Shown: piece after piece, positions 1 through 64,000 of the stretch | Numbering within the stretch: position 1 is the stretch's first letter | Layout of the letters: each line of letters opens with the position of its first letter | Sequence record: QB031382.1 | DNA from: a phage | DNA: 64,000 bases | Direction: 5' to 3' (one strand) | Translations under genes and position numbers: made by a program | Notes under the pieces: generated by a model | What the model was told of the DNA's origin: nothing | The model's input: the letters and a program-made list of their open reading frames with translations, nothing else | The model's database searches: none

Positions 1-1
1 C

Positions 2-1249
2 AACAAGGCCACAACTGACCTGTTGAATCAGAAAACGGCAGCTTTGACTGAGCAGTTAACCACTGCTAAAGGGCAGATTACAACCAACACCAATAATATT
101 ACTGGGTTGGACAATAAGCTGACTCAGACGAAGAAAGACTTGTCTGCGAATATTTCTGAAACTAATAACGCCACTGTTGATCTGATTAACGGCACAGCGT
201 CAGCTATTCGTCAAGAACTTGCTGTTGCTAAGCAGGAGATCATTGATGGTGTTGGCGATGTGTCCGAGATCAGGGCTGCAGTAGCTACAACAGCTAAGGC
301 TGTGACCGACTTAGAGGGTAAAGTAAATGCTCAGTGGGGTACAAAAATACAGGTAGACTCCGCAGGGAATAAATATGTTGCAGGTATCCAGTTGGGGATG
401 GAAGGGTCTGGGGGCCAAGTTCAATCCTACTTCATGGTTAGTGCAAACAATTTTGCGGTATACAATCCTGGCAATGGAACAGCAACCCTTGCTTTCGCAA
501 TCAAGAACAACCAAGCGTTCTTGAAAGACGCTTTTATAGAGAATGGCACGATCTCCTCTGCCAAGATCGCACAAGAAATTTCGTCAAACAACTACGATGG
601 CAACGGGTACCATAAATACGGTTGGTATATTAACAAGAACGGGCACGCCCAATTTATGGATGTGTGGGTGAAAGGCAACATCAACGCCAGTTCTGGTAAC
701 TTCACAGGGGCAGTTAACGCCACTAGTGGTACCTTCCGTGGGGATGTTTATGCCAATAATGGTAGCTTTAGAGGCACCATAGATGCAACCGGAGGTACCT
801 TCCGTGGTCGTGTAGAAGCTTCTGTTATCCGTGCCAACCAGTTCGAAGGTGCAATTGTTGCACACAGGACTTACGGGGATTGTGCTCCAGTATATAACTC
901 TCAGCAAAGGGTTTGCCGTTGGAGGTGGAGATACGTAGATAACGTTTCAGGTCAGGGTAAGAACGTAACATTCTTCTTTAAACTGAACGGTACTCTTGCC
1001 AGCTCCCAACTGAATGCATGGATAGCTGGTCATCAGATCCTTGCTGGCAAGAAGTATTTTAACGACAACAACGGCATGTGTGCGGTAGGGATAACAGGTC
1101 TGGGTGAACAAACTATAGACATTGTTATCGAGATTTACACACCGTGGTCAACGTCGAGCGTGACAGGTGTCACAATCTCCTGTCCCACTGTGATAGTAAG
1201 TCGTTCAAACTCTAGCTTCCAGGGACCTTGGAACGAGTCTCACAACTAA
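2..1249 (+). CDS. tail fibre / host-specificity protein, C-terminal part (5' end lies outside window)
   Basis: Frame open from base 2; repeated G-x-F-x-G motifs (GNFTGAVNATSGTFRGDVYANNGSFRGTIDATGGTFRG) typical of phage fibre repeats; intrinsic terminator follows. Confidence 0.55.
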   Translation, partial: NKATTDLLNQKTAALTEQLTTAKGQITTNTNNITGLDNKLTQTKKDLSANISETNNATVDLINGTASAIRQELAVAKQEIIDGVGDVSEIRAAVATTAKAVTDLEGKVNAQWGTKIQVDSAGNKYVAGIQLGMEGSGGQVQSYFMVSANNFAVYNPGNGTATLAFAIKNNQAFLKDAFIENGTISSAKIAQEISSNNYDGNGYHKYGWYINKNGHAQFMDVWVKGNINASSGNFTGAVNATSGTFRGDVYANNGSFRGTIDATGGTFRGRVEASVIRANQFEGAIVAHRTYGDCAPVYNSQQRVCRWRWRYVDNVSGQGKNVTFFFKLNGTLASSQLNAWIAGHQILAGKKYFNDNNGMCAVGITGLGEQTIDIVIEIYTPWSTSSVTGVTISCPTVIVSRSNSSFQGPWNESHN

Positions 1250-1257
1250 CCTTTAAA

Positions 1258-1285
1258 GCCCCGCTTCGGCGGGGTTTATTTTTAT
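1258..1285 (+). terminator. rho-independent terminator
   Basis: GC stem CCCCGC-TTCG-GCGGGG followed by TTTATTTTTAT. Confidence 0.6.
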
Positions 1286-1354
1286 GCTCAGATTGACTAT
1301 TGTTACAAAATTTGGTAAAATACCTTGTAGAGATTTTCATACCGGAGGAGTGAC

Positions 1355-2845
1355 GTGGCTAAGTATGGATTGACAGAGGCTGGTTTCGTTATACCAACCC
1401 TAAATGACCTAATCGTTGAAACTAAGCAAAGCCTGATCCGTGCTTTTGGCGAAAACTTCAACGTACAGAGTAACTCCGTTGCAGATAAGCTGACCACTAT
1501 CTTCAACGAGCGAGAGTATCAACTTATTCTTATGGCAGCATCTGTATACGCATCACAGACGCTGTATGGGGCAGAAGGTATTTACCTAGATGAGCTTCTT
1601 GGAAGACAGGGTATTTACCGAAGAGGCCGTTCTAAATCATCAGGTACCTGCCAGTTGACAATCAACACAACTGTGCCGTACAATATGATTTATGATTCCA
1701 AAACTTATACGCTGGACAGTGGCAACTTTGTTCTTAGCAACGATGTGCAAGTAGCAGGGAATCTTATTGCTCACAGAATAAATGCTCCAGACCTAAGGAT
1801 TGGGAAATACAACTTCCAAATTACCAACCAGACAGATGGAAGTATCAAAACAAAAAGCCTGGTTTTAACAGATAAGTCTCTGGACTCTTCTGATTTGCCA
1901 AGCTTTTACGGAGAGATTAAGCAATTCATTGTCGATAATACAACCCTGTTGAACGACGATTTGATTCAGATCGATATGTTGACAGGGACGTTGTGGATAG
2001 GGTACAATTCAAATCTTGATCAAGTTGGACTTAATAGCAGAGTAGATTTCAGAGTATCCCCGATTGTAGGGGAAAGAACTATCACACTGGATGTTATCGC
2101 TAACGAGGCTGGTGAGCTGTCAAGAGAAGCAGAAACCGTGACAACAATGTCGCCTACTCCTAGTGGATTTATCAAGCTTACCAACCGAGAAAGATTCAAT
2201 GAGGGCAGGGATGTTGAGAAGGACTCAGAGTATCGCTTAAGAGCTTCCAGCACTAAACAGTTAACATCTAAAGCTACCCGTCCTGCAATCCTTAGCGCTG
2301 TAAGCGAGGTGAAAGGTGTTGAGAAAGTAAGAGTGTTCTCTAACAACACCGATAAAACGGATGCGAAAGGTATACCACCTTATAAGTTTCAAGTGGTGGT
2401 GTTCGGTGGTGCAACAGAGGATATCTGTCAGGCGCTGTATCAAACCATAGCTTGCACAAACAGAACTTATGGGAATATCTTCTACGATATTACCACATCA
2501 GACGGTCAGACTGAAAGGATTTATTATTCTAAGGCAAACACTTACCGCCTGGATATGAGAATTACCTACTCAGGTGCTGCGCTTTCTACTACCGAAAAAG
2601 ATGCCATTACAGAGGCTCTTTTGCAGGTTGTTAACGGCTTGGATGTTGCCGATACGTTGTACAATATCCAATTGGTCGGTGCTGCATCTGCTGCTGTGTC
2701 GATAGGCAGATTTAATAGACTGGTAATTCAAGTTAAACCTGTGGGAGCTTCTGATGAAGCTTACACTACAAACGACATTGTTGCGAACATGACCGAGGTG
2801 TTTGACCTCGATGAAAGTAATATAACTTTCCAACAAACTATTTAA
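1355..2845 (+). CDS. baseplate J-like protein (baseplate wedge)
   Basis: 496 aa; N-terminal pattern AFG...F.ERE...VY.SQ...A.G..LD.L resembles Baseplate_J family (P2 gpJ / Mu gp47); lies in fibre/baseplate block. Confidence 0.5.
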   Translation: MAKYGLTEAGFVIPTLNDLIVETKQSLIRAFGENFNVQSNSVADKLTTIFNEREYQLILMAASVYASQTLYGAEGIYLDELLGRQGIYRRGRSKSSGTCQLTINTTVPYNMIYDSKTYTLDSGNFVLSNDVQVAGNLIAHRINAPDLRIGKYNFQITNQTDGSIKTKSLVLTDKSLDSSDLPSFYGEIKQFIVDNTTLLNDDLIQIDMLTGTLWIGYNSNLDQVGLNSRVDFRVSPIVGERTITLDVIANEAGELSREAETVTTMSPTPSGFIKLTNRERFNEGRDVEKDSEYRLRASSTKQLTSKATRPAILSAVSEVKGVEKVRVFSNNTDKTDAKGIPPYKFQVVVFGGATEDICQALYQTIACTNRTYGNIFYDITTSDGQTERIYYSKANTYRLDMRITYSGAALSTTEKDAITEALLQVVNGLDVADTLYNIQLVGAASAAVSIGRFNRLVIQVKPVGASDEAYTTNDIVANMTEVFDLDESNITFQQTI

Positions 2846-2856
2846 GGTGGCGGGAT

Positions 2857-3543
2857 ATGGCAGAGATTAAGTCGGATGTTAACCACATCCACACTCTGCC
2901 AGATTTTGTTCAGGGGGGTCTTGACTACCTGCCTGGAGATTTTCTGGCTGAGAAGGTTAATTTAGTCACATTCTTAACCGTGTACCTTAAAAGGTTGGAG
3001 GATGTTGATAAGATGCTGGTAGGTTTGGCTGAAGGAAGATTGCTTAACAATGCCAGCGGAAGATACCTTGACGAAGTTGGTAATCAACTTGGTATTCTTA
3101 GGAATGGACTTTCAGATGCTGATTTTCGTGCCACACTAATTATTCAGCAGGCCGCAGCATCAAGGGGCGGGACTCGCGAAGATGTCATCTCCACCTTGCG
3201 ACAATTGTTCGGAAGAGACAATTTCGATACGTGGAAAGGAGACAACTTCAGGCTTGACATAAATATTAGAAAAACTTGCTTTGACATATTGCAGTCTATT
3301 GATCAGATCTTAGACATGCTACCATTGCCTTGTCATTTGCGTCTTACAGAATCGCAAGGGCAAGCTTTTGGTTTTGAAGGGGACTCTACAGCTCTTGGCT
3401 TCGGATCGGTGTGGGAAGAAAACCAATTCGGAGTTGGTGGGCTGGCTACTTTGTTGTATGTTCCTGACGTAAGACCTGACTGGGACACCACAACCATTTA
3501 TTGTGAAAGTATTACAGTAAACGCAACTAGACAGGAGGGTTAA
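2857..3543 (+). CDS. putative baseplate/tail protein (gpI-like position)
   Basis: 228 aa directly after the J-like gene with good RBS; call is positional only. Confidence 0.3.
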   Translation: MAEIKSDVNHIHTLPDFVQGGLDYLPGDFLAEKVNLVTFLTVYLKRLEDVDKMLVGLAEGRLLNNASGRYLDEVGNQLGILRNGLSDADFRATLIIQQAAASRGGTREDVISTLRQLFGRDNFDTWKGDNFRLDINIRKTCFDILQSIDQILDMLPLPCHLRLTESQGQAFGFEGDSTALGFGSVWEENQFGVGGLATLLYVPDVRPDWDTTTIYCESITVNATRQEG

Positions 3544-5615
3544 TGGCAACAGCTGTTTTTAAACCTTACCGTGATTACTCTACAATGGCTGCACAGTTTC
3601 ATTACCGAACAGTTCAGGATACTGCTGTTCCTGGGAGGGATTATAATCATGTTGAGGGCGATGTAACTATCCCGGTTGGGGCAACCAGTATCGAGATCCC
3701 TGTAGAAATTGTTGACAAATTGCCAAACAGGTTGCCAAGAAGCTTCTTTATGGAGTTTTCATCAAACTCACAAGGGGTTATGATTGGAACACAAAGAGCG
3801 AAATGTACAATAGTTTCAGATGAGAATCTTGACAGAATATCTTGGGATACCGTTGAGGAGAGAATGTTTCACCCAAGATATTGGGTTACAACCACACAGC
3901 AGACTGAAAGCACCTGTATTGTTGCGGATAATAACTGCTGTATTAACCGTTTAGTGTCAAGAACATATGGAGGCATGGCTGGGTGCATTTGGGAAACAGT
4001 TGACAAGTATGACCATTTCGGCATTGGATTTGATGATCACTACGAGATGAGAAACACCAAGCTTTGGTTCAGAATGTCAATAACCAATGCCAGCAACTTC
4101 TCCACCCCTGAAAAGATGATTATGACTGTAGACCTTGTTGATGGCACAATCATCTATGTTCCTTTAGCTCAATATGCTGTCAGCATCTCAGAGGATAAGA
4201 ATGTTGCAGAAATTCATATTGATTTCGAGGACTGCGTCGGGATGGACCAGAACAACAACATGATGGGTGTTGATCCTCGGCAGGTGAGAAGGATTTTAAT
4301 ACCACTTATGCCTAAAGATTGGGTAAGTAATAGCACAGACCCAAGAACGGAAAATGTAGAGTGCGAGTTGCGTCTAGATCTGCTTCAGCCGGACACAGGC
4401 TGGAAAATGATGCAACTTAACAATATCCAGGTGAAAGAGCACGACGTCGGGATCTGCACAGCATATGACGATATGTGGAACGTATCTCCTTTAAGGGTGT
4501 TGAGCAATATCAAGCGTCTAGGCTATACCGGAACCATAAACCATTATGTTGGTATGAGCCATTATTATGATTACACATGGTCCGGAACTCAATGGTCTAT
4601 AAACAGAACAGGAGCTCTAAACGCTGCAGCTTACAAATGGCACGATGATTTTATGTACAATGCCAAACGACATGACTTTGATGTTATGCAGTCTGTAAGC
4701 TTTGAGCTTTACAGTGATGCCTGTCCGTTGGAATGGACCCAAAGGGATTGGAACGATAACTATGCTAAAACAGGCTATACACCTTGTAGTTACCTCCTGT
4801 CTCCAACCATTGAAGAGGGTATGAATTTCCTTACTGCAGTATTTAAGAATTTTGCATCAGCCGCTATGAGGAACAGCCTGCCAGTGATCATGCAGATTGG
4901 TGAACCGTGGTGGTGGTTCAATACCGATACTCGTAAGCCTTGTATTTATGACTACCCTACAAAACAGGCGTTTTATGATGAAACTGGTGAATATGCCCTA
5001 GACATTGGGACTATTGACGATCCTAAAACTGGTGGTGTTTATGACAAGTATGTAGCATTTTGTCGTGGTAAGCTTGGCGCTCGTATTGCAGCTATTTCAA
5101 AGGCAATAAAAGCACACGCTGCATCGGCTCAGATGACAGCCTTGCTGTTTTTCCCAACCATTATGGAAACCGAGCTTACGCAAAAACTGAACCTTGCCGA
5201 CCAATATAAAAAGGAAGCAGGCGCTCTTGATTTCTTCTGCACTGAGTGCTACGATTGGGTGATGCAGGGTGGTATTGAAAAGGCAAAAGAGTCTGTAAAC
5301 ATACCTATCGTTAAGTTAGGTTGGCAACCGTCTGAAATACAATACCTTGCAGGGTTCGTTCCTAGTAAAGAGCTTGCTCCAGTATATGGCTACGACCCAA
5401 CCAGGAATTACCAAGAATTTTTATGGAGATGTATTTGCGGAAACATGGCAACCATAGAGTATAGATACCCTGAGGTAAAACAGTATGTGTGGGCATACCC
5501 GCAAGTAATGTCTGACAGCATCACTGTTACCGCCAGAGATTCTACCGTGCTTCATATGGGGCAGGTTGCTCTGAAAGGGTATGTAGAAGATGTTGTCCCG
5601 CCAGACTTCTCATAA
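3543..5615 (+). CDS. hypothetical virion structural protein (690 aa)
   Basis: Long ORF, start overlaps upstream stop (TAATG), in tail module; no motif recognised. Confidence 0.4.
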   Translation: MATAVFKPYRDYSTMAAQFHYRTVQDTAVPGRDYNHVEGDVTIPVGATSIEIPVEIVDKLPNRLPRSFFMEFSSNSQGVMIGTQRAKCTIVSDENLDRISWDTVEERMFHPRYWVTTTQQTESTCIVADNNCCINRLVSRTYGGMAGCIWETVDKYDHFGIGFDDHYEMRNTKLWFRMSITNASNFSTPEKMIMTVDLVDGTIIYVPLAQYAVSISEDKNVAEIHIDFEDCVGMDQNNNMMGVDPRQVRRILIPLMPKDWVSNSTDPRTENVECELRLDLLQPDTGWKMMQLNNIQVKEHDVGICTAYDDMWNVSPLRVLSNIKRLGYTGTINHYVGMSHYYDYTWSGTQWSINRTGALNAAAYKWHDDFMYNAKRHDFDVMQSVSFELYSDACPLEWTQRDWNDNYAKTGYTPCSYLLSPTIEEGMNFLTAVFKNFASAAMRNSLPVIMQIGEPWWWFNTDTRKPCIYDYPTKQAFYDETGEYALDIGTIDDPKTGGVYDKYVAFCRGKLGARIAAISKAIKAHAASAQMTALLFFPTIMETELTQKLNLADQYKKEAGALDFFCTECYDWVMQGGIEKAKESVNIPIVKLGWQPSEIQYLAGFVPSKELAPVYGYDPTRNYQEFLWRCICGNMATIEYRYPEVKQYVWAYPQVMSDSITVTARDSTVLHMGQVALKGYVEDVVPPDFS

Positions 5616-5627
5616 TCAGGAGATAAA

Positions 5628-6668
5628 ATGTCAAAACCTAGTTTTCCATTAGAGATTTGGGCAGAGGAGGATCAGGTTCTGCCTAACACCCACAGACAGA
5701 ACAGGCTACGCCCGATTGATGATTTGTGGAGAAAAGGTTGGGATCTTGGTCAAAAGCCATCCTGTGAAGAACTTAACTATATTTTCAATATGCTCGGGAC
5801 TTGGGCAAAATACATTGCTGACGAGCAGATCCCCGCTCAAGAAGGCCGCTATCTGGTACGTGATAATAACTTGAGTGATCTTTTGAACATCCCTGTTGCC
5901 CGTAGAAACCTTGGAATTATTACTAAGGAAGAGGCAGACGCCAGGTATGTAAAAGTTACAGGTGATACAATGACAGGCCCATTGGGTTTGCAACGTATCA
6001 ACTTTAAAGCTGCCGAGACAGATAAGGCTTGGATAGAGACAACTATTGGCCCAGATAAGACAACTCTTGACTTTGGGTTAAGTGATAATATTGGAGCGTT
6101 CGATGATGGTGGCACATCTACAGTGGATGCGTTCCGTTGGAGATTCCAGCCAACTCAGCCGGACATTAACCCAGAGTTCACTTTAATGTACCTGAACGCA
6201 ATCACGGCTAATCGTGCGTTGTTGAAAGTGGTGGGCAATGTTGAAGTTGTTGATAACATGCGGTGTAATAACCTCACCATTAGTAGCACAGCAACATTCA
6301 CCAACTGCAATGTAGCCAGTCAGTTGACAGCTGGGTCAGTATATGTCAATGGCGGTGCAAGTTGTGATAGTATGGTTGTAAGAAGCCAGCATTGTGTTGT
6401 CGGTAACAGAAATGTGGTGCGCTCTGTGAATGGAGTGACGGCTAACGGCAACGGCGATGTAACGATCACCATCCTACAGACAGGTGTACAGGATATCAGA
6501 ATCGGTGCAAGACTTGTTGATGGTGTTTCTGAATCTCCAGTTCGCAACGGCTACGTTGTCACAGGTTGGCATTTTGGTGATAAAAAAGAGATGCGTGGTT
6601 CAACCTACTGGGCAGGGCCTTTACAAAAACTTGTAAATGGTCAATGGATCACTGTTAATTATGCGTAG
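5628..6668 (+). CDS. tail fibre protein, paralog 1
   Basis: 346 aa; N-terminus and C-terminal KLVNGQWITVNYA shared with ORF 7684-8727; followed by Tfa chaperone gene. Confidence 0.55.
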   Translation: MSKPSFPLEIWAEEDQVLPNTHRQNRLRPIDDLWRKGWDLGQKPSCEELNYIFNMLGTWAKYIADEQIPAQEGRYLVRDNNLSDLLNIPVARRNLGIITKEEADARYVKVTGDTMTGPLGLQRINFKAAETDKAWIETTIGPDKTTLDFGLSDNIGAFDDGGTSTVDAFRWRFQPTQPDINPEFTLMYLNAITANRALLKVVGNVEVVDNMRCNNLTISSTATFTNCNVASQLTAGSVYVNGGASCDSMVVRSQHCVVGNRNVVRSVNGVTANGNGDVTITILQTGVQDIRIGARLVDGVSESPVRNGYVVTGWHFGDKKEMRGSTYWAGPLQKLVNGQWITVNYA

Positions 6669-6682
6669 ATCGGAGGACTAGC

Positions 6683-7267
6683 ATGAAAATACTTCAAGAG
6701 TTTAAGCTTTACCAGCCGGGATCTGGCGAATACCACACCAACAAAGGTACCAAGGAGCTGACTCCTCAGGAGGTTGAGGATTACACGGCATACACTGGAT
6801 ATTTTTTACGTAATGATGATGGTGATTGGTATGTGCAATCACGAACACTACGACAAGAAAATCCAGGCTGTATCTTCCTACTTGTTGACGAGAAGGGTAT
6901 TCTTAAGACATCTACAGAAGAACCTGATGCCTTGTGGCCTGCTCCAGGTCTTCGTGTGGTTATCGCCAAAAAAGAAGAGGTACCAGAAAACATTATGCTC
7001 CACCACGACGCTTTGCGTTTAGTTGGTGATGAATTTGTCACAGACAATGAATTCTTTGTTCAACAGGCAGAGGGTGTCATAGAGACAGAACTTGCTTGGG
7101 CTACTGCTAGAATTGGTGCCTATCAAGACATGATTGACCTTGAATACGATCTCACTGATGACCAAAAACGCAACATCAGAGATTTGAAAATGTACAGGGT
7201 AAAACTTCTTGAAATAGATACATCTAAAGCCCCTGACATTTTCTTCCCGGAACGACCTACCCTCTAA
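6683..7267 (+). CDS. tfa: tail fibre assembly chaperone (lambda Tfa / P2 gpG family)
   Basis: C-terminal YRVKLLEIDTSKAPDIFFPERP matches the Tfa signature (YRV.L..D.S.APDI.WP..P); located immediately after a fibre gene. Confidence 0.8.
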   Translation: MKILQEFKLYQPGSGEYHTNKGTKELTPQEVEDYTAYTGYFLRNDDGDWYVQSRTLRQENPGCIFLLVDEKGILKTSTEEPDALWPAPGLRVVIAKKEEVPENIMLHHDALRLVGDEFVTDNEFFVQQAEGVIETELAWATARIGAYQDMIDLEYDLTDDQKRNIRDLKMYRVKLLEIDTSKAPDIFFPERPTL

Positions 7268-7278
7268 GAGGAGGTGTT

Positions 7279-7593
7279 GTGGAGTTGGATTTGGCGGCAT
7301 TGTACGGTATCTGCATGGGTACCGTTGTCCCGATCTGTGTATGGGCTTTCAACCAGTGGCACACCAAATGGAAAGGCATTTCCAAGAGGCTGGATGAGCT
7401 GGAGAAAGACCTCATTTTAGTGAAAAATAGCATGGTTACAAAAGATAGACTTGATTCCATTATTGAGACCCGGTTAAGTAAGCTAGAGGCCGATATTAAC
7501 GACCTTAAGCAAGATGTCAGGACAGATGTCTCCGGTATCAGAGCCGATGTGCAAAAGATTTTACACATGCTTGTAGAGCACAGTAAAAGGTAA
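7279..7593 (+). CDS. hypothetical protein with N-terminal hydrophobic helix and coiled coil
   Basis: 104 aa, GTG start after RBS GAGGAGG; hydrophobic N-terminus then heptad-like region. Confidence 0.35.
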   Translation: MELDLAALYGICMGTVVPICVWAFNQWHTKWKGISKRLDELEKDLILVKNSMVTKDRLDSIIETRLSKLEADINDLKQDVRTDVSGIRADVQKILHMLVEHSKR

Positions 7594-7603
7594 ACAAAGG
7601 TCA

Positions 7604-7632
7604 GAACGGCAAGGATGCCGTTCTTGCATTTT
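7604..7632 (+). terminator. rho-independent terminator
   Basis: Stem GAACGGCA-AGGA-TGCCGTTC followed by T-rich tract. Confidence 0.55.
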
Positions 7633-7652
7633 GTTCTCTAAAGTGTTAAAAT
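7624..7652 (+). promoter_or_regulatory. sigma70-like promoter
   Basis: -35 TTGCAT, 17-bp spacer, -10 TAAAAT upstream of gene at 7684. Confidence 0.4.
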
Positions 7653-7683
7653 AGTCCTTAAGGAATTTTCTCAGGAGAACGTG

Positions 7684-8727
7684 ATGACTAAACCAGTTAT
7701 CCCTCTTGATATTTGGGCCAATCAGGATGTTGTGCTTGAAAATACAGGAGAGTTGAACAAATCTCAACCGAACAAAGAAGAGAGATTGAAAGGTTGGGAT
7801 ATGACACAAAGGATAGCATGTGAAGTTGTTAACTTTGAACTCCACATGCTCTCTGCGTGGCTAAAGCATTTAACAGAAGATGTTGTCCCAGGATGGGATA
7901 ATAGATTCTTAAGGGTCACTAATAATCTGGCAGACGTTCCAGACAAAGCTGCTGCACGTCAAGTTCTCAATGTATACTCGCCTGAAGAAATGGATGACCT
8001 TTATGTTGACAAGGCTGGAGACACAATGATCCAGACTCAAACTTTAGGTCTTCAAAGAATCGAGTTTGCATCCGCGTCAACAGATAGTGCGGCGATATAC
8101 ACCACTATAACTCCAGACAAGACGATGATGGATTTCTGGATTATGGACAACATCGGTGGTGCTGACGGCACAGACCTTGATGATCCCTCTCACCAAATAG
8201 ACGGTTTCCGTTGGAGATTTCAACCTTCTGGTGGGCAGCCTGTGTTTTCGGCTATGAAGCTCAATGCTATAACTGCCAACCGTGCAAGACTGGCTATCCA
8301 AGGAAATCTTGAATGCAATGATGCAAAAAGCTCCTCTGCAAATGCTAATGCGGTAACGATACCTAGAGCCACTGTTAATGGACAACAATCCTGCGGCAGC
8401 GCTCAAATAGATGGAAGAGTAGATTGTAACGATAAAACCGCCAGGGGTCAATATGCAACAGTTGGTGGAAGAAACGTGGTCCGCAGGGTAAATGGTAGTA
8501 GCGCAGACAGTAGTGGTAACCTTACTATTCCTATGCCTAGTAGGGGTGTTGAAGATGTAAGGATAGCAAACCGTTTCAGAACCACCTACAGAGAATCAAG
8601 AGTATACCCTGGGCATGTAATGTGCTCCGGCAATTACGCCTATAAACACCCGTATCAGGGCGACTATTGGACTGGAGCTATTCAAAAATTTGTAAACGGT
8701 CAATGGATCACCATATCTTATGCTTAA
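7684..8727 (+). CDS. tail fibre protein, paralog 2
   Basis: 347 aa; N-terminal domain and C-terminal KFVNGQWITISYA paralogous to 5628-6668. Confidence 0.55.
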   Translation: MTKPVIPLDIWANQDVVLENTGELNKSQPNKEERLKGWDMTQRIACEVVNFELHMLSAWLKHLTEDVVPGWDNRFLRVTNNLADVPDKAAARQVLNVYSPEEMDDLYVDKAGDTMIQTQTLGLQRIEFASASTDSAAIYTTITPDKTMMDFWIMDNIGGADGTDLDDPSHQIDGFRWRFQPSGGQPVFSAMKLNAITANRARLAIQGNLECNDAKSSSANANAVTIPRATVNGQQSCGSAQIDGRVDCNDKTARGQYATVGGRNVVRRVNGSSADSSGNLTIPMPSRGVEDVRIANRFRTTYRESRVYPGHVMCSGNYAYKHPYQGDYWTGAIQKFVNGQWITISYA

Positions 8728-8736
8728 AGAGGGTAA

Positions 8737-9003
8737 ATGAAATTAACTCAGTTTTTATGGGGACTGGTTGCAGCATCTGATGACCCTACAAAAGTGTCCC
8801 AATCTAAGCTATGGTCAAACATAGGCATGGCAGTGATGACTGGGGTGTTTATTCATATGGGGTACAATGATACGCTTCCTGAATGGTATGCGTGGATATA
8901 CGCACCTTCAGTAGCCTGCCCCCAGCTTATTAGCAAATTCATCTCGCTCCGGTGGGGTTGCCAGCACCCTGACCACGTTAAAAACGAAGAGCAAAAAGCT
9001 TAA
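8737..9003 (+). CDS. hypothetical small hydrophobic protein
   Basis: 88 aa, RBS present, sits where a fibre chaperone would be but has no Tfa motif. Confidence 0.3.
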   Translation: MKLTQFLWGLVAASDDPTKVSQSKLWSNIGMAVMTGVFIHMGYNDTLPEWYAWIYAPSVACPQLISKFISLRWGCQHPDHVKNEEQKA

Positions 9004-9012
9004 GGAGAAATC

Positions 9013-10758
9013 ATGGCGCAAGACATGACAAGCTTCGAGCAGGCGGTAGATCAAGTAATTGTTGATTCTGAACGTTTGCACTTGATTGTCAACGGTAACG
9101 CTGTGGATGAAGTTGTCGTAGAGGATGGGACCACCATCCCTACGGTACGAAAAGCCATGCTTGACACCCTTTATTTTAAAACGCCACCAATCCCTTGGGC
9201 GTATGGTGCATCCACAACAGTTTTTAACCAGTTATATGAGTTTAAAGGGGACACAGGCCCTCAGTGGTGGTACGCTCCCGCAGCATCAAAATCTAACCCG
9301 GTTAGAATGCCAGCAGATCCTTCACAATCTCCGAACTGGAGATTATATACCGATTCTGCAGTAATGGCAAAATACTACGCAAAACTTAACAGCCCAAGAT
9401 TCGAAGGTGACCCGCGAGTACCTACACCTCCAATGGACGATAAGTCCGAGTCTATAGCAAACACAGAGTTTGTTGTGGACTATGTGGATAGCATATTTAA
9501 AGCCATGGAGGGGATGAAAGTTACTGTAGGGTCTTTGGTGGTAAAAGGTCTTACAGAACTTGCTAACACCATAGTTGGTGGCACCCTTACCTTACATGGG
9601 CCTGTTAATGGAGCGGATTCTACTGCACGCTTCAGGAACCTAATCCTTACTGCAAATACTTCTACACTGACTTTTGCGTGGAGCGATCCTAAGCATGCAG
9701 ACTGGAGAAGCACAGAGCTGCAACCTCATGAAGTAGCCACCCACAGAGTTATAGCTGACACTATAACTTCTGGGAAACCAGTGGCTAATAACAACGATGT
9801 GCATTTTGATGGTCTAGGTAATAACTTTTTTGACTACGTGTACATTCGTGGTAATGCCATGAAGGCAGCAACCGAACCGACATTGCAGGTCGATGGGACC
9901 ACCAGGGTTAAGAACCTTGAGGTGACAGGCACCGTTACAGGAATAACCTACTCTGTAGATGGCACCATGATCTACCCTAGCTATATTGAAAGCACAGGAG
10001 ATGCACTGATCAATGGAGATTTAGAGGTTGGCGGATCTATAGTCATTCGTGGCACAGCATCTGTCCAGAACATATCTTTAAATACTCTGAGGGTGAATGA
10101 GCGTGCCACTTTTGAAGGAGAAGGGCTTACAGCCAACAAAGGTGCAATTACCGAGCTGACAACCACTACTCTAACTGCAACAACTGCAAACTCTGAAAAC
10201 TGCAACGTTACCCGCAACTTGCAGGTAAATGGAGATGTTAGTTTAAACGCAGCAGGTACGGGAACCACTTATCTTCACAACCTTGGAATATCCGGCACGG
10301 TGACTGGGTGGCTGCCAGACTTCTCTAATGTTAACTTTGTCTGCAACGGCATTAACTCCAGTGGTAAGATAACCACCTCTCAAGAAATTGAGGCTGGTAA
10401 AACCATTACTGCCCCTACTTTCCACGCAGGAAAGGTAGATTTTGATTTAGAGGAGGTTGACGCATCTAGTGGGACATGGACACCTAACGGGCAGGCCAGC
10501 ATGTATGTTGTCCACGCGAAAGGGGATTTTACAATAGGCCAATGGCCTGGAACATCGGCTGAAGATAAACCTTACCCGTTTACTGCAATCATCTATGTCA
10601 TTCAAGATGCTGTAGGTCACAACGTGACTTTGCACGATAAGTATGCTATCCTGTCGGCAACACCTGTTATTAACAACAAGGCTAACAGTGTTACCTTGCT
10701 GCAATTAACGTATTGTGGTGTTGGTGATATCGTAGACGTAGTAATTGCACAACGTTAA
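9013..10758 (+). CDS. tail fibre / tailspike-like protein
   Basis: 581 aa, strong RBS AAGGAGA, Thr/Gly/Asn-rich repetitive beta-type sequence, in fibre block. Confidence 0.4.
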   Translation: MAQDMTSFEQAVDQVIVDSERLHLIVNGNAVDEVVVEDGTTIPTVRKAMLDTLYFKTPPIPWAYGASTTVFNQLYEFKGDTGPQWWYAPAASKSNPVRMPADPSQSPNWRLYTDSAVMAKYYAKLNSPRFEGDPRVPTPPMDDKSESIANTEFVVDYVDSIFKAMEGMKVTVGSLVVKGLTELANTIVGGTLTLHGPVNGADSTARFRNLILTANTSTLTFAWSDPKHADWRSTELQPHEVATHRVIADTITSGKPVANNNDVHFDGLGNNFFDYVYIRGNAMKAATEPTLQVDGTTRVKNLEVTGTVTGITYSVDGTMIYPSYIESTGDALINGDLEVGGSIVIRGTASVQNISLNTLRVNERATFEGEGLTANKGAITELTTTTLTATTANSENCNVTRNLQVNGDVSLNAAGTGTTYLHNLGISGTVTGWLPDFSNVNFVCNGINSSGKITTSQEIEAGKTITAPTFHAGKVDFDLEEVDASSGTWTPNGQASMYVVHAKGDFTIGQWPGTSAEDKPYPFTAIIYVIQDAVGHNVTLHDKYAILSATPVINNKANSVTLLQLTYCGVGDIVDVVIAQR

Positions 10759-10767
10759 TATATCTAA

Positions 10768-10795
10768 CCGCTCCTGACGGGGCGGTTTTCTTATC
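10768..10795 (+). terminator. rho-independent terminator
   Basis: Stem CCGCTCC-TGAC-GGGGCGG followed by TTTTCTT. Confidence 0.5.
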
Positions 10796-10806
10796 TGGAG
10801 AACACA

Positions 10807-13800
10807 ATGCTTCCAATCCCTTTGCTAAAACTTGGTCGTCATTTCCTCGATAAGAGGGGTGGAATTAAGGAACTTGCTGTTCTGTCATACCCAATAGACA
10901 ACAGTGATGGCACAAGCACTACAGTACCCTATGTAAATAGCTTAGCTATACTTTTTGATGATGGTCAACTTAATATCACGGGCTATAACAGGTTCGGAGA
11001 GTGCCGTACTGGGGATCTTGACACGATAAACTATCCCAACGAGGCTGCCTGGAACGTTGATCATGTGTGGAGAGCAGACCGTGCGTTTGTAATCCGAACT
11101 TTTGATAATCAGTTTTTCTACATCGGCTGCACTGCAGGGCTTATTGGGTCTGATGCCGCAGGCGGTAATGATGTTTGTGTAAGAGAGTGGACACCTCTTC
11201 CTGAACAGATCGTTAAAGGGTTGCACCTTGACACCCACCCAGAGCGCCTTATTGAGGTGATGGGTGGTATTAACAACACTGTCTGGGTTATTGCAGAGGC
11301 AGAAGGCACTGGTATACTGAACCTGTACGGGTCTGGTAACAACACCTACGGATCTTTGCATGTAGATAAAAATCAGCATGCAACCCCTGTAAAGATCGGT
11401 GAGACATCGGAAAATCCTGAAACAGGCCCTTGGAAAAACCCAAGCATTAACTGCGAGGTGCATGACAACTCTGTTATTTTCGGCGGTCCTAGAGGTTTCT
11501 GGATTGCTGGATACGATTTTCTGAGAAACAACAGTAGAAACGACCTTGTTTGGCCTCCTGTGCAGATTACTCGTAACGATTTGAGGGGCATTCCTGCAGA
11601 TGAGGAGTGGAAAGGGTTTATGTGCGGTCCTAACGGGGCAATAATTGCCACGCAGAGGATGCACACACCCAATGACCAGCAGCTTGTTAACGTATTCTAC
11701 GGGCAAAACGTCTGGGGAGATGACACATGGCGTTCCTTAAATATCACCTACACCCATGAGGTGATAATGGCTCGTGGATACGGCACAAGTGGCATTTTCT
11801 TCAATAATGGCACTAAGCAGTATCGTGGATTCTCTCGCAACTTGTGTAATGATATTGGCGCACAATCTGCAAACAATAGCCCTAGGGCCAATTTTATCCA
11901 CTATCAAGCTCTTGCCACAGCCAAATACGTTGAGCAACGCCTCCCAGTTAGCTGGACAGAGAGTGTTTATTTCCAAGGCATCCACAGGGAAGGTTTCTTA
12001 GGAACCTTTACTGTTGTTAATGGTAAACTTTGGTGGTCAGGCATCCCAAGGGGAAATTTTGCAGGATCTAATAACCTGTTTGGCGGCAGACTTAATAGCC
12101 AAGGGTTCACAGAGGTCCCCGAGAATTGGTATAAAAATGTCCCAGTAGACAGTTGGGGTGTTGAGGATATTTTCGACGTTAACGGTGTTAGCAGCGTTAG
12201 CAATATTTACATTGGTGATACGGTCAAGATGAAATTGAAGCCTCAGCCAGAAGGGGCCACGTTCATTATTGACAAGATTGAACTGGTAAATGCTGCAGGT
12301 ACGGTTGTTACAGATGCAAATTACCAATTCTCTACCAACTGGAACCACGGCGGGGCCAACGAAGTTATTGTTACCCAGTATAACAGGAATGTTAACAGGC
12401 GTGGCCTGTACTCTGTAAAAATAACCTATCATGACAAACATGGCACAGGAAGAACCCACACAACAAGGAATTTGAACTGGAACACTATCGTCCCAGCGTA
12501 TCCGTCTGATGGTAAATGGCATACTGTAGGTAGAAACAAACAGTTCCATGTTAACGACACTGTATACTTTGGACTAAATGCGGCCCAGCCTGCAGTAGAA
12601 GGGGATACATCGTATATGGTCAGACTCCATAGAATGGATGCTGGATCAGTAACTTATGATGTTACCCAAGAGATTTATAATCAGCGACGAAATACCTATG
12701 ATAACTTGGTGCAGACACAGGCCCTATGGGAGTTCAACCCAAACGGAAGGGGTGGTAAAATGTTGCAGGTCAACGAACAAAACGGGACATCGTTGACTGT
12801 TCACGAACACCCAAACCCTTGGCCTGATCCTGGGAAACCGAATTCAGGTGCTCGTACACTAAAAATTGTCAGCCATGACGTAGGATATTTCGGAATACGT
12901 TGGGAAGCCACAGTAAGATATGCCGACGGGACAACAAACAATATTGGGATTACCCTTGGCGGCACCAGTGAGGATAACTCACTGAAAATTGCCTACACTC
13001 CTAGAGGTATTTCTATTGATAATATGGATGTTGTTCGCAATGGTTACGGCGATGTGAATGTCAAAGTTACTCTTGGCGAGCACCTTGGTGGGGAAAGGAT
13101 TATCATGTATGCTTTTGATCATGATCCGCGCACCAATGGAACTTATGCAAATCAGGCATGGAGTTACCTAATAAATGCACCTGAGCCGAATACTAAAGAG
13201 TTCTACTATGGTATGAAGCGAGATGTGTGCAAGAAAACAGGAACACATGACTGGATTGCTATCTGCGTTAAAGATGAGCGCACAGCTTGGGATGAGCCTG
13301 TTAACAGATGGTTCATAGGTATTCCTACCAGAAGTGATAAGTATGTCGCAGAGTATATTGTATGCATGGGCGGTACCAACCTGAACATGTGTTGGAACGA
13401 AGATGTAAACAAATACTCTACTTATGACTATATGAGGGATTATGCTTGTAATCTGTGGTTTAGCCAAACTACAGGTTACCCTCCGCGTCAGGCGAGAGTA
13501 AATCCTGCAATCTTCACAGATACGCAGGTTTTCTTGACAAAACAGGCTAACGAGGTTCAGACCTTTAAGAACAAATACGACCCTAACAAGTGGTTCTACA
13601 ACTGTTCCGGAGCAATATTCTGGGGACCTGCTGAACTGCCTGATACAGGTTCTTGCTTAGGGGCTGCAACCTATGGCAGTGACTATATTATGGGTCAGGT
13701 CAAGAAGTACAAGATAATTCCTGGACCTGCAATTCTAGGTAATGCTGTTGACCCGTACATAAATTTCGCAGCTATACATGCTAATATGGATGGAGGGAGA

Positions 13801-16434
13801 TATCCGTTTGTTGTTCCGTTAAACTGGGGGTACAAACGTGTCGTGATGATTATTAAATGCGATCTGATCGGGAAGCAAGTTCTTGCAGAAAACGGAACCT
13901 CAACACATTTATTCGAGACTGCTCTGCACTACCAGTTTGCAGACTCACCATATGCAGGGGATAAAAGAATATCCGACACAGACTCTAAGCGCTGTAAGAA
14001 AGTTTTACTTGGAGCTGGGTGGTGGTGGTACGAGTTTGATTTGACAGATAAGTTCACAGATGATACCAAAACTCTCACAGGTATCCGTCTGAACCTTGGT
14101 GAGAACATGCATAAAAGTGTTTGTGATGGTACCTACGGTGACCCTACGGTATATCTAAAGTATGTTTCTCTTGAGCATCGCGAAGAGGATGTTTATGGTC
14201 CAAAACTGAGATTGTTTGGCTCATGGATTGCTAAAGACAGAGTAGGTATGGGTAAGAAGGTGAGAGGCTTCTTGATAGATGCAGGGACAGAAGACATGCT
14301 GGTTAATGCAGTATGGCCTGAATTACCAGGAACTCAGTGGGACAACTCTGCCAAATCTATAAACTGGTACAACATTCACAGAGCCATGTGGACCACCAAC
14401 TGCTACTTGTGGAGAGAGCTTAACGATCAGGCTTTCGGCTTCAGTAACGGTAGAAGGATGGCAATCATCTGCTGGACAACGCTGCAAAGATGTTATGACC
14501 ATGACTACGAGATTGGCGGTAGGGCATGGAAAGATATTAGGGATAGAATCATATACAATTTTGCAGATGATAATGGTGGCGGGGCGTATAACTTCGGCAC
14601 AAGCAGGCTCATCCATTTGAACGGATCCTTGGCCTACAAGAAAGAAGGCTACTCTGGGTCCATGATTGAGTGGGGTCTGGTGAAAGATGCTCGCGTATTG
14701 ATGGGTCAACAACTTGCTGCTGCAATAGGACCTAACGCAGTGCAGTCTGTCAAACCAGCGTGGTTCGATATCCCAATATGGTCACCGGGAACTGCGGCAA
14801 TCAACCCTACCACTGGGGATCTGGAAATCTCTTGGGAGGACTTAAAGCAGGTCGGTGGCTGGGATAAGACAGGCTACCAGGTGCAATGGTGGAGATCTGA
14901 CGGATCGTTAGCGGCTGATGAGTTTGTTAAGGACAATTTCTACACCATGTCCTCTGCAAAAGCACAGCAATTGTTTGGTCAGGCCACTCCGTCAACGATC
15001 ACCATGTCCATGTGCTGTAAAGACACCAGGACTGGAGCTCTGGGGCCAAGGGTTGCTAAAGTTTTCTCAGGTATTAAATGGAATCTCCCTGTTCAAGGTG
15101 TTTCATGGAAGCAAATAGGCGATAACAAGCTACTGGTTACTCCTGCCTGCCAGTTCGATGCAACTCTTGACGTTGATCCAGCTGTTGCAGCAAACTCAGC
15201 CAGAGCTTCTGACTTCTCTGTGTCTAACACTGCTATGGCAGATGTGAGAAAGATTGACACACTGAATGCCAGAATTACCTGTAAAAACACTTATGGCACA
15301 TTCCAAATCATCAACAACTTCACAGATACTGATTCTAAGGTGGTGAGGACAGCAAGCCAGACTATGCAGTTGGGTACTCTGGCATACTCTGCCCTGATCA
15401 CTGAACAGTCCTCCACTCTCCAGGGTGGTGGTGTTGGTAAGTTGATCACAACCCCTGTGTGGAAGCCAAACGAGTGGGTTGTGTTTGATTTGACTGTGGA
15501 CTTCTCCAGCGATAATAACTGGACATGGGTGAGGAATTGCTTGTCACAGCTGATGGGTGGCCCAAACTCCATTAGTGATAGCCATGACTCTACTGACCCG
15601 AGTGTGTTCCAGGTTGGTAAAACTCACCCAGAGACTGGGGCACTGTTGCCTGACAGGAAGTATGCTTTGGTTTGCATCTCCAACGGCAAGGCAGATGTAA
15701 CCTTCTCAGGGACACACACATATAACGGCACTTACAACTTCTCTAAAAAGTACAGCCTCAAGGCAGGTAACATTGTAGACGAGGTTGGTGCGTTGTATAA
15801 TCCAGGGAACGGGATAGGGATTGTGGGTGGTAAGCTGCAGATGCAGGAACCTTCTATTACCCCTTCCAATGTGCCAGGAATTAGGAAGACTTGGGAAAGT
15901 AGTGATACCAACATTGCAACAGTGGATGCTACCACAGGGCTGGTAACATTTAAAGCTACTGGGAATGTTACTATAAGGTTTGTAGTTACAGATGATGCAG
16001 GACGCAAAACGTCTTCAACATCGTTTACTGTCAAACAGATGGCACCACAGTGGAGAATGTGGATAGGTACAGCAACAAACGGGGCATATCCTAATCCGGC
16101 AGGGACTTCTGGTATGAAGACTTTCTCTACAAGCAAGCCGATGGAGTACGGCAGCGGTCCTAAGGTAGGGCAGATGGTGTACTTTGGTGCATATATTCCT
16201 GAAATTATAGGGCTTCCGAGAAGTCAGCTTCAGTTGCTGTTTGGGGCTGGTGTTGACGATCTTGCCACTTTCGGGTATAGCGACAACATCGAGGCTGCAA
16301 GGAGTTCAGGATGGGTAGGGTTCAGAATGGAGTCTGGAAAGGAAGGCAGGATTCTAGGGACAGCCTCTATAGGTGTTATGTTCCCTGGTGACCAGCAGTA
16401 TCGTCTGGGAGCCTACGCAACCTTTTCTCGTTAA
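10807..16434 (+). CDS. large virion structural protein (1875 aa) with Ig-like segment
   Basis: Single 5.6-kb ORF with RBS; C-terminal region (KTWESSDTNIATVDATTGLVTFKATGNVTIRFVVTDDAGRK) resembles bacterial Ig-like (BIG2) domain. Confidence 0.45.
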   Translation: MLPIPLLKLGRHFLDKRGGIKELAVLSYPIDNSDGTSTTVPYVNSLAILFDDGQLNITGYNRFGECRTGDLDTINYPNEAAWNVDHVWRADRAFVIRTFDNQFFYIGCTAGLIGSDAAGGNDVCVREWTPLPEQIVKGLHLDTHPERLIEVMGGINNTVWVIAEAEGTGILNLYGSGNNTYGSLHVDKNQHATPVKIGETSENPETGPWKNPSINCEVHDNSVIFGGPRGFWIAGYDFLRNNSRNDLVWPPVQITRNDLRGIPADEEWKGFMCGPNGAIIATQRMHTPNDQQLVNVFYGQNVWGDDTWRSLNITYTHEVIMARGYGTSGIFFNNGTKQYRGFSRNLCNDIGAQSANNSPRANFIHYQALATAKYVEQRLPVSWTESVYFQGIHREGFLGTFTVVNGKLWWSGIPRGNFAGSNNLFGGRLNSQGFTEVPENWYKNVPVDSWGVEDIFDVNGVSSVSNIYIGDTVKMKLKPQPEGATFIIDKIELVNAAGTVVTDANYQFSTNWNHGGANEVIVTQYNRNVNRRGLYSVKITYHDKHGTGRTHTTRNLNWNTIVPAYPSDGKWHTVGRNKQFHVNDTVYFGLNAAQPAVEGDTSYMVRLHRMDAGSVTYDVTQEIYNQRRNTYDNLVQTQALWEFNPNGRGGKMLQVNEQNGTSLTVHEHPNPWPDPGKPNSGARTLKIVSHDVGYFGIRWEATVRYADGTTNNIGITLGGTSEDNSLKIAYTPRGISIDNMDVVRNGYGDVNVKVTLGEHLGGERIIMYAFDHDPRTNGTYANQAWSYLINAPEPNTKEFYYGMKRDVCKKTGTHDWIAICVKDERTAWDEPVNRWFIGIPTRSDKYVAEYIVCMGGTNLNMCWNEDVNKYSTYDYMRDYACNLWFSQTTGYPPRQARVNPAIFTDTQVFLTKQANEVQTFKNKYDPNKWFYNCSGAIFWGPAELPDTGSCLGAATYGSDYIMGQVKKYKIIPGPAILGNAVDPYINFAAIHANMDGGRYPFVVPLNWGYKRVVMIIKCDLIGKQVLAENGTSTHLFETALHYQFADSPYAGDKRISDTDSKRCKKVLLGAGWWWYEFDLTDKFTDDTKTLTGIRLNLGENMHKSVCDGTYGDPTVYLKYVSLEHREEDVYGPKLRLFGSWIAKDRVGMGKKVRGFLIDAGTEDMLVNAVWPELPGTQWDNSAKSINWYNIHRAMWTTNCYLWRELNDQAFGFSNGRRMAIICWTTLQRCYDHDYEIGGRAWKDIRDRIIYNFADDNGGGAYNFGTSRLIHLNGSLAYKKEGYSGSMIEWGLVKDARVLMGQQLAAAIGPNAVQSVKPAWFDIPIWSPGTAAINPTTGDLEISWEDLKQVGGWDKTGYQVQWWRSDGSLAADEFVKDNFYTMSSAKAQQLFGQATPSTITMSMCCKDTRTGALGPRVAKVFSGIKWNLPVQGVSWKQIGDNKLLVTPACQFDATLDVDPAVAANSARASDFSVSNTAMADVRKIDTLNARITCKNTYGTFQIINNFTDTDSKVVRTASQTMQLGTLAYSALITEQSSTLQGGGVGKLITTPVWKPNEWVVFDLTVDFSSDNNWTWVRNCLSQLMGGPNSISDSHDSTDPSVFQVGKTHPETGALLPDRKYALVCISNGKADVTFSGTHTYNGTYNFSKKYSLKAGNIVDEVGALYNPGNGIGIVGGKLQMQEPSITPSNVPGIRKTWESSDTNIATVDATTGLVTFKATGNVTIRFVVTDDAGRKTSSTSFTVKQMAPQWRMWIGTATNGAYPNPAGTSGMKTFSTSKPMEYGSGPKVGQMVYFGAYIPEIIGLPRSQLQLLFGAGVDDLATFGYSDNIEAARSSGWVGFRMESGKEGRILGTASIGVMFPGDQQYRLGAYATFSR

Positions 16435-16445
16435 CAAGGGGTAAA

Positions 16446-16477
16446 TAAAAAGGGGCCAAACGGCCCCTTTCTTTTTA
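16446..16477. terminator. bidirectional rho-independent terminator
   Basis: Stem GGGGCC-AAAC-GGCCCC flanked by A-run upstream and T-run downstream; sits between convergent genes. Confidence 0.7.
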
Positions 16478-16480
16478 TAG

Positions 16481-16681
16481 TTAGTAATACTCCCAACATG
16501 CCCCATCTTCAGACGGCTTGACGCGCTTACCTTTATGGTCAACATAGGTATAGCCACAACCTTCACAAATAACAGGTGCTGCATAGCCTTCCTTCCACTG
16601 ATCCTCAGTGATCAGACCTTCCAAATCTTTGCAGTCAAAGCCAAACAACTCTTCAGAGCAATCTTTACAAAAATCAGCCAT
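16481..16681 (-). CDS. small Cys-rich (zinc-ribbon-like) protein
   Basis: 66 aa with CxxC...CxxC pairs (FCKDC ... CEGCG). Confidence 0.4.
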   Translation of the reverse strand: MADFCKDCSEELFGFDCKDLEGLITEDQWKEGYAAPVICEGCGYTYVDHKGKRVKPSEDGACWEYY

Positions 16682-16684
16682 TTC

Positions 16685-17167
16685 TCAGTCCTCGCATTTA
16701 ACAAATTTTTCTACAGATCCGCCAAGCACAGCTTGTTGCTTGATGGCACTTCCTTCATCATAGTGGATAGATTTATGCTCCGTTCCACCAAACTTCCCTG
16801 TGTGGAAAGTATGCACCCAAATCTCTTTGGGAAGGGATTTATTCTCTTCCTCCACCAACTCCCACATACCCCACAAGTGATCTGTGATATCTCTGATGAA
16901 ATATCCCTCACCAAGATTTGTATTCACACTGTAGGTGGATTTGTGATCTCCGCAAATATAACGGAAGGCAGTGTACTCTTTTCCCGGTGTGAAGTGGGTA
17001 TCCATCAGTATGGCTGTTAGAGAATAAGGGTCTCGAAAGCCCAAGAATTTTAGTTTAACAATTTCGACGTTCACACTTGCAAGATTATCCATGACAATCT
17101 CCTCTGTTTGGTTGGTGAGATAATCATATATAAGTCTGGTGTTAGTGTCAAGCTTAATTTTAAGCAA
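16685..17167 (-). CDS. hypothetical protein
   Basis: 160 aa ORF packed in leftward operon; no confident motif. Confidence 0.4.
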   Translation of the reverse strand: MLKIKLDTNTRLIYDYLTNQTEEIVMDNLASVNVEIVKLKFLGFRDPYSLTAILMDTHFTPGKEYTAFRYICGDHKSTYSVNTNLGEGYFIRDITDHLWGMWELVEEENKSLPKEIWVHTFHTGKFGGTEHKSIHYDEGSAIKQQAVLGGSVEKFVKCED

Positions 17168-17255
17168 TTTGAGAAGGTATTTTATTCAGAAGGGTAATCA
17201 CACAGAGGTAGGCAGTTTATGAAGGCACAGGCCTCTTTTGAGGCCTTAAAATCGA

Positions 17256-17636
17256 TTATGACACTTTGACGTAGCGCTCTGACAAAGCTGGAAAGCCAAC
17301 AGAAGTACCTATGCTGCCGTATGCTATCCACCATTGAAGTTCATCGTGACACCATTTTCCGATCAGAAAGGTGCTGGGGTAGCGAGTCAGTATTTTGGCA
17401 TAAGCTTTAGGATCTGCATCCTCTGGGATAATGATGCTTGGAGCATCTTTGTTATGACCACAGCAGCAGTTTAGAGTTTTCAATCCTGCCGCCCATAGAC
17501 TCATGATAGGCTTAACCATGCACTTATCAAGGCACACACGTTTTTTGCCGTCACGGAGCTTTTTAGGCACATCAACGATAACATTTTGATGCTTGGCACC
17601 TTTCACTTTCCAATTATAGGATTTACACTTGCACAT
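17256..17636 (-). CDS. hypothetical Cys-rich protein
   Basis: 126 aa with CLDKC and LNCCCGH clusters; family not identified. Confidence 0.4.
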   Translation of the reverse strand: MCKCKSYNWKVKGAKHQNVIVDVPKKLRDGKKRVCLDKCMVKPIMSLWAAGLKTLNCCCGHNKDAPSIIIPEDADPKAYAKILTRYPSTFLIGKWCHDELQWWIAYGSIGTSVGFPALSERYVKVS

Positions 17637-17687
17637 TTAATCAGTCTCCATTTAGAAGTACACACTATTACGTTTTTGAGGCATACC

Positions 17688-17858
17688 TTACTTAAAGTCT
17701 TTATCACCTGTTACGATTGCACGAATCCACTCATTGTGATGCTTAATGGCGGTAAGGTGTAACATAATGTAGTGATTGTCATTACCAAACACGGCGCGAC
17801 AAGCTTTAGCAGCACCATGGTGTAACTTCCACATCAAGTAATGGTATCTTCGTTTCAT
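17688..17858 (-). CDS. small hypothetical protein (56 aa, below ORF-track cutoff)
   Basis: ATG overlaps stop of upstream gene; fills otherwise empty 200-bp gap. Confidence 0.25.
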   Translation of the reverse strand: MKRRYHYLMWKLHHGAAKACRAVFGNDNHYIMLHLTAIKHHNEWIRAIVTGDKDFK

Positions 17859-18334
17859 GGCTCTTTCTCCGGTTCAGGATCTGGGTAATCTTCAATAATA
17901 AAGGGCCATCCGTTACGCTTAGCGTCAGACTTATACTCAATTTCCTTCATTGCAAACTCTAGCTGATTCTTGGCTGGAATGCAAGCTGGAGAATCATCAA
18001 CCCAGATGTCCGGGTAGATATCAAACTGCGCCAGATAAGCGGCCTTTTGAACACCTCCAGTATAAAACACTCCAACATCAAGTTCCTTGCGCCAGTATTC
18101 AATGTCCACATTATCTTGAGTGATGAATCGAAAAGTCACAAGGTAGACTGTCCACCCTTCCTTCTTCAGGTCCTTAATCAAGCGGGAGAAGATGAAAGGG
18201 CTCGCATTAAACGTTCCATCAAAGTCAATGGCTATGATATGTGTGCCGTGGCGAGTCTCATATGGATTGCTCGTGGTAAGATTGCTGTAGTTAAAAGGCA
18301 CTTCTTCCCCGCAGTAGCTGTAGTCCATATTCAC
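17855..18334 (-). CDS. HAD-superfamily phosphatase (nucleotidase-like)
   Basis: Motif I IAIDFDGT (DxDGT) near N-terminus and later acidic VDDSP. Confidence 0.5.
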   Translation of the reverse strand: MNMDYSYCGEEVPFNYSNLTTSNPYETRHGTHIIAIDFDGTFNASPFIFSRLIKDLKKEGWTVYLVTFRFITQDNVDIEYWRKELDVGVFYTGGVQKAAYLAQFDIYPDIWVDDSPACIPAKNQLEFAMKEIEYKSDAKRNGWPFIIEDYPDPEPEKEP

Positions 18335-18606
18335 ACCTTCTCGTTAATAAATTTACGGGCGGTTTGGTGAGTTGTTTCTGCTGTCTTCAGAATGATATTA
18401 ATTTTATTGTCAAGATCATTCATCTCAGCAGTTAATTCAGGAATCTCTCCAGCATGCATGGTGAAATCATACATAGACATGCCTAGAATCTCGTTAATGC
18501 GGCGGTTGCATTCTGCAGCACGCTGGTTCATTTTCCACGCTAACACCAAAGCCTCCTGTGTGGCTTCTAATGCAAAGTCTAATACGTCGGCCTCTTCTTT
18601 CGTCAT
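18331..18606 (-). CDS. hypothetical protein
   Basis: 91 aa, start/stop overlap with neighbours. Confidence 0.4.
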   Translation of the reverse strand: MTKEEADVLDFALEATQEALVLAWKMNQRAAECNRRINEILGMSMYDFTMHAGEIPELTAEMNDLDNKINIILKTAETTHQTARKFINEKV

Positions 18607-18661
18607 CTCAGTCTCTCCTGTTTATTGTTGATAGGTGCATGAATGCCTTATAACTAACTCT

Positions 18662-19228
18662 TTATTCAAATTGCAATAGCAAGTCCACCACCGCGCTAGG
18701 TCTGTCAACAAACTCCCCAGGCCCACATGCCCATAGAGGGTATCCGTCCACATACCTCCATATCCAACCTGAAGTGTGGAGCTCAAGAAGGGCAGTACCG
18801 TCCTCACTGTCAACCACTCTTTCCCACAGTGTTGGGCAGCGAAGCTTGAGGATCGGATCCCCGCCCTTATACCCATCCATGTAGATACCCATTGCAAAGT
18901 TCAGCATCATCTTTTTGTGCACTGACCTCTTACTGAGGGTGCTCATCACTTCCTCCTTGTGGATGTTTGTAAGCTTCTCCTTGGCTACCTGCAGATCGTT
19001 GCAGCCATTGTTCAGGAGATCTTCCAGACACTTTACCCTAAGGTCGTGGATATCTTTGTCGTGCACCGTTGGTACAGGGTCGTAGCGATATAGCACTGTT
19101 GATACAAGGTTGCTAGGGTGTGGGTCTGACAGCAGCCCATAACCCCAATACTCTTCTGTATCTGAAAGGACAAGACACCCAATATCTCTGTCAAGCTTTC
19201 CTGTGTTGTACGCCACATTGACCGCCAT
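18662..19228 (-). CDS. hypothetical protein
   Basis: 188 aa ORF in operon. Confidence 0.4.
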   Translation of the reverse strand: MAVNVAYNTGKLDRDIGCLVLSDTEEYWGYGLLSDPHPSNLVSTVLYRYDPVPTVHDKDIHDLRVKCLEDLLNNGCNDLQVAKEKLTNIHKEEVMSTLSKRSVHKKMMLNFAMGIYMDGYKGGDPILKLRCPTLWERVVDSEDGTALLELHTSGWIWRYVDGYPLWACGPGEFVDRPSAVVDLLLQFE

Positions 19229-19230
19229 GA

Positions 19231-19476
19231 TTATAGCTCCACTAACAAAGTGCTTTCAAAATGCCTCTCATGCAGACCGCTATAAGGAACCACTTCCACA
19301 ACACCGTCTCGGATATATGGAGTCATCATGGCAACATAATCACCGAATGGGTTGGCATTATCACTAACCACAACCACATGCTGCCCCTCCTTGGCAGAGT
19401 GCCAGATAGATCTGCATTTCATCATGTGTTCGAGAGCTCCAGGTAAAATCTTGTTACGTTCTTTACGGGTCTTCAT
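19231..19476 (-). CDS. hypothetical protein
   Basis: 81 aa, tightly packed. Confidence 0.4.
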   Translation of the reverse strand: MKTRKERNKILPGALEHMMKCRSIWHSAKEGQHVVVVSDNANPFGDYVAMMTPYIRDGVVEVVPYSGLHERHFESTLLVEL

Positions 19477-19922
19477 AACAGGTATAGCTCCTTATGAAAG
19501 TGGGCTTTCAATTTCTCACCGAGAAACTTCTTGATACCTTCCTCTAAGGTGTTTTCGATGTAGTCCAGCTTAACTGCTTCTATGGACATATCATAGATCG
19601 CCAGCTCTAAGCTGTCAAGTCCCATCATAGCATGAACCATAAGATTTTCATCTTCAGATACATTCAGGGGGCTGCCTATAACATCCGGGGGCAGAATAGT
19701 TTCCCAATTATTCTGGGTGGTAGATCTCTCGCCATCCACCTTACGTCGCAGCTCGAAGGTGTTTTTAGTGTAAAACACTTCATAAGAAACGATACGACTG
19801 TCGCTCTCGTAATAAACGAAGTTCAGGTAGGAGCCGAGCCGTAGTCGGCAAACTTCTACTCCAAACCATTGTTTCTTATAAGAATTCAGGCTAATGCTTT
19901 CGCATTCGCGTTTGCTCAACAC
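19473..19922 (-). CDS. hypothetical protein
   Basis: 149 aa, overlapping stop/start. Confidence 0.4.
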   Translation of the reverse strand: MLSKRECESISLNSYKKQWFGVEVCRLRLGSYLNFVYYESDSRIVSYEVFYTKNTFELRRKVDGERSTTQNNWETILPPDVIGSPLNVSEDENLMVHAMMGLDSLELAIYDMSIEAVKLDYIENTLEEGIKKFLGEKLKAHFHKELYLL

Positions 19923-19937
19923 GGCTCTCTCCTTTTG

Positions 19938-20171
19938 TTAATCTTCGTAAATCAGGATCTCTGCTTTAGGTTTTCGTGCTTTCAGGTCCAGCTCTATCCA
20001 GTGCACCACAGATGTTTCAAGAAAAACAGCCTGTATGCATCCGTCTTCAGCGTGTCCTACTAGCATAACAAGATCTTCACCTTCGTCATCTGCATCACGA
20101 ACATACAGAATCTCTCCAGATTCAAAGTCTTTCACAACCTGGTTGCTGGATAATTTACGAATTTTTGCCAT
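19938..20171 (-). CDS. hypothetical protein
   Basis: 77 aa. Confidence 0.4.
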   Translation of the reverse strand: MAKIRKLSSNQVVKDFESGEILYVRDADDEGEDLVMLVGHAEDGCIQAVFLETSVVHWIELDLKARKPKAEILIYED

Positions 20172-20172
20172 A

Positions 20173-20436
20173 TCAGAAACCCTCTAAAAAGCTCTTGTAG
20201 AAAATAATCTCAGTATCCACACCAGTCACGATCTTATCGTTCCTGATTTCATCTGTAAGATAGGTGTCAAAACGCAGAACCTGTGTGGTGTTGTCACACA
20301 TCCACTCGGCTGTGACCATGGCGAAAATCTTAGCATCTTCATTGTCAGGTGTGAATGTTACCACCTCACCGCATTTAAACTTTTCGATAGGCTGCGTGTT
20401 AGCTTTCGGTTCTGCAATGGTTATTTTTGTGGTCAT
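20173..20436 (-). CDS. hypothetical protein
   Basis: 87 aa. Confidence 0.4.
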   Translation of the reverse strand: MTTKITIAEPKANTQPIEKFKCGEVVTFTPDNEDAKIFAMVTAEWMCDNTTQVLRFDTYLTDEIRNDKIVTGVDTEIIFYKSFLEGF

Positions 20437-20702
20437 TGTTCTTCCTCCATAGTTTCACCAAATACTTCGATACGAGCGTCAAGCTCTGTTGCTTTCAGCT
20501 CTCCAACAAAATCTTTCAGTTCTTTCTCGTCAAGATCATATGCCCACACACAAGATGAGCACGCAGATTTCACGATTAGCAGTGTAGATACACGACCTGA
20601 CTCTGTAATCATGCTCACAATAGTTCCTACAGGAAACGTGTTGATAGCTTTTTTAACTGGGCGTTCAGCTTTAATTACTACTTCTGTTGCCATAAATAAC
20701 AT
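20433..20702 (-). CDS. hypothetical protein
   Basis: 89 aa. Confidence 0.4.
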   Translation of the reverse strand: MLFMATEVVIKAERPVKKAINTFPVGTIVSMITESGRVSTLLIVKSACSSCVWAYDLDEKELKDFVGELKATELDARIEVFGETMEEEQ

Positions 20703-20708
20703 CCTCTC

Positions 20709-22169
20709 TTATTTAGCGTACTCGATCAATTCTACAGTTTTCCCAAAGCTTGGGATATAATTTTTATTATACCCTTCGGTGAGAACCCATAAAGTATCGT
20801 ACTTTTTCCACTTGTTGTCAACAGCCTTTTGTTCAAAGTTATGCTCAAAGTATAGGTCGGTCAGGACGATGACATCTTTTGCATTTGGTATGTTAGCGTC
20901 CAGATACTCGAACACGCAAGCGGCTGTTGTTCCCCATGTTGAGTGGACCTCATAGTTGATCATCTCGTCGATGTTCCCACGAGTGTATACTTTAACCTCT
21001 CCAACCTCGGTTGACCAGCAGAACATCGTAACCTTGAACTCTTTATACAGATTGCACAACCCAGTGATCTCATTGAACATTTTCTTTAAAGTTCTTTGGG
21101 AGATCGATCCAGAAACGTCTAGAGCCACCACAATATCTATAGTGTTTTCCGGATTACGACCTGGAACAACAACGTGCTGATTCTTGTTTATAGCCCCAAC
21201 TTTTCGCATTGTGCTGGTCAAAGACCCAGATCGGCGACCGGGTTTTCTATAGGTTAGTTCAGCCTTTCGTTTAGACAGCATACGTTGCTTAATGATGTCT
21301 ATATAATTGATTACAGGCTTACCTCTGTTCTTGACAAACTCACGCACAGCCTCAGGGCAACGACCTCCGGAAGCCTGCATTGCTGCTTCCAACATGTCAC
21401 CAGAGTCCTGCATGGCTTGATCTTTATCAGATTGACTGATCACTGGTTGTGGCTGATCATACCCCATCGCCTTTCCAAGATCATCACTAGTGCCACCGTT
21501 ACCACTCATGTGATCATCGGTTTGTCGTTTATCTCCTTGAGAGTTCTCTCCTTTACCGTTCTTACTTTTACCGCTATTCTGATCTCTTTGCTTATCAAGA
21601 ACCGCATAGACGTTCTCAGCAATCCATCCATGGAACCTCATGTCACAGTAGCAACTAGCTAAGAAGCCAAAAGGCTTACCTTTTACAAACGTAGTGCTTT
21701 TCCCCTTCGGGAAGAAAACACAAGGTGGCTTGCTAAAGTCAACCACAAGACCTGTGTTGATAACATGATCACAGGCAATATTGAACAGCTCCGGCTCAAA
21801 GCTTTTACCACGGACCAGATGATCACAGATAATATGTCCCACCTCATGCGATAGAAGAAATGCCACCTCTTTCACAGATTTGGGGGAATAGAAAACCTCA
21901 GCCATCTCAAACTGCTTGTCAGTCAAAGATGCCTTAAGAATGGTTTTGCGCTCATCGGCCAATCCCATAACGAACTCAGGACTGTAATAAATGCGTTTAT
22001 GATCTGTTGCCATGGTGGAGCACCATGTGTGGTTTTCTACGAACTGCAACCCTGATAACAGTGTGCCATAAAACGGCAGTTTTTCAAGAAGATACATACG
22101 TGCTGCCTGCAGCATTCGCAAGGCGTCATCTTTTTGTGCGGCAATGATTTCTGAACTTCTGCTATCCAT
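20709..22169 (-). CDS. vWA-domain protein with N-terminal HExxH metallopeptidase-like domain
   Basis: HEVGH zinc-binding-like motif in N-terminal half; MIDAS-type VVALDVSGSIS (DxSxS) in C-terminal half. Confidence 0.6.
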   Translation of the reverse strand: MDSRSSEIIAAQKDDALRMLQAARMYLLEKLPFYGTLLSGLQFVENHTWCSTMATDHKRIYYSPEFVMGLADERKTILKASLTDKQFEMAEVFYSPKSVKEVAFLLSHEVGHIICDHLVRGKSFEPELFNIACDHVINTGLVVDFSKPPCVFFPKGKSTTFVKGKPFGFLASCYCDMRFHGWIAENVYAVLDKQRDQNSGKSKNGKGENSQGDKRQTDDHMSGNGGTSDDLGKAMGYDQPQPVISQSDKDQAMQDSGDMLEAAMQASGGRCPEAVREFVKNRGKPVINYIDIIKQRMLSKRKAELTYRKPGRRSGSLTSTMRKVGAINKNQHVVVPGRNPENTIDIVVALDVSGSISQRTLKKMFNEITGLCNLYKEFKVTMFCWSTEVGEVKVYTRGNIDEMINYEVHSTWGTTAACVFEYLDANIPNAKDVIVLTDLYFEHNFEQKAVDNKWKKYDTLWVLTEGYNKNYIPSFGKTVELIEYAK

Positions 22170-22202
22170 TAAAACTCCAGAAGGGGCCTTTGGCCCCTGT
22201 CA

Positions 22203-23258
22203 TTATTTAACGTGCTTGAAAATACCAGCCAACTCGGTCATTGTCATGCGGGTGGTCTTCATGAGGTCTGTCATAGCCTTCTCCATAATTGGAGATACTA
22301 CCATAAAGTTACCTTTGGTGAAACCTTTATTCCAGTCGGTAACTAATAGTGGTTTAAGTCCGGACCCGAGACGCTCACCAGTTAAAGCACAACATTTTCG
22401 AATGTATGTGCTCTTAAACTGGCTGAATGACAGATCAACTTTCATACCTGCATCGTAGAACGTCTGGCAATAGAAAGTGTAAGCTTTGGCAATCTCAACA
22501 TCGTCAGGCAGTGCAGGAACCTCTTCTGTAAGCTCTTCTTCGCCCCCTTGAGGCTCTTTTTCCTCTTCGTGGTCTTGTTGTATCATTTCTTCAATCTCTT
22601 CTGTTACAGGCTCGTTTACAATGTCAGAAATGTGCTTGTTGGCTCCACGATTAGCCATGAAGTTTTTAAAATCCTGCATTGGTGACATATCTTCCTCCCA
22701 TTCTTCGTCAAAGAGTGCTAGTTTATCCTCTTCCGTTCCATATTGCAAGATGAAATCTTCAAAAGTGTAATCACCTTTCAATTTCTCCATACGCTCTTCG
22801 CTCAGGTGGAGCATCATCTGCTGGACAATTTTTCGATCAGTTTTGTCTTTAATCAAGATTGCGGTCTTTTTATCTACCAGGCAGTCTTTCAGAGAGTTAC
22901 ACCTCAATCCTACCACACAACAGTTATCAATTGCGTAAGGACCTTCATCATCTATCCGCTCCAGAGATGGGTAGAAAGGATTCCCCAGCCCGTTTTCATC
23001 TGTGTGCATGTCGAAAGGTATAAGGGTATAGTCGCATACCCCCTCTCCTAAAAGTTTTTTACCAAATAGGAGGTATTCTTCCCATGACAGGTTGAACTCT
23101 ATATCTCGTTTCCGTGCATTATTTTGTTTGCGTCTGTATTTTTTGAGCAGGCGCTCTAACTCTTCTGGTGTATAATATTTTTCAAGATTCATGAGTTGTC
23201 TCTTGTGCTCTGTAGGTGGAGAAATCTTATCAAGTGCCTGGGAATATGTCAACCTCAA
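22203..23258 (-). CDS. hypothetical protein with acidic central linker
   Basis: 351 aa; Cys-containing terminal regions with a degenerate HNH-like stretch (ERIDDEGPYAIDNCCVVGLRCN), long Glu/Asp-rich linker. Confidence 0.35.
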   Translation of the reverse strand: MRLTYSQALDKISPPTEHKRQLMNLEKYYTPEELERLLKKYRRKQNNARKRDIEFNLSWEEYLLFGKKLLGEGVCDYTLIPFDMHTDENGLGNPFYPSLERIDDEGPYAIDNCCVVGLRCNSLKDCLVDKKTAILIKDKTDRKIVQQMMLHLSEERMEKLKGDYTFEDFILQYGTEEDKLALFDEEWEEDMSPMQDFKNFMANRGANKHISDIVNEPVTEEIEEMIQQDHEEEKEPQGGEEELTEEVPALPDDVEIAKAYTFYCQTFYDAGMKVDLSFSQFKSTYIRKCCALTGERLGSGLKPLLVTDWNKGFTKGNFMVVSPIMEKAMTDLMKTTRMTMTELAGIFKHVK

Positions 23259-23265
23259 AAACGTG

Positions 23266-23294
23266 TTGACTTTACTCTAAATCCACGATATAGT
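23266..23294 (+). promoter_or_regulatory. sigma70-like promoter in divergent intergenic region
   Basis: -35 TTGACT, 17-bp spacer, -10 TATAGT upstream of gene at 23335. Confidence 0.45.
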
Positions 23295-23334
23295 TCACCC
23301 ATTCGAAAGAAAACGAACACAGGAGTACTTAATC

Positions 23335-24234
23335 ATGGCAAATCTTAACAGCTTTAGCACTCGATGGAAACAAGATATCACAACTAATCTCTCTGCAGGC
23401 GATATCCTTTCTGCAATTTACGAGGCTTTGGATGATAAAGCTACTTCAAAATCGGTTTGTACCAACCCGTTAATTCCTATGGTAATGAAGGTGATTGAGC
23501 GTAGGTTGGTATCCGGATCTGATAAGTGGACATATCTGGATAATGGAGGCCACACTTACTCCAACGGCTATGTAGATATAAAAGTAGAATATGCGGTATC
23601 ATATCGCCGGAGCGGCTCTGTAACTTTCAACTTCTCTGGTGGTTTCCGATCTCTGGCAACTTCACCTTTTGTTTCCTCAGAGCAGAAGTTTGAACTTCCG
23701 TTCCTTTGGATGATGGCTAACGCGACAGGCAAAACCCCTGTAAGCATTCGCGTAAAATACAACTACAACGGATCTAGTAAGATCTATGCCGAGAGTGTCT
23801 CAGCAAGTTTTTATTTTGTGATGGGGGATGGAATCCTCAAACATATAAAGATGTGCGATATGCATGATGTTATAAATGAAGTGACTGATAAGAATGTTCT
23901 GGTGAAGGATCTCAACAATTTTTATACACCGGGAGACTATTACGTCAACCGTCCACTGTGCATCTTTAATGCTGCACACCCTTTAGGTGAGTATTTGATT
24001 GCCAATAGTGATATTGCCAATAACCGCTTCGAGGTAGCAAGAGTACAGAATGAGGTGTTGACATCTTGCAAGAGCGGTGATAAGTTTACCGAAGAAGAGA
24101 TGGGTGTTTTAGAAATGATGGGATATAAGTGTAGCCTTTGGGTAGATGAGGTGTTTAATGACGGCATCTATGGACAGGATATTTACCCGTTAAAGAAGTA
24201 TACTGATTCCAGTTTAATTTACGCGGAGATTTGA
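23335..24234 (+). CDS. hypothetical protein
   Basis: 299 aa, first gene of rightward block. Confidence 0.45.
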   Translation: MANLNSFSTRWKQDITTNLSAGDILSAIYEALDDKATSKSVCTNPLIPMVMKVIERRLVSGSDKWTYLDNGGHTYSNGYVDIKVEYAVSYRRSGSVTFNFSGGFRSLATSPFVSSEQKFELPFLWMMANATGKTPVSIRVKYNYNGSSKIYAESVSASFYFVMGDGILKHIKMCDMHDVINEVTDKNVLVKDLNNFYTPGDYYVNRPLCIFNAAHPLGEYLIANSDIANNRFEVARVQNEVLTSCKSGDKFTEEEMGVLEMMGYKCSLWVDEVFNDGIYGQDIYPLKKYTDSSLIYAEI

Positions 24235-24509
24235 CTATGATGAAGGCATGTGGTAGTGTATACTATGTGGGTGAAAATGTTCAGGCAGACAGTGTGTGGA
24301 AATCCATTAAGTCCACCACCGATGATGCCTTCTTGAGCGGGCTATGTTTCCCCAATCCTGGAGACATTCTCCCTCACCCTGGGGATTTTGTTGTTAACAA
24401 GACAGATGGTTATACTGTGTGCCTGATGGTTGAAAAAATCTTTTTAGACACTAGACACAATCACCGTCTTGTGTTAAAATTTCAAGAATGTAAAATGACA
24501 GTTGCCTAA
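24231..24509 (+). CDS. hypothetical protein
   Basis: 92 aa, overlapping start/stop. Confidence 0.35.
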   Translation: MTMMKACGSVYYVGENVQADSVWKSIKSTTDDAFLSGLCFPNPGDILPHPGDFVVNKTDGYTVCLMVEKIFLDTRHNHRLVLKFQECKMTVA

Positions 24510-24521
24510 GGAGGCCTACCA

Positions 24522-24881
24522 ATGTCTAAAGTTACTTATCGTGCAGCTATTTACTGCAATGAGCAACCAATCAATAGTGATGGTCACTGCTTTTTTAAAG
24601 AAAATCAGTTGGGCTGTATTGCCCTCCTTGATGAAGGGGAAGGTTATATGATTGCATTGACAGGGTTTGAGCCTGAAGCCTTGGAAGCCAATCTGGACTA
24701 CCTGGTAGAGAAGGGTGCTGCAGACTTGGTTGCCAATGGCCTCTCCATAAGCCTTGAAGAAGTGGAGCGCTTCATGGGCAATTACCGTGTAGTGCGTGAG
24801 TTTACTGTCGAGGTGGAAACTCCAGAGTGGGGTAGCACTGAAACTAATGCTGAAGAAAAAGAAGAGGGGGTAGAAGAATGA
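24522..24881 (+). CDS. hypothetical protein
   Basis: 119 aa, RBS AAGGAGG. Confidence 0.4.
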   Translation: MSKVTYRAAIYCNEQPINSDGHCFFKENQLGCIALLDEGEGYMIALTGFEPEALEANLDYLVEKGAADLVANGLSISLEEVERFMGNYRVVREFTVEVETPEWGSTETNAEEKEEGVEE

Positions 24882-25135
24882 AAGTGCAGATCTTGACTAA
24901 TGCCGAGAAGATGTTTATCGAAGATACGCCTTTTGAAACTGGTGAGCTACAGTTTGTATATTTTGTTGACTTAGATAAGGTTTTTCCTGCGCTGAATCTG
25001 GGTTTGGAGAAAGTACCTTATAAAACTCTATGCCAGGTTGTCCGTGCCTTAGCTGCAGATGGGGAGTTCCACACCCTTGAAGATATCCAGACCTATGGGT
25101 ATCTTGAACTGCAACGAGAAGAAGAGGTAGACTGA
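24878..25135 (+). CDS. hypothetical protein
   Basis: 85 aa. Confidence 0.4.
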   Translation: MKVQILTNAEKMFIEDTPFETGELQFVYFVDLDKVFPALNLGLEKVPYKTLCQVVRALAADGEFHTLEDIQTYGYLELQREEEVD

Positions 25136-25137
25136 TA

Positions 25138-25518
25138 ATGGCCCAGTGGAAGACAACAGTTGACCTTCATGATCAGTGGTTAGGACGCATAACTGAAGAC
25201 GGGAAACTGGTAGAGTGGGACAACAAGCATGTTAGCGAGTTGGCAAGTATTGTGGCTGGCAAGTTACGCTCCAAGTTCCCTGAACAACTGGATCCTGATA
25301 GTTCAAAGTTCGATCCTGAGTTGGAGGATGTTGTATACTACTTCGACACCGTGGATGACTACGATGCGTGGTTTGCAGCACTGGAGTTATACCCACAAGG
25401 ATCCGCTATGCGCCGGATGGAAGAAGATTACCCTCCGTGTGAGCAATTCAATAGTGCAATGACTTGCCTTTATGATTGGGCAGATAAGAACCTTGTCTGG
25501 ATTCGGACTGCATTTTAG
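25138..25518 (+). CDS. hypothetical protein
   Basis: 126 aa. Confidence 0.4.
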   Translation: MAQWKTTVDLHDQWLGRITEDGKLVEWDNKHVSELASIVAGKLRSKFPEQLDPDSSKFDPELEDVVYYFDTVDDYDAWFAALELYPQGSAMRRMEEDYPPCEQFNSAMTCLYDWADKNLVWIRTAF

Positions 25519-25562
25519 TGGGTAGGGATGGCGGCAAGGATGCTGCTTAAGGAGCAGTAGAG

Positions 25563-25832
25563 ATGTTATACCAGCAGTACGAACTTCGTGCAGAAAAAGA
25601 ATTAAATTTTGACAAAGATATTCACAGATATTATTATGGGAAAGTTAGAGGACAAGCAAGAAAGTGTACTCCAACACTCTTTCATGCCAGCAGACGACTA
25701 GCTCCAGAAGAGGCAACAGCAGAAAGGGTTGCATATGGCTGGAGAGTTGCGTATGATATTGACAGATCCGATGTGATGTCTGTTTTGGAAAACTTTGAAA
25801 ACACTTACACACAAGTAGAGGACTTTTACTAA
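25563..25832 (+). CDS. hypothetical protein
   Basis: 89 aa. Confidence 0.4.
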   Translation: MLYQQYELRAEKELNFDKDIHRYYYGKVRGQARKCTPTLFHASRRLAPEEATAERVAYGWRVAYDIDRSDVMSVLENFENTYTQVEDFY

Positions 25833-27016
25833 TGTCAAGAAACGTATTCGAAAGTGGTCAAATCACTGTCCGCGAGTTGCCAGCTATTATTCAATTTGCC
25901 CAGCGTCATAACCGATCTGTCCTGATTTTAGGACCGATGGGTGTGGGGAAGAGCCAGGTGATGAAGCAGATTGCTGATAATATGTTCGGTGAGCGAGATG
26001 ACAACCTGGTTGACGTGCGGCTGTCAGATAAAGATCCTGCTGACTTATCTGGACTACCTATCCCTGTAGAGGCAGATGGAACTACACGCACAGTGTTTGC
26101 AATTCCAGAATTTTGGCCTGCAGACTCGGACTGGAGCGGAATTATCTTTCTGGATGAGCTTACTCATGCAGATAACTACCTGCAGAAGGTTGCAATGCAA
26201 ATTATGCTCGACCACAAGTGCGGCACCTATGCATTTCCTAAGGGCTCTGTTTTTGTAGCTGCAGGTAACCGTGCTACAGATGGTGCTGTTCTTTCGGCGC
26301 TCGAAGCTCCTCTGGCTAACCGCTTTATCATTGTAGAAGTTACAAGCAATGCAGAGGTATTTATTGAGGACTACGCATTCCTTAATGGTGTACATTCCTC
26401 TGTAATTGGATATCTGAAAAGAGTTCCATCAGCTATCGATAATTATGAGGCTATGGCTGAGATTAATTGTCCGTCTTTTGCCACACCGCGATCTTGGGTT
26501 GCTGCATCTGACATCCTGCACGATTTTGACAGCGGTATTATTTCTGACGCTATGGCTCGTGTTCTTCTGCAAGGTGCTATTGGTCACACTGCAGCGGTAG
26601 AAATCTGGACCTACCACACCAAGAAACGAAACTTGCCAGAAATCGGTCGGATTATGGCAGGGGGTTGCAAAGAGTATGTAGGTCCTAAGCAGCCAGACAT
26701 CTTGTGGATTCTGGGGTCTGAAGGTTGTATCGCTATTCGTAACATGATGGAAAATGCAAGTATCTCCGACGAAGATCTTGTCAGCTGTGTGGCAAACTTC
26801 CTTGATTTCCTTTGGGAAAATTTCAAAGATGAAAACCGAGACTTTGTATTCTCAGTCTTTATGGCGATGATGAAACCCAACGCCCTAGGGAATGCCTTAC
26901 TTATTGGTAAAGGCCGGGACAAGATCGTTGCTCAGCTGATCAAAGCATACCCAAACCTGATGAAGATTGTAAAAGAGTTTGGTGAAGAGTTTAGCGCCAT
27001 TTTAGCTAAAGCTTGA
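25832..27016 (+). CDS. AAA+ ATPase (MoxR/CobS-like)
   Basis: Walker A ILGPMGVGKSQ and Walker B IIFLDELTHAD; about 390 aa. Confidence 0.7.
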   Translation: MSRNVFESGQITVRELPAIIQFAQRHNRSVLILGPMGVGKSQVMKQIADNMFGERDDNLVDVRLSDKDPADLSGLPIPVEADGTTRTVFAIPEFWPADSDWSGIIFLDELTHADNYLQKVAMQIMLDHKCGTYAFPKGSVFVAAGNRATDGAVLSALEAPLANRFIIVEVTSNAEVFIEDYAFLNGVHSSVIGYLKRVPSAIDNYEAMAEINCPSFATPRSWVAASDILHDFDSGIISDAMARVLLQGAIGHTAAVEIWTYHTKKRNLPEIGRIMAGGCKEYVGPKQPDILWILGSEGCIAIRNMMENASISDEDLVSCVANFLDFLWENFKDENRDFVFSVFMAMMKPNALGNALLIGKGRDKIVAQLIKAYPNLMKIVKEFGEEFSAILAKA

Positions 27017-27025
27017 GGAGGTTGT

Positions 27026-27406
27026 ATGGCTAAAGTAGGTAAGCGGGGAAACTACCTGGTGGTATTGACAGAGGAGCCGGAGAAGGAGTACGAATGCAGC
27101 TCCACCTGCGTGATCGATATCCGAGAAAAAGATGTAGATGAAATCTGGTTTAAAATACTGGACGCTTGCGACAGTAGTGATTATTTCTTCATCTATGTCA
27201 ACGATAAAGCTGGGTTCTTCCATGACGATGGAGAGTTACCGTATGAAATCTATGAACTTGTAGAGGCTTGCCATCGTGGAGATGCGGAGTTGTTTGGTCT
27301 ACGGCTGAAAAGCGGTAAATTTTTCTACCAAGATGAGTGCATGAATCTTCACAACTTCGTAGAGGGGACTTGCAATGATGGAGAGATTTTGGCACACTAC
27401 GACTAA
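27026..27406 (+). CDS. hypothetical protein
   Basis: 126 aa, followed by terminator. Confidence 0.4.
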   Translation: MAKVGKRGNYLVVLTEEPEKEYECSSTCVIDIREKDVDEIWFKILDACDSSDYFFIYVNDKAGFFHDDGELPYEIYELVEACHRGDAELFGLRLKSGKFFYQDECMNLHNFVEGTCNDGEILAHYD

Positions 27407-27418
27407 TTTCTAAGACCA

Positions 27419-27446
27419 CCCCCGCTTCGGCGGGGATTTTCTATTT
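27419..27446 (+). terminator. rho-independent terminator
   Basis: Stem CCCCGC-TTCG-GCGGGG then ATTTTCTATTT; same stem core as the terminator at 1258. Confidence 0.6.
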
Positions 27447-27455
27447 GGAGTTATT

Positions 27456-27956
27456 GTGAAAATTAAGATCTTTGCTATTATTTTGAGCGCATTTTTATCG
27501 CTGCCTGTTGTTGCAGCACCAAAACAAAAAGTATATCACACCTGCAAGCCATCGGATACTAAGGAAAACATTCTAGCATGTAATATCTACAGGGAGGCTA
27601 GAGGGGATGGCACGATGGGTATGCTGGCATCAGGGTTTGCCACACTAAACAGGAAATCTCACCCCAAATACCCGGACACCATAAGAAAGATTGTCTACCA
27701 ACCTAACCAGTTTTCGTGGACAAACCACGGCAAAACTTTTAAGGTGACAGAAAAAGATTCATGGGATCACGCTAAAAGTCTTGCAAAGATGCTTCTAAAG
27801 GTCTATAATAACAACCATGTTGCATACATGGCTATGGATATAACAGGTGGAGCAACACACTATCATACAACAAAAGTACGACCGAAATGGGCAAAAAAGA
27901 TGCAGAGGACAGCTCAATTCGGGAGTCATATCTACTACAAGGAGCGCAATAAATGA
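27456..27956 (+). CDS. secreted cell-wall hydrolase, SleB-like (candidate endolysin)
   Basis: N-terminal signal peptide MKIKIFAIILSAFLSLPVVAAP; motif NIYREARGDG resembles the GEARGE signature of SleB-type hydrolases. Confidence 0.55.
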   Translation: MKIKIFAIILSAFLSLPVVAAPKQKVYHTCKPSDTKENILACNIYREARGDGTMGMLASGFATLNRKSHPKYPDTIRKIVYQPNQFSWTNHGKTFKVTEKDSWDHAKSLAKMLLKVYNNNHVAYMAMDITGGATHYHTTKVRPKWAKKMQRTAQFGSHIYYKERNK

Positions 27957-29935
27957 TTGTAAACAGTAATGAAACTAAAGCAGTGCTAACTGGGAATTTG
28001 GAGGTAACAAGGGGATCAATTTCTCTGAACAAAGAAACTTTTGGGTTAATCATTAAAGGGATTTATGAAGATAAGGTGCTGGCAAGCTGCCGTGAACCAA
28101 TCTTCAATGCTGTGGACTCTCATGTTGAGTCTGGACGTGGTGATGTTCCGATCATCATTCACTCCCCTACAGATCTTGAACCATACTTCTTTGTGCAGGA
28201 CGTTGGCCTCGGTATGTCAGAAGAGATGGTCCGCAACACTTTCATGAACCTCGGCGAGTCAACCAAGCGCGACAGCAACGATCTGGTAGGCAATAAAGGT
28301 GTTGGTTCAAAGGCCCCGTTCAGCATGGTGGACACTTTCGATGTAATCAGTGTGCACAATGGTGTGGAAAGCACATACCTATTGTTCTTGGACCAGGGTA
28401 TCCCAAATGTCACCAAGATCCGTGAGCGGAAGACTGAAGAGCACAATGGAGTAAAAGTTCAGTTTCATGTTAAGAAAGAGCATGTTCTGAAATATCGCAC
28501 CGCTATTGCATCATGTCTGCGCTATGCAAAATTTCCGTTCACTGTCACCGATCCGATGACGAGCAAGATGCTGGAGGGAGACAAAGTAGAGGCGCAGTAT
28601 TATTATGAAAAAGATGGTTGGAAGATGACCATCCTGAAGGGCTATACCAGCTCTGACGAGAGTCGTGTGGTAATGGGTCACCAACCTTACCGTTCTAAGT
28701 TCCTGGAAACACTAACAGATTATCCTGCAATTTGTGTAGAGATCCCTATCGGAGATTGCAATATTAACCCAGGGCGTGAATGGACCATAGAAGGTCACGA
28801 CGATGGTGGATTCCAAGAGCGTTTGGAAGCTTTTGTCAAAGAAGGCATTCGCCTTCGTGGAGCAGAAGTTGTTGCAGAACTGGAGACAGCAAAAACATCC
28901 TCAGAAGCACGCGAGATGATGAAGAACAGTGGAGTGTTCGGGCACATCTTCGGTAAGAATTTTATGTATAACCGTTGGGAAGAAACAGGACTAGGGAATT
29001 TGGGGGACTGCGAGATCTTCGCGGGTGGCTTAAATAAAGGCCGCATAGGCTACGCTTGTTACGGAAAGGTAGAATTCTTACGAGGAGTCTATTTAGTATT
29101 TAACGACGGAGACGGTAAATATAACCGAAATAAGTGTAACTACTTAAGCGAGATCACCGGACGCAACGTTTTCTATTGCCGGAACACGGATCTGGTAAAA
29201 GAGTTTAAAGAGGCGGCACACCATCCGTTTTTTGCAGATACGGTCAAATTGTTATCAGAGCTTCCTCGCCGACCTGTGAAGAAAGGTGAAACCAAAACTC
29301 GTTACGAGCCAGGCTATTGGGTTAAAAAACTTGAGAAGGATGGTTACTTCCGTCGTGAGCGTATTACTAAGGCAGAGTTCAGGAAGATTAAGCACTGCAT
29401 TCCTTATGAGGGTGATATCCAACGTGGAAGTTGTTGGCTGGGACAGCTGAGTAACATCTACCAGCAAAATTATGACCGTGTGCGTGCGGCACTCCAGATT
29501 CCTGAAGGGGAAGATCTGTACCTAGTATCAGAATCTCGTCTGCTTTGGACTGATCCTGATTGCCAGTATGTTACAGAGAAGAATGTGGAACATTTGTTGA
29601 AAGAGGACGCCTGGAAATTCTTACTGACTCGCGCAGCAAATGAAACTTCATATGACAGCCTGTATAGACAATTAGGGAAAATTATTCCCATGCAAGATTT
29701 TGGAAATTATCGGCCACATTTCCACAAGTGGGAAGGTAACACCGCGTGGAAGCACAGTGAGCTAAATCATCGTGCCAAAATCTTAATCGCCAACCGAGTT
29801 AAATGCGGGAAGGCCTATATTGCAAGATTGGAAAAGAAATACCCACTTTTGAAGCATGTAGGCTTGAAATATTGGGACACTCCTGCTATGATTGAATACC
29901 GTGAACTGATCGATACAAAGAATAACATCAAATAA
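27953..29935 (+). CDS. HSP90/HtpG-like GHKL ATPase
   Basis: N-terminal KETFGL...YEDKVL...REPIFNAVDS, G1 box VQDVGLGMS, G2 box GNKGVGSKA line up with the HSP90 ATPase domain; start overlaps upstream stop (ATGA). Confidence 0.55.
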   Translation: MIVNSNETKAVLTGNLEVTRGSISLNKETFGLIIKGIYEDKVLASCREPIFNAVDSHVESGRGDVPIIIHSPTDLEPYFFVQDVGLGMSEEMVRNTFMNLGESTKRDSNDLVGNKGVGSKAPFSMVDTFDVISVHNGVESTYLLFLDQGIPNVTKIRERKTEEHNGVKVQFHVKKEHVLKYRTAIASCLRYAKFPFTVTDPMTSKMLEGDKVEAQYYYEKDGWKMTILKGYTSSDESRVVMGHQPYRSKFLETLTDYPAICVEIPIGDCNINPGREWTIEGHDDGGFQERLEAFVKEGIRLRGAEVVAELETAKTSSEAREMMKNSGVFGHIFGKNFMYNRWEETGLGNLGDCEIFAGGLNKGRIGYACYGKVEFLRGVYLVFNDGDGKYNRNKCNYLSEITGRNVFYCRNTDLVKEFKEAAHHPFFADTVKLLSELPRRPVKKGETKTRYEPGYWVKKLEKDGYFRRERITKAEFRKIKHCIPYEGDIQRGSCWLGQLSNIYQQNYDRVRAALQIPEGEDLYLVSESRLLWTDPDCQYVTEKNVEHLLKEDAWKFLLTRAANETSYDSLYRQLGKIIPMQDFGNYRPHFHKWEGNTAWKHSELNHRAKILIANRVKCGKAYIARLEKKYPLLKHVGLKYWDTPAMIEYRELIDTKNNIK

Positions 29936-29945
29936 GGAGACCAAG

Positions 29946-31151
29946 ATGATTTTCATCTACGAACATTTCAAAACCCGTAAAGAAGCAAGAGACCGCCGTG
30001 CAGAACTTGAGAAGAAGGGTTTCATATGTGCCATTGAGAAAGGCGACACAACCTGGACACTGGCAGTTGGTGCCCCAGAGTTGTTCGATCCTGACCGTGA
30101 CAGCGTCTGCTACACCCGTGAAGATTTTGAAACCCGCGAAGAGGCCCGTTTATTTCGATACGGTCTGGAAGATAACGGTAAGTACGCCATGATCTTAGAT
30201 TTAGGCGAAGGGTCCGTTAAACGTTGGGGCGTGGTATACCCACTGTGTGTTGTTCATGGTGTGGGGTTCACTGGGGTAGCAATCAAGTCAGAAGAACCTT
30301 TAGTAGAAGTCAAAGATCCGGTGCTGGAGGTGGTGAGCAGTGTATCTCAGCAACAGACTCGAAGTATTGAGCCTTTGGTAGTTATTTGTGGGGAACTCCT
30401 CCAGATCACCTGCAACGAAGGCATTTTTGAAATTCGCCGCAGTGAAAGTGAGGAAGTTTACCAGAAAGTCTTCGACCATATCTCTGCCCAGAAATATGAC
30501 GAGGCAATTGGTGAAATCCTTGTCTGGTTGGAACGCAAGAATGAGTTCACTACACTTGCAGACAACCTGATCATGAAAGATGGTAAGCTCTACTACTACG
30601 GTGTAGAGATGCGATCCACCATTGCAAAGAAAATTGAGAAAGATTATGCAGACGGAACACTAGATGACCGCTATGTGAAATTCCTAGTTCGCCTGCTACG
30701 CAATCCTTCTGCAAAATCTGTAAACATGCTCTACGATTTTATGCAGGCCAACGATATCCAGGTTGCAGAAGATGGTCGAATCATTTGCTACAAAGGGGTT
30801 CAGTTTAACGGCAGCAAGTGGGTGGATTGGCACAGTGGTAAAGTTCCACAATACCAGGGTGCTTTTGTATCCATGCCTCGTAACTTTGTAGAGGATGATC
30901 CTGAAGCTGCTTGCTCCTATGGCTTACACTGCGCCAGCAAAGAGTATGCAAAGAGCTACGGCACTGTAATGACTGTTATGGTTGATCCTGCAGATGTGGT
31001 CAGTGTGCCATACCAACACAATAGCGCTAAGTGCCGTGCATGCCGCTATGAGATTGTGGTAGCTCCGGAAGCACGCAAAGACGGAGACCCTATTGAATAT
31101 GTAGTTGATCGTGACGGTAACACTATCGACATTCTTTACGAGGAGGCGTAA
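29946..31151 (+). CDS. hypothetical protein with duplicated N-terminal module
   Basis: 401 aa; two about 35-aa repeats (FKTRKEARDRRAELEKKGF / FETREEARLFRYGLEDNGK); Cys/His-rich C-terminal part. Confidence 0.45.
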   Translation: MIFIYEHFKTRKEARDRRAELEKKGFICAIEKGDTTWTLAVGAPELFDPDRDSVCYTREDFETREEARLFRYGLEDNGKYAMILDLGEGSVKRWGVVYPLCVVHGVGFTGVAIKSEEPLVEVKDPVLEVVSSVSQQQTRSIEPLVVICGELLQITCNEGIFEIRRSESEEVYQKVFDHISAQKYDEAIGEILVWLERKNEFTTLADNLIMKDGKLYYYGVEMRSTIAKKIEKDYADGTLDDRYVKFLVRLLRNPSAKSVNMLYDFMQANDIQVAEDGRIICYKGVQFNGSKWVDWHSGKVPQYQGAFVSMPRNFVEDDPEAACSYGLHCASKEYAKSYGTVMTVMVDPADVVSVPYQHNSAKCRACRYEIVVAPEARKDGDPIEYVVDRDGNTIDILYEEA

Positions 31152-32521
31152 TGGAAAAAGGGCAGTATGATGTAGGCACAGATGCTGCCCTCGTTGCAAT
31201 CATGAGCGGTGAGAATGTCTTCGTTTCAGGACCTGCAGGTTGTGGGAAGACGTATCTCATCAACATGATCCAGTCAATGTATGGAGACTCTTGCATAACG
31301 GTTGCCCCGACAGGGGTAGCCGCTTTAAACGTTAATGGAGCAACAGCACACCGAACCTTCGATCTTGCAGCAGGTGTGAGCATGGAGTCAGACTGGACCG
31401 CAATAAGGGCAAAAACAGCAAAGCCTTTGAAAAGCAAGGCATTTACCATCCTAATTATCGATGAAATCTCTATGATCCGTGCTGATAAGTTTATAGAGAT
31501 GGATAGGAAACTCCGCTTCCTTCGAAAAAATGACAAACCTTTCGGAGACATACAGGTCATATTGTTTGGCGATTTTTACCAGGCACCTCCTGTTGTCTCT
31601 TCTATGGAGAAGGAAGCCTACTTCAACTTCTACCATACGGACCTGTGTTGCTATACCGAATCTTGGAAAGAGCTTGACCTCCACAACATAGCCCTAGTAG
31701 ATCAGTTCCGACAGGAGTCTATTCGATTTGCCACAATGCTCAACTGTGTTCGTGAGGGTCGTCGCATAAAAGAGGTTGTAGCAGAACTTAATGCTCGCTG
31801 TTACAAAGGCGGTGTACCAACAGACGCTCTCACAATTTGCGCCACCAACAAACAAGCGGAGGAAGTGAACAGAAGGTTCTATGATGCCATCAACGCCCCA
31901 GAGAAGGTATACACTGGTGAAATGAAGGGTAAGTTTCCCTCCACCCTGCCAGTTGAGCAGGAGATGAAGTTGAAAATTGGCATGAAAGTTATGATAACCG
32001 CCAACGATGTTGACCCGACGCACAAGGTACCTTATTATGTTAACGGAACACGTGCCACAATTGTTAAATTTAAGAACAAGGCGGTGGTGGTAGAGCTTGA
32101 AGATGGAACACAGGTTGACATAGAGCAGAGGTTGTGGGAGAATAACGAGTATAAGCCATCTCAGAGATACAACATTGCAGAAAGGAAGATGGAGAAGTTT
32201 ATAGAGAGGGTAGTGATTGGGTCATACAAGCAACTTCCTCTGAAATCTGGGTACGCCGTAACATCTCATAAAAGTCAAGGGCTTACGCTAGATTGTTACA
32301 ACCTAGACCTTGGAAAGAACGGAGCTTTCTCTCCTGGGATGACGTATGTCGCTTTGAGTAGAGTTAAGACAATACAAGGAATAAACTTGTTGCGTCCACT
32401 AAGAGAAGTTGACATTATTGTTGACCCGCGAGTCGTAGAGTTTTACAATACAACATTCCCTGACTTAGACAAAATTGTCAGGAAAGATTTTGAAACCAGA
32501 GTAGAAGAGGGGGACGTATGA
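31151..32521 (+). CDS. SF1B DNA helicase (Dda / Pif1 / RecD-like)
   Basis: Walker A GPAGCGKT, Walker B IIDEISMI, C-terminal TSHKSQGLTLD. Confidence 0.75.
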   Translation: MEKGQYDVGTDAALVAIMSGENVFVSGPAGCGKTYLINMIQSMYGDSCITVAPTGVAALNVNGATAHRTFDLAAGVSMESDWTAIRAKTAKPLKSKAFTILIIDEISMIRADKFIEMDRKLRFLRKNDKPFGDIQVILFGDFYQAPPVVSSMEKEAYFNFYHTDLCCYTESWKELDLHNIALVDQFRQESIRFATMLNCVREGRRIKEVVAELNARCYKGGVPTDALTICATNKQAEEVNRRFYDAINAPEKVYTGEMKGKFPSTLPVEQEMKLKIGMKVMITANDVDPTHKVPYYVNGTRATIVKFKNKAVVVELEDGTQVDIEQRLWENNEYKPSQRYNIAERKMEKFIERVVIGSYKQLPLKSGYAVTSHKSQGLTLDCYNLDLGKNGAFSPGMTYVALSRVKTIQGINLLRPLREVDIIVDPRVVEFYNTTFPDLDKIVRKDFETRVEEGDV

Positions 32522-32859
32522 GTTTGTGGAGAAATATCGTTAACTACGTGTGTGGCAATCCGACTCCTGAAGAGAAGGTTGTTGTGATTCACGATTTTAC
32601 TAAAAGATCTCGTGAAAAAGATCTACTGCTAACAAAGGTGACTGATAAAGATCCTGCAGTAGGGGACTGGGCAGGTTTTGCGTTTACATCGGACAAATAC
32701 ACCTTTAACAAAGGTGACTACCTTGTTGTAGATTTTAACGAAGACATTGAGGGTGCTGAACCTTACTATCAAACCCTTATTGTTGCAGGGTGTGTTAATC
32801 TCTCTGCAGGCATGCACAGTTTGATTCTTTTTGAGCTTGACTCTGAAGACCTTGAGTAG
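32518..32859 (+). CDS. hypothetical protein
   Basis: 113 aa, start overlaps helicase stop. Confidence 0.4.
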   Translation: MSLWRNIVNYVCGNPTPEEKVVVIHDFTKRSREKDLLLTKVTDKDPAVGDWAGFAFTSDKYTFNKGDYLVVDFNEDIEGAEPYYQTLIVAGCVNLSAGMHSLILFELDSEDLE

Positions 32860-32920
32860 TAAGATGTGAGTATAAAGGGGAGGCACTCCTCCCCACAAAA
32901 ACTAAGGAGAGCACCAAACG

Positions 32921-34249
32921 ATGAGTAAAACCAAATTAGAACTTACCTGGGTAGGTAAAAACGAGCGCAAAAAGTTAGAGCCGCACATTTTGTTAGAAGA
33001 TTCTAGCAAATCTTACCACAGCCAGAAAGTGACCGAAAACGATATTTTTGATAATAAACTGATTTTTGGAGATAACTTATTAGCATTGAAGGCGCTAGAG
33101 CAAGAGTATGCAGGCAAAGTGAAGTGTGTTTACATAGACCCACCATTCAATACCGGGAGGGCTTTTGAGCACTACGATGATAGCCTGGAGCATTCCATTT
33201 GGCTGGGCTTAATGAGGGATAGGTTAGAAATAATTCGTAATCTTCTGAGTGATGATGGGGTAATATTCGTTCACTTAGATGGTTGCGAAATGGCGTATTT
33301 AAAAGTTTTGATGGACGAGATTTTTGGTCGTGCAAATCAGTTAAATACCATCTCGATGACCACAAATTCCCCTTCAGGATTTAAGGCAACAGGAGCCACA
33401 GTTTTCTCCACAGCAAACTTTTTGCTTGTATATGCAAAAGATCGCAACCAGAAACCGCTTAACAAAATCTATATACCTAAAGGGTATGATACAGGATATA
33501 ACAAATACCTATTAAACCCGGATGACCATTATAAAAATTGGACGTGGTGTGGTATTGCCGATGCGTTTGCAAAGGCCCATGGCTATAAAGATGCAAAAGA
33601 AGCCAAGAAAAAACTGCCTGACACATTCGATGATGAATTAGCACAATTCGCAATTGATAATGCAGAACGTGTATTTCAATCTGTTGCAATTGGTGGTGGT
33701 GCTAAAATAAAGAGAAAAGAAACTATCGAGAAGTCAAAGAAAGATAGGGATAAGGTTTATGTACATCCAAATGAGGATGTTGAAGGATTTTATATCGCAA
33801 ATGGTAGGCAAATGGTCTTTTACTCCAACAGGCTTTTGGAAATTGACGGTGAGATGCAGCCTGCGGAACTAATAACTGATGTTTGGACAGATATTAGTTG
33901 GAATGGAATAGCAAATGAAGGTGGCGTTAGTTTCAAAAATGGTAAAAAACCAGAAGCGCTTTTGAAGCGGATTTTCGAAATGTGTACGCGAGAAGGCGAT
34001 TTGGTATTGGATTCATTCGGTGGTTCGGGAACTACTGCTGCTGTAGCTCACAAAATGAAAAGACGTTGGATCTTGATCGAACTGGGTGATCATTGTCATA
34101 CCCATATTATTCCGCGCTTGGAAAAAGTGATCGATGGCGAAGATCAAGGTGGTATTTCTAAGTCTGTAAACTGGCAAGGTGGTGGTGGTGGCTTCCGTTA
34201 TTACAAACTTACCCCGGCCTTAATTGCGAAAGATATGTCTGATCAATAA
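32921..34249 (+). CDS. DNA methyltransferase, beta-class amino-MTase (N6-adenine or N4-cytosine)
   Basis: Motif IV DPPF (CVYIDPPFNTG) precedes motif I FGGSGTT (DSFGGSGTTAAVA); strong RBS AAGGAGA. Confidence 0.75.
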   Translation: MSKTKLELTWVGKNERKKLEPHILLEDSSKSYHSQKVTENDIFDNKLIFGDNLLALKALEQEYAGKVKCVYIDPPFNTGRAFEHYDDSLEHSIWLGLMRDRLEIIRNLLSDDGVIFVHLDGCEMAYLKVLMDEIFGRANQLNTISMTTNSPSGFKATGATVFSTANFLLVYAKDRNQKPLNKIYIPKGYDTGYNKYLLNPDDHYKNWTWCGIADAFAKAHGYKDAKEAKKKLPDTFDDELAQFAIDNAERVFQSVAIGGGAKIKRKETIEKSKKDRDKVYVHPNEDVEGFYIANGRQMVFYSNRLLEIDGEMQPAELITDVWTDISWNGIANEGGVSFKNGKKPEALLKRIFEMCTREGDLVLDSFGGSGTTAAVAHKMKRRWILIELGDHCHTHIIPRLEKVIDGEDQGGISKSVNWQGGGGGFRYYKLTPALIAKDMSDQ

Positions 34250-34262
34250 AGAGTACAATCAA

Positions 34263-34568
34263 ATGATGAAACGTTATAAACCATACACTTTTGAAATCGA
34301 TTTCGAACTTGACGATATGTTTACTGTAGAAGCTCAGGCAGTTGTCCAGTTGCCAGACCCGGAGTGCCGTGATTCTGATGTTGACTATTACGGATTTAGA
34401 CAAATTACCGATGTGCATGTTTACCACAACGGTGAAGAGGTGGACCTCCACCAACTGCCAAACGATTTGCGACACTCAATTTACAAACGTGCAGCCCGTG
34501 AACTAGAGTCCTATCTGGATGCAGCGACGACAGCAGCTGCATTTGCTGAAGAAGTGGGAGGTTTCTGA
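34263..34568 (+). CDS. hypothetical protein
   Basis: ORF-track frame from 34224; first ATG at 34263; start uncertain. Confidence 0.35.
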   Translation: MMKRYKPYTFEIDFELDDMFTVEAQAVVQLPDPECRDSDVDYYGFRQITDVHVYHNGEEVDLHQLPNDLRHSIYKRAARELESYLDAATTAAAFAEEVGGF

Positions 34569-34966
34569 TGATTACAGGTGTGAAGATTATCCAATACCAC
34601 TTAACTAAATTGGAAGATGCTGAAAAAGAGCTTGCAGAAGTTCTGAATAGCGGATATACTTTGCTATCATGCGCCTGCTCAGATACCTACGCTGTGTGGA
34701 CACTTATCCGGAAGGAAGAGCCTGCGGGGATCTTGGTGCCAAACCCTAAGATCATTAGTGAGGTGGATGACTATGCTCAGGACGGCCTGCCAGAAGGCTG
34801 GGAAGTATGGGAAGGTGGTGAAAACCCTGCACCAGGTAAGTGGGTAAAATACAAACTACGTAGCGGTGCACAGTACGCTGACTACTCTGATGACCTGGAT
34901 TGGAGTCATTCTTCACCAGGATCATCTGCAAGTTCATATGATATCATAGCTTTTCAGGAAGAATAA
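34568..34966 (+). CDS. hypothetical protein
   Basis: 132 aa. Confidence 0.4.
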   Translation: MITGVKIIQYHLTKLEDAEKELAEVLNSGYTLLSCACSDTYAVWTLIRKEEPAGILVPNPKIISEVDDYAQDGLPEGWEVWEGGENPAPGKWVKYKLRSGAQYADYSDDLDWSHSSPGSSASSYDIIAFQEE

Positions 34967-34978
34967 GGAGATAGTGTT

Positions 34979-35461
34979 ATGTCAGATTTTATGTGGAAAG
35001 TAGGTTACGCAGCTCCTGAAATGTGTGAGGCTTGCTTTGTGAAAATAGGCCGCGAGGATATCGACAAAGTGATCCTTAAGTTTCGTGATGTGGCTGTGAT
35101 CGGCAACCGAGTGCTTAAGCACTTAAAGAATTTGAAGCTCACTAAAAAGAAGTTCTTCGGACTTTTCGAAGAGAAAGTTGATGCTTGGACCCATTGCATC
35201 CAGGAAGCTAAATCTCACTACAGTGCTATCGTTACTCCAGAACGGGTAGCCAAGATGGAAGGATTCATCAACAGCACAGAATTTGAGTGTCTGAAAGCTG
35301 CACTCGATAGTTATCCGAAATGCCTCAAGCACTTGGACAAGTATGTAGAAAAGGATGGGGAAATGTATCTCACCCTGGACGCATACTATGAGATGCAAGA
35401 AATTTTAAATTTAGATTTGACATTGGTATCCACCGAGTATACAATAGGTATCCGGGTTTAA
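34979..35461 (+). CDS. hypothetical protein
   Basis: 160 aa, RBS AAGGAGA. Confidence 0.4.
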   Translation: MSDFMWKVGYAAPEMCEACFVKIGREDIDKVILKFRDVAVIGNRVLKHLKNLKLTKKKFFGLFEEKVDAWTHCIQEAKSHYSAIVTPERVAKMEGFINSTEFECLKAALDSYPKCLKHLDKYVEKDGEMYLTLDAYYEMQEILNLDLTLVSTEYTIGIRV

Positions 35462-35466
35462 CACTA

Positions 35467-35494
35467 GGCCCTGCCCGAAAGGGTGGGGCTTTTT
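35467..35494 (+). terminator. rho-independent terminator
   Basis: Stem CCCTGCCC-GAAA-GGGTGGGG (two G-U pairs) then CTTTTT; same element recurs at 45952. Confidence 0.55.
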
Positions 35495-35512
35495 GCATTA
35501 GGAGACAGCAAA

Positions 35513-36277
35513 TTGAAATTCATCTACAAAGAACACTACCACAAAGGTGTTGTGTGGAGTCTATTTGACGGGTCTGGTGGTGCAGTTATTGACTGGGCAA
35601 AAGCTGGGTACCTGTGCCTGTGCTTTAATGCAGAAGGTGCTGACCACGGCAGTTATGCAGAGGTGATAACCGATCATCCAAATATTCACTATGTGGATTA
35701 TTGGATTGACCCATGGTTCCCTCAAGAAACTTTTTGCATGTATCCAGCTCCAGACTTTATTCTTGCATTTCCTCCGTGCACGCATTTAGCGGTATCAGGA
35801 GCTGCACACTTTAAGAAAAAGCTGGCTAAGGACCCACTGATCCAGATTAACGCTGTAAAGGATGCTCGGGTTGCAGAAGAGTTGGGAGAGATTTACGATT
35901 GCCCGTGGCATGTAGAGAATCCTGTGGGTGTTATGTCCACGCTGTGGCGCAAACCTGATTACCGTTTTCACCCTTCTGATTATGGCGGGTATTTACCGGA
36001 GGATGATGTAAACCCCTGGTTTCCTGAATTTATAGCTCCACGTGATGCCTATCCAAAAATAACTTGCGGCTGGATAGGTAATGGATTTATAATCCCGGTC
36101 ACAAAACCTGTCCCGCAAATAGTTGACGCGGTTAGCGGGTATTCCATGCAACACGCCAAGCTGGGGGGAAAGAGTGCAAGAACAAAGATGATTCGAAGCC
36201 TCACACCCCGTGGCTGGGCAAAAGCTGTATTCTTAGCAAACGAGCCTGCAGTAAGGAGCAGAATTAATGGGAAGTAA
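35513..36277 (+). CDS. cytosine-C5 DNA methyltransferase-like protein
   Basis: Motif I LFDGSGG, motif IV-like FPPCT (PCQ variant), motif VI ENPVG, C-terminal RSLTPRGWAKA resembling motif X; start taken as TTG after RBS AGGAGA, uncertain. Confidence 0.5.
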   Translation: MKFIYKEHYHKGVVWSLFDGSGGAVIDWAKAGYLCLCFNAEGADHGSYAEVITDHPNIHYVDYWIDPWFPQETFCMYPAPDFILAFPPCTHLAVSGAAHFKKKLAKDPLIQINAVKDARVAEELGEIYDCPWHVENPVGVMSTLWRKPDYRFHPSDYGGYLPEDDVNPWFPEFIAPRDAYPKITCGWIGNGFIIPVTKPVPQIVDAVSGYSMQHAKLGGKSARTKMIRSLTPRGWAKAVFLANEPAVRSRINGK

Positions 36278-38345
36278 ATTTATGGCATCTGCATACAACC
36301 GTTTCGGTGAGCCAAACCCGAAAGCAACTAAGTATAAAAGTGGGGGAAGTGTGAAACGAGACTATCGTGATGAAAAAGAAGTTGAAACTGTAGAGACTGT
36401 TTTAGAAAATACCAAAATTGTCCCCGTCCCACAACAAAATATCGGTCTGATGGCTGCACAATATTTTGGTGTGCGATCAGCATTATCCCAAGAAGATGGT
36501 GTGACAGTCACTGCAACATATTTCCCATATTACGACCGCTACGGAAATCTGTCCGGTTTCAAAAAGCGTGACTGGACGATTCCTAAAGAGCAAAGAGGCC
36601 ATTTCTCCGTTGTTGGCATAGTAAAGGCTAACTCTCAGATGTTTGGTCAAAAGCTGTGTGCATCTTCCAACAACCGTAAGCAGATTAACGTTTGTGAGGG
36701 AGAAGGTGATGTTATTGCAGCATGGCAGGCTGCATATCAGATACAAGTAAAAGGGATTCTCACCAACGCTAAAGCCCCGGCAAAGGTGAAACAGTGGGCT
36801 AAAGAGGTCCAGGACGGGATCGATGCAGTTATCAACGGTGGCGATCTGGCAGGAAAACCATGCCTGCCTTTTGTTGGAATTAACTGTGGATGTGCAAACG
36901 CAGTAGATACTTTTGCAAACAATGAGAAGTTTATCCGTAGCTATGGAACAGTTGTGCTGGCAATGGATAACGATGCAGCTAACGAGGTAGAGAAGCAAAA
37001 ACACGTCATTAAAGGTGTTGAGGCCACGCACAATATCGCAGCATTTTTGATGGCTGATAACGTTTACCACGTGGAATATCCTGGCGAGGTAAACGACCCT
37101 GATGGTGTAAAAGATATCCGTGACATGCTGAAGGCTAAAAAGCTGGAAGATATTGTAAACATGTTCCGGCATCCTGTTAAGTATGTGCCGGATGCTGTGT
37201 CGGATTTAGAAGACTTCTCTATCGAATCTTTGCGGAAAAAGACTTCCAACGGGGTAGATATCAGCGCAGAGTTCCCAAAACTGCAAAAAATGCTGAAAGG
37301 CTTGCACAAAGGGACACTCGTAATGCTTACAGGGCCATCAGGGGGCGGTAAAACAACTGTAGCTAAAAAACTGGAACATTGTATTGCAAGATACTTGATG
37401 GACCCGACATGCCCGAAGGCCGATGACTATGAAGAGGATGATCGTCTATGCATGATCCATCTTGAGGAGGACCCAGAGGAAGCAATTAACTCCTTGTATG
37501 CAAACCAGTTAGGGTTTGATGTTAAAGAGTTTGTTGAAGATCCTAGCCAGTTTTTAACTGATCAAGAACACGCAGAGATTCACCAATCATGGGCAAAAGC
37601 TGGAAAAATCAAAGTGTTCAAACATTTCGGATCTATTCCGGTGGACGAGTTGATTACCAAGCTTAAGCAAATGGTTTGCCTGTACCATTGCCGTTATATT
37701 GTGCTGGATCACCTGTCCATGGTAATTTCAGGGCTTAATGTTAAGGATGAGCGAAAAGAGCTGGACATGGCTATGACCCAACTGGCTGCGTTTTGTAAGC
37801 AGTTTAACGTGTTTATCCTAGTGATCGCTCACCTCAAACGTACAGAGATTGTGCCTCCTAAGGACAAGGATGGTAACCCGTTACCTTTCTGGTATCCTGT
37901 GCGAAAAGAGAATTTGCGAGGATCGGCTGGGCTTGAACAGTTGAGTTGGGTAGTCATAGGTGTTGAGGCTGAAGAAATGGTAGATCGTTCTCGTGGTCGT
38001 GTCCGTTTAGTAGGTCTTAAAAACCGTCCAGCAAAAACATTGGGTATTGCGGATACTTTGGTTATGGACCCACATACAGGTAAGTTCCATGATGCCAGTA
38101 ATTGGTACTGGGACAAAGAAATGCAGATGTTTACAGACGGAGAAGGTGGGGAGGTTGTTTGGAGACCTCAGGCCATGTTTGAGGACCAAGAGCATGCAGT
38201 TGTAGAAACACCTATGGGCAAGGTTGTAGCTGATAAGGTTGTAACTCCTACTATTAAGCCTGTTGACACGCAGGAAGACCTCCAGTACGATGATCCATCT
38301 TCTGATCCGGTCCCCGGTTTTGAAGATGATGAAACACCTTTTTAA
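36267..38345 (+). CDS. primase-helicase (TOPRIM primase fused to DnaB/gp4-like helicase)
   Basis: TOPRIM acidic motifs VCEGEGD and LAMDNDAANE; helicase Walker A LTGPSGGGKTT. Confidence 0.7.
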   Translation: MGSKFMASAYNRFGEPNPKATKYKSGGSVKRDYRDEKEVETVETVLENTKIVPVPQQNIGLMAAQYFGVRSALSQEDGVTVTATYFPYYDRYGNLSGFKKRDWTIPKEQRGHFSVVGIVKANSQMFGQKLCASSNNRKQINVCEGEGDVIAAWQAAYQIQVKGILTNAKAPAKVKQWAKEVQDGIDAVINGGDLAGKPCLPFVGINCGCANAVDTFANNEKFIRSYGTVVLAMDNDAANEVEKQKHVIKGVEATHNIAAFLMADNVYHVEYPGEVNDPDGVKDIRDMLKAKKLEDIVNMFRHPVKYVPDAVSDLEDFSIESLRKKTSNGVDISAEFPKLQKMLKGLHKGTLVMLTGPSGGGKTTVAKKLEHCIARYLMDPTCPKADDYEEDDRLCMIHLEEDPEEAINSLYANQLGFDVKEFVEDPSQFLTDQEHAEIHQSWAKAGKIKVFKHFGSIPVDELITKLKQMVCLYHCRYIVLDHLSMVISGLNVKDERKELDMAMTQLAAFCKQFNVFILVIAHLKRTEIVPPKDKDGNPLPFWYPVRKENLRGSAGLEQLSWVVIGVEAEEMVDRSRGRVRLVGLKNRPAKTLGIADTLVMDPHTGKFHDASNWYWDKEMQMFTDGEGGEVVWRPQAMFEDQEHAVVETPMGKVVADKVVTPTIKPVDTQEDLQYDDPSSDPVPGFEDDETPF

Positions 38346-38403
38346 TGTTTAACAAAGAGTGGGAGGGGTAGTACAACCGCCTCCCCTTTAAGGAGAACTG
38401 TAT

Positions 38404-40827
38404 ATGAGCATGTGGTCGTTCGATTTTGAGTCATCCGGTTTGCTGGAAGACCCAGATCTTTATTATCACTGCGGTCTGTTTAAAGAGTTGAATAAGAACC
38501 GTTTTATGCTGTTCCTTCCTCTAAATGACCGCACACACTACTCCGAGGAGGATATAGAAAAGGCTAAGAACTTCATTCTGGCAAAGAAAACTCTTTATAA
38601 AGATTTTGAAGTTCGCATAGCAGATTTTTCGGAGTTGGAAGGTTGGCTTACAGGAAATTCTGACTGGTCACCAACAGCTTTGAACTGCCATAACTGCTAC
38701 AGTTATGACTTTATGCTGATGGAAAGATTATCCGGTATTCATTTTGATATGTTCCGTGATCCTAAATGCATGGGGACTATCAACGACCACCAGGTTAACC
38801 TGTTTGATACGTTGGCGATGAGCCGAATCTTATGGCCTGATCGCCCTTTACCAAAAGGTTGTCCTGACTCCGTATTCAACCCGGTTACTAAGAAAATGCA
38901 GCCTGTTGGTCCTCACGGCCTTATGGCATGGGGCTACGCCCTTGGTAACCAGAAAGTTCAAATTGATGACTGGCGCGATCTTCCGTTGTGGAAGTATGTG
39001 GATCGTGTATTCGAGGACGTTATCATCCAGGAGCTGCTCTGGAAAGAGCTGGTAGCGGAATCAAAAGGTGTATTCTACGGCAAATCTGACATGCAGAACT
39101 TTATGTACGATCCTGCCAAAGAGAAGCCGAAAGGGTTCAAGAAGATCACCTGGAAGAACGCATTGCGCCGGGGTATGCTGCAACACTTCCTGATGGAGCT
39201 GCAGGCCCGTCAGGGTGTGTATTTTGACATAGATGGGGCTATTGCTTTACGTGACCGTTGCGATGCGTGGATGAAAGAAATCGCTGATCGTGTTGAACCA
39301 CAACTACCTTTAAAAGAGCTGTCAATGTCTCAGCGGCCCAAGTTCCCTGAAAAGCCGTTTAACCAAGATGGGACAATCTCCAATAATGGTTGGAAATGGT
39401 TAAAAGATAAGCTTGGCTATCCTGTGGACATGAGCGCTTTAGAGTTCAAAGCCCCACCTAAGCGAGCATTTACCTCCACAGGGGATGTCAGTAAGATGGG
39501 GATAAAATGGTGTGAAGAGATGGGCTGTAAAGACCCTGATAAGATGGCTGATTTCTTGAGGGGCTATATTAAGGGCACTTCCACACCACAACCTTTACCT
39601 AAAGAGCTAATGGATCAGGCAATAAGTGATCTACAGCAGAAGCGAATGCCTGACTGCAAGATACCTATGAAAATCAGCAATCAGGACGACATTAAGCGAT
39701 ACCTGATTAGTGCTGGTTGGCTTCCGACAATGTGGAGAACTAAGGATGTAACTAAAGACAGCAAGAAGAAAGCTCTACCTGATGCAGATGTTGATGCACG
39801 AGTATATGCATATATGGACGAGCTTTTAGAGTCAGAGTATTGTGACCTGATTATCAACTTCTGGAACAAAACTGATGCTAAGTTCCAGACAACCGTGCAC
39901 AAGTTCCGAAGCTTTCCTAACTCCGAAAGGATTAAAAAGGAAGTATTCGGGAAAATACGTAGAAAAGCTAGGGCACTTATTACTTCTCCGCAACTGAAAG
40001 ATACGTTTGGACACCTATGCCCTAATCTTGAAAAATTGAACGGAGAGATGGCTAAAGATATCGTCTTGTGGTTATCATTGCGAAACCGCAGATCGGTACT
40101 TGATCCAATTAAGGAGGATAAGGTTGATACTGGTCTTCTTAATCACCCACGTTTGAAGATTGACCATAAGCTTCCTGCTAAAAGTTCTGGGTTAACAAAC
40201 ACTTCCCGACAGAAACACAGTATTTGTGCGAACATGCCTAAACCATCTCCTAAAGTGGTTATGGGTAAAGAGATGCGTAGTCTGTGGGGTGTTCCTCCGG
40301 GATACTTTGAGATCGGTATTGACGGGTCCAACTTAGAGCAGCTTATCGGGGCTTGGGGTGCCTTTGAGTTCGACAACGGCTTGTATTATGATGTTGTAAG
40401 TAACGGGGACGCACACCAAAACAATGCTGAGGCATATACAAAAGTAGCAGGCAGAGAGGTGTCTCGTAACGACGGTAAACCTATCACGTATGGGGTTATG
40501 TACGGGGCACAAAAAGATAAAGTTGCAGACATGCTGGATATCTCTCCAGAGTTGGGGCAAAGGGTAATCGATGCGCTTTGGGATGCCAACCCCGGTCTTA
40601 AGGGGCGTAAAGAGGATCTAGAGAAATTCTGGGAAGCAACAGGTAAGAAATTTATCTACTCTTTTGACGGTCATGCCATTTGGACCCGCTCTAAACACTC
40701 TTTGCTTAATGCATATCAGCAAAATGGCGGTGCCTCGTTGTGCGACTTGGTCGGAATCCTCATGCACCACCAAATGGTGAAGCGTGGATGGTATGATGAG
40801 GGTGTTCGTCGTATTATTTATTACCAT
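38404..40827 (+). CDS. DNA polymerase family A, exon 1 (3'-5' exonuclease, polymerase motifs A and B)
   Basis: Exo motif FDFESSGL; motif A IGIDGSNLEQLIGAW; motif B RNDGKPITYGVMYGAQ; tail aligns with T7 gp5 up to just before HDE; the in-frame stop at 40831-40833 is intronic. Confidence 0.8.
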
Positions 40828-41155
40828 AAATAACATTGTGGCTTCGTGCAGTGATGCACGTCGAAAACCTCTTTAATTGACGGGAAGGCTAAGTTGACTT
40901 TTACACCTAAACATGGTAAAAGCTCAATATGCTAATCCGCAGCGAAGCATCCGAGAGGATGAACGTTCAGAGACTATCGAAAGCATAGCTCCAACATAGT
41001 TTGGTGTGAAGAAGCGAGTAGAGTAGGCCAGCAAGTGCGGTCGAAATGAGAGGTGCCTTGGTAACAAGGCAGTGAGATAGTCCGATCCATACGGGAAACT
41101 GTATGGCTATGCACGTAATGGTGCGGGGTAGCTTAACGACCTACCTGAACTATTG
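40828..41155 (+). ncRNA. group I self-splicing intron (no internal ORF)
   Basis: Conserved P/Q/R/S elements in order: AATTGACGGGAAG (40875), AATCCGCAGC (40934), GTTCAGAGACTA (40965), GAGATAGTCC (41074); exon ends in U (40827) that can pair with GTGG guide at 40838; intron ends in G (41155); splicing gives YYH-DEYQLQV. Confidence 0.8.
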
Positions 41156-41509
41156 GATGAGTACCAACTTCAAGTACCTGACACACCGAAGTATAAGACT
41201 GTGTACACCTTCGACACAATCGAAGAACTGGAAGCATTTAAGGCAGAGCAGGAGGCCAAACTTCATGTGTTCGACGGTCATAAGTACAAAAAGGCACGCA
41301 AGGATGAGGACGGAAACGAAGTGGTTGACAAGGACGGAAATACGGTATACGATCCTATCTTGAACGATGACGGAAAGCTTGAACTTATCTGGAGCCCTGT
41401 GGGCGAAATGGTGGTGCATTGCTTCTGGCAAGCTTCTAAAATGATGGGCGTTCCGTTCCAGATCACAGGTGAATACTTGTGTGGTCGTAATTGGGGTGAT
41501 TGTCACTAA
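41156..41509 (+). CDS. DNA polymerase family A, exon 2 (motif C HDE and C-terminus)
   Basis: Starts GAT GAG (D-E of HDE); ends GRNWGDCH, comparable to T7 gp5 C-terminus GPNWAICH. Confidence 0.75.
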   Translation, partial: DEYQLQVPDTPKYKTVYTFDTIEELEAFKAEQEAKLHVFDGHKYKKARKDEDGNEVVDKDGNTVYDPILNDDGKLELIWSPVGEMVVHCFWQASKMMGVPFQITGEYLCGRNWGDCH

Positions 41510-41558
41510 TGTAAACTATCAACACATGGAAGTGTTGTTGAGCAAAGAGGAGACTTTT

Positions 41559-41843
41559 ATGGTAGTAGAACCAACAAAAACATTTACATCCATGACTATC
41601 CCTGTTATTATGCAGGTGGAGTGTGTTCAGGTATCTCAAGTGTGGCCAGGCACTAAAATCCCAACAGGGCCTGATTTCTTTCAGGTTGGCAAAGTGTACA
41701 ATGTCTGGAAGGCACCAGATTGTTACCCTTTCATCAAAGATGACCGTGGAATGCTGTGGTATCTTGGAAATGATTTGACACTGCACCTTGGGAATGCTAT
41801 TATTGCAGTATTCAGACTTAACAAGAAGGAGACTGATCAATGA
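41559..41843 (+). CDS. small protein, KDDxG paralog family member
   Basis: Start at ATG with RBS AGGAGA; motif GKVYNVWKAPDCYPFIKDDRGMLWYL. Confidence 0.4.
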   Translation: MVVEPTKTFTSMTIPVIMQVECVQVSQVWPGTKIPTGPDFFQVGKVYNVWKAPDCYPFIKDDRGMLWYLGNDLTLHLGNAIIAVFRLNKKETDQ

Positions 41844-42067
41844 CGACTTTGGTTAAAGCTACCTTTGTAGAAGAAAAGATGACAGACCTGTCATTCTTTA
41901 AAGAAGGAAAGACCTACGAGGTTTATTACGATAAAGCTCGTGCAAACAAGATGATTAAAGACGAGGAAGGGATTGCTTGGTTTATCTCCCATCTGGCAAA
42001 CGGTGAGTATCATATCTACGGAACCACCCTGCTTGCCAAGTTTGTAGCTGTTGAAGAGGACCTATGA
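41840..42067 (+). CDS. small protein, KDDxG paralog family member
   Basis: 75 aa; GKTYEVYYDKARANKMIKDEEGIAWFI. Confidence 0.4.
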   Translation: MTTLVKATFVEEKMTDLSFFKEGKTYEVYYDKARANKMIKDEEGIAWFISHLANGEYHIYGTTLLAKFVAVEEDL

Positions 42068-42258
42068 AAGTAAAGTATCTGGCTGAGGGTATGAGTAGGT
42101 ATTTCACCCTTGGTGAAGAATATTGGCCCTTTACGGAAAATGGAGATGTATACGTGAAGGATGACCAAGGTGTGCCGTGGTTTCTGCACCATAATGGGTT
42201 GGGGTATTCCATCTACTGCGGTGCAGTGAACAACACAACCCTTGCAGAGTTTGTCTAG
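42064..42258 (+). CDS. small protein, KDDxG paralog family member
   Basis: 64 aa; GEEYWPFTENGDVYVKDDQGVPWFL. Confidence 0.4.
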   Translation: MKVKYLAEGMSRYFTLGEEYWPFTENGDVYVKDDQGVPWFLHHNGLGYSIYCGAVNNTTLAEFV

Positions 42259-42268
42259 AGGAGGCAGA

Positions 42269-42640
42269 ATGTTAGTAAAAGGTACCCACACAGTAAAGCA
42301 ACGTATTGAAGTTGAGATCGATGATTGTGAGCTGAAGCATATTTTGCGGTCATGCTCCAACGTTTTGCTCCTTAGTATTCTCCAGGAGCGAGCGGAGAAC
42401 GAGTTCTTAAATGCACTGGCAGGCCGTCCTGGGGACTTCTGTGTGCGTAAGCGTGAAGATCATAAGTCATGGTTGTGGGAAATCGATGCCGACTGGGATT
42501 ACCACAAAAATGAGGGCATAGATGAGCCTATTCGTGAATTGACAGATAAAGAGATTCAGATGTACAATGAAGTTTGTCATTGGGCAAAACGCCAACAAAT
42601 TTACCTCGACCCTGTGTGGATGATTGAAAATAGCCATTGA
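42269..42640 (+). CDS. hypothetical protein
   Basis: ATG after RBS AGGAGG; about 123 aa. Confidence 0.4.
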   Translation: MLVKGTHTVKQRIEVEIDDCELKHILRSCSNVLLLSILQERAENEFLNALAGRPGDFCVRKREDHKSWLWEIDADWDYHKNEGIDEPIRELTDKEIQMYNEVCHWAKRQQIYLDPVWMIENSH

Positions 42641-42665
42641 CAAGAAGTAAGATTGGATATAAGAT
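42637..42665 (+). promoter_or_regulatory. sigma70-like promoter
   Basis: -35 TTGACA overlapping upstream stop, 17-bp spacer, -10 TAAGAT. Confidence 0.45.
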
Positions 42666-42716
42666 GCTTCACACAAACAGAGAGTTGATTTTTAAATAAT
42701 TGAGGAGACTGCCAAG

Positions 42717-42971
42717 ATGAAAATTACTTTGAAGCCAGAATGCGTTGCAAATGACCGAGCTTTTAAAGATTGCACAGTCGGTGCAATTTATGAAGCAGAG
42801 TTTTGTGAGAACCCTCTGGTAAAAGCCCTTCTGGAAGAAGGGGCCCCTTTATCACAAGAAGAGATTGATGAGCTGGAAAACTCAGCACAGTGCCTTACCT
42901 TTAAAGATGACGAAGGAGACTCTGTCTGGTGCACTGTTAATGAAGTAGTTTTTGTAAAACCTGAACATTAA
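42717..42971 (+). CDS. small protein, paralog of 43035-43307
   Basis: 84 aa; shares RAFKDCT and KDDEGD...CT motifs with next gene. Confidence 0.45.
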   Translation: MKITLKPECVANDRAFKDCTVGAIYEAEFCENPLVKALLEEGAPLSQEEIDELENSAQCLTFKDDEGDSVWCTVNEVVFVKPEH

Positions 42972-42974
42972 TAC

Positions 42975-43003
42975 TTGACAACAGTGATGTGGCCTAATAT
43001 AAT
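42975..43003 (+). promoter_or_regulatory. sigma70 consensus promoter
   Basis: -35 TTGACA, 17-bp spacer, -10 TATAAT; the ORF-track TTG start at 42975 is this -35 hexamer. Confidence 0.55.
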
Positions 43004-43034
43004 GGCCCTATCGAAACGGAAGGGGATCACAGCA

Positions 43035-43307
43035 ATGACCAAACAATATCAACGAATTAAAGCCAAGGTTAAGCCAGACTACTTGGAGAAGGACTCTGCT
43101 TTTCGGGACTGCACCGCAGACAAAGTTTACACAGGGGCCGTCCTGTTGAACGACGAATTTGAAGTGGATGTGCTGGGTAAAGAGGCTACTATCAAGGACG
43201 ACCAGGGAGATTATGTTTGCTGCACCACACGCGAGCTAGAAATCTTAGAATACTTCGGTGAAATCTTCACCTCTCTTGATGATTACTTAGATGATGAGGC
43301 AGAGTGA
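43035..43307 (+). CDS. small protein, paralog of 42717-42971
   Basis: ATG after RBS AAGGGG; motifs SAFRDCT and KDDQGDYVCCT. Confidence 0.45.
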   Translation: MTKQYQRIKAKVKPDYLEKDSAFRDCTADKVYTGAVLLNDEFEVDVLGKEATIKDDQGDYVCCTTRELEILEYFGEIFTSLDDYLDDEAE

Positions 43308-43708
43308 TGAAAAACATTTGGGATATCAATATCTTTGAAGCCTCTGAGCTTGACGGTGCCGATGGGGTTATTATAGTTTCTGATGGAAAGGCAACACTGA
43401 CCTCTGGACTGACCTATGAGGACACTACCTACGCATTGGGCGATCTTGCCTTGTTGAAATCAACAGGCGACTCTCTGGAAGAACGTCTGCAAGGATTTGC
43501 CTTTAAAGAAGGCACAAACACCACACTGATGTGCACTACACGCACTGTTCAGTTGGGCAACGGGGTATATATGGTCATTGCAGTGTGCCCCAAATTCAGC
43601 AACATTAATAAAGATGATGCTGACGCTGTCAACGACGTGGTTGTCCTATTCGTGGGTGACGCTATGGCAGATCTGATGAATGCAGGAGAAGCAGCAAATG
43701 AAGACTGA
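43304..43708 (+). CDS. hypothetical protein
   Basis: 134 aa. Confidence 0.4.
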   Translation: MMKNIWDINIFEASELDGADGVIIVSDGKATLTSGLTYEDTTYALGDLALLKSTGDSLEERLQGFAFKEGTNTTLMCTTRTVQLGNGVYMVIAVCPKFSNINKDDADAVNDVVVLFVGDAMADLMNAGEAANED

Positions 43709-44000
43709 AAACATTACACCAGAAGGATTCCTGAAAGTATACCGTGAACTATTGTATACCACAGAGGATAGTGTTCTAGAGTACCCAGAATATCTTTTGC
43801 TGTATAAGTATCTGCAGGAAGCTGGTGAAAATCTTCCAATTAGCGCAGAAGGTGGTCCAAACTGGGTCTACAGTGCATGGAGAAAGGTTGACATTCTCCC
43901 AGATCCCGGTAAAGATATGGTAGTTTGGCAGCTTATCAACAACATCGGGATTCCAATCTTTGATGAAGCTGTTAAAATCTATTTTGAACTTGACGATTAA
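43698..44000 (+). CDS. hypothetical protein
   Basis: ATG after RBS GGAGAAG. Confidence 0.4.
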   Translation: MKTENITPEGFLKVYRELLYTTEDSVLEYPEYLLLYKYLQEAGENLPISAEGGPNWVYSAWRKVDILPDPGKDMVVWQLINNIGIPIFDEAVKIYFELDD

Positions 44001-44017
44001 TATCAGGAGACCTTAAG

Positions 44018-44263
44018 ATGGCTGAAGTAGTTGCTCGTGCAGGACAGAAAGTGCGTTGTGTTGAAGTGGGTTTTGGTGGCAAAGGGTGTCAAAACTTGAC
44101 TCAAGGTAAGGAATACACTGTTGTTTCTGGCGGTGGTGACGAAAGTATTGTGTTCGATGACCATATTCTGGATGTTGAAAACTTTGAAATAATTGATGAT
44201 GATGGTGATCCGATCACCTGCCTGCTGAACGGGAGTTGGGGTACTTTCGAAGTAATTGGCTAA
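44018..44263 (+). CDS. small protein, distant KDDxG-family-like
   Basis: 81 aa; QGKEYTVVSGGGDESIVFDDHIL. Confidence 0.35.
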   Translation: MAEVVARAGQKVRCVEVGFGGKGCQNLTQGKEYTVVSGGGDESIVFDDHILDVENFEIIDDDGDPITCLLNGSWGTFEVIG

Positions 44264-44345
44264 CAAATATCTGTTGTAATTTACAGAAGGAGATGCTAAA
44301 ATGGTGTCTCCTTTATGTTGTTCAAATAAAATCGGAGATTCCATA

Positions 44346-44711
44346 ATGGAACAAATGAACGATCAAGCGTCGGTTGCGATGAACGAGCAAGAACAACCTC
44401 AAGAATTTTTCTTAGGGTTAAGCAAAGATCAGGTGTCTCTCCTGCTAGTGCTCTCTTCTTTCATGGGGAGACTTCAGGAGCTCACACAACAACCAGAGGC
44501 TGAACAATTATTTCAGGCTCTGCGCGAAGAAGAAAAATATCGTCGTTTGGATTATGCCTTAGGTTGGGTAGCTCAGCAACGAGATATGCTAATGGCCCTT
44601 TCTGGGACGACAAGTTTTGCAATGGGCCTGTTGGCTCAAGTGCAGGACAAATTAATTCAAGCAGGGTTTGCACACACAGCAAACACCAACGAAGAACAAG
44701 GAGACAAATAA
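44346..44711 (+). CDS. hypothetical protein
   Basis: ATG after RBS GGAGA; Gln/Glu-rich. Confidence 0.4.
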   Translation: MEQMNDQASVAMNEQEQPQEFFLGLSKDQVSLLLVLSSFMGRLQELTQQPEAEQLFQALREEEKYRRLDYALGWVAQQRDMLMALSGTTSFAMGLLAQVQDKLIQAGFAHTANTNEEQGDK

Positions 44712-45937
44712 TGAGCGTTATTCAACAATTTGCCAACCCGATGAATCCGCGTGAAACTGTTTTACTGGCTCACGGCATGATTAAACGTGTCAGCATCAAA
44801 CCTATCAAAGGTGCTGATCCTACAACAGGTATTAAAACCACTGTGTGGCAAGGTAAGAAAATCGAGTCCAGTCACACCATCTCTTTACTGATTTCTGAAC
44901 TGGATTCTTCTGATAACCTACTTCAAGGTGGTGAAGAAGTTTGGATCAGTATGGGTGATAAATTGCTCAAACCTGGTCATCAAGATTCCGTCTCTGTTAA
45001 AATTGATGACAAGTGGGAAACAGTAACGCCAGGATGGATCGTAAATATCCCTTTAAAGGCAAATGAGCATAACGGTAAGACCTACTACAAAGGCTCATTG
45101 GCTAAAATGGTTAAGCTGGGGGCAGGAGAGGCTCCAGCAGCTCCACAGCAACAAAAACAGCAACAAGGCACACAATCACAAGGCCAGAAGCAGAAACCTC
45201 AGCAGAATGCCAATCAGGACGTTTTACGCATCTATGGTGATGTGACTCAGATTGTTGGTAACGTGGTTACTGTCAATGACCACAAGATTGGCGAAGGTGC
45301 TATGGTTGTCTCCGATGAGCAGCTTAAAGACCTGGTGGTTGGCGGTCGTGTTGCAGCTATTGTTGACAAAGACACCGGGAATATTATCAGCGGCTTCAAG
45401 GCCTACCCGCCTAAAGCAGAGAACGGTACACAAGGTTCTGGTGGTAAGCGTAAATCCTCTTACGACCCCATTGGTGTAGAGACAGGGCACAGTATCAATG
45501 CGTTGCAGATCATTCTGGATCGCGGGTTTAAGATTGACAGCCCTTTAGATGTGGCTAAAACATTGCACGTGGTCACCATCGAGCTTAAGAAAGAGTACGC
45601 TCAAGCCACCAACCGGACTGAAGATGAAGTAGGTGCCAGTGTTGGTAACGCGGTATTGAATGCTTGTCGCCGTATTGACAAGAAAACGAAAGTTGATGAT
45701 TTTGCAGCAGCAATTACTGCAGAGGCAAAAGATGTCTTGACTAATCTTGCTGAACCGTTGTACGATTGGATCAAGAATGGTGCGGGGACTACTGAGCATC
45801 AAGAACCTCAAGCTGCCAAACAGGAAGCCACTCCACAGCAAAACACTGTAGATGCCCCTCCTGTAGATGATGACGGAGATGACCCGATGGATCAGAATCC
45901 GGCACAATACGCCTTTGATGATGACATTCCTTTTTAA
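44711..45937 (+). CDS. SSB-like protein with acidic C-terminal DDDIPF tip
   Basis: Start ATG after RBS AAGGAGA; terminal ...AFDDDIPF matches the bacterial SSB C-terminal tip; Gln-rich linker; N-terminal body not a clear canonical OB fold by eye. Confidence 0.5.
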   Translation: MSVIQQFANPMNPRETVLLAHGMIKRVSIKPIKGADPTTGIKTTVWQGKKIESSHTISLLISELDSSDNLLQGGEEVWISMGDKLLKPGHQDSVSVKIDDKWETVTPGWIVNIPLKANEHNGKTYYKGSLAKMVKLGAGEAPAAPQQQKQQQGTQSQGQKQKPQQNANQDVLRIYGDVTQIVGNVVTVNDHKIGEGAMVVSDEQLKDLVVGGRVAAIVDKDTGNIISGFKAYPPKAENGTQGSGGKRKSSYDPIGVETGHSINALQIILDRGFKIDSPLDVAKTLHVVTIELKKEYAQATNRTEDEVGASVGNAVLNACRRIDKKTKVDDFAAAITAEAKDVLTNLAEPLYDWIKNGAGTTEHQEPQAAKQEATPQQNTVDAPPVDDDGDDPMDQNPAQYAFDDDIPF

Positions 45938-45951
45938 CATCTAGTTAACAT

Positions 45952-45980
45952 AGCCCTGCCCGAAAGGGTGGGGCATTTTT
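45952..45980 (+). terminator. rho-independent terminator
   Basis: Stem CCCTGCCC-GAAA-GGGTGGGG then CATTTTTG; duplicate of 35467 element. Confidence 0.55.
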
Positions 45981-45999
45981 GTATAAGGAGATCTGAAAA

Positions 46000-46416
46000 A
46001 TGACATTAGAAGATATCATTGTTAAACCTGAGAACTATGACCAATACAATCTATCAACTCAATCTGTGGACCTTGGATGCGCCACTGCCAGTGCGTGGCT
46101 GGTTAACGGAAAAGAGCTGGATAAATGCTTAGAAGCTCACATGTCTATTAACAAGTTTCTGGATGAAAATACTCACTGGCTTGAGGGTGCAGGCGTATAT
46201 GCTTCATGGTTGGAGAGTATGGGATTCGACTACCAATCTGAAGAGGGGTGGTGGAGCTATTTAGCTATCTGTCCAGAGACGCTACAATGCTTCATGAAAT
46301 ATTCTGAAGATTTGGAGTACCGGGCGATGGTTGATAGTGCTATTGCCCGTTATAGCCGTAAACCTTTTTCCCACGACATTAAAACTGTGGAAGAATTTGT
46401 TGAAGTTTTCTGTTGA
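46000..46416 (+). CDS. hypothetical protein
   Basis: 138 aa, RBS AAGGAGA. Confidence 0.4.
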   Translation: MTLEDIIVKPENYDQYNLSTQSVDLGCATASAWLVNGKELDKCLEAHMSINKFLDENTHWLEGAGVYASWLESMGFDYQSEEGWWSYLAICPETLQCFMKYSEDLEYRAMVDSAIARYSRKPFSHDIKTVEEFVEVFC

Positions 46417-46441
46417 CACAGATTGAAAGGTGTGCAATTAT
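46413..46441 (+). promoter_or_regulatory. sigma70-like promoter
   Basis: -35 TTGACA overlapping stop codon, about 17-bp spacer, -10 AATTAT/TATAAC. Confidence 0.35.
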
Positions 46442-46512
46442 AACTTCATAGAACGGGAGGACGTGATGAACGAAGAAAACTGGGATGTATAACTAACAGG
46501 AGGCCACTGCCC

Positions 46513-46710
46513 ATGATTTATCGAATCCGTGTAAGAGAAGATGCACCAGGCTGTTACTTTGACTGGCGTGGGTGGTGGTTTCTCCACCCGATGGATGGAC
46601 TCACAGATAGAATGCTGGATGCTGCCCTTTATACAGATACCGACATAGAATATAATCTCTATCTGAAGGACGGTATAGATAACGGTCTATTTGAAGCAAT
46701 TCCTGTGTAA
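46513..46710 (+). CDS. hypothetical protein
   Basis: 65 aa, RBS AGGAGG. Confidence 0.35.
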   Translation: MIYRIRVREDAPGCYFDWRGWWFLHPMDGLTDRMLDAALYTDTDIEYNLYLKDGIDNGLFEAIPV

Positions 46711-46778
46711 GAGGATGTGATAGCCATGTTTTATGATCTTCCTATAGCGCCACCACCTGTTGAACCCGGAGAACTAAG

Positions 46779-47204
46779 ATGACCTATGAAATGCCAAAAC
46801 TGATTCGTGACGATGCCCAAAACGCTCACACCATTATTATGGGCAAACGCATGGATATTATTTGTCATAAAGATTTCTGGGAAGGAAGTTACTTCACAGA
46901 GTATTTTGGTAAACTGGACAATGGTCTGCTGATCCAGTTCTACACCGATGCGGAAAACAACATTCACTGGGAGTTCGAAACTGAAGATATCCATAAACTT
47001 TTCACCTTCCTCGGTATTAAGGTTGAGGCCAAGTTTGAAGAAGGTGAGTGCGACGATTGTGGATTCTACGAGGTAACAGATTTCTATCTTCCGAGTGGTG
47101 AGAACCTTTACTATGAAAGCCACTTCGGTAACTCCAATATGCCACAGTGCTGGACTGAGTTTTTTGAAATTGTGGAAGAGGAGTTGGCATATCGTGATTA
47201 TTGA
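46779..47204 (+). CDS. hypothetical protein
   Basis: 141 aa. Confidence 0.4.
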   Translation: MTYEMPKLIRDDAQNAHTIIMGKRMDIICHKDFWEGSYFTEYFGKLDNGLLIQFYTDAENNIHWEFETEDIHKLFTFLGIKVEAKFEEGECDDCGFYEVTDFYLPSGENLYYESHFGNSNMPQCWTEFFEIVEEELAYRDY

Positions 47205-47652
47205 TACTGTAGAGGGAGATTTAATCTCCCTTTTTAAGAGTGGTGCTGGTCACCTGATCCACGGTTGTAACTGCTTCCACACAATGGGCAAGGGTGTAGC
47301 AAAACAGATTGCCCGTGAGTTCCCTCAAGCATTGGCAGCTGACAAAACGACTACCTACGGTTGCCTAAGTAAGCTAGGTGCGTTCTCTCGGTGGGAGCAC
47401 TTATCTCCGAAAGGTATTGTCTACGGAATCAATCTATACACTCAGTTCTACCCAGGGCCTAATGCTGAATATTTCTCAATTCTGAAAGGCTTTGAACGAG
47501 TCAATGAGATATTCAAGGGATCTACTTTACCATTCTACATCCCTAAGATTGGGTGCGGCATAGGCGGCTTGAAATGGGGACACGTAGAGGACGTTATTAA
47601 CCTTGCCACTTTTGATATAGATATTATCGTGGTGGAGTACAAAGAGTGTTGA
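47194..47652 (+). CDS. macro-domain protein (ADP-ribose binding/processing)
   Basis: GTG start after RBS GGAG; motifs IHGCNCFHTMGKGVAKQI and IGCGIGGLKWG match macro-domain signatures. Confidence 0.55.
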   Translation: MIIDTVEGDLISLFKSGAGHLIHGCNCFHTMGKGVAKQIAREFPQALAADKTTTYGCLSKLGAFSRWEHLSPKGIVYGINLYTQFYPGPNAEYFSILKGFERVNEIFKGSTLPFYIPKIGCGIGGLKWGHVEDVINLATFDIDIIVVEYKEC

Positions 47653-47677
47653 CAGCCGGATTTTAAGGTGGTATAGT
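47649..47677 (+). promoter_or_regulatory. sigma70-like promoter
   Basis: -35 TTGACA, 17-bp spacer, -10 TATAGT. Confidence 0.45.
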
Positions 47678-47705
47678 CACCACAACGATTAAGACAGGGG
47701 GCACT

Positions 47706-47906
47706 ATGGAGACTAAAATCTTAATTCTAGCTGTGATAGATACAACAGAAGGGGCTATATTTGAATCTGCAGGAGGGTATTTCTACCTGCCCTATGGAAA
47801 AAGAACTTCCGAGCCGAGTAAAGATTCAATCCTCAAAGTGTTCCCGTGTTCTTTCTGGCTGGAGATTCTGGTAGAGGATTGCAAAGGATTGGAGAGACAA
47901 TTATGA
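47706..47906 (+). CDS. hypothetical protein
   Basis: 66 aa. Confidence 0.35.
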   Translation: METKILILAVIDTTEGAIFESAGGYFYLPYGKRTSEPSKDSILKVFPCSFWLEILVEDCKGLERQL

Positions 47907-48097
47907 GAAACAAGAAAGAGCTTTACTCTGGTGAGTGGATCAACGATCAACAGATCGGAGAGGTAACCTGCTTCCGATGTTTTACCAGGTACAATATTAA
48001 AACTGCACCAAAAAGTGTTCCAAAGACTGACGGTTATTACATAAAAGAACCTCATTGCCCAAAATGTAAATGCCGATTGTACTGGAGCAATCTGTAA
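47903..48097 (+). CDS. small zinc-ribbon protein
   Basis: ATG after RBS GGAGAGA, ATGA overlap; CFRCF ... CPKCKC. Confidence 0.4.
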   Translation: MRNKKELYSGEWINDQQIGEVTCFRCFTRYNIKTAPKSVPKTDGYYIKEPHCPKCKCRLYWSNL

Positions 48098-48101
48098 GAG
48101 G

Positions 48102-48129
48102 TTGACATCTGAAAACTGCAGTGTATAAT
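48102..48129 (+). promoter_or_regulatory. sigma70 consensus promoter
   Basis: -35 TTGACA, 16-bp spacer, -10 TATAAT. Confidence 0.5.
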
Positions 48130-48160
48130 ATACTCATAAACTAACAGAGAGCGATGTATT

Positions 48161-48352
48161 ATGGTAATTTTTAACCGGGATGGTATCATAGTTAGACAGC
48201 ACCCGTTCCTTGAATACTATCAAATTGAGCAATGGTGCTACGGGGATTGCAGTCACTCCTATGGGCAAAGTTGGGGATATCGCACAGTTTTTGAATCAAC
48301 AGACCTTGACAAAGTAAGACAGAAAGTTTTAGAACTTATTAACAACAAGTGA
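48161..48352 (+). CDS. hypothetical protein
   Basis: 63 aa. Confidence 0.4.
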   Translation: MVIFNRDGIIVRQHPFLEYYQIEQWCYGDCSHSYGQSWGYRTVFESTDLDKVRQKVLELINNK

Positions 48353-48359
48353 GTATGAT

Positions 48360-48692
48360 ATGGTAACATTAGAAAGACGTAAAGCTATTGCCGCTACACT
48401 GGCAGACATCTTTTGGGATTGTAATTTAAAAGATACCCGATATTGCGGCGCATCTGTAGATGTATTATTCCCACGGCCCACCATTGTTGCAATGGGCAGT
48501 CTACTGGGCGTAGTTGCAGGTGCATGGGATAAGGAAGGCGGTTTTTATATCTGGCAACCTGACTACGGTACCTGGAAAGAAGTAAGGGGTGCTGATGACT
48601 TTGGGCCTGCAGTTGCTAAGATGGATGGCTGGGAAATTTATGTTGGAAACGACATGAAGCTGAAAGGCGAGATTGTTTACTGGTTACCTTAA
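48360..48692 (+). CDS. hypothetical protein
   Basis: 110 aa. Confidence 0.4.
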   Translation: MVTLERRKAIAATLADIFWDCNLKDTRYCGASVDVLFPRPTIVAMGSLLGVVAGAWDKEGGFYIWQPDYGTWKEVRGADDFGPAVAKMDGWEIYVGNDMKLKGEIVYWLP

Positions 48693-48712
48693 GAAAGTGC
48701 AGGAGATAAAGT

Positions 48713-48958
48713 ATGAACAAAGGGTGGACATTCGTAGACGGCGTTGAAAACATGCCTCTCGGAAAGTATATCGTAGCCATGGCTGACAAGAATGGCAATG
48801 TAGATTTCGGAGCTTGCGAGGTTGTTCTTGCAGGATCTGGTGGCTATGTGCACAAAACTGGGGTAATTAATGGTCAGTTCTACTTTGATCACAACCCTGT
48901 TGTAGCGTATATGGCTATGCCAGAGTTCAAGCTACCAAAGGAAGGTGCTGATGTTTAA
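48713..48958 (+). CDS. hypothetical protein
   Basis: 81 aa, RBS AGGAGA. Confidence 0.4.
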   Translation: MNKGWTFVDGVENMPLGKYIVAMADKNGNVDFGACEVVLAGSGGYVHKTGVINGQFYFDHNPVVAYMAMPEFKLPKEGADV

Positions 48959-49184
48959 GCTTAAATCTGCATGGAACATTGCTGTAGGCGATGAGATCCG
49001 CATTCCGGGTGGGAAGACCGTTATGAAGATATCCCGTATTGAATACGAAGGTGACCGTGTATTCCATATTTTTGCAGAAGATGGTCGAGAAATTTATATA
49101 CAGGCGGGCTCACACATCTATATTCGTAAAGGGGATGACAAACGACAGAGATCATCATTTCAACTGCAGGGTATGTATTCCTGA
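48951..49184 (+). CDS. hypothetical protein
   Basis: ATG after RBS AAGGAAGG. Confidence 0.4.
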   Translation: MFKLKSAWNIAVGDEIRIPGGKTVMKISRIEYEGDRVFHIFAEDGREIYIQAGSHIYIRKGDDKRQRSSFQLQGMYS

Positions 49185-49784
49185 CAATCATTGCGCTGAT
49201 CATCTTGGTGGTGGTGTATGGATTTGTTATCCTGCCTATTCTTGAGACATTTAGTTTGTGTCGGTGTTGGAGAAAGGCTTACGGACCACAGCCGTGGAAA
49301 GACTGGCCTCATCTGTTACGCATAGCGTTCTCCTATGCCTATGATCACTCCAGCAGTGCATGCATAACTGGGTATCACGCCCACAACTGGAACTGGGAAG
49401 GGTTGGGGAGATGGAATGTTATAAAAACTATACCTCTACGCATGTACAAGCCTAAAAACAAAGATAGTTGATACTTGAAAATCCCTGGCACATCAAACAT
49501 AAGGAGGATTTCTAAAATGGATTTCCTCCTTTTGATATTTTACCTGGCCGGATATTTTAAAATTCTTAGAAAATCAGAAAATGGATCGAAAACTAAAATG
49601 GATTTTTTCAAGACAGGCACGATAAGCTGTGCTAATCATCCTATCGTTCGCACCGTACTTCAAATCACCGTTCCAGATTTTCCGCACACACTCTCACCCT
49701 TCTACCAGAACTTTCCCAACTTACCTTCGGCCTTTTATGACAATAAGTTAATTATTATCAGTAAGTTTTGATACATCTCTCTCA

Positions 49785-49975
49785 GTACTCGATCTGTTTT
49801 TCATTTCAAAGATTGGATTTTCTGAAAATTTTTCTCGATAAATTTTTCGGTACTCGATCTGTTTTTCGTTTTCTGAATCGGATTTTCTTGAAATTGGTCC
49901 AGCACCAGATCTAAAATTTTTGGGAACGAAAGCGATTTTTCGTTTTCAGAAATGGATTTTTAAAATTTCTATATG
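49785..49975. repeat. AT-rich tandem direct repeats (about 64 bp, two full copies plus a partial)
   Basis: GTACTCGATCTGTTTTTC(A/G)TTT... at 49785 and 49849, partial third copy near 49930. Confidence 0.5.
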
Positions 49976-50082
49976 GGAATATTTTATGAGGTATTATTTT
50001 ATATAGAATTGTCACGGTAGGTAATTAGCATGCTAACTAAATTTATGAAATGCGAAAAGTTCTCATTTAGAATTTTGAATGA

Positions 50083-50135
50083 TAATCATTCTCGTTTGCA
50101 GAATAACGGGCACCCCCGGTGATTGTCTCCCGGCC
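50083..50135 (+). repeat. GC-rich repeat element, copy A
   Basis: 50103-50131 ATAACGGGCACCCCCGGTGATTGTCTCCC is the exact reverse complement of 58211-58239. Confidence 0.6.
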
Positions 50136-50218
50136 CCTACTGCCCCGGCTTGCTATTATAGTATCACACAGGACAAAGAAAGCAAGGAGTTTTTGCATAA
50201 ATTTTTAGACGATAATGA

Positions 50219-50280
50219 TAATCGTTCTCATTTCATGCAGCGCCCATCCCCGGTGGTTGTCTCCCCCGTCACCGGTGCCT
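50219..50280 (+). repeat. GC-rich repeat element, copy C (direct, degenerate)
   Basis: GATAATCGTTCTC...CCCCGGTGGTTGTCTCCCCCGTCACCGGTGCC, about 85 percent identical to copy A and to the inverted copy B. Confidence 0.5.
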
Positions 50281-50640
50281 GCCGTCCTTTCGATATGTAT
50301 ATTGTGCCACCTGGCGGGGCCGCTGTCAACACTTTTCAAAAATTTTTTTCTAACCTGATGCACTAACCGCTGCAACCTGGCGGGGCCAGCCTGGCAGGAC
50401 CTAACTGACCAGGTGGGCCTATGCTATAGGATAGGTAACAATTGAAGAGGAGGTACAAAAAATGGAAGGTAATATGATCCCCTGGAAAATGTAGCTATTA
50501 ATGACGCTGAGGCTATCGCCCTGGTTGAAAAGGCTATGGCGGGAGCGTTGGAACATAAAGAAGAGTACGAAAAAATTATGGTTAACCTGGCAGGGTCGGC
50601 GGCTGAGGAATTTTGCCCAAAAAATAATTTTAACTAGTGG

Positions 50641-50669
50641 TTGACAGCTCGGACAGTTTTTGCTATTCT
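50641..50669 (+). promoter_or_regulatory. sigma70-like promoter
   Basis: -35 TTGACA, 17-bp spacer, -10 TATTCT. Confidence 0.45.
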
Positions 50670-50721
50670 TATCCTCGCAAGGTGAACAACACCACACTAA
50701 TTAACAGAGAGGATAAAAATC

Positions 50722-50919
50722 ATGAACGCCTACGGAATCAAAGTACGTCGCAACACTCGCCAGGTGGTCACCAATCAAGTGATTTGCCGGGCGGATGTAA
50801 CCATCAACAACGGGCAAGGCCTTTATAAATTTCGTCGCGGTCATAGTTATACCCTGCAACAGCTTAATCGTTGCGCCCTGACAAAAGGCCAGATCAACCA
50901 CTGGTTTAATAAAAAATAA
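50722..50919 (+). CDS. small hypothetical protein
   Basis: 65 aa, RBS GAGAGGA. Confidence 0.45.
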   Translation: MNAYGIKVRRNTRQVVTNQVICRADVTINNGQGLYKFRRGHSYTLQQLNRCALTKGQINHWFNKK

Positions 50920-50922
50920 GTA

Positions 50923-50951
50923 TTGACATATAGCCTGACACAAAATACACT
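50923..50951 (+). promoter_or_regulatory. sigma70-like promoter
   Basis: -35 TTGACA, 17-bp spacer, -10 TACACT. Confidence 0.45.
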
Positions 50952-50983
50952 AAAAGCACAAAAGACACTAAGAGGATAAAATC

Positions 50984-51382
50984 ATGAAAACCACTACCTT
51001 TAATTTTGACAATGCGGACTTTTCTTTTTCTGATGTCAAGAACTGCCGCCGTGATCGTGGATTTTATAAGGCTTATAATCTGGTGGGCCTGGACGATGAC
51101 AATAATTTGCACGAAGTAGCTGAGATCCGGTATTATGCCGCCGCCAGTGGGAACACTCACTACTGCGTTTTTTGGATACACGACAACAAGAACAATAAGT
51201 ACGGCTATACTGGCGGCAAGGCGAGCGGTCACGGTTATGATAAAGCTAACGCAGCACTTGAGAGCGCATTAAATGCTATGGGGATCACTGCCGACGGCTG
51301 GATCTACGAAGAAGAGTTTTTGTCGGCACTTGCTGACCGCCTGGGATATAAAAAGCACATTGTAACATGTGCCCACGAATAA
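50984..51382 (+). CDS. small hypothetical protein
   Basis: 132 aa, RBS AAGAGGA. Confidence 0.5.
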   Translation: MKTTTFNFDNADFSFSDVKNCRRDRGFYKAYNLVGLDDDNNLHEVAEIRYYAAASGNTHYCVFWIHDNKNNKYGYTGGKASGHGYDKANAALESALNAMGITADGWIYEEEFLSALADRLGYKKHIVTCAHE

Positions 51383-51393
51383 AAAAAAAATTA

Positions 51394-51421
51394 TTGACAC
51401 GCTGCAAAATTCAAGTAAACT
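51394..51421 (+). promoter_or_regulatory. sigma70-like promoter with 5' leader hairpin
   Basis: -35 TTGACA, 16-bp spacer, -10 TAAACT; leader hairpin GGCGGGAA-TGT-TTCCCGCC. Confidence 0.45.
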
Positions 51422-51469
51422 AGACACAAAAGGCGGGAATGTTTCCCGCCAACACAAAGGAAAAAGATC

Positions 51470-51874
51470 ATGAATAAGAACGTACGCCGCATCATGAACG
51501 AGTTGGCAAACGATGAAAAAATTATTGACATGCATTTGATCAACATTTGCCGCCGTTGTGTAACATATAACAACCGCGCCGCAAAAGCGCGTGAGATGAA
51601 CGCAAAAGGCACCTTAAAGCCATTCCAGGTGGTGGTAAAGGCCATTAAAAATGTAACTAATACGGCAAACCAGGTACAGGGGAACACCAACGAGAGTACC
51701 AATATTGATCCGGCTTACATCATGAAACGGATCCGGACCTGTAAGAACAAAGAGCAAGTGTATAATGTTATAGACTGGTTGGATTCTATGGGCGACGTGG
51801 TGTACAATAGATTCTCGGCAGCTATTGAGATCCAGCTTGACAGGTTGGACGGTAAAGTACTGAAAACTTATTAA
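51470..51874 (+). CDS. small hypothetical protein
   Basis: 134 aa. Confidence 0.5.
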   Translation: MNKNVRRIMNELANDEKIIDMHLINICRRCVTYNNRAAKAREMNAKGTLKPFQVVVKAIKNVTNTANQVQGNTNESTNIDPAYIMKRIRTCKNKEQVYNVIDWLDSMGDVVYNRFSAAIEIQLDRLDGKVLKTY

Positions 51875-51875
51875 G

Positions 51876-51921
51876 TTTATTTTTAGATGGCCTTGACTCC
51901 AGGGCCATCAATAAAGTAAAC
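51876..51921 (+). promoter_or_regulatory. conserved palindromic intergenic element, copy 1
   Basis: TTTATTTTTAGATGGCCTTGACTCCAGGGCCATCAATAAAGTAAAC; 7-bp stem GATGGCC/GGCCATC with TTGAC in loop; T-rich upstream, A-rich downstream. Confidence 0.4.
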
Positions 51922-51954
51922 TAGTCTCAACTAAGCGAAAAAGGGGGCTTTAAG

Positions 51955-52074
51955 ATGAGCACTACACGCCAATACACAAAGGTAACTATTATCGTTTGCG
52001 TTGTCGGTTACATCCTGGCGCAAATGTTAATGAGTAGCGCCAACAGTTTTGCAAAATTTTTCTTAAATTTTTAA
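51955..52074 (+). CDS. small hydrophobic peptide (39 aa, below ORF-track cutoff)
   Basis: ATG after RBS AAAGGGGG; sequence MSTTRQYTKVTIIVCVVGYILAQMLMSSANSFAKFFLNF. Confidence 0.3.
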   Translation: MSTTRQYTKVTIIVCVVGYILAQMLMSSANSFAKFFLNF

Positions 52075-52102
52075 TTGACAAGCTAACCCAAATCAGTATA
52101 CT
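52075..52102 (+). promoter_or_regulatory. sigma70-like promoter with leader hairpin
   Basis: -35 TTGACA, 16-bp spacer, -10 TATACT; hairpin GGGAA-AAC-TTCCC. Confidence 0.5.
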
Positions 52103-52153
52103 TAAACACGTAAACGGGAAAACTTCCCAGAACACACAAAAGGAGAAAACACC

Positions 52154-52495
52154 ATGACTACTATGACCGCCGCAGAAAAAGCTATGCAGATCGCCGCGCT
52201 GAAAAAACAGATCGCAGACCTTGAGAACAAGATCGATAACTTTGAAATCGACGAGGACAAGTACGACGAAAACTATAATGAATGGCTAGACGAGATCCAC
52301 GGCGAAATTATGATCGGTAACATTTCTTTTCTTCCGTCGCGTATCCTCAAGGAGTTAGATCCTATCGCTTACCGCTGCGGATTTAGCGACTACATCGACA
52401 GCCTGGGCATTGAGGACGACGAAGACTATCAAGAATTGCAGACAGAGTTGGAAGAAATGAAAGAGGAGCTTTCAAAGCTGGAAGAAAACGAGTAA
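52154..52495 (+). CDS. small acidic hypothetical protein
   Basis: 113 aa, RBS AAGGAGA. Confidence 0.5.
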   Translation: MTTMTAAEKAMQIAALKKQIADLENKIDNFEIDEDKYDENYNEWLDEIHGEIMIGNISFLPSRILKELDPIAYRCGFSDYIDSLGIEDDEDYQELQTELEEMKEELSKLEENE

Positions 52496-52497
52496 AA

Positions 52498-52543
52498 TTT
52501 ATTTTTAGATGGCCTTGACCCCAGGGCCATCAATAAAGTAAAC
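52498..52543 (+). promoter_or_regulatory. conserved palindromic intergenic element, copy 2
   Basis: TTTATTTTTAGATGGCCTTGACCCCAGGGCCATCAATAAAGTAAAC. Confidence 0.4.
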
Positions 52544-52581
52544 TTTACACTGTTACACTGAACTAATGAGGAGTTAAAACT

Positions 52582-52827
52582 ATGGCAGCACTAATCACAA
52601 AATATTATGCGCCCACCAACACCAAAAGCGCCCGTATCATGGTAAAAGGTTTCGGACGTAAAAAGGTCTACACCTGGGACTATTCCCTAGATATGGAAGA
52701 CAATTATACCAACGTAATGACTGATTTTATTAATGATCTGAATAAACAGATCCTAACCGACTACAAAGTGACCGATATTGTTTACATAGGTGAAGGCGGG
52801 ATCTGTTTTGTAGGCATTGTGAAATAG
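52582..52827 (+). CDS. small hypothetical protein
   Basis: 81 aa, RBS GAGGAG. Confidence 0.45.
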   Translation: MAALITKYYAPTNTKSARIMVKGFGRKKVYTWDYSLDMEDNYTNVMTDFINDLNKQILTDYKVTDIVYIGEGGICFVGIVK

Positions 52828-52875
52828 TTATTTTTTCGGTGGTCCTGGTTGCAGGGGCCATCTATAAAGATAATT
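52828..52875 (+). promoter_or_regulatory. conserved palindromic intergenic element, variant copy
   Basis: TTTTTTCGGTGGTCCTGGTTGCAGGGGCCATCTATAAAGATAAT; shares GGGCCATC(A/T)ATAAAG core. Confidence 0.3.
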
Positions 52876-52903
52876 TATTAACACCATGAAAGGAGAAAGT
52901 AAC

Positions 52904-53257
52904 ATGATCAGCGGGGCCAGTTTTATTATCGGCGCTATTGCTACGGCTTTAATTGTAAACAAGATCCAGGATAAAAAGGAAAGAGGAAGTACCGCCCTTG
53001 CAGAATATCCATTTTGGACATTCAACGATAACGAAGATTATATTATAAAGTATAAAAATAAAGAAGGCGACCAAGTAACACCGCGACCGATCCCGGCTTA
53101 CAAAATGCAGGAAACACTATACCGCCTTGAGGCGGGCGGCGCAAAAATTGTTGACTTTTGGGGATACGACCACACAGATCAGGAAGTTATAAAGCGCCGT
53201 ATCCGGGCTATTCAGGCCAATATTGAGGTTAGCAAGAGGGGAATATATGAAAATTAA
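52904..53257 (+). CDS. small membrane-anchored hypothetical protein
   Basis: ATG after RBS AAAGGAGAAAG; N-terminal hydrophobic helix ISGASFIIGAIATALIV. Confidence 0.45.
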   Translation: MISGASFIIGAIATALIVNKIQDKKERGSTALAEYPFWTFNDNEDYIIKYKNKEGDQVTPRPIPAYKMQETLYRLEAGGAKIVDFWGYDHTDQEVIKRRIRAIQANIEVSKRGIYEN

Positions 53258-53444
53258 TTTCGAGAAAATTGTAAAGCGCCCTCATGATTCCGAAGAGTTG
53301 CCAGAACGCCGCCAGCGCAACAATAAGCTGAATAAGCCAAAAAGGTTTGGGAAGATCTGGCGTAATCATTATGATCGTAAATTGCCCGGCCTACTTTTGG
53401 AACGTGAACGACAGGCAGAACGCTACCGCCATAAAGACAAATAA
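53247..53444 (+). CDS. small basic hypothetical protein
   Basis: ATG after RBS AAGAGGGG; 65 aa. Confidence 0.35.
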   Translation: MKINFEKIVKRPHDSEELPERRQRNNKLNKPKRFGKIWRNHYDRKLPGLLLERERQAERYRHKDK

Positions 53445-53452
53445 CAACCAAC

Positions 53453-53480
53453 GCCCCGCCATTGTGCGGGGCTTTTTATT
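53453..53480 (+). terminator. rho-independent terminator
   Basis: Stem GCCCCGC ... GCGGGGC followed by TTTTTATTTC. Confidence 0.6.
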
Positions 53481-53601
53481 TCTATCCTACGAATAGCGCC
53501 CCTGGTTGGCCCTGTAAGCGCCAAAAAGGCCCCCACCTATGCAATCGCCCCTTTAACCTGAAAACATCGCCCAGGGCCGTCCTATGGCGTTAAAAATATC
53601 A

Positions 53602-53629
53602 TTGACATCGTCAACAGGTTAGCTATACT
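53602..53629 (+). promoter_or_regulatory. sigma70-like promoter
   Basis: -35 TTGACA, 16-bp spacer, -10 TATACT. Confidence 0.5.
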
Positions 53630-53661
53630 AACCACATCAAAGAGAGAAAGGAGTAAACGCC

Positions 53662-53922
53662 ATGCGTAAATTAAAAAATTTTGATAAAGTTGATGTTATC
53701 CTGAATAATTTTTACTACTGCAACAATAAAGCTATCTGGTGGCGGGATAGTTCCACCGATAAAGTCAAAGCGCGCTTTCTTCAAGGGCACTGGCAAGGCC
53801 GCCCAGTGATTAAAATCATGGGGCAATTGGTAGCGTTTAAAAATTGCCGCCGCGTTGATGACGTTGAGGAGATTTTAAACATTTTGCGCCACAATAATTT
53901 AAAAAATAGTGTTGACAAGTAG
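53662..53922 (+). CDS. small hypothetical protein
   Basis: 86 aa, RBS AAAGGAG. Confidence 0.45.
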   Translation: MRKLKNFDKVDVILNNFYYCNNKAIWWRDSSTDKVKARFLQGHWQGRPVIKIMGQLVAFKNCRRVDDVEEILNILRHNNLKNSVDK

Positions 53923-53939
53923 ATCTCAATAAGTATAAT
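53912..53939 (+). promoter_or_regulatory. sigma70 consensus promoter with leader hairpin
   Basis: -35 TTGACA inside end of upstream ORF, 16-bp spacer, -10 TATAAT; hairpin GGCGGGAA-AAC-TTCCCGCC. Confidence 0.55.
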
Positions 53940-53996
53940 TAAACACACAGGCGGGAAAACTTCCCGCCACTAACAAAGAAAACAGGAGAAAATATC

Positions 53997-54620
53997 ATGA
54001 CCACCGTTAACATTACCACAGGTTACAATTTATCTTTCGACGTGCTGACCGACGAACAAAAAGAAAAAGCCATTGAAATGGTCCGCGAAAGAGAAGAACG
54101 TAGCGGGGACGATTTTTTCGCAGAAAATGTAATTGAATACTATAAAGAACAAGTTTTTCCAGAGTACGGCCTTGAGGATACCGAAGTACATTGGTCCGGC
54201 TTTTGGTGTCAAGGCGATGGCGCATCGATCAGTGCTGAAAATGTAGACTTAGAAAAATTCTTGCGTAAAGTCAAGGCCCTGACCAAGTTCAGATCAATTC
54301 GTCACTTGTTCGGCACAATGCACGATGGCGAACTATCCGCCAGTGTTGAACGCGACAAGTACAGCCATTACAGCCATGAAAACACTATAAGCGGGTACAT
54401 TGATACCACTTGGATAGATCTGACCGCCAAACAAGAAAACAAAGTGGAAGACCTGGAAGAATTGATCACCGAGACGGTACGGGAGCTATCCCGCAAGGTT
54501 TACGTAGACCTTGAGGAGGCCTATCTAGAACAGTTCACCGCAGAAAACCTGATCGGCCTTATTCAGGCCAATGATTGGCGGTTTGATGTCGATGAATATG
54601 GTGAGATGACTTTTTCATAA
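53997..54620 (+). CDS. hypothetical acidic protein
   Basis: 207 aa, RBS CAGGAGAAAA. Confidence 0.5.
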   Translation: MTTVNITTGYNLSFDVLTDEQKEKAIEMVREREERSGDDFFAENVIEYYKEQVFPEYGLEDTEVHWSGFWCQGDGASISAENVDLEKFLRKVKALTKFRSIRHLFGTMHDGELSASVERDKYSHYSHENTISGYIDTTWIDLTAKQENKVEDLEELITETVRELSRKVYVDLEEAYLEQFTAENLIGLIQANDWRFDVDEYGEMTFS

Positions 54621-54628
54621 ATAAAGTG

Positions 54629-54656
54629 TTGCAATAACCTAAAAACCTGCTATATT
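54629..54656 (+). promoter_or_regulatory. sigma70-like promoter with leader hairpin
   Basis: -35 TTGCAA, 16-bp spacer, -10 TATATT; hairpin GGGCAA-GACAT-TTGCCC. Confidence 0.45.
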
Positions 54657-54713
54657 AAAACTCAAGGGGGGCAAGACATTTGCCCGCCAACACAAAACAA
54701 AGAGGATAACATC

Positions 54714-55094
54714 ATGAAAAATACTACTAAGGCTATTGACACCGTTATGTTTAACCTGGTTACACTCCGTGAAGATATGAAAGATCTTCCGCGTGAAACA
54801 GTGTGCGACCATATCGAAAACTATCGCAAACTAATCAAAGAGTTGCCATTAAAACGAGATCAGTACGCGGCTAACGCTATGCTAAACGCCATGATCAAAA
54901 AGATGATCCAGTGTGATCTAACCCTGGCCTATGATTATGCAGGCGGTCGTTTTGCAGTATACAATCAGCCCGTGCCTGGTATGAGCACCACCGAAGAATT
55001 GCACGCGCTCAATCTAAAACAGGACGTGTGGGATAGTATGCCTCGCGTGGTGGTATGGGTAGAAAGCGGGAAGATTTACGGCGATAATTTTTAA
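54714..55094 (+). CDS. small hypothetical protein
   Basis: 126 aa, RBS AAGAGGA. Confidence 0.5.
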   Translation: MKNTTKAIDTVMFNLVTLREDMKDLPRETVCDHIENYRKLIKELPLKRDQYAANAMLNAMIKKMIQCDLTLAYDYAGGRFAVYNQPVPGMSTTEELHALNLKQDVWDSMPRVVVWVESGKIYGDNF

Positions 55095-55103
55095 TCAGGT
55101 AGC

Positions 55104-55131
55104 AGGCGGCATAATTGCCGCCTTATTGTTG
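55104..55131 (+). terminator. rho-independent terminator
   Basis: Stem AGGCGGCA-TAAT-TGCCGCCT then TATTGTTG. Confidence 0.45.
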
Positions 55132-55158
55132 ATCAGAACTGCAAAAGGGGTACATAGA

Positions 55159-55530
55159 ATGGAATTTATTATTTTGGCCGTATTGGTTGCCTTATTTAAC
55201 GCCTGGATCGCTGGCAAGATGGGAAGATCCGCCTTTTTATGGTTTATTATATCTATTTTCCTGGGGGTGGTTGCAACTATTGTACTGGTTATCCTTGCAA
55301 TTGTTGACAAGGGGAATAATAGAAAGGGTAAAGTATTTTCAGACCTGTACGACGCTCAAACGTTTGTCAACGCCTATTACAGCGATCTTCCAGTCTCCCT
55401 ACGTTGCAGCCTTGCACAACAGGTTTTTGATGAGGCTAAAACCAGAGATCACGCCCATGAGATTTGTTTAACTGAGGCGGATCGCTTATTTGAGAGGAAT
55501 AGAAAATATGTGGGCCAGCCGTTTAAATAA
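55159..55530 (+). CDS. small membrane protein
   Basis: ATG after RBS AAAGGGG; two hydrophobic helices. Confidence 0.45.
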   Translation: MEFIILAVLVALFNAWIAGKMGRSAFLWFIISIFLGVVATIVLVILAIVDKGNNRKGKVFSDLYDAQTFVNAYYSDLPVSLRCSLAQQVFDEAKTRDHAHEICLTEADRLFERNRKYVGQPFK

Positions 55531-55729
55531 TACCACGTTAATTAATCCATTTAGTGAAGATTTGAGGCCAGCCGCCTGGCGGAATGGATTCAATAACGAA
55601 AAATTTACTTTTAGGCCTGATCTTGAGGAATTTTATAACAATGGATCGAACAACGACAGAAATAATTTTTCTCGTAATGTGCGTGGCGATAATACTCCTG
55701 GGGGCCATTGTAAACCACGTCACTGCTAA
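55508..55729 (+). CDS. small hypothetical protein
   Basis: ATG after RBS GAGGAA, overlaps upstream gene end; Asn-rich. Confidence 0.3.
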   Translation: MWASRLNNTTLINPFSEDLRPAAWRNGFNNEKFTFRPDLEEFYNNGSNNDRNNFSRNVRGDNTPGGHCKPRHC

Positions 55730-55749
55730 CAGGAGGAAAGGGGGAGACG

Positions 55750-55869
55750 ATGACAACCAAGGATAAGCCCAGCACCGACAAGGCGCGCCGCGTTATGGTA
55801 TGGCTTGAGATTATCGCCCTTGAAATATTGTTAGGCGTAGGGATGTATTTTATCGCCGTACGTACCTGA
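55750..55869 (+). CDS. small hydrophobic peptide (39 aa, below ORF-track cutoff)
   Basis: ATG after strong RBS AGGAGGAAAGGGGGAG; C-terminal hydrophobic helix; terminator follows. Confidence 0.3.
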   Translation: MTTKDKPSTDKARRVMVWLEIIALEILLGVGMYFIAVRT

Positions 55870-55873
55870 TAAC

Positions 55874-55905
55874 GGCCCCCGATCCCTGGGGGCCTGACTT
55901 TTTTC
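55874..55905 (+). terminator. rho-independent terminator
   Basis: Stem GGCCCCC-GATCCCT-GGGGGCC then TGACTTTTTTC. Confidence 0.6.
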
Positions 55906-55933
55906 AAAAAAAAAAATTTTTTCTTCCGGGGTG

Positions 55934-55961
55934 TTGCAATCCGGTCCGGAATATGGATAAT
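55934..55961 (+). promoter_or_regulatory. sigma70-like promoter with leader hairpin
   Basis: -35 TTGCAA, 16-bp spacer, -10 GATAAT; hairpin GGGGAG-ACA-CTCCCC. Confidence 0.45.
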
Positions 55962-56020
55962 AACAATCAACGGGGAGACACTCCCCACCACACAGACAAA
56001 GTTCCAAAAGGAGAAACAAA

Positions 56021-56221
56021 ATGAGCAACAATATCCGCGTTATTAACTTCAAAAAAGAAGAAAAAATAGCTGTGCTGGTTGATGGTCAAGAAATATTCAA
56101 GGGGTATTACGAAGATCATCAGGCGGCGATCAGTATTACCCGCGTAATTGGTTACCATAATTTTTACCCTCAAGGCGCTGAGGCAGCAGTAAAACGAATT
56201 AAGGAGATTGTAGGCCTGTAA
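56021..56221 (+). CDS. small hypothetical protein
   Basis: 66 aa, RBS AAGGAGAAA. Confidence 0.5.
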   Translation: MSNNIRVINFKKEEKIAVLVDGQEIFKGYYEDHQAAISITRVIGYHNFYPQGAEAAVKRIKEIVGL

Positions 56222-56223
56222 AA

Positions 56224-56270
56224 TTTATTTTTAGATGGCCTTGACCCCAGGGCCATCAAATAAAGTAAAT
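56224..56270 (+). promoter_or_regulatory. conserved palindromic intergenic element, copy 3
   Basis: TTTATTTTTAGATGGCCTTGACCCCAGGGCCATCAAATAAAGTAAAT. Confidence 0.4.
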
Positions 56271-56313
56271 TTAAAACCTGTTAAAATAATCAGTGCAAAA
56301 AGGAGAAATGATC

Positions 56314-56613
56314 ATGTTTATACCCGCCAATGATCTTTATTTCTTTGATGGTCAGATCGTAGACGGCGTGGAAGTTGAGATCGCTGGATGTAAAGGCGGC
56401 CAGGTAATGATCTTCCGCAATAGTGCCTTTAACGATCATTTTATTACAATGACTGTGGAAGTTAAAAAGCTGGATGATAAGAAAACACTCATTGACTATT
56501 CCGTGAAAGATCATCCAGACTACCACATGATCTATGGTGATTTGTGCATTGTTGACCGTGACAAGGTGGGCGGCATTGTGATCGCTATTGTGAACGATGT
56601 TTTCTCTGAATAA
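56314..56613 (+). CDS. small hypothetical protein
   Basis: ATG after RBS AAAGGAGAAA. Confidence 0.45.
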   Translation: MFIPANDLYFFDGQIVDGVEVEIAGCKGGQVMIFRNSAFNDHFITMTVEVKKLDDKKTLIDYSVKDHPDYHMIYGDLCIVDRDKVGGIVIAIVNDVFSE

Positions 56614-56672
56614 TTCCGGCAAATGATGCAAAATAAGGCCCATGGCAGGGCCTGCAGCGATATAATCACACA

Positions 56673-56704
56673 AAGGCTATGCAGTTGCATGGCCTTTTTA
56701 TTTT
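56673..56704 (+). terminator. rho-independent terminator
   Basis: Imperfect stem GGCTATGCA...TGCATGGCC then TTTTTATTTT. Confidence 0.45.
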
Positions 56705-56751
56705 AGCGCTACAGCGGCCCCCAAGGCGTTTAAAAAATTTTTAAAAAGTAC

Positions 56752-56779
56752 TTGCATCAAGTCCGACAATATGGATAAT
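56752..56779 (+). promoter_or_regulatory. sigma70-like promoter
   Basis: -35 TTGCAT, 16-bp spacer, -10 GATAAT; G/C hairpin in leader. Confidence 0.4.
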
Positions 56780-56838
56780 AGGACTTATCAGGGGGGGGCG
56801 GCCCCCAATCATTAACCGGATAGATGGGAGTTAAAATC

Positions 56839-57123
56839 ATGGCTATTGTTACCGTGGGCGATGTAGTAGAAATGGAAGCAAAATACTTAAAAGCGGGTAT
56901 GCATATCCTACGCAACGATCTTGAACTAGTCCTGACAATGGTCGACTATAATCCCGGTCAGGATTATCCAAGCATCGACTACTTTTTCCAGTATGTTGAC
57001 GAAGAATTAAAAGAAGATGACGCTTATCGTGGTGAATTTTGCAATTTCTTTTGCCCTGATGAGGTTGTAAAAGTTATCTATCAACCTGGCGTACCTTTCC
57101 CGTTGCACGCCATCAATAAATAA
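56839..57123 (+). CDS. small hypothetical protein
   Basis: Second ATG chosen (RBS GGGAG); 94 aa. Confidence 0.45.
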   Translation: MAIVTVGDVVEMEAKYLKAGMHILRNDLELVLTMVDYNPGQDYPSIDYFFQYVDEELKEDDAYRGEFCNFFCPDEVVKVIYQPGVPFPLHAINK

Positions 57124-58195
57124 GCCTGGCGGGGCCGAAAAAGGCCCCTCCTGAAACTATGAAAAAATAAAGATAGGTGAATCATCATGATGGAACAAAT
57201 TAAACGCGCTGAGGCTATTAATGGCAATGATGCCGCCAACATGACAGAATGAAAAACATCATTTACAGATTGACAAAACGCAACATCATGATCGCCACCG
57301 TGATCGCTTGCCTTTTCGCTTTCGTGAGTAACGCAACGTTTAACGCCGTGGGCCGGGTGGTGTTTAATGCTGGCAGTGTTTCAACAGCTAACACAATAAT
57401 CGATTGTTTGCAACTTTTCTTTTATGTTGCCTTTCGTTTAAAAATAGCTTGCAAGGTAGACCGTTTTGATTTACCTTTTATTTGTGGCGGCGTGATCGCT
57501 ATCGTATGCTAACAGAGGATCAGAAGAAAAGTGTACGACATAGGGCGGGGCAATAAGGCAACGCCCATTAATGAGGGTGGAATCATGTTAGAAAAAATTT
57601 TCACGGTTGTAGTAGTTGGCATGGCATTATCGGTTGGAGTGGTTGCAACTATGGCTAACATGATCCTATCTTCCCACGGTATCGGGTAAGGTGAAACAAA
57701 TGATCACGAACAAAACAGGAAAAACGGAATTTTTACGCGGCTTGCAAATAGGTAAGCCTGAGATCTGGTATTGCACTAAAACACCACGTGACGAAATGAA
57801 AGATTTTACCGCCACGCTGAAGCGGGTAAAGATATCTATCACGCAGAAAAAGCCTTGATAGTGGTGGAAGGTGAGATCCCTCAAGCCGTTGTTATAGTTG
57901 AGCGTACAGCATAGTTTAATCTATACCGTACGCCCCATTAACTAACAAAGCATAAGCAGGCGGCGGTGACCGCCTTGAACGCAACAGAAAGAGAATAGAA
58001 AAGCATGAGAAAGGTAATTATCACCATAGGGATCGTGGCGGCAATGTTGGCGATCTTTCCCTTTATGGTTAGGTATGTGCTGATCAGTATTGTCCTGATA
58101 GTCAGTGGTCTATTGGAAACGGTTGGCAACTGGTTTTAAGATAATAAACAGGGCTTGCAATGGTCCTGTTTTTTGTTATACTTATCTCACGGGTG

Positions 58196-58239
58196 GCACC
58201 TGGCGACGGGGGGAGACAATCACCGGGGGTGCCCGTTAT
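58196..58239 (-). repeat. GC-rich repeat element, copy B (inverted)
   Basis: Reverse complement of 58211-58239 equals 50103-50131 exactly; lies just upstream of promoter at 58259. Confidence 0.6.
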
Positions 58240-58258
58240 ATAAAAACTATAAAAACAG

Positions 58259-58287
58259 TTGACATCTGCCAGGTGGTTAGGTAACAT
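58259..58287 (+). promoter_or_regulatory. sigma70-like promoter with leader hairpin
   Basis: -35 TTGACA, 17-bp spacer, -10 TAACAT; hairpin GGGCA-AAAG-TGCCC. Confidence 0.45.
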
Positions 58288-58341
58288 TTATCTTGAAGGG
58301 GCAAAAGTGCCCACACAACAACCAGAAGAGAGGAAAACATT

Positions 58342-58614
58342 ATGTCAAGCTGGATTAATCAAAAAGTTGAATCACGTTTTAATGCTATCTGGGATCTCAT
58401 CGAAAAAGAGGACGGAACATCAAGCCCTTACCTCAATAATCTTGAATTCCATTTTGTGGAAGCGATGAACGCAGAACATGATCACAAAGGTGGCGCGGAT
58501 GAGTTCGCTCAAGGGTATGGCTTCAACAATGCCAACGAAATGATTGAAGCGGTTGTACTTCAGGCTGAGGAAGATTATCAATTAAAAACACTTGAATTTT
58601 GCCGCCGTAAGTAA
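58342..58614 (+). CDS. small hypothetical protein
   Basis: 90 aa, RBS AGAGAGGAAAA. Confidence 0.45.
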   Translation: MSSWINQKVESRFNAIWDLIEKEDGTSSPYLNNLEFHFVEAMNAEHDHKGGADEFAQGYGFNNANEMIEAVVLQAEEDYQLKTLEFCRRK

Positions 58615-58675
58615 TAAGATAATGACACGGGCCAAAAGGCCCACCAAACCAGAACCCCATAAAGAGGAAAACATC

Positions 58676-58939
58676 ATGAAACGCCTTGATCAGCTCAAAC
58701 TAGTTCAGTACATGGCCTACAAAGTTATTGAAGTCCAAAAAGGTAGTAAAAAGGAGGTTTGCGAGAAAGCGTATAAGATCTTTACTCGTAAAAAAGATGA
58801 TTGGATGTTACGCCAGACCAAAAAGGCTGATATCCTGGGGTACCTGGAAGAAGAGATCCGGCTTGAAGAGCAAGAAGAGATCCGCCGCAGTGAGGCAGAT
58901 TATCAGGCAGCTTGGGAAAGCTGGATGAGAAACAAATAA
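58676..58939 (+). CDS. small hypothetical protein (Lys/Glu-rich)
   Basis: ATG after RBS AAGAGGAAAA; leader hairpin GGGCC-AAAA-GGCCC. Confidence 0.45.
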   Translation: MKRLDQLKLVQYMAYKVIEVQKGSKKEVCEKAYKIFTRKKDDWMLRQTKKADILGYLEEEIRLEEQEEIRRSEADYQAAWESWMRNK

Positions 58940-58951
58940 TAAACATTATCA

Positions 58952-58978
58952 AGGGGCTTAGGCCCCTTTCTTTTTGTT
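58952..58978 (+). terminator. rho-independent terminator closing the rightward small-gene block
   Basis: Stem AGGGGC-TTAG-GCCCCT followed by TTCTTTTTGTTTG. Confidence 0.65.
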
Positions 58979-59583
58979 TGCTCTTTTCCTACCATAAACG
59001 GCCCTACCTGGCAAGTGGAATAATTGACGAGCCATTAATCCCGCACACTGTACAAATATACATATAAAATAACTATTGCATAATCTTTCATCTTGTGGTA
59101 GCAGGGTCATTTTTACACGTTTTTCCTTCCAAAAATGCACGTAATGCAGCTATTGCACAAAATTTAACCTGATGCACATTTTCAGCATACTGTCAACAAT
59201 TAAAAACCCTTATAAATCATACACTTACACAAACCAAAAAGCGTGTCCTACGTGAAAAATCGGGTGTAACTATAGCCGACAGATCTCAGAATCCACGTAC
59301 GATCACCATTCTATAGCCTGCTAAGTATTTATTCCAACCACAGAATAACGGAATAGTCAATACCTGTACAAAATAATTATTCGTATAAACTGCATAACAT
59401 AAATTTTCTCATGTGTAAACATTTTTCGTAAACAGTCCGAAATTGTCACGATAGGTTACTATAATCAGAGAAATCTTTAGTCGTCTAATGTTTACTGCAC
59501 ATAACTATACTGACTGGAATCATTAGATGACTAAGAGAAAGATAAGAAATAGTTAACAATGTAATTGTTTTACCTGTAACAAT

Positions 59584-59760
59584 AAGGCAACTATGCAAAC
59601 GAATGTCATGGCGCGACGGAGTCGCGACATAATATAAAAGCAGTAACCATCACCCCCGTGATAGTTTATCTGCAAACTATTGATCAGATCATAGTTGCCT
59701 TAGATTTAGTTAATCATGACATAATAAGCAAGGCAACTATAGATCTGATAATAGTTGCCC
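59584..59760. repeat. cluster of four AGGCAACTAT motifs in alternating orientation
   Basis: AAGGCAACTAT at 59584(+), 59691(-), 59730(+), 59751(-); last pair forms 10-bp inverted repeat with 10-bp spacer; 19-bp direct repeat ATGCAAACGAATGTCATGG at 59595 and 59852. Confidence 0.55.
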
Positions 59761-59790
59761 TGCTTTTATATTATGTCATATATTATTAAC

Positions 59791-59850
59791 CTGTTAATTG
59801 TCAGCTTATTGGCTGTTAGCTTGTCAATTGTTAACTTGTTAATTGTTATC
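59791..59850. repeat. four tandem about 15-bp repeats (TTGTYAATTGTYARC)
   Basis: tgttaattgtcagc / ttattggctgttagc / ttgtcaattgttaac / ttgttaattgttatc. Confidence 0.5.
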
Positions 59851-59878
59851 ATGCAAACGAATGTCATGGCTTATCATC

Positions 59879-59986
59879 TTTGTGTAAACTGTCAGGGTGT
59901 AGACTATTCAAGGTGTAAATTATTCAGATGCAAACTATCCAGGCGTAAACAGTCTATGCGGGAACAATCTGCACGTGAACAATGAA
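59879..59986. repeat. six to seven degenerate tandem about 16-bp repeats (iteron-like)
   Basis: gtgtaaactgtcagg / gtgtagactattcaag / gtgtaaattattcaga / tgcaaactatccaggc / gtaaacagtctatgcg / ggaacaatctgcacgt. Confidence 0.5.
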
Positions 59987-61482
59987 ACATGAAATAATAA
60001 CAGTCGTTATTGTATCGAAAGTGTATAAGGTGTCAGATTATGGCATATTGTGTGACATTGTGTCAGACAAGTTTTTCTCCTCTTTGTCAAGTGCTGCATG
60101 TAAAATTTACAAACTGGTATGGTAGCATTTTTGCGGCCCTGTTTACATTCAGGAGTGTATGTATAACCCTTGTTGTGTGGGCGTTTAGACGTCTGGACGG
60201 TCAGAAGTCTGCAGGTTAATATCTAATCTATTGGTCGCTAACTATATCCCCACAAATAATAAGAAATGCAATTGTTATATGCGTAAACAGTAACTCATGT
60301 TATCAATCCCTGTATGTATCGCCAGTGGTGCGCATAATGGGTATTATGTTAAATTGCCCGTAATGATAACGATTCTCACAATGATAGGTATTCTCATTCA
60401 CCCGCCCAGGATAGGTTGCAAATGTTGTGCCACTGTGTGAACGGCCTCGCCTATTAATTTGCCTCACTGCCCCGATATTTGAGAATTATTATAAGAATGA
60501 GAAGTATTCCCATTTCGTCCGCCTGGCAGCACTCCTGTAGGACAAGCACAAAATCGTGGCATAACTGTACCTGTTCAGATATTTCTGGCTGACTCTTCAG
60601 GTCTGTGTGGGAAAAGCCAACCTCTCCGGCGGCGGGGAGTGGGTCAATTAAAAAATTTACGTGGTGTATGAAGCGCTCTTCAGGTAAGGCAGGTATTATG
60701 GGATGAATCACTCTTCAGGTGATGATATTTGTAGGTGTGATATTTGCTGGAAAGCCAGATATGACGGGACTCCCGGCGGGGCAGGGGTAGTACAGACAGG
60801 GAAAATGTGGAGAATGTGGTGGGTAAATTGATCAAGCAGGTAGAGTATGGAATATGTTACAGGTATGTTAAATATGGAGGTAAGATATTTGTAAGATTTG
60901 TGTGTAAAATCAAAGACTTAAGTAGTGTTGTGGTATTTTCTATAAATAATTCAAGTTTAATAGGGAATATTTGCCTCTATCCACTTTGTATGGTAACTAT
61001 ATTCTAATTGAATTGGTTTACAAGTGTATATAAAGTATACAAATTAAAGATACAAGAAACCCCCCTCCCCCTTCGGCTACCATTCACCTTTTCCTCTGAC
61101 TGGTACTTAAACACTTATTCAGACTCTTCAGGTTATCACTCATATATCATATGGCAGTGACTGGTGTCCTCCGGCCCCTCTTTCGTCACCCGTCCGCTTC
61201 GCCATGCTAATGCCATAGCTAACTGTTCGGTTGTTCACCCTGTTCACTCAGGTGTATCTCCATACCCCTTCAAACCGAAGAGAACAGAAAACCCGAATTA
61301 CTCGGTAAAAGAAAAGAGAAGAACTTAATTTTATCAGGATAGGCAAGAATGTCAAGGCATGACTGCTCACTAAACAAGCAAACAGTCATGTGTGGGAGGT
61401 AAGTGATTGTGGTGGTAGGAAATTTAGTTGAAAGATGTGTTATAGGTGCTTCCAGCACTTTAGCCTGGCAGCTAATTGTGTG

Positions 61483-61698
61483 TCAGTCCAGCGGTTCATC
61501 CTCTACTTCACTGAAATCAATGTTCAGGGTCTCTTCCCAACCATCGATCTCAGCACAAGAGTGGAGTTCTTTAGGGTTTACTCCCAAAGCCTCAGCAACA
61601 GAGTCTATATTTAACACCTCTGGCAGGTATGATTCATCGAATTCAAGGTAAATCAGGCCACGAGTGTTGTCAGCTCCACCAAATATTTCTATCTTCAT
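61483..61698 (-). CDS. small acidic hypothetical protein
   Basis: 71 aa; RBS GAGGAG upstream of ATG on minus strand. Confidence 0.4.
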   Translation of the reverse strand: MKIEIFGGADNTRGLIYLEFDESYLPEVLNIDSVAEALGVNPKELHSCAEIDGWEETLNIDFSEVEDEPLD

Positions 61699-62280
61699 AA
61701 AATCTCCTCTGGAAATGAGAGTGTGAACAGGGTTATACGTTCCAATGCGCAGGAATTTATATACGTTTGCCTCTTCAGGCCATGCTTTAGCATGATAAAC
61801 TTATGTGGGCTCGGTGCTTCATAGTCTGCCACCTCTGAACTCTTCGTGCTCGGGCAGGATAGAGAACCAGATGTCTAAGATGTCTTCCCACGTCAGGTCA
61901 TCAGCCTCAGGGTCTAAGTTTTCCTCTACGGTCACTTCTTCAGATGTCTCTTCAGATGCATGTGTGTTGGTCATGTTCCACCCGTTAGTATTCCGGCAAC
62001 AGCCGCTATGGACGTAATGATCATCAGGATCACCACTAAAACTTCGGACAATGTTTTCATTGCGTATTCCATATTCTTCAAACGATGTGAGGATACTATC
62101 ACAGGAGCGGTAATGTGTCAACAGAAACGCCGCGAGGGTTGGTTAAAATCCGAGCGTATGGTGATTTGGGTCAAAACGGACGTGCGTTCTCGCTACGCTC
62201 GAAATAGAGAGTTGTTTACAGGCCGCCCTTAAACGCTCTGTAATAAGATTATCCATCTAAGGTATGCAATCGTGCACCAG

Positions 62281-62308
62281 ATAAAGAAAAGGACGCCACA
62301 GAGCGTCC
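62281..62308 (-). terminator. rho-independent terminator (minus strand)
   Basis: Stem GGACGC-CACAGA-GCGTCC with T-run on minus strand (plus-strand ATAAAGAAAA). Confidence 0.5.
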
Positions 62309-62333
62309 TAGGTGCCTTAAATTTGATATTTTG

Positions 62334-62645
62334 CTATACCCATGAGGGCTTGTCCAGGTTGGAGTAACTGAAAGGGGTCAAAAGGTGACTGTCAAAATCT
62401 TTCAAACTGTCCAGATCTTTTTCCTCGTCCTGACACCATCTGTGTCTACATTTATTGTTGTAGTGCATGGAATGCATAGCGTTCTGCAACTTAATAGGCA
62501 CAAGTGATTCAGGAGTAGATAGAATTGTTGGGTATGCCAGAACTATCTCAAACAATGGAAACACATCGAAACTAAAGTCTACCTCTGCAGAGGTTGATGG
62601 CATATAGGAGTATTTAGCCGCCCTTGTAGACATAATCCACCTCAC
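62334..62645 (-). CDS. hypothetical protein
   Basis: 103 aa ORF ending just upstream of minus-strand terminator. Confidence 0.35.
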   Translation of the reverse strand: MRWIMSTRAAKYSYMPSTSAEVDFSFDVFPLFEIVLAYPTILSTPESLVPIKLQNAMHSMHYNNKCRHRWCQDEEKDLDSLKDFDSHLLTPFSYSNLDKPSWV

Positions 62646-62872
62646 ACAGGTTTGATAATACCTTTACCGAATAACTCTTCGTATCTAATCTTATCCGGAT
62701 CCCACTCCTGGATAATTTCGAAGACAATATCTAACCCAGGGATAATCACTTCTCCAGTATCAAGTTTGGCAAGAACAAAACCAGAAGGCTGAATGGTTTC
62801 CCAGTTGCGACGATTGGAATAGAAGACCTCAAAAATATCACCGACCTCGATCTGTTGATCAAGATGGTTCAA
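62642..62872 (-). CDS. hypothetical protein
   Basis: 76 aa; TTG start in ORF track, true start uncertain. Confidence 0.3.
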   Translation of the reverse strand: MNHLDQQIEVGDIFEVFYSNRRNWETIQPSGFVLAKLDTGEVIIPGLDIVFEIIQEWDPDKIRYEELFGKGIIKPV

Positions 62873-62985
62873 GATTCTCTTTCATACGGACGCAGCGGAT
62901 TTTTCGTGCAGGCCATAGACCACCTGCATCACGTTCATTCAACTCTTTTACAGTGATCGGTATACCCATCTCAAATCTCCTTCAT

Positions 62986-63016
62986 AGATAGTAAAAAGAG
63001 GGGCCCAAGCCCCTCT
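62986..63016 (-). terminator. rho-independent terminator (minus strand)
   Basis: Stem AGAGGGGC-CCAA-GCCCCTCT; T-run on minus strand. Confidence 0.55.
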
Positions 63017-63024
63017 CTTTGTCA

Positions 63025-63330
63025 TTATTCTACAGAGCGTTTGAACAGAATGTCTGCTTCAGACATGTGCTCAACCTCTTCTTCGATTTTAGCTCGACGT
63101 TTTTCAGCTTCGTAGCGGATATCGAACTCGGTAGCCACCAGAGATTTGATGAATTTAGGAGAATACAGATGATCCTGCTTCTCAACAAGAATGATATCTT
63201 TGATAGCATCTTTCAGATCTTTGATCTGAAGCTGGAGTTCCACCAGTTCTTCGATTGTTTTGCGAAGGCGATCACGTTCTGCAGTGTCAGAAGGAAGAGA
63301 GGTGAACAGTTCAACTTTAGATTTAGCCAT
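63025..63330 (-). CDS. hypothetical coiled-coil protein
   Basis: 101 aa, Lys/Glu-rich heptad-like. Confidence 0.4.
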   Translation of the reverse strand: MAKSKVELFTSLPSDTAERDRLRKTIEELVELQLQIKDLKDAIKDIILVEKQDHLYSPKFIKSLVATEFDIRYEAEKRRAKIEEEVEHMSEADILFKRSVE

Positions 63331-63358
63331 AGTAAAAGTCTCCTTATGTTGTTTTAAA

Positions 63359-63610
63359 TTAACGTTCTACAAAAATACCGTTCAGTTCAATAACCAGGAA
63401 TTTCTGGTCTTCACTATCGTCTCGTGCCAGAACCTCACAGACGTATCGGTCATCCCCATCATCATCGCAGTCAAATACAAGACTGAGGACTTTATCATGG
63501 TAAACCTTCGCCACTACCGCCTCGTAAGTATTGCCGATTGTGAATCCAAGATAATCTCCGATGCATTTGACAACAACATGGTCGCCAGCATTTAAGTCAA
63601 TCTTCGTCAT
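63359..63610 (-). CDS. small hypothetical protein
   Basis: ATG at 63610 preceded by RBS AAGGAG on minus strand; ORF-track upstream extension lacks RBS. Confidence 0.4.
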   Translation of the reverse strand: MTKIDLNAGDHVVVKCIGDYLGFTIGNTYEAVVAKVYHDKVLSLVFDCDDDGDDRYVCEVLARDDSEDQKFLVIELNGIFVER

Positions 63611-63765
63611 TACTGTGCTCCTTGGGTGATAATATGGTATGTAAAACTTTAACCAGAGATGTGAATAACGCCCCAAAACACACAGATAGCGCTAAAACGG
63701 ATAAGGCCATCATTAAAGCTTCAGTAAAATCAGTCATTCCTCACCTCTTGTTAGTAACTATACTA

Positions 63766-63966
63766 TCATTTATCTTCGCCGTCAAGAACTTTTTTAAATC
63801 TCTCAGGAATATCTCCTGTTCTTAGATAGCTCATGACCTCCCAAGGTTTCCACTTGAACTTCTTGCACAGTAAGGCAGCCGAGATCGTCTCGTTGCGAAA
63901 AGAAAGGATATTAATATCCCACTCTGAGAACCCCAATTTCCGAAGAGTGGCTATAGAAATCCTCAC
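63766..63966 (-). CDS. small hypothetical protein
   Basis: 66 aa near window edge. Confidence 0.3.
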   Translation of the reverse strand: MRISIATLRKLGFSEWDINILSFRNETISAALLCKKFKWKPWEVMSYLRTGDIPERFKKVLDGEDK

Positions 63967-64000
63967 AGCAACCTAACAAGAGAGGCACGCAACAAACGCC

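Follow-up and report, generated by a model that had tools for sequence, protein, structure and literature searches.

Directly downstream of the DNA polymerase gene in a stretch of phage DNA of 64,000 nucleotides (sequence record QB031382.1; the whole stretch is referred to as the window) lies a series of very small genes. A preliminary description of this DNA regarded them as an uncharacterised, tandemly amplified paralogous family of a type usual for host-takeover or anti-defence loci. This raises the questions of whether the genes do share an origin, what kind of protein they encode and what such proteins may do for the phage. The genome paper on phage rV5 mentions neither the genes nor any paralogy, and no study of them came up in our literature searches.

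The locus and its genes

The window derives from an rV5-like coliphage of the genus Vequintavirus and is 96.6% identical to phage FV3. The array is located on the plus strand, the same as the replication genes, and is flanked by the DNA polymerase gene and by a gene for an SSB-like protein whose C-terminus reads DDDIPF (Table 1). Ribosome-binding sites are present for the array genes, and the stop codon of gene A overlaps the start codon of gene B as ATGA, an arrangement repeated between B and C; A, B and C are translationally coupled. Gene A is equivalent to ORF224 of rV5, which is annotated there with a longer start, and gene F begins at the ATG that follows its promoter, not at the TTG of a 110-aa ORF. 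Two of the members had been described as having promoters of their own, and σ70-type sequences could indeed be identified in front of both E and F; the equivalent of the site before E is annotated in the rV5 record as the σ70 promoter P220.

The genes had also been described as consecutive. This does not hold, as the array is interrupted by genes D, G and H, none of which shows similarity to any family member. Gene H matches PF23885 (DUF7238) with 30.0 bits against a cut-off of 27 bits and is the sole gene of the array above a Pfam threshold. Gene I is a family member that the preliminary description had not named.

Table 1. Genes and promoters of the array and a possible additional member elsewhere in the window.
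Feature	Position	Strand	Description
Gene A	41559-41843	+	94 aa; family member; 35-aa N-terminal extension; phrog_12922
Gene B	41840-42067	+	75 aa; family member; phrog_12623; rV5 ORF223
Gene C	42064-42258	+	64 aa; family member; phrog_12802; rV5 ORF222
Gene D	42269-42640	+	123 aa; unrelated, inside array; phrog_6273
Promoter-like site before E	42637-42665	+	σ70-type TTGACA-17-TAAGAT, 10/12
Gene E	42717-42971	+	84 aa; paralog of F, probable divergent family member; phrog_12544
Promoter before F	42975-43003	+	consensus σ70 TTGACA-17-TATAAT, 12/12
Gene F	43035-43307	+	90 aa; paralog of E; acidic C-terminal tail; phrog_11936
Gene G	43307-43708	+	133 aa; unrelated; phrog_8284
Gene H	43698-44000	+	100 aa; unrelated; Pfam DUF7238
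Gene I	44018-44263	+	81 aa; family member; phrog_4927
K	63359-63610	-	83 aa counted from MTKIDL; possible seventh member, outside array

Common origin and conservation of the small genes

The peptides quoted earlier as examples of a recurring core motif were all found at their positions in the window, and the motif reflects homology. Smith-Waterman comparisons against 300 shuffles gave z values of 14.3 for E-F, 11.3 for B-C, 9.6 for A-B and 5.0 for A-C, and in none of these four pairs did a single shuffle reach the observed score, making A, B and C (41559–42258) clear paralogs of one another and E and F (42717–43307) of each other. An HMM built only from the repeats of four unrelated metagenomic proteins, and thus containing no sequence from the window, was run on 1379 ORFs and recovered four array genes, namely C (E = 2.8e-9), I (E = 4.7e-8), B (E = 6.9e-6) and A (E = 2.4e-5). 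Gene I is in this way tied to A, B and C through foreign repeat proteins alone, and a homologue of I in a Klebsiella phage gives a Smith-Waterman z of 14.3. The alignment and profile searches proposed as a check in the preliminary description show the shared motifs to be significant. A, B, C and I, and probably also E and F, descend from one small phage domain of about 55–70 aa, which tandem duplication has multiplied just downstream of the polymerase gene. A tail rich in W, Y and C, also attributed to the family, is found within subgroups but is not family-wide.

The position of E and F is less direct. Individually they reach only E = 0.1–0.2 against the family HMM, and scores across the groups are weak (C-F z = 2.5, E-I z = 3.9). 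When E and F were aligned with the rest of the family using hhalign the result was P = 1.3e-4, improving to P = 1.8e-5 (probability 78%) with divergent orthologs added, and a divergent ortholog of F from a sister lineage matches a family HMM built without E and F at E = 1.3e-4. Just four of 232 non-member ORFs in the window gave hhalign P<0.01, and E and F are two of those four. Since their membership rests on a P of about 1e-5 and a single bridging ortholog, E and F are graded as probable distant members of the A/B/C/I family. That the motif is a chance or compositional likeness among unrelated short ORFs, as the weak cross-group scores and the individual values of E and F might suggest, is extremely improbable given the within-group z of 5–14, the recovery of A, B, C and I by the independent repeat-only profile, the scarcity of comparable hhalign scores and the bridging ortholog, and for A, B, C and I this reading looks largely refuted.

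A possible seventh member, K, is situated far from the array on the opposite strand. It matches the family HMM with E = 0.0047 among 1379 ORFs and has the best hhalign value of the 232 non-member ORFs (P = 3.2e-5), and none of its pairwise Smith-Waterman comparisons with family members is significant.

All six genes A, B, C, E, F and I are full-length members of PHROG families (E values of 1e-26 to 1e-67), where they are divided over six separate families, all of "unknown function", the common origin being visible just as weak cross-hits. At least 116 Vequintavirus records contain the genes, always with E and F as a pair. Values of dN/dS range from 0 to 0.24 across the members (0–0.09 for A), apart from one comparison of B at 0.8 which rests on very few substitutions, and no gene-wide positive selection was found by this measure; the members are real genes under purifying selection, which at values of 0.03–0.24 is relaxed. 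Compared with a sister lineage the amino acid identity is 42% for B, 48% for F, 59% for I, 66% for E, 69% for C and 73% for A against 90% for the polymerase, and the sister lineage has six B/C-type copies versus two in the window. Gene A is 98–100% conserved within the genus. The earlier proposal of a diversified, tandemly amplified paralogous family beside the replication genes, equipped with σ70-type promoters, is thereby borne out.

Every relative that was identified is located on a phage or phage-like contig. The domain is found either as separate tiny genes, as in the array, or as 4–5 tandem copies fused in one phage protein. These fused proteins are encoded in the replication modules of other phages, with a nucleoside deoxyribosyltransferase gene adjacent, Prim-Pol nearby, and DnaB and Toprim on either side. 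The position in a replication module therefore recurs, and it fits a replication-related role equally well as one directed at the host. A word-indexed protein search with B, C and a family alignment of 24 sequences returned close orthologs alone (79–98% identity) and no distant relatives, and a search for related loci with the E/F alignment gave two rV5-like contigs and no others. No member was detected in the polymerase-flanking regions of 4MG, KB57, EspYZU15, Hena1, W70, phiTE and PBES02, from other genera of Vequintavirinae, or in one separate stretch of the CR9 genome, the best match anywhere in these sampled regions having E = 0.09. Two hits of an exhaustive search were set aside, as their summed repeat scores are probably spurious: P0048, which is a Calx-beta protein of 3231 aa, and P0054, which consists of a low-complexity repeat.

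Predicted fold and its relation to known proteins

The model of B is a six-stranded beta-barrel whose best structural match, and a close one, is the solved structure of Gp54 from phage Bas11. Based on the models, the domain of the family is predicted to be an SH3-like small beta-barrel: the five-stranded SH3 topology could be recognised, and so could a small barrel of six strands in which, as in Gp54, the β1-β2 loop is prominent, making the A/B/C branch a predicted example of this rare six-stranded version. To our knowledge Gp54 of Bas11 is the sole solved example of it. The conserved motif would accordingly represent the structural core, formed by strand β2 and the β3-β4 hairpin, and not an active site. 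In the models the sequence G-K-x-Y-x-V starts strand β2, (K/I)-D-D-x-G forms the end of β3 and the turn of the β3-β4 hairpin, and the aromatic residue that follows is part of β4. Most of the variation among the paralogs is in the β1-β2 loop, the β2-β3 loop and the C-terminal extensions; insertions in the β2-β3 loop occur in E, F and I and are helical in E, whose prediction made use of the family alignment and is not independent evidence for the fold of E and F. In BFVD many small uncharacterised phage proteins share the fold, with TM scores of 0.7–0.8.

Gp54 is a non-essential protein of 66 aa and unknown function which directly binds and activates CapRelSJ46, while its close homologues from Bas5, Bas8, Bas10 and SECphi27 fail to trigger CapRel (PMC11578894). 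Comparison with its structures (PDB 9AXB, and 9ERV for the complex with CapRelSJ46) links it to the array family, as far as the models go, by fold only. Aligned with the family, Gp54 showed no detectable sequence homology (hhalign P = 0.35; 14% identity), the best pairwise score being that of B (Smith-Waterman z = 2.9), and it is without the GKxYxV and KDDxG motifs. It also belongs to a phage of the Drexlerviridae, unlike the rV5-like source of the array. The Bas11 genome contains several weak matches to the family, at different positions.

Two Pfam families of short standalone beta-barrels, DUF7244 (PF23896, SH3 clan) and DUF6501 (PF20111), resemble the array proteins in that respect. Gene I matches DUF7244 with 15.6 bits, below the gathering threshold of 27 bits, and A, B, C, E and F have no matches to it at E≤1; no gene of the window matches DUF6501 (threshold 23.8 bits). 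Of the fused relatives, P0051 has repeats that exceed the DUF6501 threshold, with 41.4 bits, and several repeats of the fused proteins match DUF7244 weakly. The likeness to canonical SH3, KOW, Tudor-like and integrase C-terminal domains is at the level of fold only, and the A/B/C branch differs from such canonical small beta-barrels by its sixth strand. All family members in the window are below Pfam thresholds, NCBIfam and PADLOC gave no matches, and in PDB sequence searches neither the family profile nor C or I obtained a match under E = 0.3. The designation of the family as uncharacterised is consequently right with respect to function, as these searches and those of PHROG gave no match to a functionally characterised family, but it no longer applies to the fold, given the resemblance to Gp54 and the border with DUF7244 and DUF6501.

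Possible functions of the array proteins

Taking these observations together, it is on balance probable that the paralogs are SH3-like barrels serving as non-enzymatic binding modules, most likely for host proteins. Each would combine the common scaffold with a different surface. The proteins are acidic: E, F, I and K each have a net charge between -10 and -12.5, and that of B and C is -4, which argues against nucleic-acid binding. The most probable partners would be host proteins, in takeover or counter-defence, with partners in the replisome also possible, and the array proteins would probably be dispensable accessories, as Gp54 of Bas11 is. The existence of fused proteins with 4–5 repeats in other phages suggests that joint or multivalent action of the separate rV5 genes is possible. 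The role in host takeover or anti-defence put forward in the preliminary description is something we infer; experiments on the fold relative show only that it is non-essential and that a defence protein senses it (PMC11578894). A more specific form of this reading, tentative and with rather low odds, is that the array is a diversified battery of decoys or inhibitors, in which every barrel has its own immune sensor in the host, which it binds and neutralises or by which it is sensed. It would then be a multi-copy counterpart of Gp54, gaining and losing copies as the defences present among its hosts change, with the same modules fused into multivalent proteins in other phages.

Alternatively, the proteins could serve the phage replisome or nucleotide metabolism as accessory adaptors, binding the polymerase, the primase-helicase or the SSB-like protein instead of host proteins. 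The location of the array between the polymerase and SSB-like genes, the neighbours of the fused relatives and the strong conservation of A within the genus are all in line with this. We nevertheless regard it as unlikely, because the members diverge far faster than their proposed partners (42–73% identity versus 84–90% for polymerase and SSB), copy number differs among lineages, no member occurs in the polymerase-gene regions fetched from the other sampled genera of Vequintavirinae, and Gp54 is non-essential.

It is rather doubtful that one stable scaffold has simply been reused for unrelated tasks, in which case ancestry would say little about function and some copies might be near-neutral passengers. 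Few folds are as functionally promiscuous as SH3-like barrels, BFVD contains dozens of these small proteins spread over phage genomes, weak matches to the family are scattered over Bas11 and constraint on the array genes is relaxed, but all copies are retained in more than 110 genomes with dN/dS well under 1, and the clustering and translational coupling of A, B and C suggest co-expression and related roles.

A lysis-associated or cell-wall-binding function, of the kind suggested for a standalone SH3 protein (DUF7244) beside the lysis cassette of Drexlerviridae, is very unlikely: DUF7244 is part of the SH3 clan and is described beside lysis genes of T1-like phages (PMC13164509), whereas the only match, that of I, is below the cut-off, the array lies in the replication region away from lysis genes, and the proteins are strongly acidic and by eye have no signal sequence or membrane anchor.

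Three of the links made here are absent from the annotations, family libraries and papers searched. A single domain connects six "hypothetical" genes that every rV5-like phage has; its predicted fold connects it with Gp54 of Bas11, for which triggering of a bacterial immune protein is proven; and it recurs in the fused multi-repeat proteins that unrelated phages encode in their replication modules. Phages of the genus Vequintavirus find wide use in biocontrol and form part of the BASEL collection, and the array genes are concrete candidates for screens for triggers or inhibitors of defence in this genus. The paralogs and their copy-number variants also form a natural series in which the diversification of a minimal barrel scaffold can be studied.

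Gene map and homology within the array

The window belongs to an rV5-like E. coli myovirus of the genus Vequintavirus, and nucleotide comparison of positions 38000-46000 gave matches in 128 phage records, the top one being Escherichia phage FV3 (96.6% identity, 100% query coverage). The six small paralogous genes A, B, C, E, F and I and the genes D, G and H lying between them are all annotated as "hypothetical protein" in both FV3 and rV5. The array genes are all on the plus strand, 3' of the primase-helicase and the DNA polymerase, and ATGA stop/start overlaps join A to B and B to C, these three genes therefore being considered translationally coupled. B is present in 118 phage records, I in 140 and E in 116, F accompanying E in all 116. 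A, B, C, E, F and I are real genes for which dN/dS, computed against six relatives, indicates a purifying but relaxed selection, and gene-wide positive selection was not found in any of the six in this comparison.

Features of the array and its surroundings, with dN/dS against six relatives, identity between window and sister lineage (GCA_012894635.1, GCA_034560175.1 and run SRR25571739; L021/L023/L024) and net charge
Feature	Position	Strand	Length (aa)	dN/dS	Identity (%)	Net charge	Remark
Primase-helicase	36267-38345	+					C-terminal tail ...EDDETPF
DNA polymerase	38404-40833 + 41153-41509			0-0.01 (N-terminal exon); 0.01-0.08 (C-terminal exon)	90		split gene
Group I intron	40818-41105	+					Rfam Intron_gpI, 75.6 bits, E=2.4e-19, full-length model
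A	41559-41843	+	94	0-0.09	73	~0
B	41840-42067	+	75	0.12-0.20; outlier 0.8 against relative L018 from very few substitutions (dN 0.017, dS 0.021)	42	-4
C	42064-42258	+	64	0.03-0.17	69	-4
D	42269-42640	+	123
E	42717-42971	+	84	0.06-0.16	66	~-12
F	43035-43307	+	90	0.06-0.24	48	~-12
G	43307-43708	+	133
H	43698-44000	+	100		96		Pfam DUF7238, 30 bits
I	44018-44263	+	81	0.13-0.18	59	-10
SSB-like protein	44711-45937	+	408		84-90		C-terminus ...AFDDDIPF
K (candidate member)	63359-63610	-	83			-10	MTKIDLNAGDHVVVKCIGDYLGFTIGNTYEAVV...DCDDDGDDRYVCE...

Pairwise homology was assessed by comparing Smith-Waterman scores with 300 shuffles, giving z values of 14.3 for E-F, 11.3 for B-C, 9.6 for A-B and 5.0 for A-C, and in none of these pairs was the observed score matched by any shuffle. 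The motif that the preliminary description had seen in these genes is thus real and unlikely to be a chance similarity, although scores between groups were weak (C-F z=2.5, E-I z=3.9). In PHROGs each of the six genes belongs to a different family, all of unknown function, with cross-matches that fit the groups: B matches the PHROG of A, phrog_3249 is common to B and C, and E and F match one another's PHROG (8e-6). No similarity of D, G or H to the members was found by PHROG, Smith-Waterman or hhalign against the family, and the paralogs, first described as consecutive, therefore form an interrupted array.

When 1.84 billion representative proteins were searched exhaustively by HMMER using a profile of A, B and C, only 13 matches at E<1e-3 were obtained. 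Those that were not orthologs were of two kinds, P0049 and P0053, which are 67-aa relatives of B, and P0047, P0050, P0051 and P0052, proteins of 270-571 aa each with 4-5 tandem copies of a ~55-60-aa unit reading roughly VKCV...G...LT.GK.Y.V.....DGD.....DD.G.... A profile built from the repeats only, without any window sequence, and run against 1379 ORFs of the window and its relatives recovered C (2.8e-9), I (4.7e-8), B (6.9e-6) and A (2.4e-5), the next real gene being E at 0.096. I, which had not been named in the array at first, is therefore a firm member.

When the E/F pair was aligned to the family with hhalign the motifs fell in register (P=1.3e-4), and P<0.01 was reached by only 4 of 232 non-member window ORFs, two of them being E and F. 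Adding divergent orthologs gave P=1.8e-5 (78% probability), the F orthologue of the sister lineage matches a family HMM free of E and F (E=1.3e-4), and in a joint alignment the insertions of E, F and I fall in one common loop. From these profiles E and F are probably divergent members. The acidic ORF K, situated far from the array, is a possible seventh member according to the family HMM (E=0.0047) and hhalign (P=3.2e-5), but no significant pairwise score against the members was found. The HMM searches thus bear out the array, with a firm extension to I and a possible one to K, and its genes constitute a phage-specific paralog family.

Predicted fold and comparison with Gp54 of phage Bas11

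B was modelled by AlphaFold2 on a 24-row family alignment (pLDDT 90.1, pTM 0.76), giving six strands (residues 3-10, 25-31, 36-40, 46-48, 56-60 and 64-70), with the β1-β2 loop containing a short helix. On this model G23-K24 of the motif is located just before β2, Y26 inside β2 and W47 in β4, while K40-D41-E42-E43-G44 makes up the last part of β3 and the turn leading into β4. With its residues mapping to strands and a turn, the recurring core would therefore be fold skeleton and not a catalytic site. Foldseek against BFVD revealed many small uncharacterised phage proteins sharing the fold at TM 0.7-0.8, including those of T1-like phages, Cronobacter phage CR9 and a Vequintavirus. The modelling shows the family domain as a predicted SH3-like barrel that stands alone and, in the A/B/C branch, resembles Gp54.

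Gp54 of Bas11 is a non-essential protein of 66 aa and unknown function. It folds into a six-stranded barrel whose topology is "very rare in nature", the closest classical fold being SH3; CapRelSJ46, a fused toxin-antitoxin defence protein, is bound by Gp54 at its antitoxin domain and directly activated, and CapRel is not triggered by close Gp54 homologues of related phages (PMC11578894). No sequence relation between Gp54, taken from the Bas11 genome, and the family was found (hhalign P=0.35; best Smith-Waterman z=2.9), so that the A/B/C branch is like Gp54 at the fold level only and unlike it in sequence.

None of A, B, C, E, F and I passed the thresholds of Pfam, NCBIfam or PADLOC; I reached 15.6 bits against Pfam DUF7244 (cut-off 27), and in P0051 the repeats exceed the cut-off of DUF6501 and narrowly miss that of DUF7244. 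The family was earlier called uncharacterised, which holds for function, no functional family being matched, but not for the fold, which is already known, the closest relative with a solved structure having been published in 2024. DUF7244 (SH3 clan) has been described as a standalone SH3 protein adjoining the lysis cassette of Drexlerviridae (PMC13164509); for the array, a role in lysis or at the cell wall is unlikely. Besides Gp54, tiny ORFs of Bas11 (33759-33929, 42369-42554 and 45147-45338) match the family HMM weakly (E=2e-3 to 1.5e-2), and one of them, located immediately 5' of the holin gene, is possibly the DUF7244-type SH3 of Drexlerviridae.

Divergence, genomic setting and possible role

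P0049 and P0053 are both encoded on one Vequintavirus-like contig of ~137 kb in E. coli assemblies (L021-L024). The backbone of this sister lineage is close to the window (84-96%) but the family members are not (42-73%), and it carries six tandem B/C-type copies against two in the window, plus A', E', F' and I'. B of the window has the same sequence as in phage APECc02 and others (100% identity) but shares only 89% with FV3, while E to I match those of FV3 at 100%, a contrast (41840-42258 versus 42717-44263) implying recombination breakpoints within a mosaic array. The family is fast-evolving and variable in copy number.

An Ead_Ea22-domain gene is inserted 3' of A' in the sister lineage, no other small gene of the cluster comes close to H in constraint (the neighbours of H are 48-72% identical there), and P0045, a 116-aa ortholog of A, has an internal duplication of ~11 residues covering the motif (...KAPDCHPFIKEKAPNCYPFIKDD...).

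The family adjoins replication genes and is preceded by sigma70-type promoter-like sites, of which the region has 37 compared with 20.4±4.0 in shuffled sequence. The two members said to carry promoters of their own do have such sites, a perfect consensus 5' of F and a 10/12 site 5' of E, the equivalent of the latter being annotated as a promoter in the rV5 record; according to the rV5 genome paper, the transcription unit of the array genes is separate from the late morphogenesis genes.

We propose that the members would act as non-enzymatic binding modules, the variable loops giving each paralog its own partner, and for most of them the negative net charge makes nucleic-acid binding unlikely. 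Host proteins are the most likely partners, bound for takeover or counter-defence, and this would agree with the dispensability of Gp54 and its detection by an immune sensor. As the main rival, the members could be adaptors of the replisome or of nucleotide metabolism, in line with the recurrent position of the multi-repeat genes, found on phage or phage-like contigs within replication or nucleotide-metabolism modules: the P0050 gene directly follows a nucleoside deoxyribosyltransferase gene, P0052 is flanked by DnaB and a Toprim primase, and P0047 adjoins a second multi-repeat gene with Prim-Pol nearby. Its metagenomic phage contig (L014) has two adjacent multi-repeat genes (358 and 346 aa) at 2550-4668 and, at 10279-10689, a 136-aa fusion of one family domain to DUF3310. 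Against adaptors stand the fast divergence of the members compared with the replication proteins and their absence from sampled sister genera, no member being found in the regions fetched around the polymerase genes of other Vequintavirinae genera; one separate stretch searched in the CR9 genome also gave none. The host-takeover or counter-defence reading of the array, already put forward in the preliminary description, is plausible, and the genes are of value mainly as candidates in screens for triggers and inhibitors of defence.

Neighbouring genes and related records

The group I intron interrupting the polymerase gene contains no homing endonuclease in the window; an HNH gene occupies this position in FV3 and CM1, and in the sister lineage (L023) the polymerase of 925 aa is uninterrupted. 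The protein encoded after the array, annotated as SSB in one record, ends with the residues that typify the C-terminal tip of bacterial SSBs and the primase-helicase has a similar acidic tail, which suggests that both proteins may make tail-mediated contacts in the replisome. Finally, 16 or 17 "Campylobacter phage" records (host Campylobacter jejuni) are rV5-like and share ~94% identity with the E. coli phage of the window, apparently through mislabelling or contamination.

Follow-up and report, generated by a model that had tools for sequence, protein, structure and literature searches.

The gene at positions 44711-45937 of the phage DNA analyzed here, a stretch of 64,000 nucleotides referred to below as the window, probably encodes the phage's own divergent replicative SSB, and its product appears to belong to a distinct family, PHROG 4477, that curated libraries do not classify; we put the probability of this reading at roughly 0.7. 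A divergent phage SSB was one of the options offered by the preliminary description of this DNA, and it is favored by two predicted OB folds, by a position in a T7-like replication module and by the lack of any other recognizable SSB. The boundaries of the gene and the DDDIPF tip of its product, as given in that description, were exact: the open reading frame has a ribosome-binding site in front of it, and the C-terminus, read directly, is ...DQNPAQYAFDDDIPF, with the stop codon directly after it (Table 1). The ATG overlaps the stop codon of the preceding ORF (TAATG). A longer ORF of 457 aa, starting from a TTG at 44564, was excluded by the position of the ribosome-binding site and by the N-termini of homologs; it is not the gene, because all homologs start with MSVI or MSVV.

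Table 1. Positions in the window of the SSB-like gene, its signals, the predicted segments of its product and the upstream replication genes.
Feature	Residues or length	Window positions	Strand	Remarks
DnaB-type helicase(-primase)	692 aa	36267-38345	+	Pfam DnaB_C and AAA_25; NCBIfam DnaB-type models under cutoff
Family-A DNA polymerase	809 aa	38404-40833	+	Pfam DNA_pol_A weak (E 1.5e-6, below gathering score)
Shine-Dalgarno AAGGAG		44698-44703	+	7 nt 5' of the ATG of the SSB-like gene
SSB-like protein CDS	408 aa + stop	44711-45937	+	ATG start; PHROG 4477
OB1, elaborated OB fold, all-beta	1-138	44711-45124	+	AlphaFold2 prediction; presumed main ssDNA-binding domain
Linker 1, Gln/Pro/Lys-rich	139-170	45125-45220	+	Predicted disordered (pLDDT, sequence)
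OB2, compact five-strand barrel (predicted)	171-232	45221-45406	+	Long-form members only
Four-helix bundle, four long helices (predicted)	253-355	45467-45775	+	Presumed oligomerization/cooperativity domain
Acidic Q/P-rich disordered tail	356-402	45776-45916	+	Analogous to the intrinsically disordered linker of SSB
Tip DDDIPF, C-terminus free	403-408	45917-45934	+	Same as the E. coli SSB tip
Terminator-like hairpin GCCCTGCCCGAAAGGGTGGGGC + T-run		45953-45984	+	GC-rich, 3' of the SSB-like gene; hairpin and T-run read at 45953-45974

The source phage and an ortholog that triggers DRT10

By its sequence, the source phage is a Vequintavirus, an rV5/FV3-like E. coli myophage. The SSB-like gene shares 99.7% DNA identity with that of FV3, and its product is 100% identical to FV3_00195, a 'hypothetical protein'. 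Identity to FV3 drops to just 92-97% in the flanks of the gene, and a 528-bp FV3 stretch that contains an HNH endonuclease gene downstream of the polymerase is missing from the window; the window therefore appears to come from a mosaic phage related to FV3. Of 116 closely related records, nearly all label the SSB-like gene 'hypothetical protein', and some GenBank records, such as those of phages BME3 and Eryne, name homologs SSB.

The SSB-like reading of the gene is already known, from a preprint on an ortholog (bioRxiv, 30 April 2026; 10.64898/2026.04.29.721553). That work concerns the DRT10 (UG17) reverse-transcriptase defense and the BASEL phage Bas52 (MZ501102), in which Bas52_0087 (QXV84166.1) is the DRT10 trigger and is required for activation; two mutants that escape DRT10 carry D252V or Y351C in this protein. 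Its authors called Bas52_0087 SSB-like on the basis of Phold and AF2, which gave two OB folds, a disordered C-terminus and an FDDDIPF tip, and they placed both substitutions at a 'putative oligomerization interface'. They further reported that SbcB/ExoI dosage counteracts DRT10 defense, and suggested competition with SbcB via the tip. Expressed alone, Bas52_0087 neither harmed cells nor triggered DRT10 (10.64898/2026.04.29.721553), a result that we count as a point against the SSB reading.

Bas52_0087 occupies positions 75981-77207 of MZ501102, the record of phage RudolfGeigy/Bas52, and the locus tag and accession agree with the preprint. It lies at the same locus as the window gene; both proteins have 408 aa, both end in DDDIPF, and 394 of the 408 residues are identical (96.6%), the 14 substitutions falling mainly in linkers. 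Judged by this comparison, the window gene is the ortholog of Bas52_0087. Both escape positions are kept in the window protein, as D252 (nt 45464-45466) and Y351 (nt 45761-45763), and both fall within or abut the predicted four-helix bundle; across the wider family, D252 is kept in 60 of 76 diverse members and Y351 in the close clade only. In our literature search, the SSB-like protein was mentioned nowhere besides this preprint. What the present analysis adds is a family-wide view, comprising two architectures, a near-universal tip, synteny and a similarity to SSBs that is confined to the tail, together with an extension beyond the tip.

Sequence comparisons and predicted architecture

Sequence searches matched the protein to PHROG 4477 ('unknown function') over its full length, with residues 1-408 aligned to positions 1-393 of the 393 in the profile (E 2.3e-172), and PHROG 4477 was also matched by all 76 of the 76 diverse family members. 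Pfam returned nothing for the 408-aa protein, even at E up to 10, and nothing for the 76 diverse members. There was no NCBIfam match for the 408-aa protein, and no significant match among PDB sequences for either the single protein or a profile of the 76 diverse members. Matches to cold-shock OB proteins appeared at E ~0.5, which is not significant. As to the bacterial SSB family (PF00436/TIGR00621), the OB domain had no significant match to the family's sequence model, and the related phi92 gp156 matched TIGR00621 in NCBIfam through its tail only, at E 0.01, far under the cutoff. Matches of a few members to PHROG entries named 'SSB' were considered as a link of homology and set aside, since every examined case was confined to the last 25-50 residues; these weak matches are therefore driven by the tail. 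On these searches there is no sequence kinship to PF00436/TIGR00621 beyond the tail, and the failure of SSB-family sequence models to match beyond it is a further point against the SSB reading. Given that the matches to SSBs are restricted to the tail, the preliminary description was right, as far as the sequence goes, to speak of a canonical tip on a non-canonical body.

We built an AlphaFold2 model with an alignment of 31 sequences. The model contains three confident folded domains and has disordered segments at residues 140-169, 237-250 and 360-408, with pLDDT <50 at residues 140-169 and 360-408. Modeled alone, OB1 reached a pLDDT of 89.7 and a pTM of 0.82, and the structures nearest to this prediction are SSB, PriB and RPA domains, with OB domains of MCM and CST also matching; these matches align ~85 residues at ~3 Å and ~10% identity. 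OB2 is predicted with the order beta1-beta2-beta3-alpha-beta4-beta5, which is that of the classical OB. The fold class, OB, is settled by prediction, and homology to one particular SSB family is not.

These results divide the remaining claims about the body of the protein. The view that the N-terminal 120 aa are unlike a classical SSB stands for the sequence, in which Pfam, NCBIfam and PDB gave no match, but not for the predicted structure, which is an OB fold. The idea of a body other than an OB fold, which was to be given up should structure prediction find one, falls with the OB fold predicted for residues 1-138. It had also been proposed that an OB fold, together with ssDNA binding, would make this an ordinary SSB; the fold is predicted, but in a protein of an unclassified family that carries an additional OB2 and a conserved helical bundle. 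Finally, a Gln-rich linker had been placed before the tip. Residues 356-402 are indeed rich in Gln, Pro and acidic residues and predicted to be disordered, but the strongest Gln stretch (approximately residues 144-168) is internal, between OB1 and OB2.

A large family with a near-universal tip

A word-indexed homolog search found 57 homologs, with identity down to 34%, and when 1.84 billion cluster representatives were searched exhaustively with a profile, 251 scored at E <=0.001, including 174 at E <=1e-10; the PHROG 4477-type family comprises at least 251 clusters at 50% identity. Among the 150 representatives listed, 107 have a short form consisting of OB1, the helix bundle and the tail (200-330 aa), and 33 have a long form (>330 aa) in which OB2 is inserted. 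The most conserved positions of the family lie in or at the bundle (D252, G255, G259-H260, N263, H286, G312 and N/H313), and residue G108 of OB1 is likewise conserved across the family.

The earlier observation that the terminal YAFDDDIPF matches the bacterial SSB tip was confirmed, in that the last six residues are those of E. coli SSB and the tip is conserved throughout the family, nearly all members closing with an acidic run and [ILV]PF. IPF is invariant in the close and mid-range homologs (31/31), and in the 76 diverse members there is a P at -2 in 72 and an F as the last residue in 70. The C-terminal end is [ILVMA]PF in 109 of the 150 representatives listed and a close variant (PW, DF, or PF followed by 1-2 residues) in 25 more, whereas 11 are fragments or have no recognizable tip. 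An exact DDDIPF end occurs in 47 of 203 family sequences, and seven members end in PPMDFDDDIPF, just as E. coli SSB does over its final 11 residues. With a chance expectation of ~20^-6 per C-terminus, the DDDIPF tip, on the sequences compared, is not a product of chance. The tip is also found on E. coli-type phage SSBs, and DDDIPF is quoted as the tip motif of E. coli SSB in PMC5872125.

Genomic context and the search for other SSBs

The SSB-like gene lies ~4 kb 3' of a helicase-primase/polymerase pair, with small ORFs between. All records, those of FV3 and rV5 included, label the second gene of the pair DNA polymerase, and the helicase-primase has an acidic C-terminus of its own, ...GFEDDETPF. 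The same order, namely helicase(-primase), polymerase A, a few small ORFs and the SSB-like gene, is found in the window, in FV3, in phi92 and in two distant metagenomic loci of the short form; in one distant metagenomic short-form locus, a T7 gp5.9-like ORF is located directly upstream. A conserved partnership with the gene upstream of the SSB-like gene was considered and is unsupported. We also considered whether phi92 carries a split version of the protein, with gp157 as the OB part and gp156 as the remainder, and rejected it: gp156 is a complete short form, and gp157 is unrelated to the upstream gene of the window.

FV3 encodes a polymerase, helicase-primase, ligase, exonucleases, endonuclease VII and ribonucleotide reductases, and has no gene annotated as an SSB. 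Searches with tblastn using E. coli SSB, T7 gp2.5 and T4 gp32 revealed no homolog in the genome: the best match of T4 gp32 to the FV3 genome and the window had E 1.6 and lay elsewhere than the SSB-like gene, and the matches of T7 gp2.5 to the genome were at chance level (best E 2.2), none of them on the SSB-like gene. The genome contains no paralog of the SSB-like gene either. FV3 thus appears to have no other recognizable SSB, as judged by annotation and sequence searches, which an orphan SSB among the hypothetical genes would escape.

Comparison with known SSBs and proposed mechanism

The window protein resembles E. coli SSB in having an OB fold first, then a disordered linker of low complexity and an acidic DDDIPF tip. 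Among the traits of the bacterial SSB family, it shows a predicted N-terminal OB of the ssDNA-binding type and a disordered linker with an acidic [IL]PF tip. It differs from bacterial SSBs in that its OB1 is larger, with 138 aa against the ~85 residues that align, and in that it has both an OB2 and a conserved four-helix bundle, which bacterial SSBs lack; the mode of oligomerization probably differs as well.

A second point of comparison is T7 gp2.5, a replicative SSB that stands beside a gp4-like helicase-primase and a family-A polymerase and has an acidic tail ending in Phe (...EDGDF). The window protein likewise has an acidic, Phe-ending tail and is encoded within a helicase-primase and polymerase A module, and the ...ETPF tail of the helicase-primase together with that of the SSB-like protein parallels the pair of tails on T7 gp4 and gp2.5. 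However, there is no sequence similarity to T7 gp2.5 (DUF2815), and the Foldseek matches to the gp2.5-like DUF2815 structures 4klk and 4jg2 are weak (E 0.05-0.3). The tip is also of the host type, IPF, in the window protein and DF in T7 gp2.5, and T7 gene 2.5 is located upstream of genes 4 and 5, whereas the SSB-like gene of the window is downstream of the helicase-primase and polymerase genes.

Closer relatives are provided by phi92 gp156 and the homologs in BME3 and Eryne, which are short-form members with OB1, a helix bundle and a DFDDDIPF tail. The gene for phi92 gp156 is located just 3' of the polymerase gene, and the protein, of 315 aa, has no OB2 and bears a 15-residue extension after the tip, APIGLQYGRNFLHCF. 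At a greater distance stands the SSB of HK620, a biochemically characterized phage protein of another family and with another tip, whose last six residues, NDYPPF, are required for recruiting the phage partner Sak4 (PMC5928155). T7 gp2.5 requires its terminal Phe to contact T7 DNA polymerase, as summarized in the DARNA preprint. Both cases are precedents for phage SSB tails that serve phage partners.

Under the favored reading, OB1, together with OB2 in the long form, would bind ssDNA exposed at a T7-like replisome formed by the DnaB-type helicase-primase and the family-A polymerase. The conserved four-helix bundle may provide self-association or cooperative coating. The disordered acidic tail would display the host-type DDDIPF, and could in this way recruit proteins that bind the C-terminus of SSB, or compete for them. 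Its partners may be host proteins such as ExoI/SbcB, phage replisome proteins, or both, in line with the acidic, Phe-ending tail of T7 gp2.5. That the protein binds ssDNA, that its bundle mediates oligomerization and which partners its tip engages are all inferred.

Alternative readings

The protein could instead act mainly by titrating or redirecting host proteins that bind the SSB tip (ExoI/SbcB, RecQ, PriA, chi, UDG and others), so that phage DNA ends would be protected or host repair crippled, rather than as a replicative SSB. In favor of such a decoy, the tip is identical to that of the host and several members reproduce the final 11 residues of E. coli SSB, and in the DRT10 work SbcB dosage and Bas52_0087 act in opposite directions, with competition with SbcB suggested by the authors (10.64898/2026.04.29.721553). 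A decoy, however, could do without two OB folds and a conserved bundle of helices, and the place of the gene in the replication module is fixed even in very distant relatives. In addition, the genome has no other recognizable SSB, and the tip is capped by the extension in sister phages. We therefore regard a main role of this kind as unlikely. The two roles are also not mutually exclusive: competition for host SSB partners, the second option of the preliminary description, is compatible with the SSB reading, and the preprint raises the same possibility for SbcB/ExoI.

The other two alternatives are weakly supported. The order of an OB fold and then a helical domain recalls RecO, and the protein might then be a recombination mediator or annealing protein that loads a recombinase or anneals ssDNA, rather than plainly coating it; yet RecO scores no better than dozens of other OB proteins do, and the span matched is ~70-76 residues. 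RecO-type proteins, moreover, bind the SSB tip and do not bear one, and a linker followed by a tip is the hallmark layout of SSBs, which makes this reading quite improbable. We consider it more improbable still that the OB folds bind a protein or other ligand and that the tail is convergent or acquired by recombination, with no SSB-like function, even though SSB sequence homology is absent outside the tail and the tail seems exchangeable, the tip and extension being shared by classical SSBs and helicase-primases.

An extension beyond the tip

In some members, those of rV5, phi92 and PVP-SE1 among them, the protein does not end at the tip but continues for ~15 more residues, with the consensus A-P-[IV]-G-L-Q-Y-[GA]-[RK]-x-x-[IL]-[HY]-x-[LIF]. 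A tblastn search with the extension peptide matched 233 phage records. The extension is found as well on classical E. coli-type SSBs (mEp235, g341c, ECH1 and Vibrio phages) and on KpS8-like helicase-primases; that of Klebsiella phage KpS8 ends in ...PDDDTPF, followed by the extension. Our literature search found no mention of the motif.

Compared with the window, rV5 has ~640 bp more, inserted precisely at the codon for the terminal Phe and comprising the extension and a 207-aa 'endonuclease VII' ORF, and the hairpin site in the window is the corresponding 'empty site'. The ribosome-binding site and ATG of the rV5 endonuclease ORF lie inside the L-Q-Y-G codons, and the extension could be viewed as a mere by-product of this overlap. 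We rejected this as an explanation that holds generally; in the SSBs of mEp235 and Vibrio V039C, in the KpS8 helicase-primase and in phi92, the extension is present in the absence of the endonuclease. Because its codons differ synonymously between copies, the extension appears to be under selection at the protein level.

In complexes with the SSB tip, the free carboxylate of the terminal Phe takes part in canonical recognition, and docking is therefore expected to be altered or blocked when the extension is present. The 15 further residues in rV5, phi92 and PVP-SE1 are thus a point against the favored reading, in that an exposed tip cannot be a requirement throughout the family. The window phage has the uncapped form.

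More tentatively, PHROG 4477 may represent a widespread, so far unrecognized class of replicative phage SSBs that self-assembles through a His/Asn-lined four-helix bundle and not through OB-OB contacts, joins the host SSB interactome by mimicking the host tip exactly, and switches between free and capped tips by means of a 15-residue module under protein-level selection; we regard this combination as possible but doubtful. If it is true, the difference between a free tip (FV3, Bas52 and the window) and a capped one (rV5, phi92, PVP-SE1 and the classical SSBs of many prophages and Vibrio phages) could alter both partner recruitment and DRT10-type sensing. Phage SSBs play a central part in replication and recombination, and they are common triggers of bacterial immunity, as with Retron-Eco8, DARNA, Hna and DRT10. 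The family described here, which annotation pipelines miss, is a candidate for the missing SSB of the large rV5, phi92 and PVP-SE1 phage groups, in which there are many candidates for therapy. The exact copy of the host tip also makes it testable whether the protein hijacks the host SSB interactome, serves its own replisome, or does both. Beyond the phages themselves, an ssb gene with an mEp235-type extended tail, annotated simply as 'ssb', is present in ~299 of 5,426 complete E. coli genomes.

A conserved peptide beyond the SSB-type tip

Comparison of protein C-termini revealed a conserved peptide of about 15 residues that fits the pattern APIGLQYGRSRIYAL and is located immediately after the ...D-D-x-P-F tip. 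No description of this post-tip extension was found in the literature searched. Its carriers include members of the SSB-like family, classical E. coli-type SSBs of phages and prophages, and helicase-primases; matches to the peptide were found in 233 phage records, and among 5,426 complete genomes of E. coli approximately 299 carry it. The SSB-like gene of the window lacks the extension and instead has an empty site. Copies of the extension that were compared differ from one another by synonymous codons, and therefore selection acts on the peptide. An extension at this position would bury the carboxylate of the terminal Phe of the tip.

Coordinates of the post-tip extensions and of associated features
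Feature	Sequence	Coordinates
Extension, rV5 ORF214	L005 (rV5)	2501-2572
Extension, phi92 gp156	L004 (phi92)	4400-4468
Extension, mEp235 SSB	L010 (mEp235)	1522-1572
Extension, Vibrio phage V039C SSB	L011 (V039C)	1075-1125
Extension, KpS8 helicase-primase	L009 (KpS8)	about 1519-1566
Empty extension site, SSB-like gene	window	45934-45952
Insertion of ~640 bp, rV5 versus window	L005 / window	2520-3170 / 45934-45952
528-bp stretch with FV3_00208, FV3 versus window	L001 (FV3) / window	7724-8251 / 40948-40961
DnaB-type helicase(-primase)	window	36267-38345 (+)
Acidic tail of the helicase(-primase)	window	about 38319-38342
DUF7238 ORF	window	43680-44000 (+)
T7 gp5.9-like ORF	L007 (metagenomic)	7837-8001

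Endonuclease insertions and mosaicism

Where the SSB-like gene has its terminal Phe codon, rV5 contains a precise insertion of approximately 640 bp relative to the window, and the sequences on either side, terminator hairpin included, are otherwise identical. The inserted segment comprises the tail extension and ORF213, a Cys-rich open reading frame of 207 amino acids labeled 'endonuclease VII', the annotated ATG of which lies within the L-Q-Y-G codons of the extension. Searches of Pfam and NCBIfam with the ORF213 endonuclease returned no match. The insertion has the appearance of a mobile, free-standing cassette for an endonuclease adjoining an SSB gene, much as gene 2.8 adjoins gene 2.5 in T7 and segG adjoins gene 32 in T4.

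In FV3, a 528-bp stretch that is absent from the window carries the HNH endonuclease gene FV3_00208, positioned between the open reading frame for an 809-aa DNA polymerase and a 118-aa open reading frame likewise annotated as 'DNA polymerase'. Identity to FV3 is only 92-97% in the flanks of the window versus 99.7% in the SSB-like gene, so that the window is a mosaic relative of FV3, with mobile endonucleases that are polymorphic for presence or absence.

An SSB-tip-like tail on the helicase-primase

The DnaB-type helicase(-primase) of the window also terminates in an acidic tail resembling the SSB tip (...DPSSDPVPGFEDDETPF), and its KpS8 homolog ends in ...PDDDTPF followed by the extension. 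These tails suggest a docking site common to SSB and helicase. T7 gp4 and gp2.5 both possess acidic tails ending in Phe and have a docking site in common, a pairing that parallels the one proposed here.

Neighbors of the SSB-like gene

Upstream of the SSB-like gene in the window is a small open reading frame with a Pfam match to DUF7238 that exceeds the gathering score (E = 3.7e-7). In a metagenomic locus, an open reading frame matching Pfam Phage_T7_Gp5_9, a family of RecBCD inhibitors, lies directly upstream of the short-form SSB-like gene (that is, without OB2) and overlaps the gene; this gp5.9-like frame adds to the resemblance of the replication module to that of T7 in its layout.

Follow-up and report, generated by a model that had tools for sequence, protein, structure and literature searches.

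In phage T4, the gene tk.4 was the single match in a DarTG2 transposon screen described in the HIDEN-SEQ preprint (10.1101/2025.11.20.689424), and in the same 2025 preprint a clean tk.4 knockout rendered T4 sensitive to DarTG2, a phenotype for which the gene was named adfM, "anti-DarT factor macrodomain." De-ADP-ribosylation by Tk.4 was inferred there from genetics and not measured. The macrodomain SCO6735 of Streptomyces coelicolor removes ADP-ribose from thymidine in DNA and undoes the modification made by DarT, both in vitro and in cells. In SCO6735, whose residue numbers correspond here to the PDB chain numbering minus the 20-residue tag, Gln85 is essential, as both the Q85A and the Q85E mutants are inactive, and a Lys-rich mobile loop has been proposed to act as a DNA clamp. 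Furthermore, gp104 of phage PhiKZ, also designated AdfM, counters DarTG2 by taking ADP-ribose off DNA and is imported into the phage nucleus (Cell Rep 2026, PMC13309987). We estimate at roughly 0.6 the probability that the macrodomain protein of the rV5-like E. coli phage considered here removes the ADP-ribose installed by DarT2 on thymidine in phage single-stranded DNA. The literature search returned no report on the sensitivity of Vequintavirus to DarTG2.

The gene, the Vequintavirus orthologue of T4 tk.4/adfM, occupies positions 47194 to 47652 on the plus strand of the window, i.e., the whole 64-kb stretch of phage DNA that was analyzed, and codes for 152 amino acids followed by the stop, as supported by translation, profiles, and an AlphaFold2 model. 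Although the mechanical ORF begins at 47095, the GTG at 47194 is the real start, because the homologues all open with MII.. or MIV.. exactly at this position, because the Shine-Dalgarno-like GGAAGAGGAG was read in the sequence 10 nt upstream (47174 to 47183, plus strand), and because the records of HMD-6, FV3, rV5, and Bas58 annotate the same CDS of 459 nt. The start of the gene overlaps the end of the upstream ORF by 11 nt (47194 to 47204, plus strand; GTGATTATTGA), as it also does in Bas54, Bas58, FV3, and rV5, and this arrangement suggests translational coupling between the two. In the records of related Vequintavirus (rV5/FV3-like) phages, the CDS is labeled "Tk.4," "macro domain protein," or "phosphatase." The rV5 orthologue, ORF 209, had already been deposited under the name "Tk.4 conserved hypothetical protein," so the gene is not new.

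Downstream of the replication module, the gene is surrounded by other small genes without known function, which form a block with it, and no tRNA gene was found within the 64-kb window. A consensus scan located a promoter-like site (TTGACA-17-AATTAT with TG) at 46413 to 46441 on the plus strand, downstream of a terminator-like hairpin (45953 to 45974), and this site most likely starts a putative transcription unit composed of two upstream ORFs and the macro gene. The first ORF of the unit (46513 to 46710, plus strand) encodes a 65-aa protein of unknown function (phrog_9903), and the second (46779 to 47204, plus strand), which is the one overlapping the macro gene, encodes a 141-aa protein, also of unknown function (phrog_8157). 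Homologues of the latter are present both in Vequintavirus and in Krischvirus; those of Krischvirus show 36% identity and do not adjoin tk.4. The phrog_8157 ORF was considered as a conserved partner of the macro family and rejected, since only Vequintavirus and, unlinked, Krischvirus carry homologues; likewise, no common neighbor emerged from six metagenomic or other phage contexts of the family. The sequence-only reading had the gene followed by its own promoter. The scan did locate, at 47649 to 47677 on the plus strand, a near-consensus sigma-70 promoter (TTGACA-17-TATAGT, 11/12 matches, with an upstream TG); however, the TGA stop of the macro gene falls inside its -35 hexamer, and therefore the promoter would serve the small genes downstream and not the macro gene. 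One of the downstream genes (47903 to 48097, plus strand) encodes a 64-aa zinc-binding protein (Pfam PF23903, 9.3e-23) sharing 77% identity with gp231 of Sf20, the product of the gene immediately downstream of Tk.4. In RB49-like phages it is linked to tk.4, and it may be a co-transferred neighbor. T4 Tk.3 was also evaluated as its homologue and turned out not to be homologous on comparison.

The assignment of the protein to the macrodomains, proposed from the letters of the sequence, was borne out by Pfam, PHROG 335, PDB profile matches, the structural model, and dN/dS. In particular, the Pfam Macro profile (PF01661) matched with 26.9 bits, above the gathering cut-off of 22 (E value of 5.1e-6), PHROG 335 matched at 1e-58, and modeling with AlphaFold2 returned a confident macro fold (pLDDT of 95.9, pTM of 0.91). 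The best PDB folds retrieved by Foldseek were those of Poa1p, at the top, TARG1, DarG, BT1257, and SCO6735, with TM scores of 0.72 to 0.79. Among the 167 PDB matches at an E value of ≤0.001, the 20 best ranks were macrodomains throughout, and so were ranks 21 to 50, except for a few designed serine hydrolases and one plant complex; structural matches in BFVD included Tk.4 of Acinetobacter phage 133 (TM score of 0.89). The comparison of the family profile with the PDB retrieved DarG, TARG1, BT1257, SCO6735, and Poa1p at 1e-17 to 1e-15, and the DarG model of PADLOC matched the protein at 6.6e-13, whereas MacroD-type and viral X-domains scored much lower than the TARG1/DarG/SCO6735/Poa1p class both by profile and by fold. 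Judged by profiles and model, the protein is a true macrodomain belonging to this ALC1-like class.

Within the class, alignment identifies the protein as a full-length orthologue of T4 Tk.4/AdfM (PHROG 335). BLASTP against T4 Tk.4 gave 121 bits (E value of 8e-41) and 39% identity, with 150 of 152 residues covered; the identity rises to 47% with Tk.4 of ime09 and to 66% with Tk.4 of the Krischvirus (RB49-like) Sf20, whose gene sits in the canonical vs-tk.4-tk locus. Moreover, the family-invariant residues (N26, N80, Q84, G88, P117, G120, G122, and others) are all found in both the window protein and T4 Tk.4. The sequence-only reading had put the protein forward as an anti-defense candidate, and orthology to a protein that T4 needs against DarTG2 supports this proposal. 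The identity to the tested T4 protein, at only 39%, is an observation that counts against the anti-DarT2 reading.

The rank of Poa1p as the top Foldseek match, together with the family name "phosphatase" used in PHROG 335 and RefSeq, would also be consistent with a housekeeping role, in which the protein processes small ADP-ribose derivatives, such as ADP-ribose phosphates or acyl-ADP-ribose, coming from an NAD-dependent RNA-repair module of the phage (sirtuin, RNA ligase, kinase, and phosphoesterase). The genomic context of the family is compatible with this role: family members of other phages adjoin RNA-repair genes, namely Rnl2 and Thg1 (L009) or a PNK-like kinase and an RNA ligase (L012 and L013), and Bas58 carries a sirtuin/RNA ligase/PNK/phosphoesterase module (bas58_0211-0215). 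Both the adjoining RNA-repair genes and the sirtuin module of rV5-like genomes, a predicted maker of ADP-ribose phosphates, count against the anti-DarT2 reading. Indeed, phage V5 has been named a prototype of a sirtuin RNA-repair system that would yield ADPr>P, and phage macro domains have been argued to target mostly soluble derivatives (Iyer et al. 2022). However, the sirtuin module lies about 50 kb away from the macro gene, to which it is unlinked, and the absence of an adjoining macro gene was remarked upon by Iyer et al. (2022). In addition, the sequence alignment with Poa1p is limited to the two glycine-rich loops (residues 6 to 46 and 115 to 145), T4 possesses Tk.4 even though its tk.4 region has no annotated sirtuin or KptA, a gene for a NADAR, whose fold is that of the anti-DarT1 factor AdfN, is likewise part of the L009 context, and the sole experimental phenotype of the family is anti-DarTG2. 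On balance, we consider the processing of small derivatives unlikely to be the function of the protein. The annotation of the complete Bas58 genome includes no ADP-ribosyltransferase or NADAR that the macrodomain could balance, and the lack of an annotated ADP-ribosyltransferase makes the self-regulation of a phage transferase unlikely.

Both motifs quoted in the sequence-only reading are present in the protein. Motif 1, defined by conserved alignment columns, corresponds to residues 22 to 39 (IHGCNCFHTMGKGVAKQI; 47257 to 47310, plus strand); it contains His23 and Asn26, the latter invariant, as well as the G-x-G loop (Gly32-Lys33-Gly34) that binds phosphate, and in the profile alignment it matches NTVNCVGVMGKG of DarG. 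His23, Asn26, and Lys33 align with His24, Asn27, and Lys34 of SCO6735. Motif 2, the second glycine-rich ADP-ribose-binding loop, corresponds in the alignments to residues 119 to 129 (IGCGIGGLKWG; 47548 to 47580, plus strand) and matches I-G-C-G-L-D-R-L-Q-W of TARG1 and L-G-V-G-N-G-G-L-D-W of DarG, with a glycine in the position of TARG1 Asp125. Between the two motifs, family and profile alignments place Gln84 (codon 47443 to 47445, plus strand) in an invariant N-x-Y-T-Q motif; this glutamine, conserved in 43 of 43 family members, takes the position of the catalytic lysine of DarG (K80) and TARG1 (K84) and of Gln85 in SCO6735. G24, N26, G34, A36, N80, Q84, G88, P117, G120, and G122 are invariant across the 43 sequences, and the glycine loops G32-K33-G34 and G120-C-G122-I-G-G125 show little or no variation.

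These elements allow us to outline how the protein may act against DarT2. The gene would be expressed from host-type promoters, inside the block of small accessory genes, and its product would bind the ADP-ribose attached by the host toxin DarT2 to thymidine in single-stranded phage DNA, with Asn26 and the two glycine-rich loops positioning the distal ribose and the diphosphate. The hydrolysis of the thymidine-ribose bond would then release ADP-ribose and let replication continue. According to the alignments, catalysis probably resembles that of SCO6735 rather than that of DarG, and we infer a water-mediated mechanism.

The same catalytic-type residues, by virtue of their conservation, argue for the hydrolysis of a 1''-linked conjugate, and this bears on a further role, namely, the degradation of immune messengers derived from ADP-ribose, as the sequence-only reading had suggested, or their sequestration, with the gcADPR or His-ADPR of Thoeris as examples. 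It is true that macro domains can bind His-ADPR, as the ThsA effector of Thoeris II does, and that soluble targets are favored for phage macro domains (Iyer et al. 2022). Nevertheless, no such activity is described for any family member in the literature found, and the anti-Thoeris proteins named there are sponges of other folds. This suggestion has no support and appears very improbable to us.

As to its distribution, the gene was found in about 114 to 119 Vequintavirus records, and homologues occur in roughly 2,800 phage records. The dN/dS values, of 0.05 to 0.16 against four orthologues, indicate that it is under purifying selection. In Bas54, every TA site of the syntenic orthologue bas54_0092 (31 of 31) tolerated insertion during growth on K-12, and the Bas54 screens did not report the gene as a hit. 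Two alleles occur in Vequintavirus, one with Lys33 ("MGKG," as in the window) and the other with Ala33 ("MGAG," as in rV5 and FV3), which share 81% amino acid identity and differ with a dS of 1.1, compared to 0.01 to 0.06 in the flanks; the two are swapped between genomes otherwise 99 to 100% identical. Tk.4 shows deep allelic diversity in Tequatrovirus as well (58% amino acid identity). Taken together, dN/dS and the deep allele swap draw a pattern that fits a gene under host-defense pressure.

This allelic diversity in Vequintavirus and Tequatrovirus could also reflect several targets, as expected for an eraser of other macromolecular ADP-ribosylation, acting on proteins or RNA modified by non-DarT2 host toxins or defense transferases, or on a broad range of substrates. 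Consistently, TARG1 and SCO6735, which belong to the same class, hydrolyze both protein-linked and DNA-linked ADP-ribose. The promiscuity of the class, in which proteins are also substrates of TARG1 and SCO6735, and ADP-ribose-1''-phosphate is a substrate of Poa1p, counts against the anti-DarT2 reading. In the reported T4 screens, however, tk.4 scored with DarTG2 only, and an eraser with other main targets seems to us quite unlikely, slightly more so than a processor of small derivatives. It is possible to hypothesize, albeit with a low probability, that the Gln-type Tk.4 macrodomains are not single-purpose anti-DarT2 enzymes, either because the Lys33 and Ala33 alleles differ in substrate or toxin specificity (e.g., toward DarT2 variants or other ADP-ribosylating defense) or because the enzyme also clears the ADP-ribose phosphates of the sirtuin module.

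The finding is correct but ordinary, and nothing in it is surprising to the field; its value lies in the annotation, since the labels "phosphatase" and "hypothetical protein" could be replaced in about 115 Vequintavirus genomes, and likewise in the homologue-bearing phage records, by the better label [quoted passage not shown] Moreover, rV5-like phages serve in phage therapy and biocontrol, and knowing which defense they disarm helps predict their host range. The gene behaves like an allele cassette that can be swapped between genomes, as fits a gene in an arms race.

Among the known systems, T4 Tk.4 shares with the window protein the form of a stand-alone macrodomain, about 150 aa in length, the invariant motifs HGCNCFHTMG, NLYTQ, and IG-x-GIG, with the glutamine at the position of the DarG lysine, and the dispensability of the gene on E. 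coli K-12, as seen for T4 and for the Bas54 orthologue. Different from the window gene, located in its block of small unknown genes, the T4 gene has the neighborhood vs-tk.4-tk.3-tk, and residue 33 is a serine in T4 Tk.4, a lysine in the allele class of the window (MGKG), and an alanine in most of the family. The anti-DarTG2 phenotype was observed in T4 only, and the window protein would play its counterpart role by orthology.

SCO6735 (PDB 5E3B) is likewise ALC1-like and features Gln instead of Lys at the catalytic position. However, it shares only about 23% identity with the window protein, is a cellular rather than a phage protein, and acts on proteins too. Furthermore, its mobile loop is 5 residues longer and includes Lys89 and Lys93, and the 5-residue insertion ("gmktg") has no equivalent in the window protein; the absence of this Lys-rich loop is an observation that counts against the anti-DarT2 reading. 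The human TARG1/OARD1 and the yeast Poa1p are the top structural neighbors (TM scores of 0.75 to 0.79) and have the glycine loops in common with the window protein, but they come from eukaryotes and act on other substrates; TARG1 relies on a Lys84/Asp125 dyad in place of Gln and Gly, and Poa1p can be aligned in sequence at the glycine loops only.

The macrodomain of DarG (PDB 5M31 and 5M3E for T. aquaticus and 5M3I for M. tuberculosis) is of the same fold and class (TM score of about 0.75), gives the best PDB sequence match of the family profile (1e-17), and keeps the Asn and both glycine loops, but its catalytic residue is Lys80 (T. aquaticus) instead of Gln84. Membership in DarG itself was rejected: the score was 44.1 bits against the NCBIfam NF048014 equivalog cut-off of 250, covering profile positions 3 to 143 of 338 only, the protein consists of the macrodomain alone (152 aa), without the C-terminal DarT-binding domain, and no darT adjoins its gene, whose neighbors are small phage ORFs without a Pfam match, bar the one with a zinc-binding domain. 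The low score and the missing DarT-binding domain also count against the neutralization of DarT mainly by binding, i.e., by stoichiometric inhibition, and not by catalysis. Inactive mutants of SCO6735, DarG, and TARG1 do retain the ability to inhibit DarT in vitro, SCO6735 most strongly; nonetheless, the active site is strictly invariant across the family, which points to catalysis as the selected property, and we give neutralization by binding very little credence.

Lastly, the enzymatic removal of ADP-ribose from DNA that we favor for the window protein is the activity of PhiKZ gp104, another stand-alone phage macrodomain with the same general fold (hhalign probability of 97.7%). Different from the window protein, gp104 is a true DarG-type macrodomain that keeps the catalytic Lys, within FPTKDNW, and its match to M. 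tuberculosis DarG reaches 9.4e-25, compared to 1.3e-5 for the window protein. With 22.7 bits in BLASTP, the similarity between the two is remote only, and the placement of the window protein in the gp104 AdfM clade was rejected. The name AdfM now spans two clades, namely, the PhiKZ type, with Lys as in DarG, and the T4/rV5 type, with Gln as in SCO6735.

The window region 46000-49000 shares 93-97% nucleotide identity with more than 100 Vequintavirus myophages of E. coli, including rV5, FV3, HMD-6, SYGMH1 and several BASEL phages. Comparison with Bas58 places the macro gene downstream of the rIIA/rIIB-helicase-primase-DNA polymerase module, where many small genes without an assigned function follow one another on the plus strand. 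The same region is 87-97% identical to 16 MG0656xx records (e.g., A142, D1 and C9) deposited as "Campylobacter phage" with Campylobacter jejuni as the host, which are probably mislabelled or contaminant assemblies. Even though the mechanically called open reading frame (ORF) begins at 47095, the true start of the gene is the GTG at 47194, since all homologues begin with MII or MIV at this point, a Shine-Dalgarno sequence (GGAAGAGGAG) lies 10 nt upstream, and the corresponding CDS, with the same boundaries and a length of 459 nt, is annotated in HMD-6, FV3, rV5 and Bas58. The gene (47194-47652, plus strand) encodes 152 amino acids, and its first 11 nt are also the last, stop codon included, of the upstream ORF (46779-47204).

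Both motifs from which the sequence-only reading had recognized a macro domain were found in this translation, and the protein is a macrodomain. It scores 26.9 bits against Pfam Macro (gathering cut-off, 22) and matches PHROG 335 ("phosphatase") over its full length at 1e-58, while a profile of 43 family members retrieves only macrodomains from the PDB, namely, M. tuberculosis DarG (1e-17) and TARG1 (1e-16), followed by BT1257, SCO6735, Poa1p and T. aquaticus DarG. Modelling likewise returned the macro fold that this reading needed: the AlphaFold2 model, built from 42 sequences, is confident (pLDDT 95.9, pTM 0.91), and its Foldseek neighbours are Poa1p, TARG1, DarG, BT1257 and SCO6735 (TM 0.72-0.79). 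Among viral models (BFVD), the protein resembles a number of phage macro proteins, Tk.4 of Acinetobacter phage 133 among them (TM 0.83-0.93). The top viral match is A0A481YV05 of Marseillevirus LCMAC103 (TM 0.93, 39% identity), a 302-residue giant-virus protein named "SNF2 subfamily protein," the macro part of which is matched; this shows that the Tk.4-type macrodomain is present in eukaryotic giant viruses as well.

The macro gene is an orthologue within a publicly annotated family, the T4 member of which was assigned a function in 2025. In particular, its product is homologous to T4 Tk.4 over the full length (39% identity, E value of 8e-41), with identity rising to 47% for Tk.4 of the T4 relative ime09 and to 66% for that of the RB49-like Krischvirus Sf20, where the gene occupies the canonical vs-tk.4-tk locus; ORF 209 of rV5 is already recorded as "Tk.4 conserved hypothetical protein." Of 50,697 phage records searched by tblastn, 2,817 contain a homologue, and most of these belong to large myophages, in agreement with a published estimate of a macro domain in 41% of myoviruses.

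In the T4 transposon screen HIDEN-SEQ on a host expressing DarTG2, the only gene to reach significance was tk.4, and its clean knockout rendered T4 sensitive to this defence; the gene was renamed adfM, and its product was suggested, though not measured, to undo the DNA modification enzymatically (10.1101/2025.11.20.689424). Consistent with this result, earlier work had found that T4 lacking both adfA and adfN is still DarTG2 resistant and that NADAR-type AdfN proteins act on guanine adducts only. The observation of a macro-domain gene is confirmed and its reading as an anti-defence enzyme reversing ADP-ribosylation is supported, since the T4 member of the family is needed against DarTG2. In the reading that the evidence favours most, with a probability of roughly 0.6, the window protein would strip DarT2-installed ADP-ribose off thymidine in phage single-stranded DNA. 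In the Vequintavirus Bas54, which the same data set covers, genes bas54_0089 to bas54_0092 have lengths (417, 198, 426 and 459 nt) and spacings identical to those of the window, and the macro gene counterpart, bas54_0092, tolerated insertions at 31/31 TA sites on E. coli K-12 and was classed there as non-essential (10.1101/2025.11.20.689424).

The main alternative, housekeeping of small ADP-ribose derivatives, would fit Poa1p as the top fold match, the RNA ligase, Thg1 or PNK genes adjoining some relatives, and the sirtuin-RNA ligase-kinase-phosphoesterase module of rV5-like genomes, for which an ADPr>P output has been predicted (Iyer et al. 2022). However, this module lies about 50 kb from the macro gene and the only known phenotype of the family is anti-DarTG2, so that we regard such a role as unlikely. 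The removal of other ADP-ribosyl marks from proteins or RNA appears somewhat more doubtful, and both the degradation of Thoeris-type signals and the inhibition of DarT by binding alone are highly improbable. These roles and the removal of ADP-ribose from DNA are not mutually exclusive. In Bas58, the module comprises bas58_0211-0215 (L018 19612-22737, outside the window), encoding a sirtuin, an RNA ligase, a polynucleotide kinase and a phosphoesterase, and has been predicted to be an NAD-dependent RNA-repair system in Vequintavirus (Iyer et al. 2022); a check of the Bas58 annotation found no ADP-ribosyltransferase or NADAR gene.

The macro gene is probably transcribed, together with the ORFs at 46513-46710 and 46779-47204, from a promoter-like site at 46413-46441, a candidate start of the unit judged from sequence and preceded by a terminator-like hairpin (45953-45974). 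The gene had been described as followed by its own promoter; a near-consensus promoter (TTGACA-17-TATAGT with TG) does lie at 47649-47677, but it serves the downstream genes, since its -35 hexamer holds the TGA stop of the macro gene. The same arrangement, with the stop inside the TTGACA of the next promoter-like site, occurs in three genes (46000-46416, 47194-47652 and 42242-42640; hexamers at 46413-46418, 47649-47654 and 42637-42642; …TGTTGACA…), so that this part of the genome repeatedly joins gene and promoter in a compact way. Farther on, at 48102-48129, lies a sigma-70 promoter that fits the consensus perfectly (TTGACA-16-TATAAT, 12/12 matches), and its rV5 counterpart is annotated as P205. 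Two mini-ORFs, one of 18 codons at 46727-46782 on the plus strand (MFYDLPIAPPPVEPGELR), whose end shares an ATGA with the beginning of the ORF at 46779-47204, and one encoding MNEENWDV after the site at 46413, could be leader peptides or chance occurrences.

Compared with FV3, the macro gene shows 78.2% nucleotide identity (dS 1.12, dN 0.128, dN/dS 0.11), whereas its neighbours on both sides reach 99-100% (dS 0.01-0.06), the divergent tract running from ~47180 to ~47880. A divergent gene between near-identical flanks points to at least two old alleles in the genus, swapped by recombination. The cassette, as compared with FV3 and rV5, comprises the macro gene and the next small ORF. The classes carry Lys33 (MGKG; window, HMD-6 and Bas58) or Ala33 (MGAG; rV5 and FV3), and both are under purifying selection (dN/dS ~0.1); T4 and ime09 Tk.4 are 42% different. 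Downstream, a 64-residue zinc-binding protein (47903-48097, plus strand; PF23903, Phage_zn_bind_2) is 77% identical to the product of the gene immediately following tk.4 in Sf20, and Krischvirus homologues exist for the upstream ORF 46779-47204, which suggests that a tk.4-containing block was exchanged between RB49-like and rV5-like phages. The zinc-binding protein is unrelated to T4 Tk.3. No partner gene was common to six other contexts of the family. In other phage contigs, a macro gene of the Tk.4 family adjoins Rnl2-type RNA ligase, Thg1 and NADAR genes in contig L009 (390-4737), lies near a PNK-like kinase and an RNA ligase in contigs L012 and L013 (4906-6453), and has a second macro gene two genes away in contig L014 (3948-4391).

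The practical use of these findings is better annotation, with the allele cassette and the Gln-type active site as testable side points. Residues G24, N26, G34, A36, N80, Q84, G88, P117, G120 and G122 are invariant in 43/43 family members, and profile alignments equate N-L-Y-T-Q of the Tk.4 family with N-F-P-T-K of DarG and L-I-T-K of TARG1, so that Gln84 stands where these two proteins have the catalytic Lys (K80 in DarG, K84 in TARG1); where TARG1 has Asp125, the window protein has Gly. Membership in DarG was rejected, since the match to the NCBIfam DarG equivalog, which has a cut-off of 250 bits, reached 44 bits and covered the macro part only, and the protein has neither the C-terminal DarT-binding domain nor the catalytic Lys; no toxin gene adjoins the macro gene among the neighbouring ORFs. 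PhiKZ gp104, also named AdfM (PMC13309987, 2026), is different from the window protein: it is a true DarG-type macrodomain with F-P-T-K (M. tuberculosis DarG match, 9.4e-25), bearing Lys at the catalytic position as in DarG, where T4 Tk.4 bears Gln. BLASTP between gp104 and the window protein gave only 22.7 bits, so that placement in the gp104 clade was rejected, and profile comparison confirmed remote homology. It follows that the independently given name AdfM covers two distantly related clades with different active-site chemistry. The Lys-to-Gln replacement is shared with SCO6735 of Streptomyces coelicolor, whose His24, Asn27, Lys34 and Gln85 (PDB chain numbering minus the 20-residue tag) correspond to His23, Asn26, Lys33 and Gln84, although its longer, Lys-rich mobile loop is absent from the window protein. 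SCO6735 is efficient in taking ADP-ribose off thymidine that DarT has modified in DNA, an activity lost in the mutants Q85A and Q85E. An enzyme with Gln at this site can therefore carry out the reaction, and in SCO6735 the residue is indispensable for it. Catalysis by the window protein would be Gln dependent and probably water mediated, as in SCO6735.
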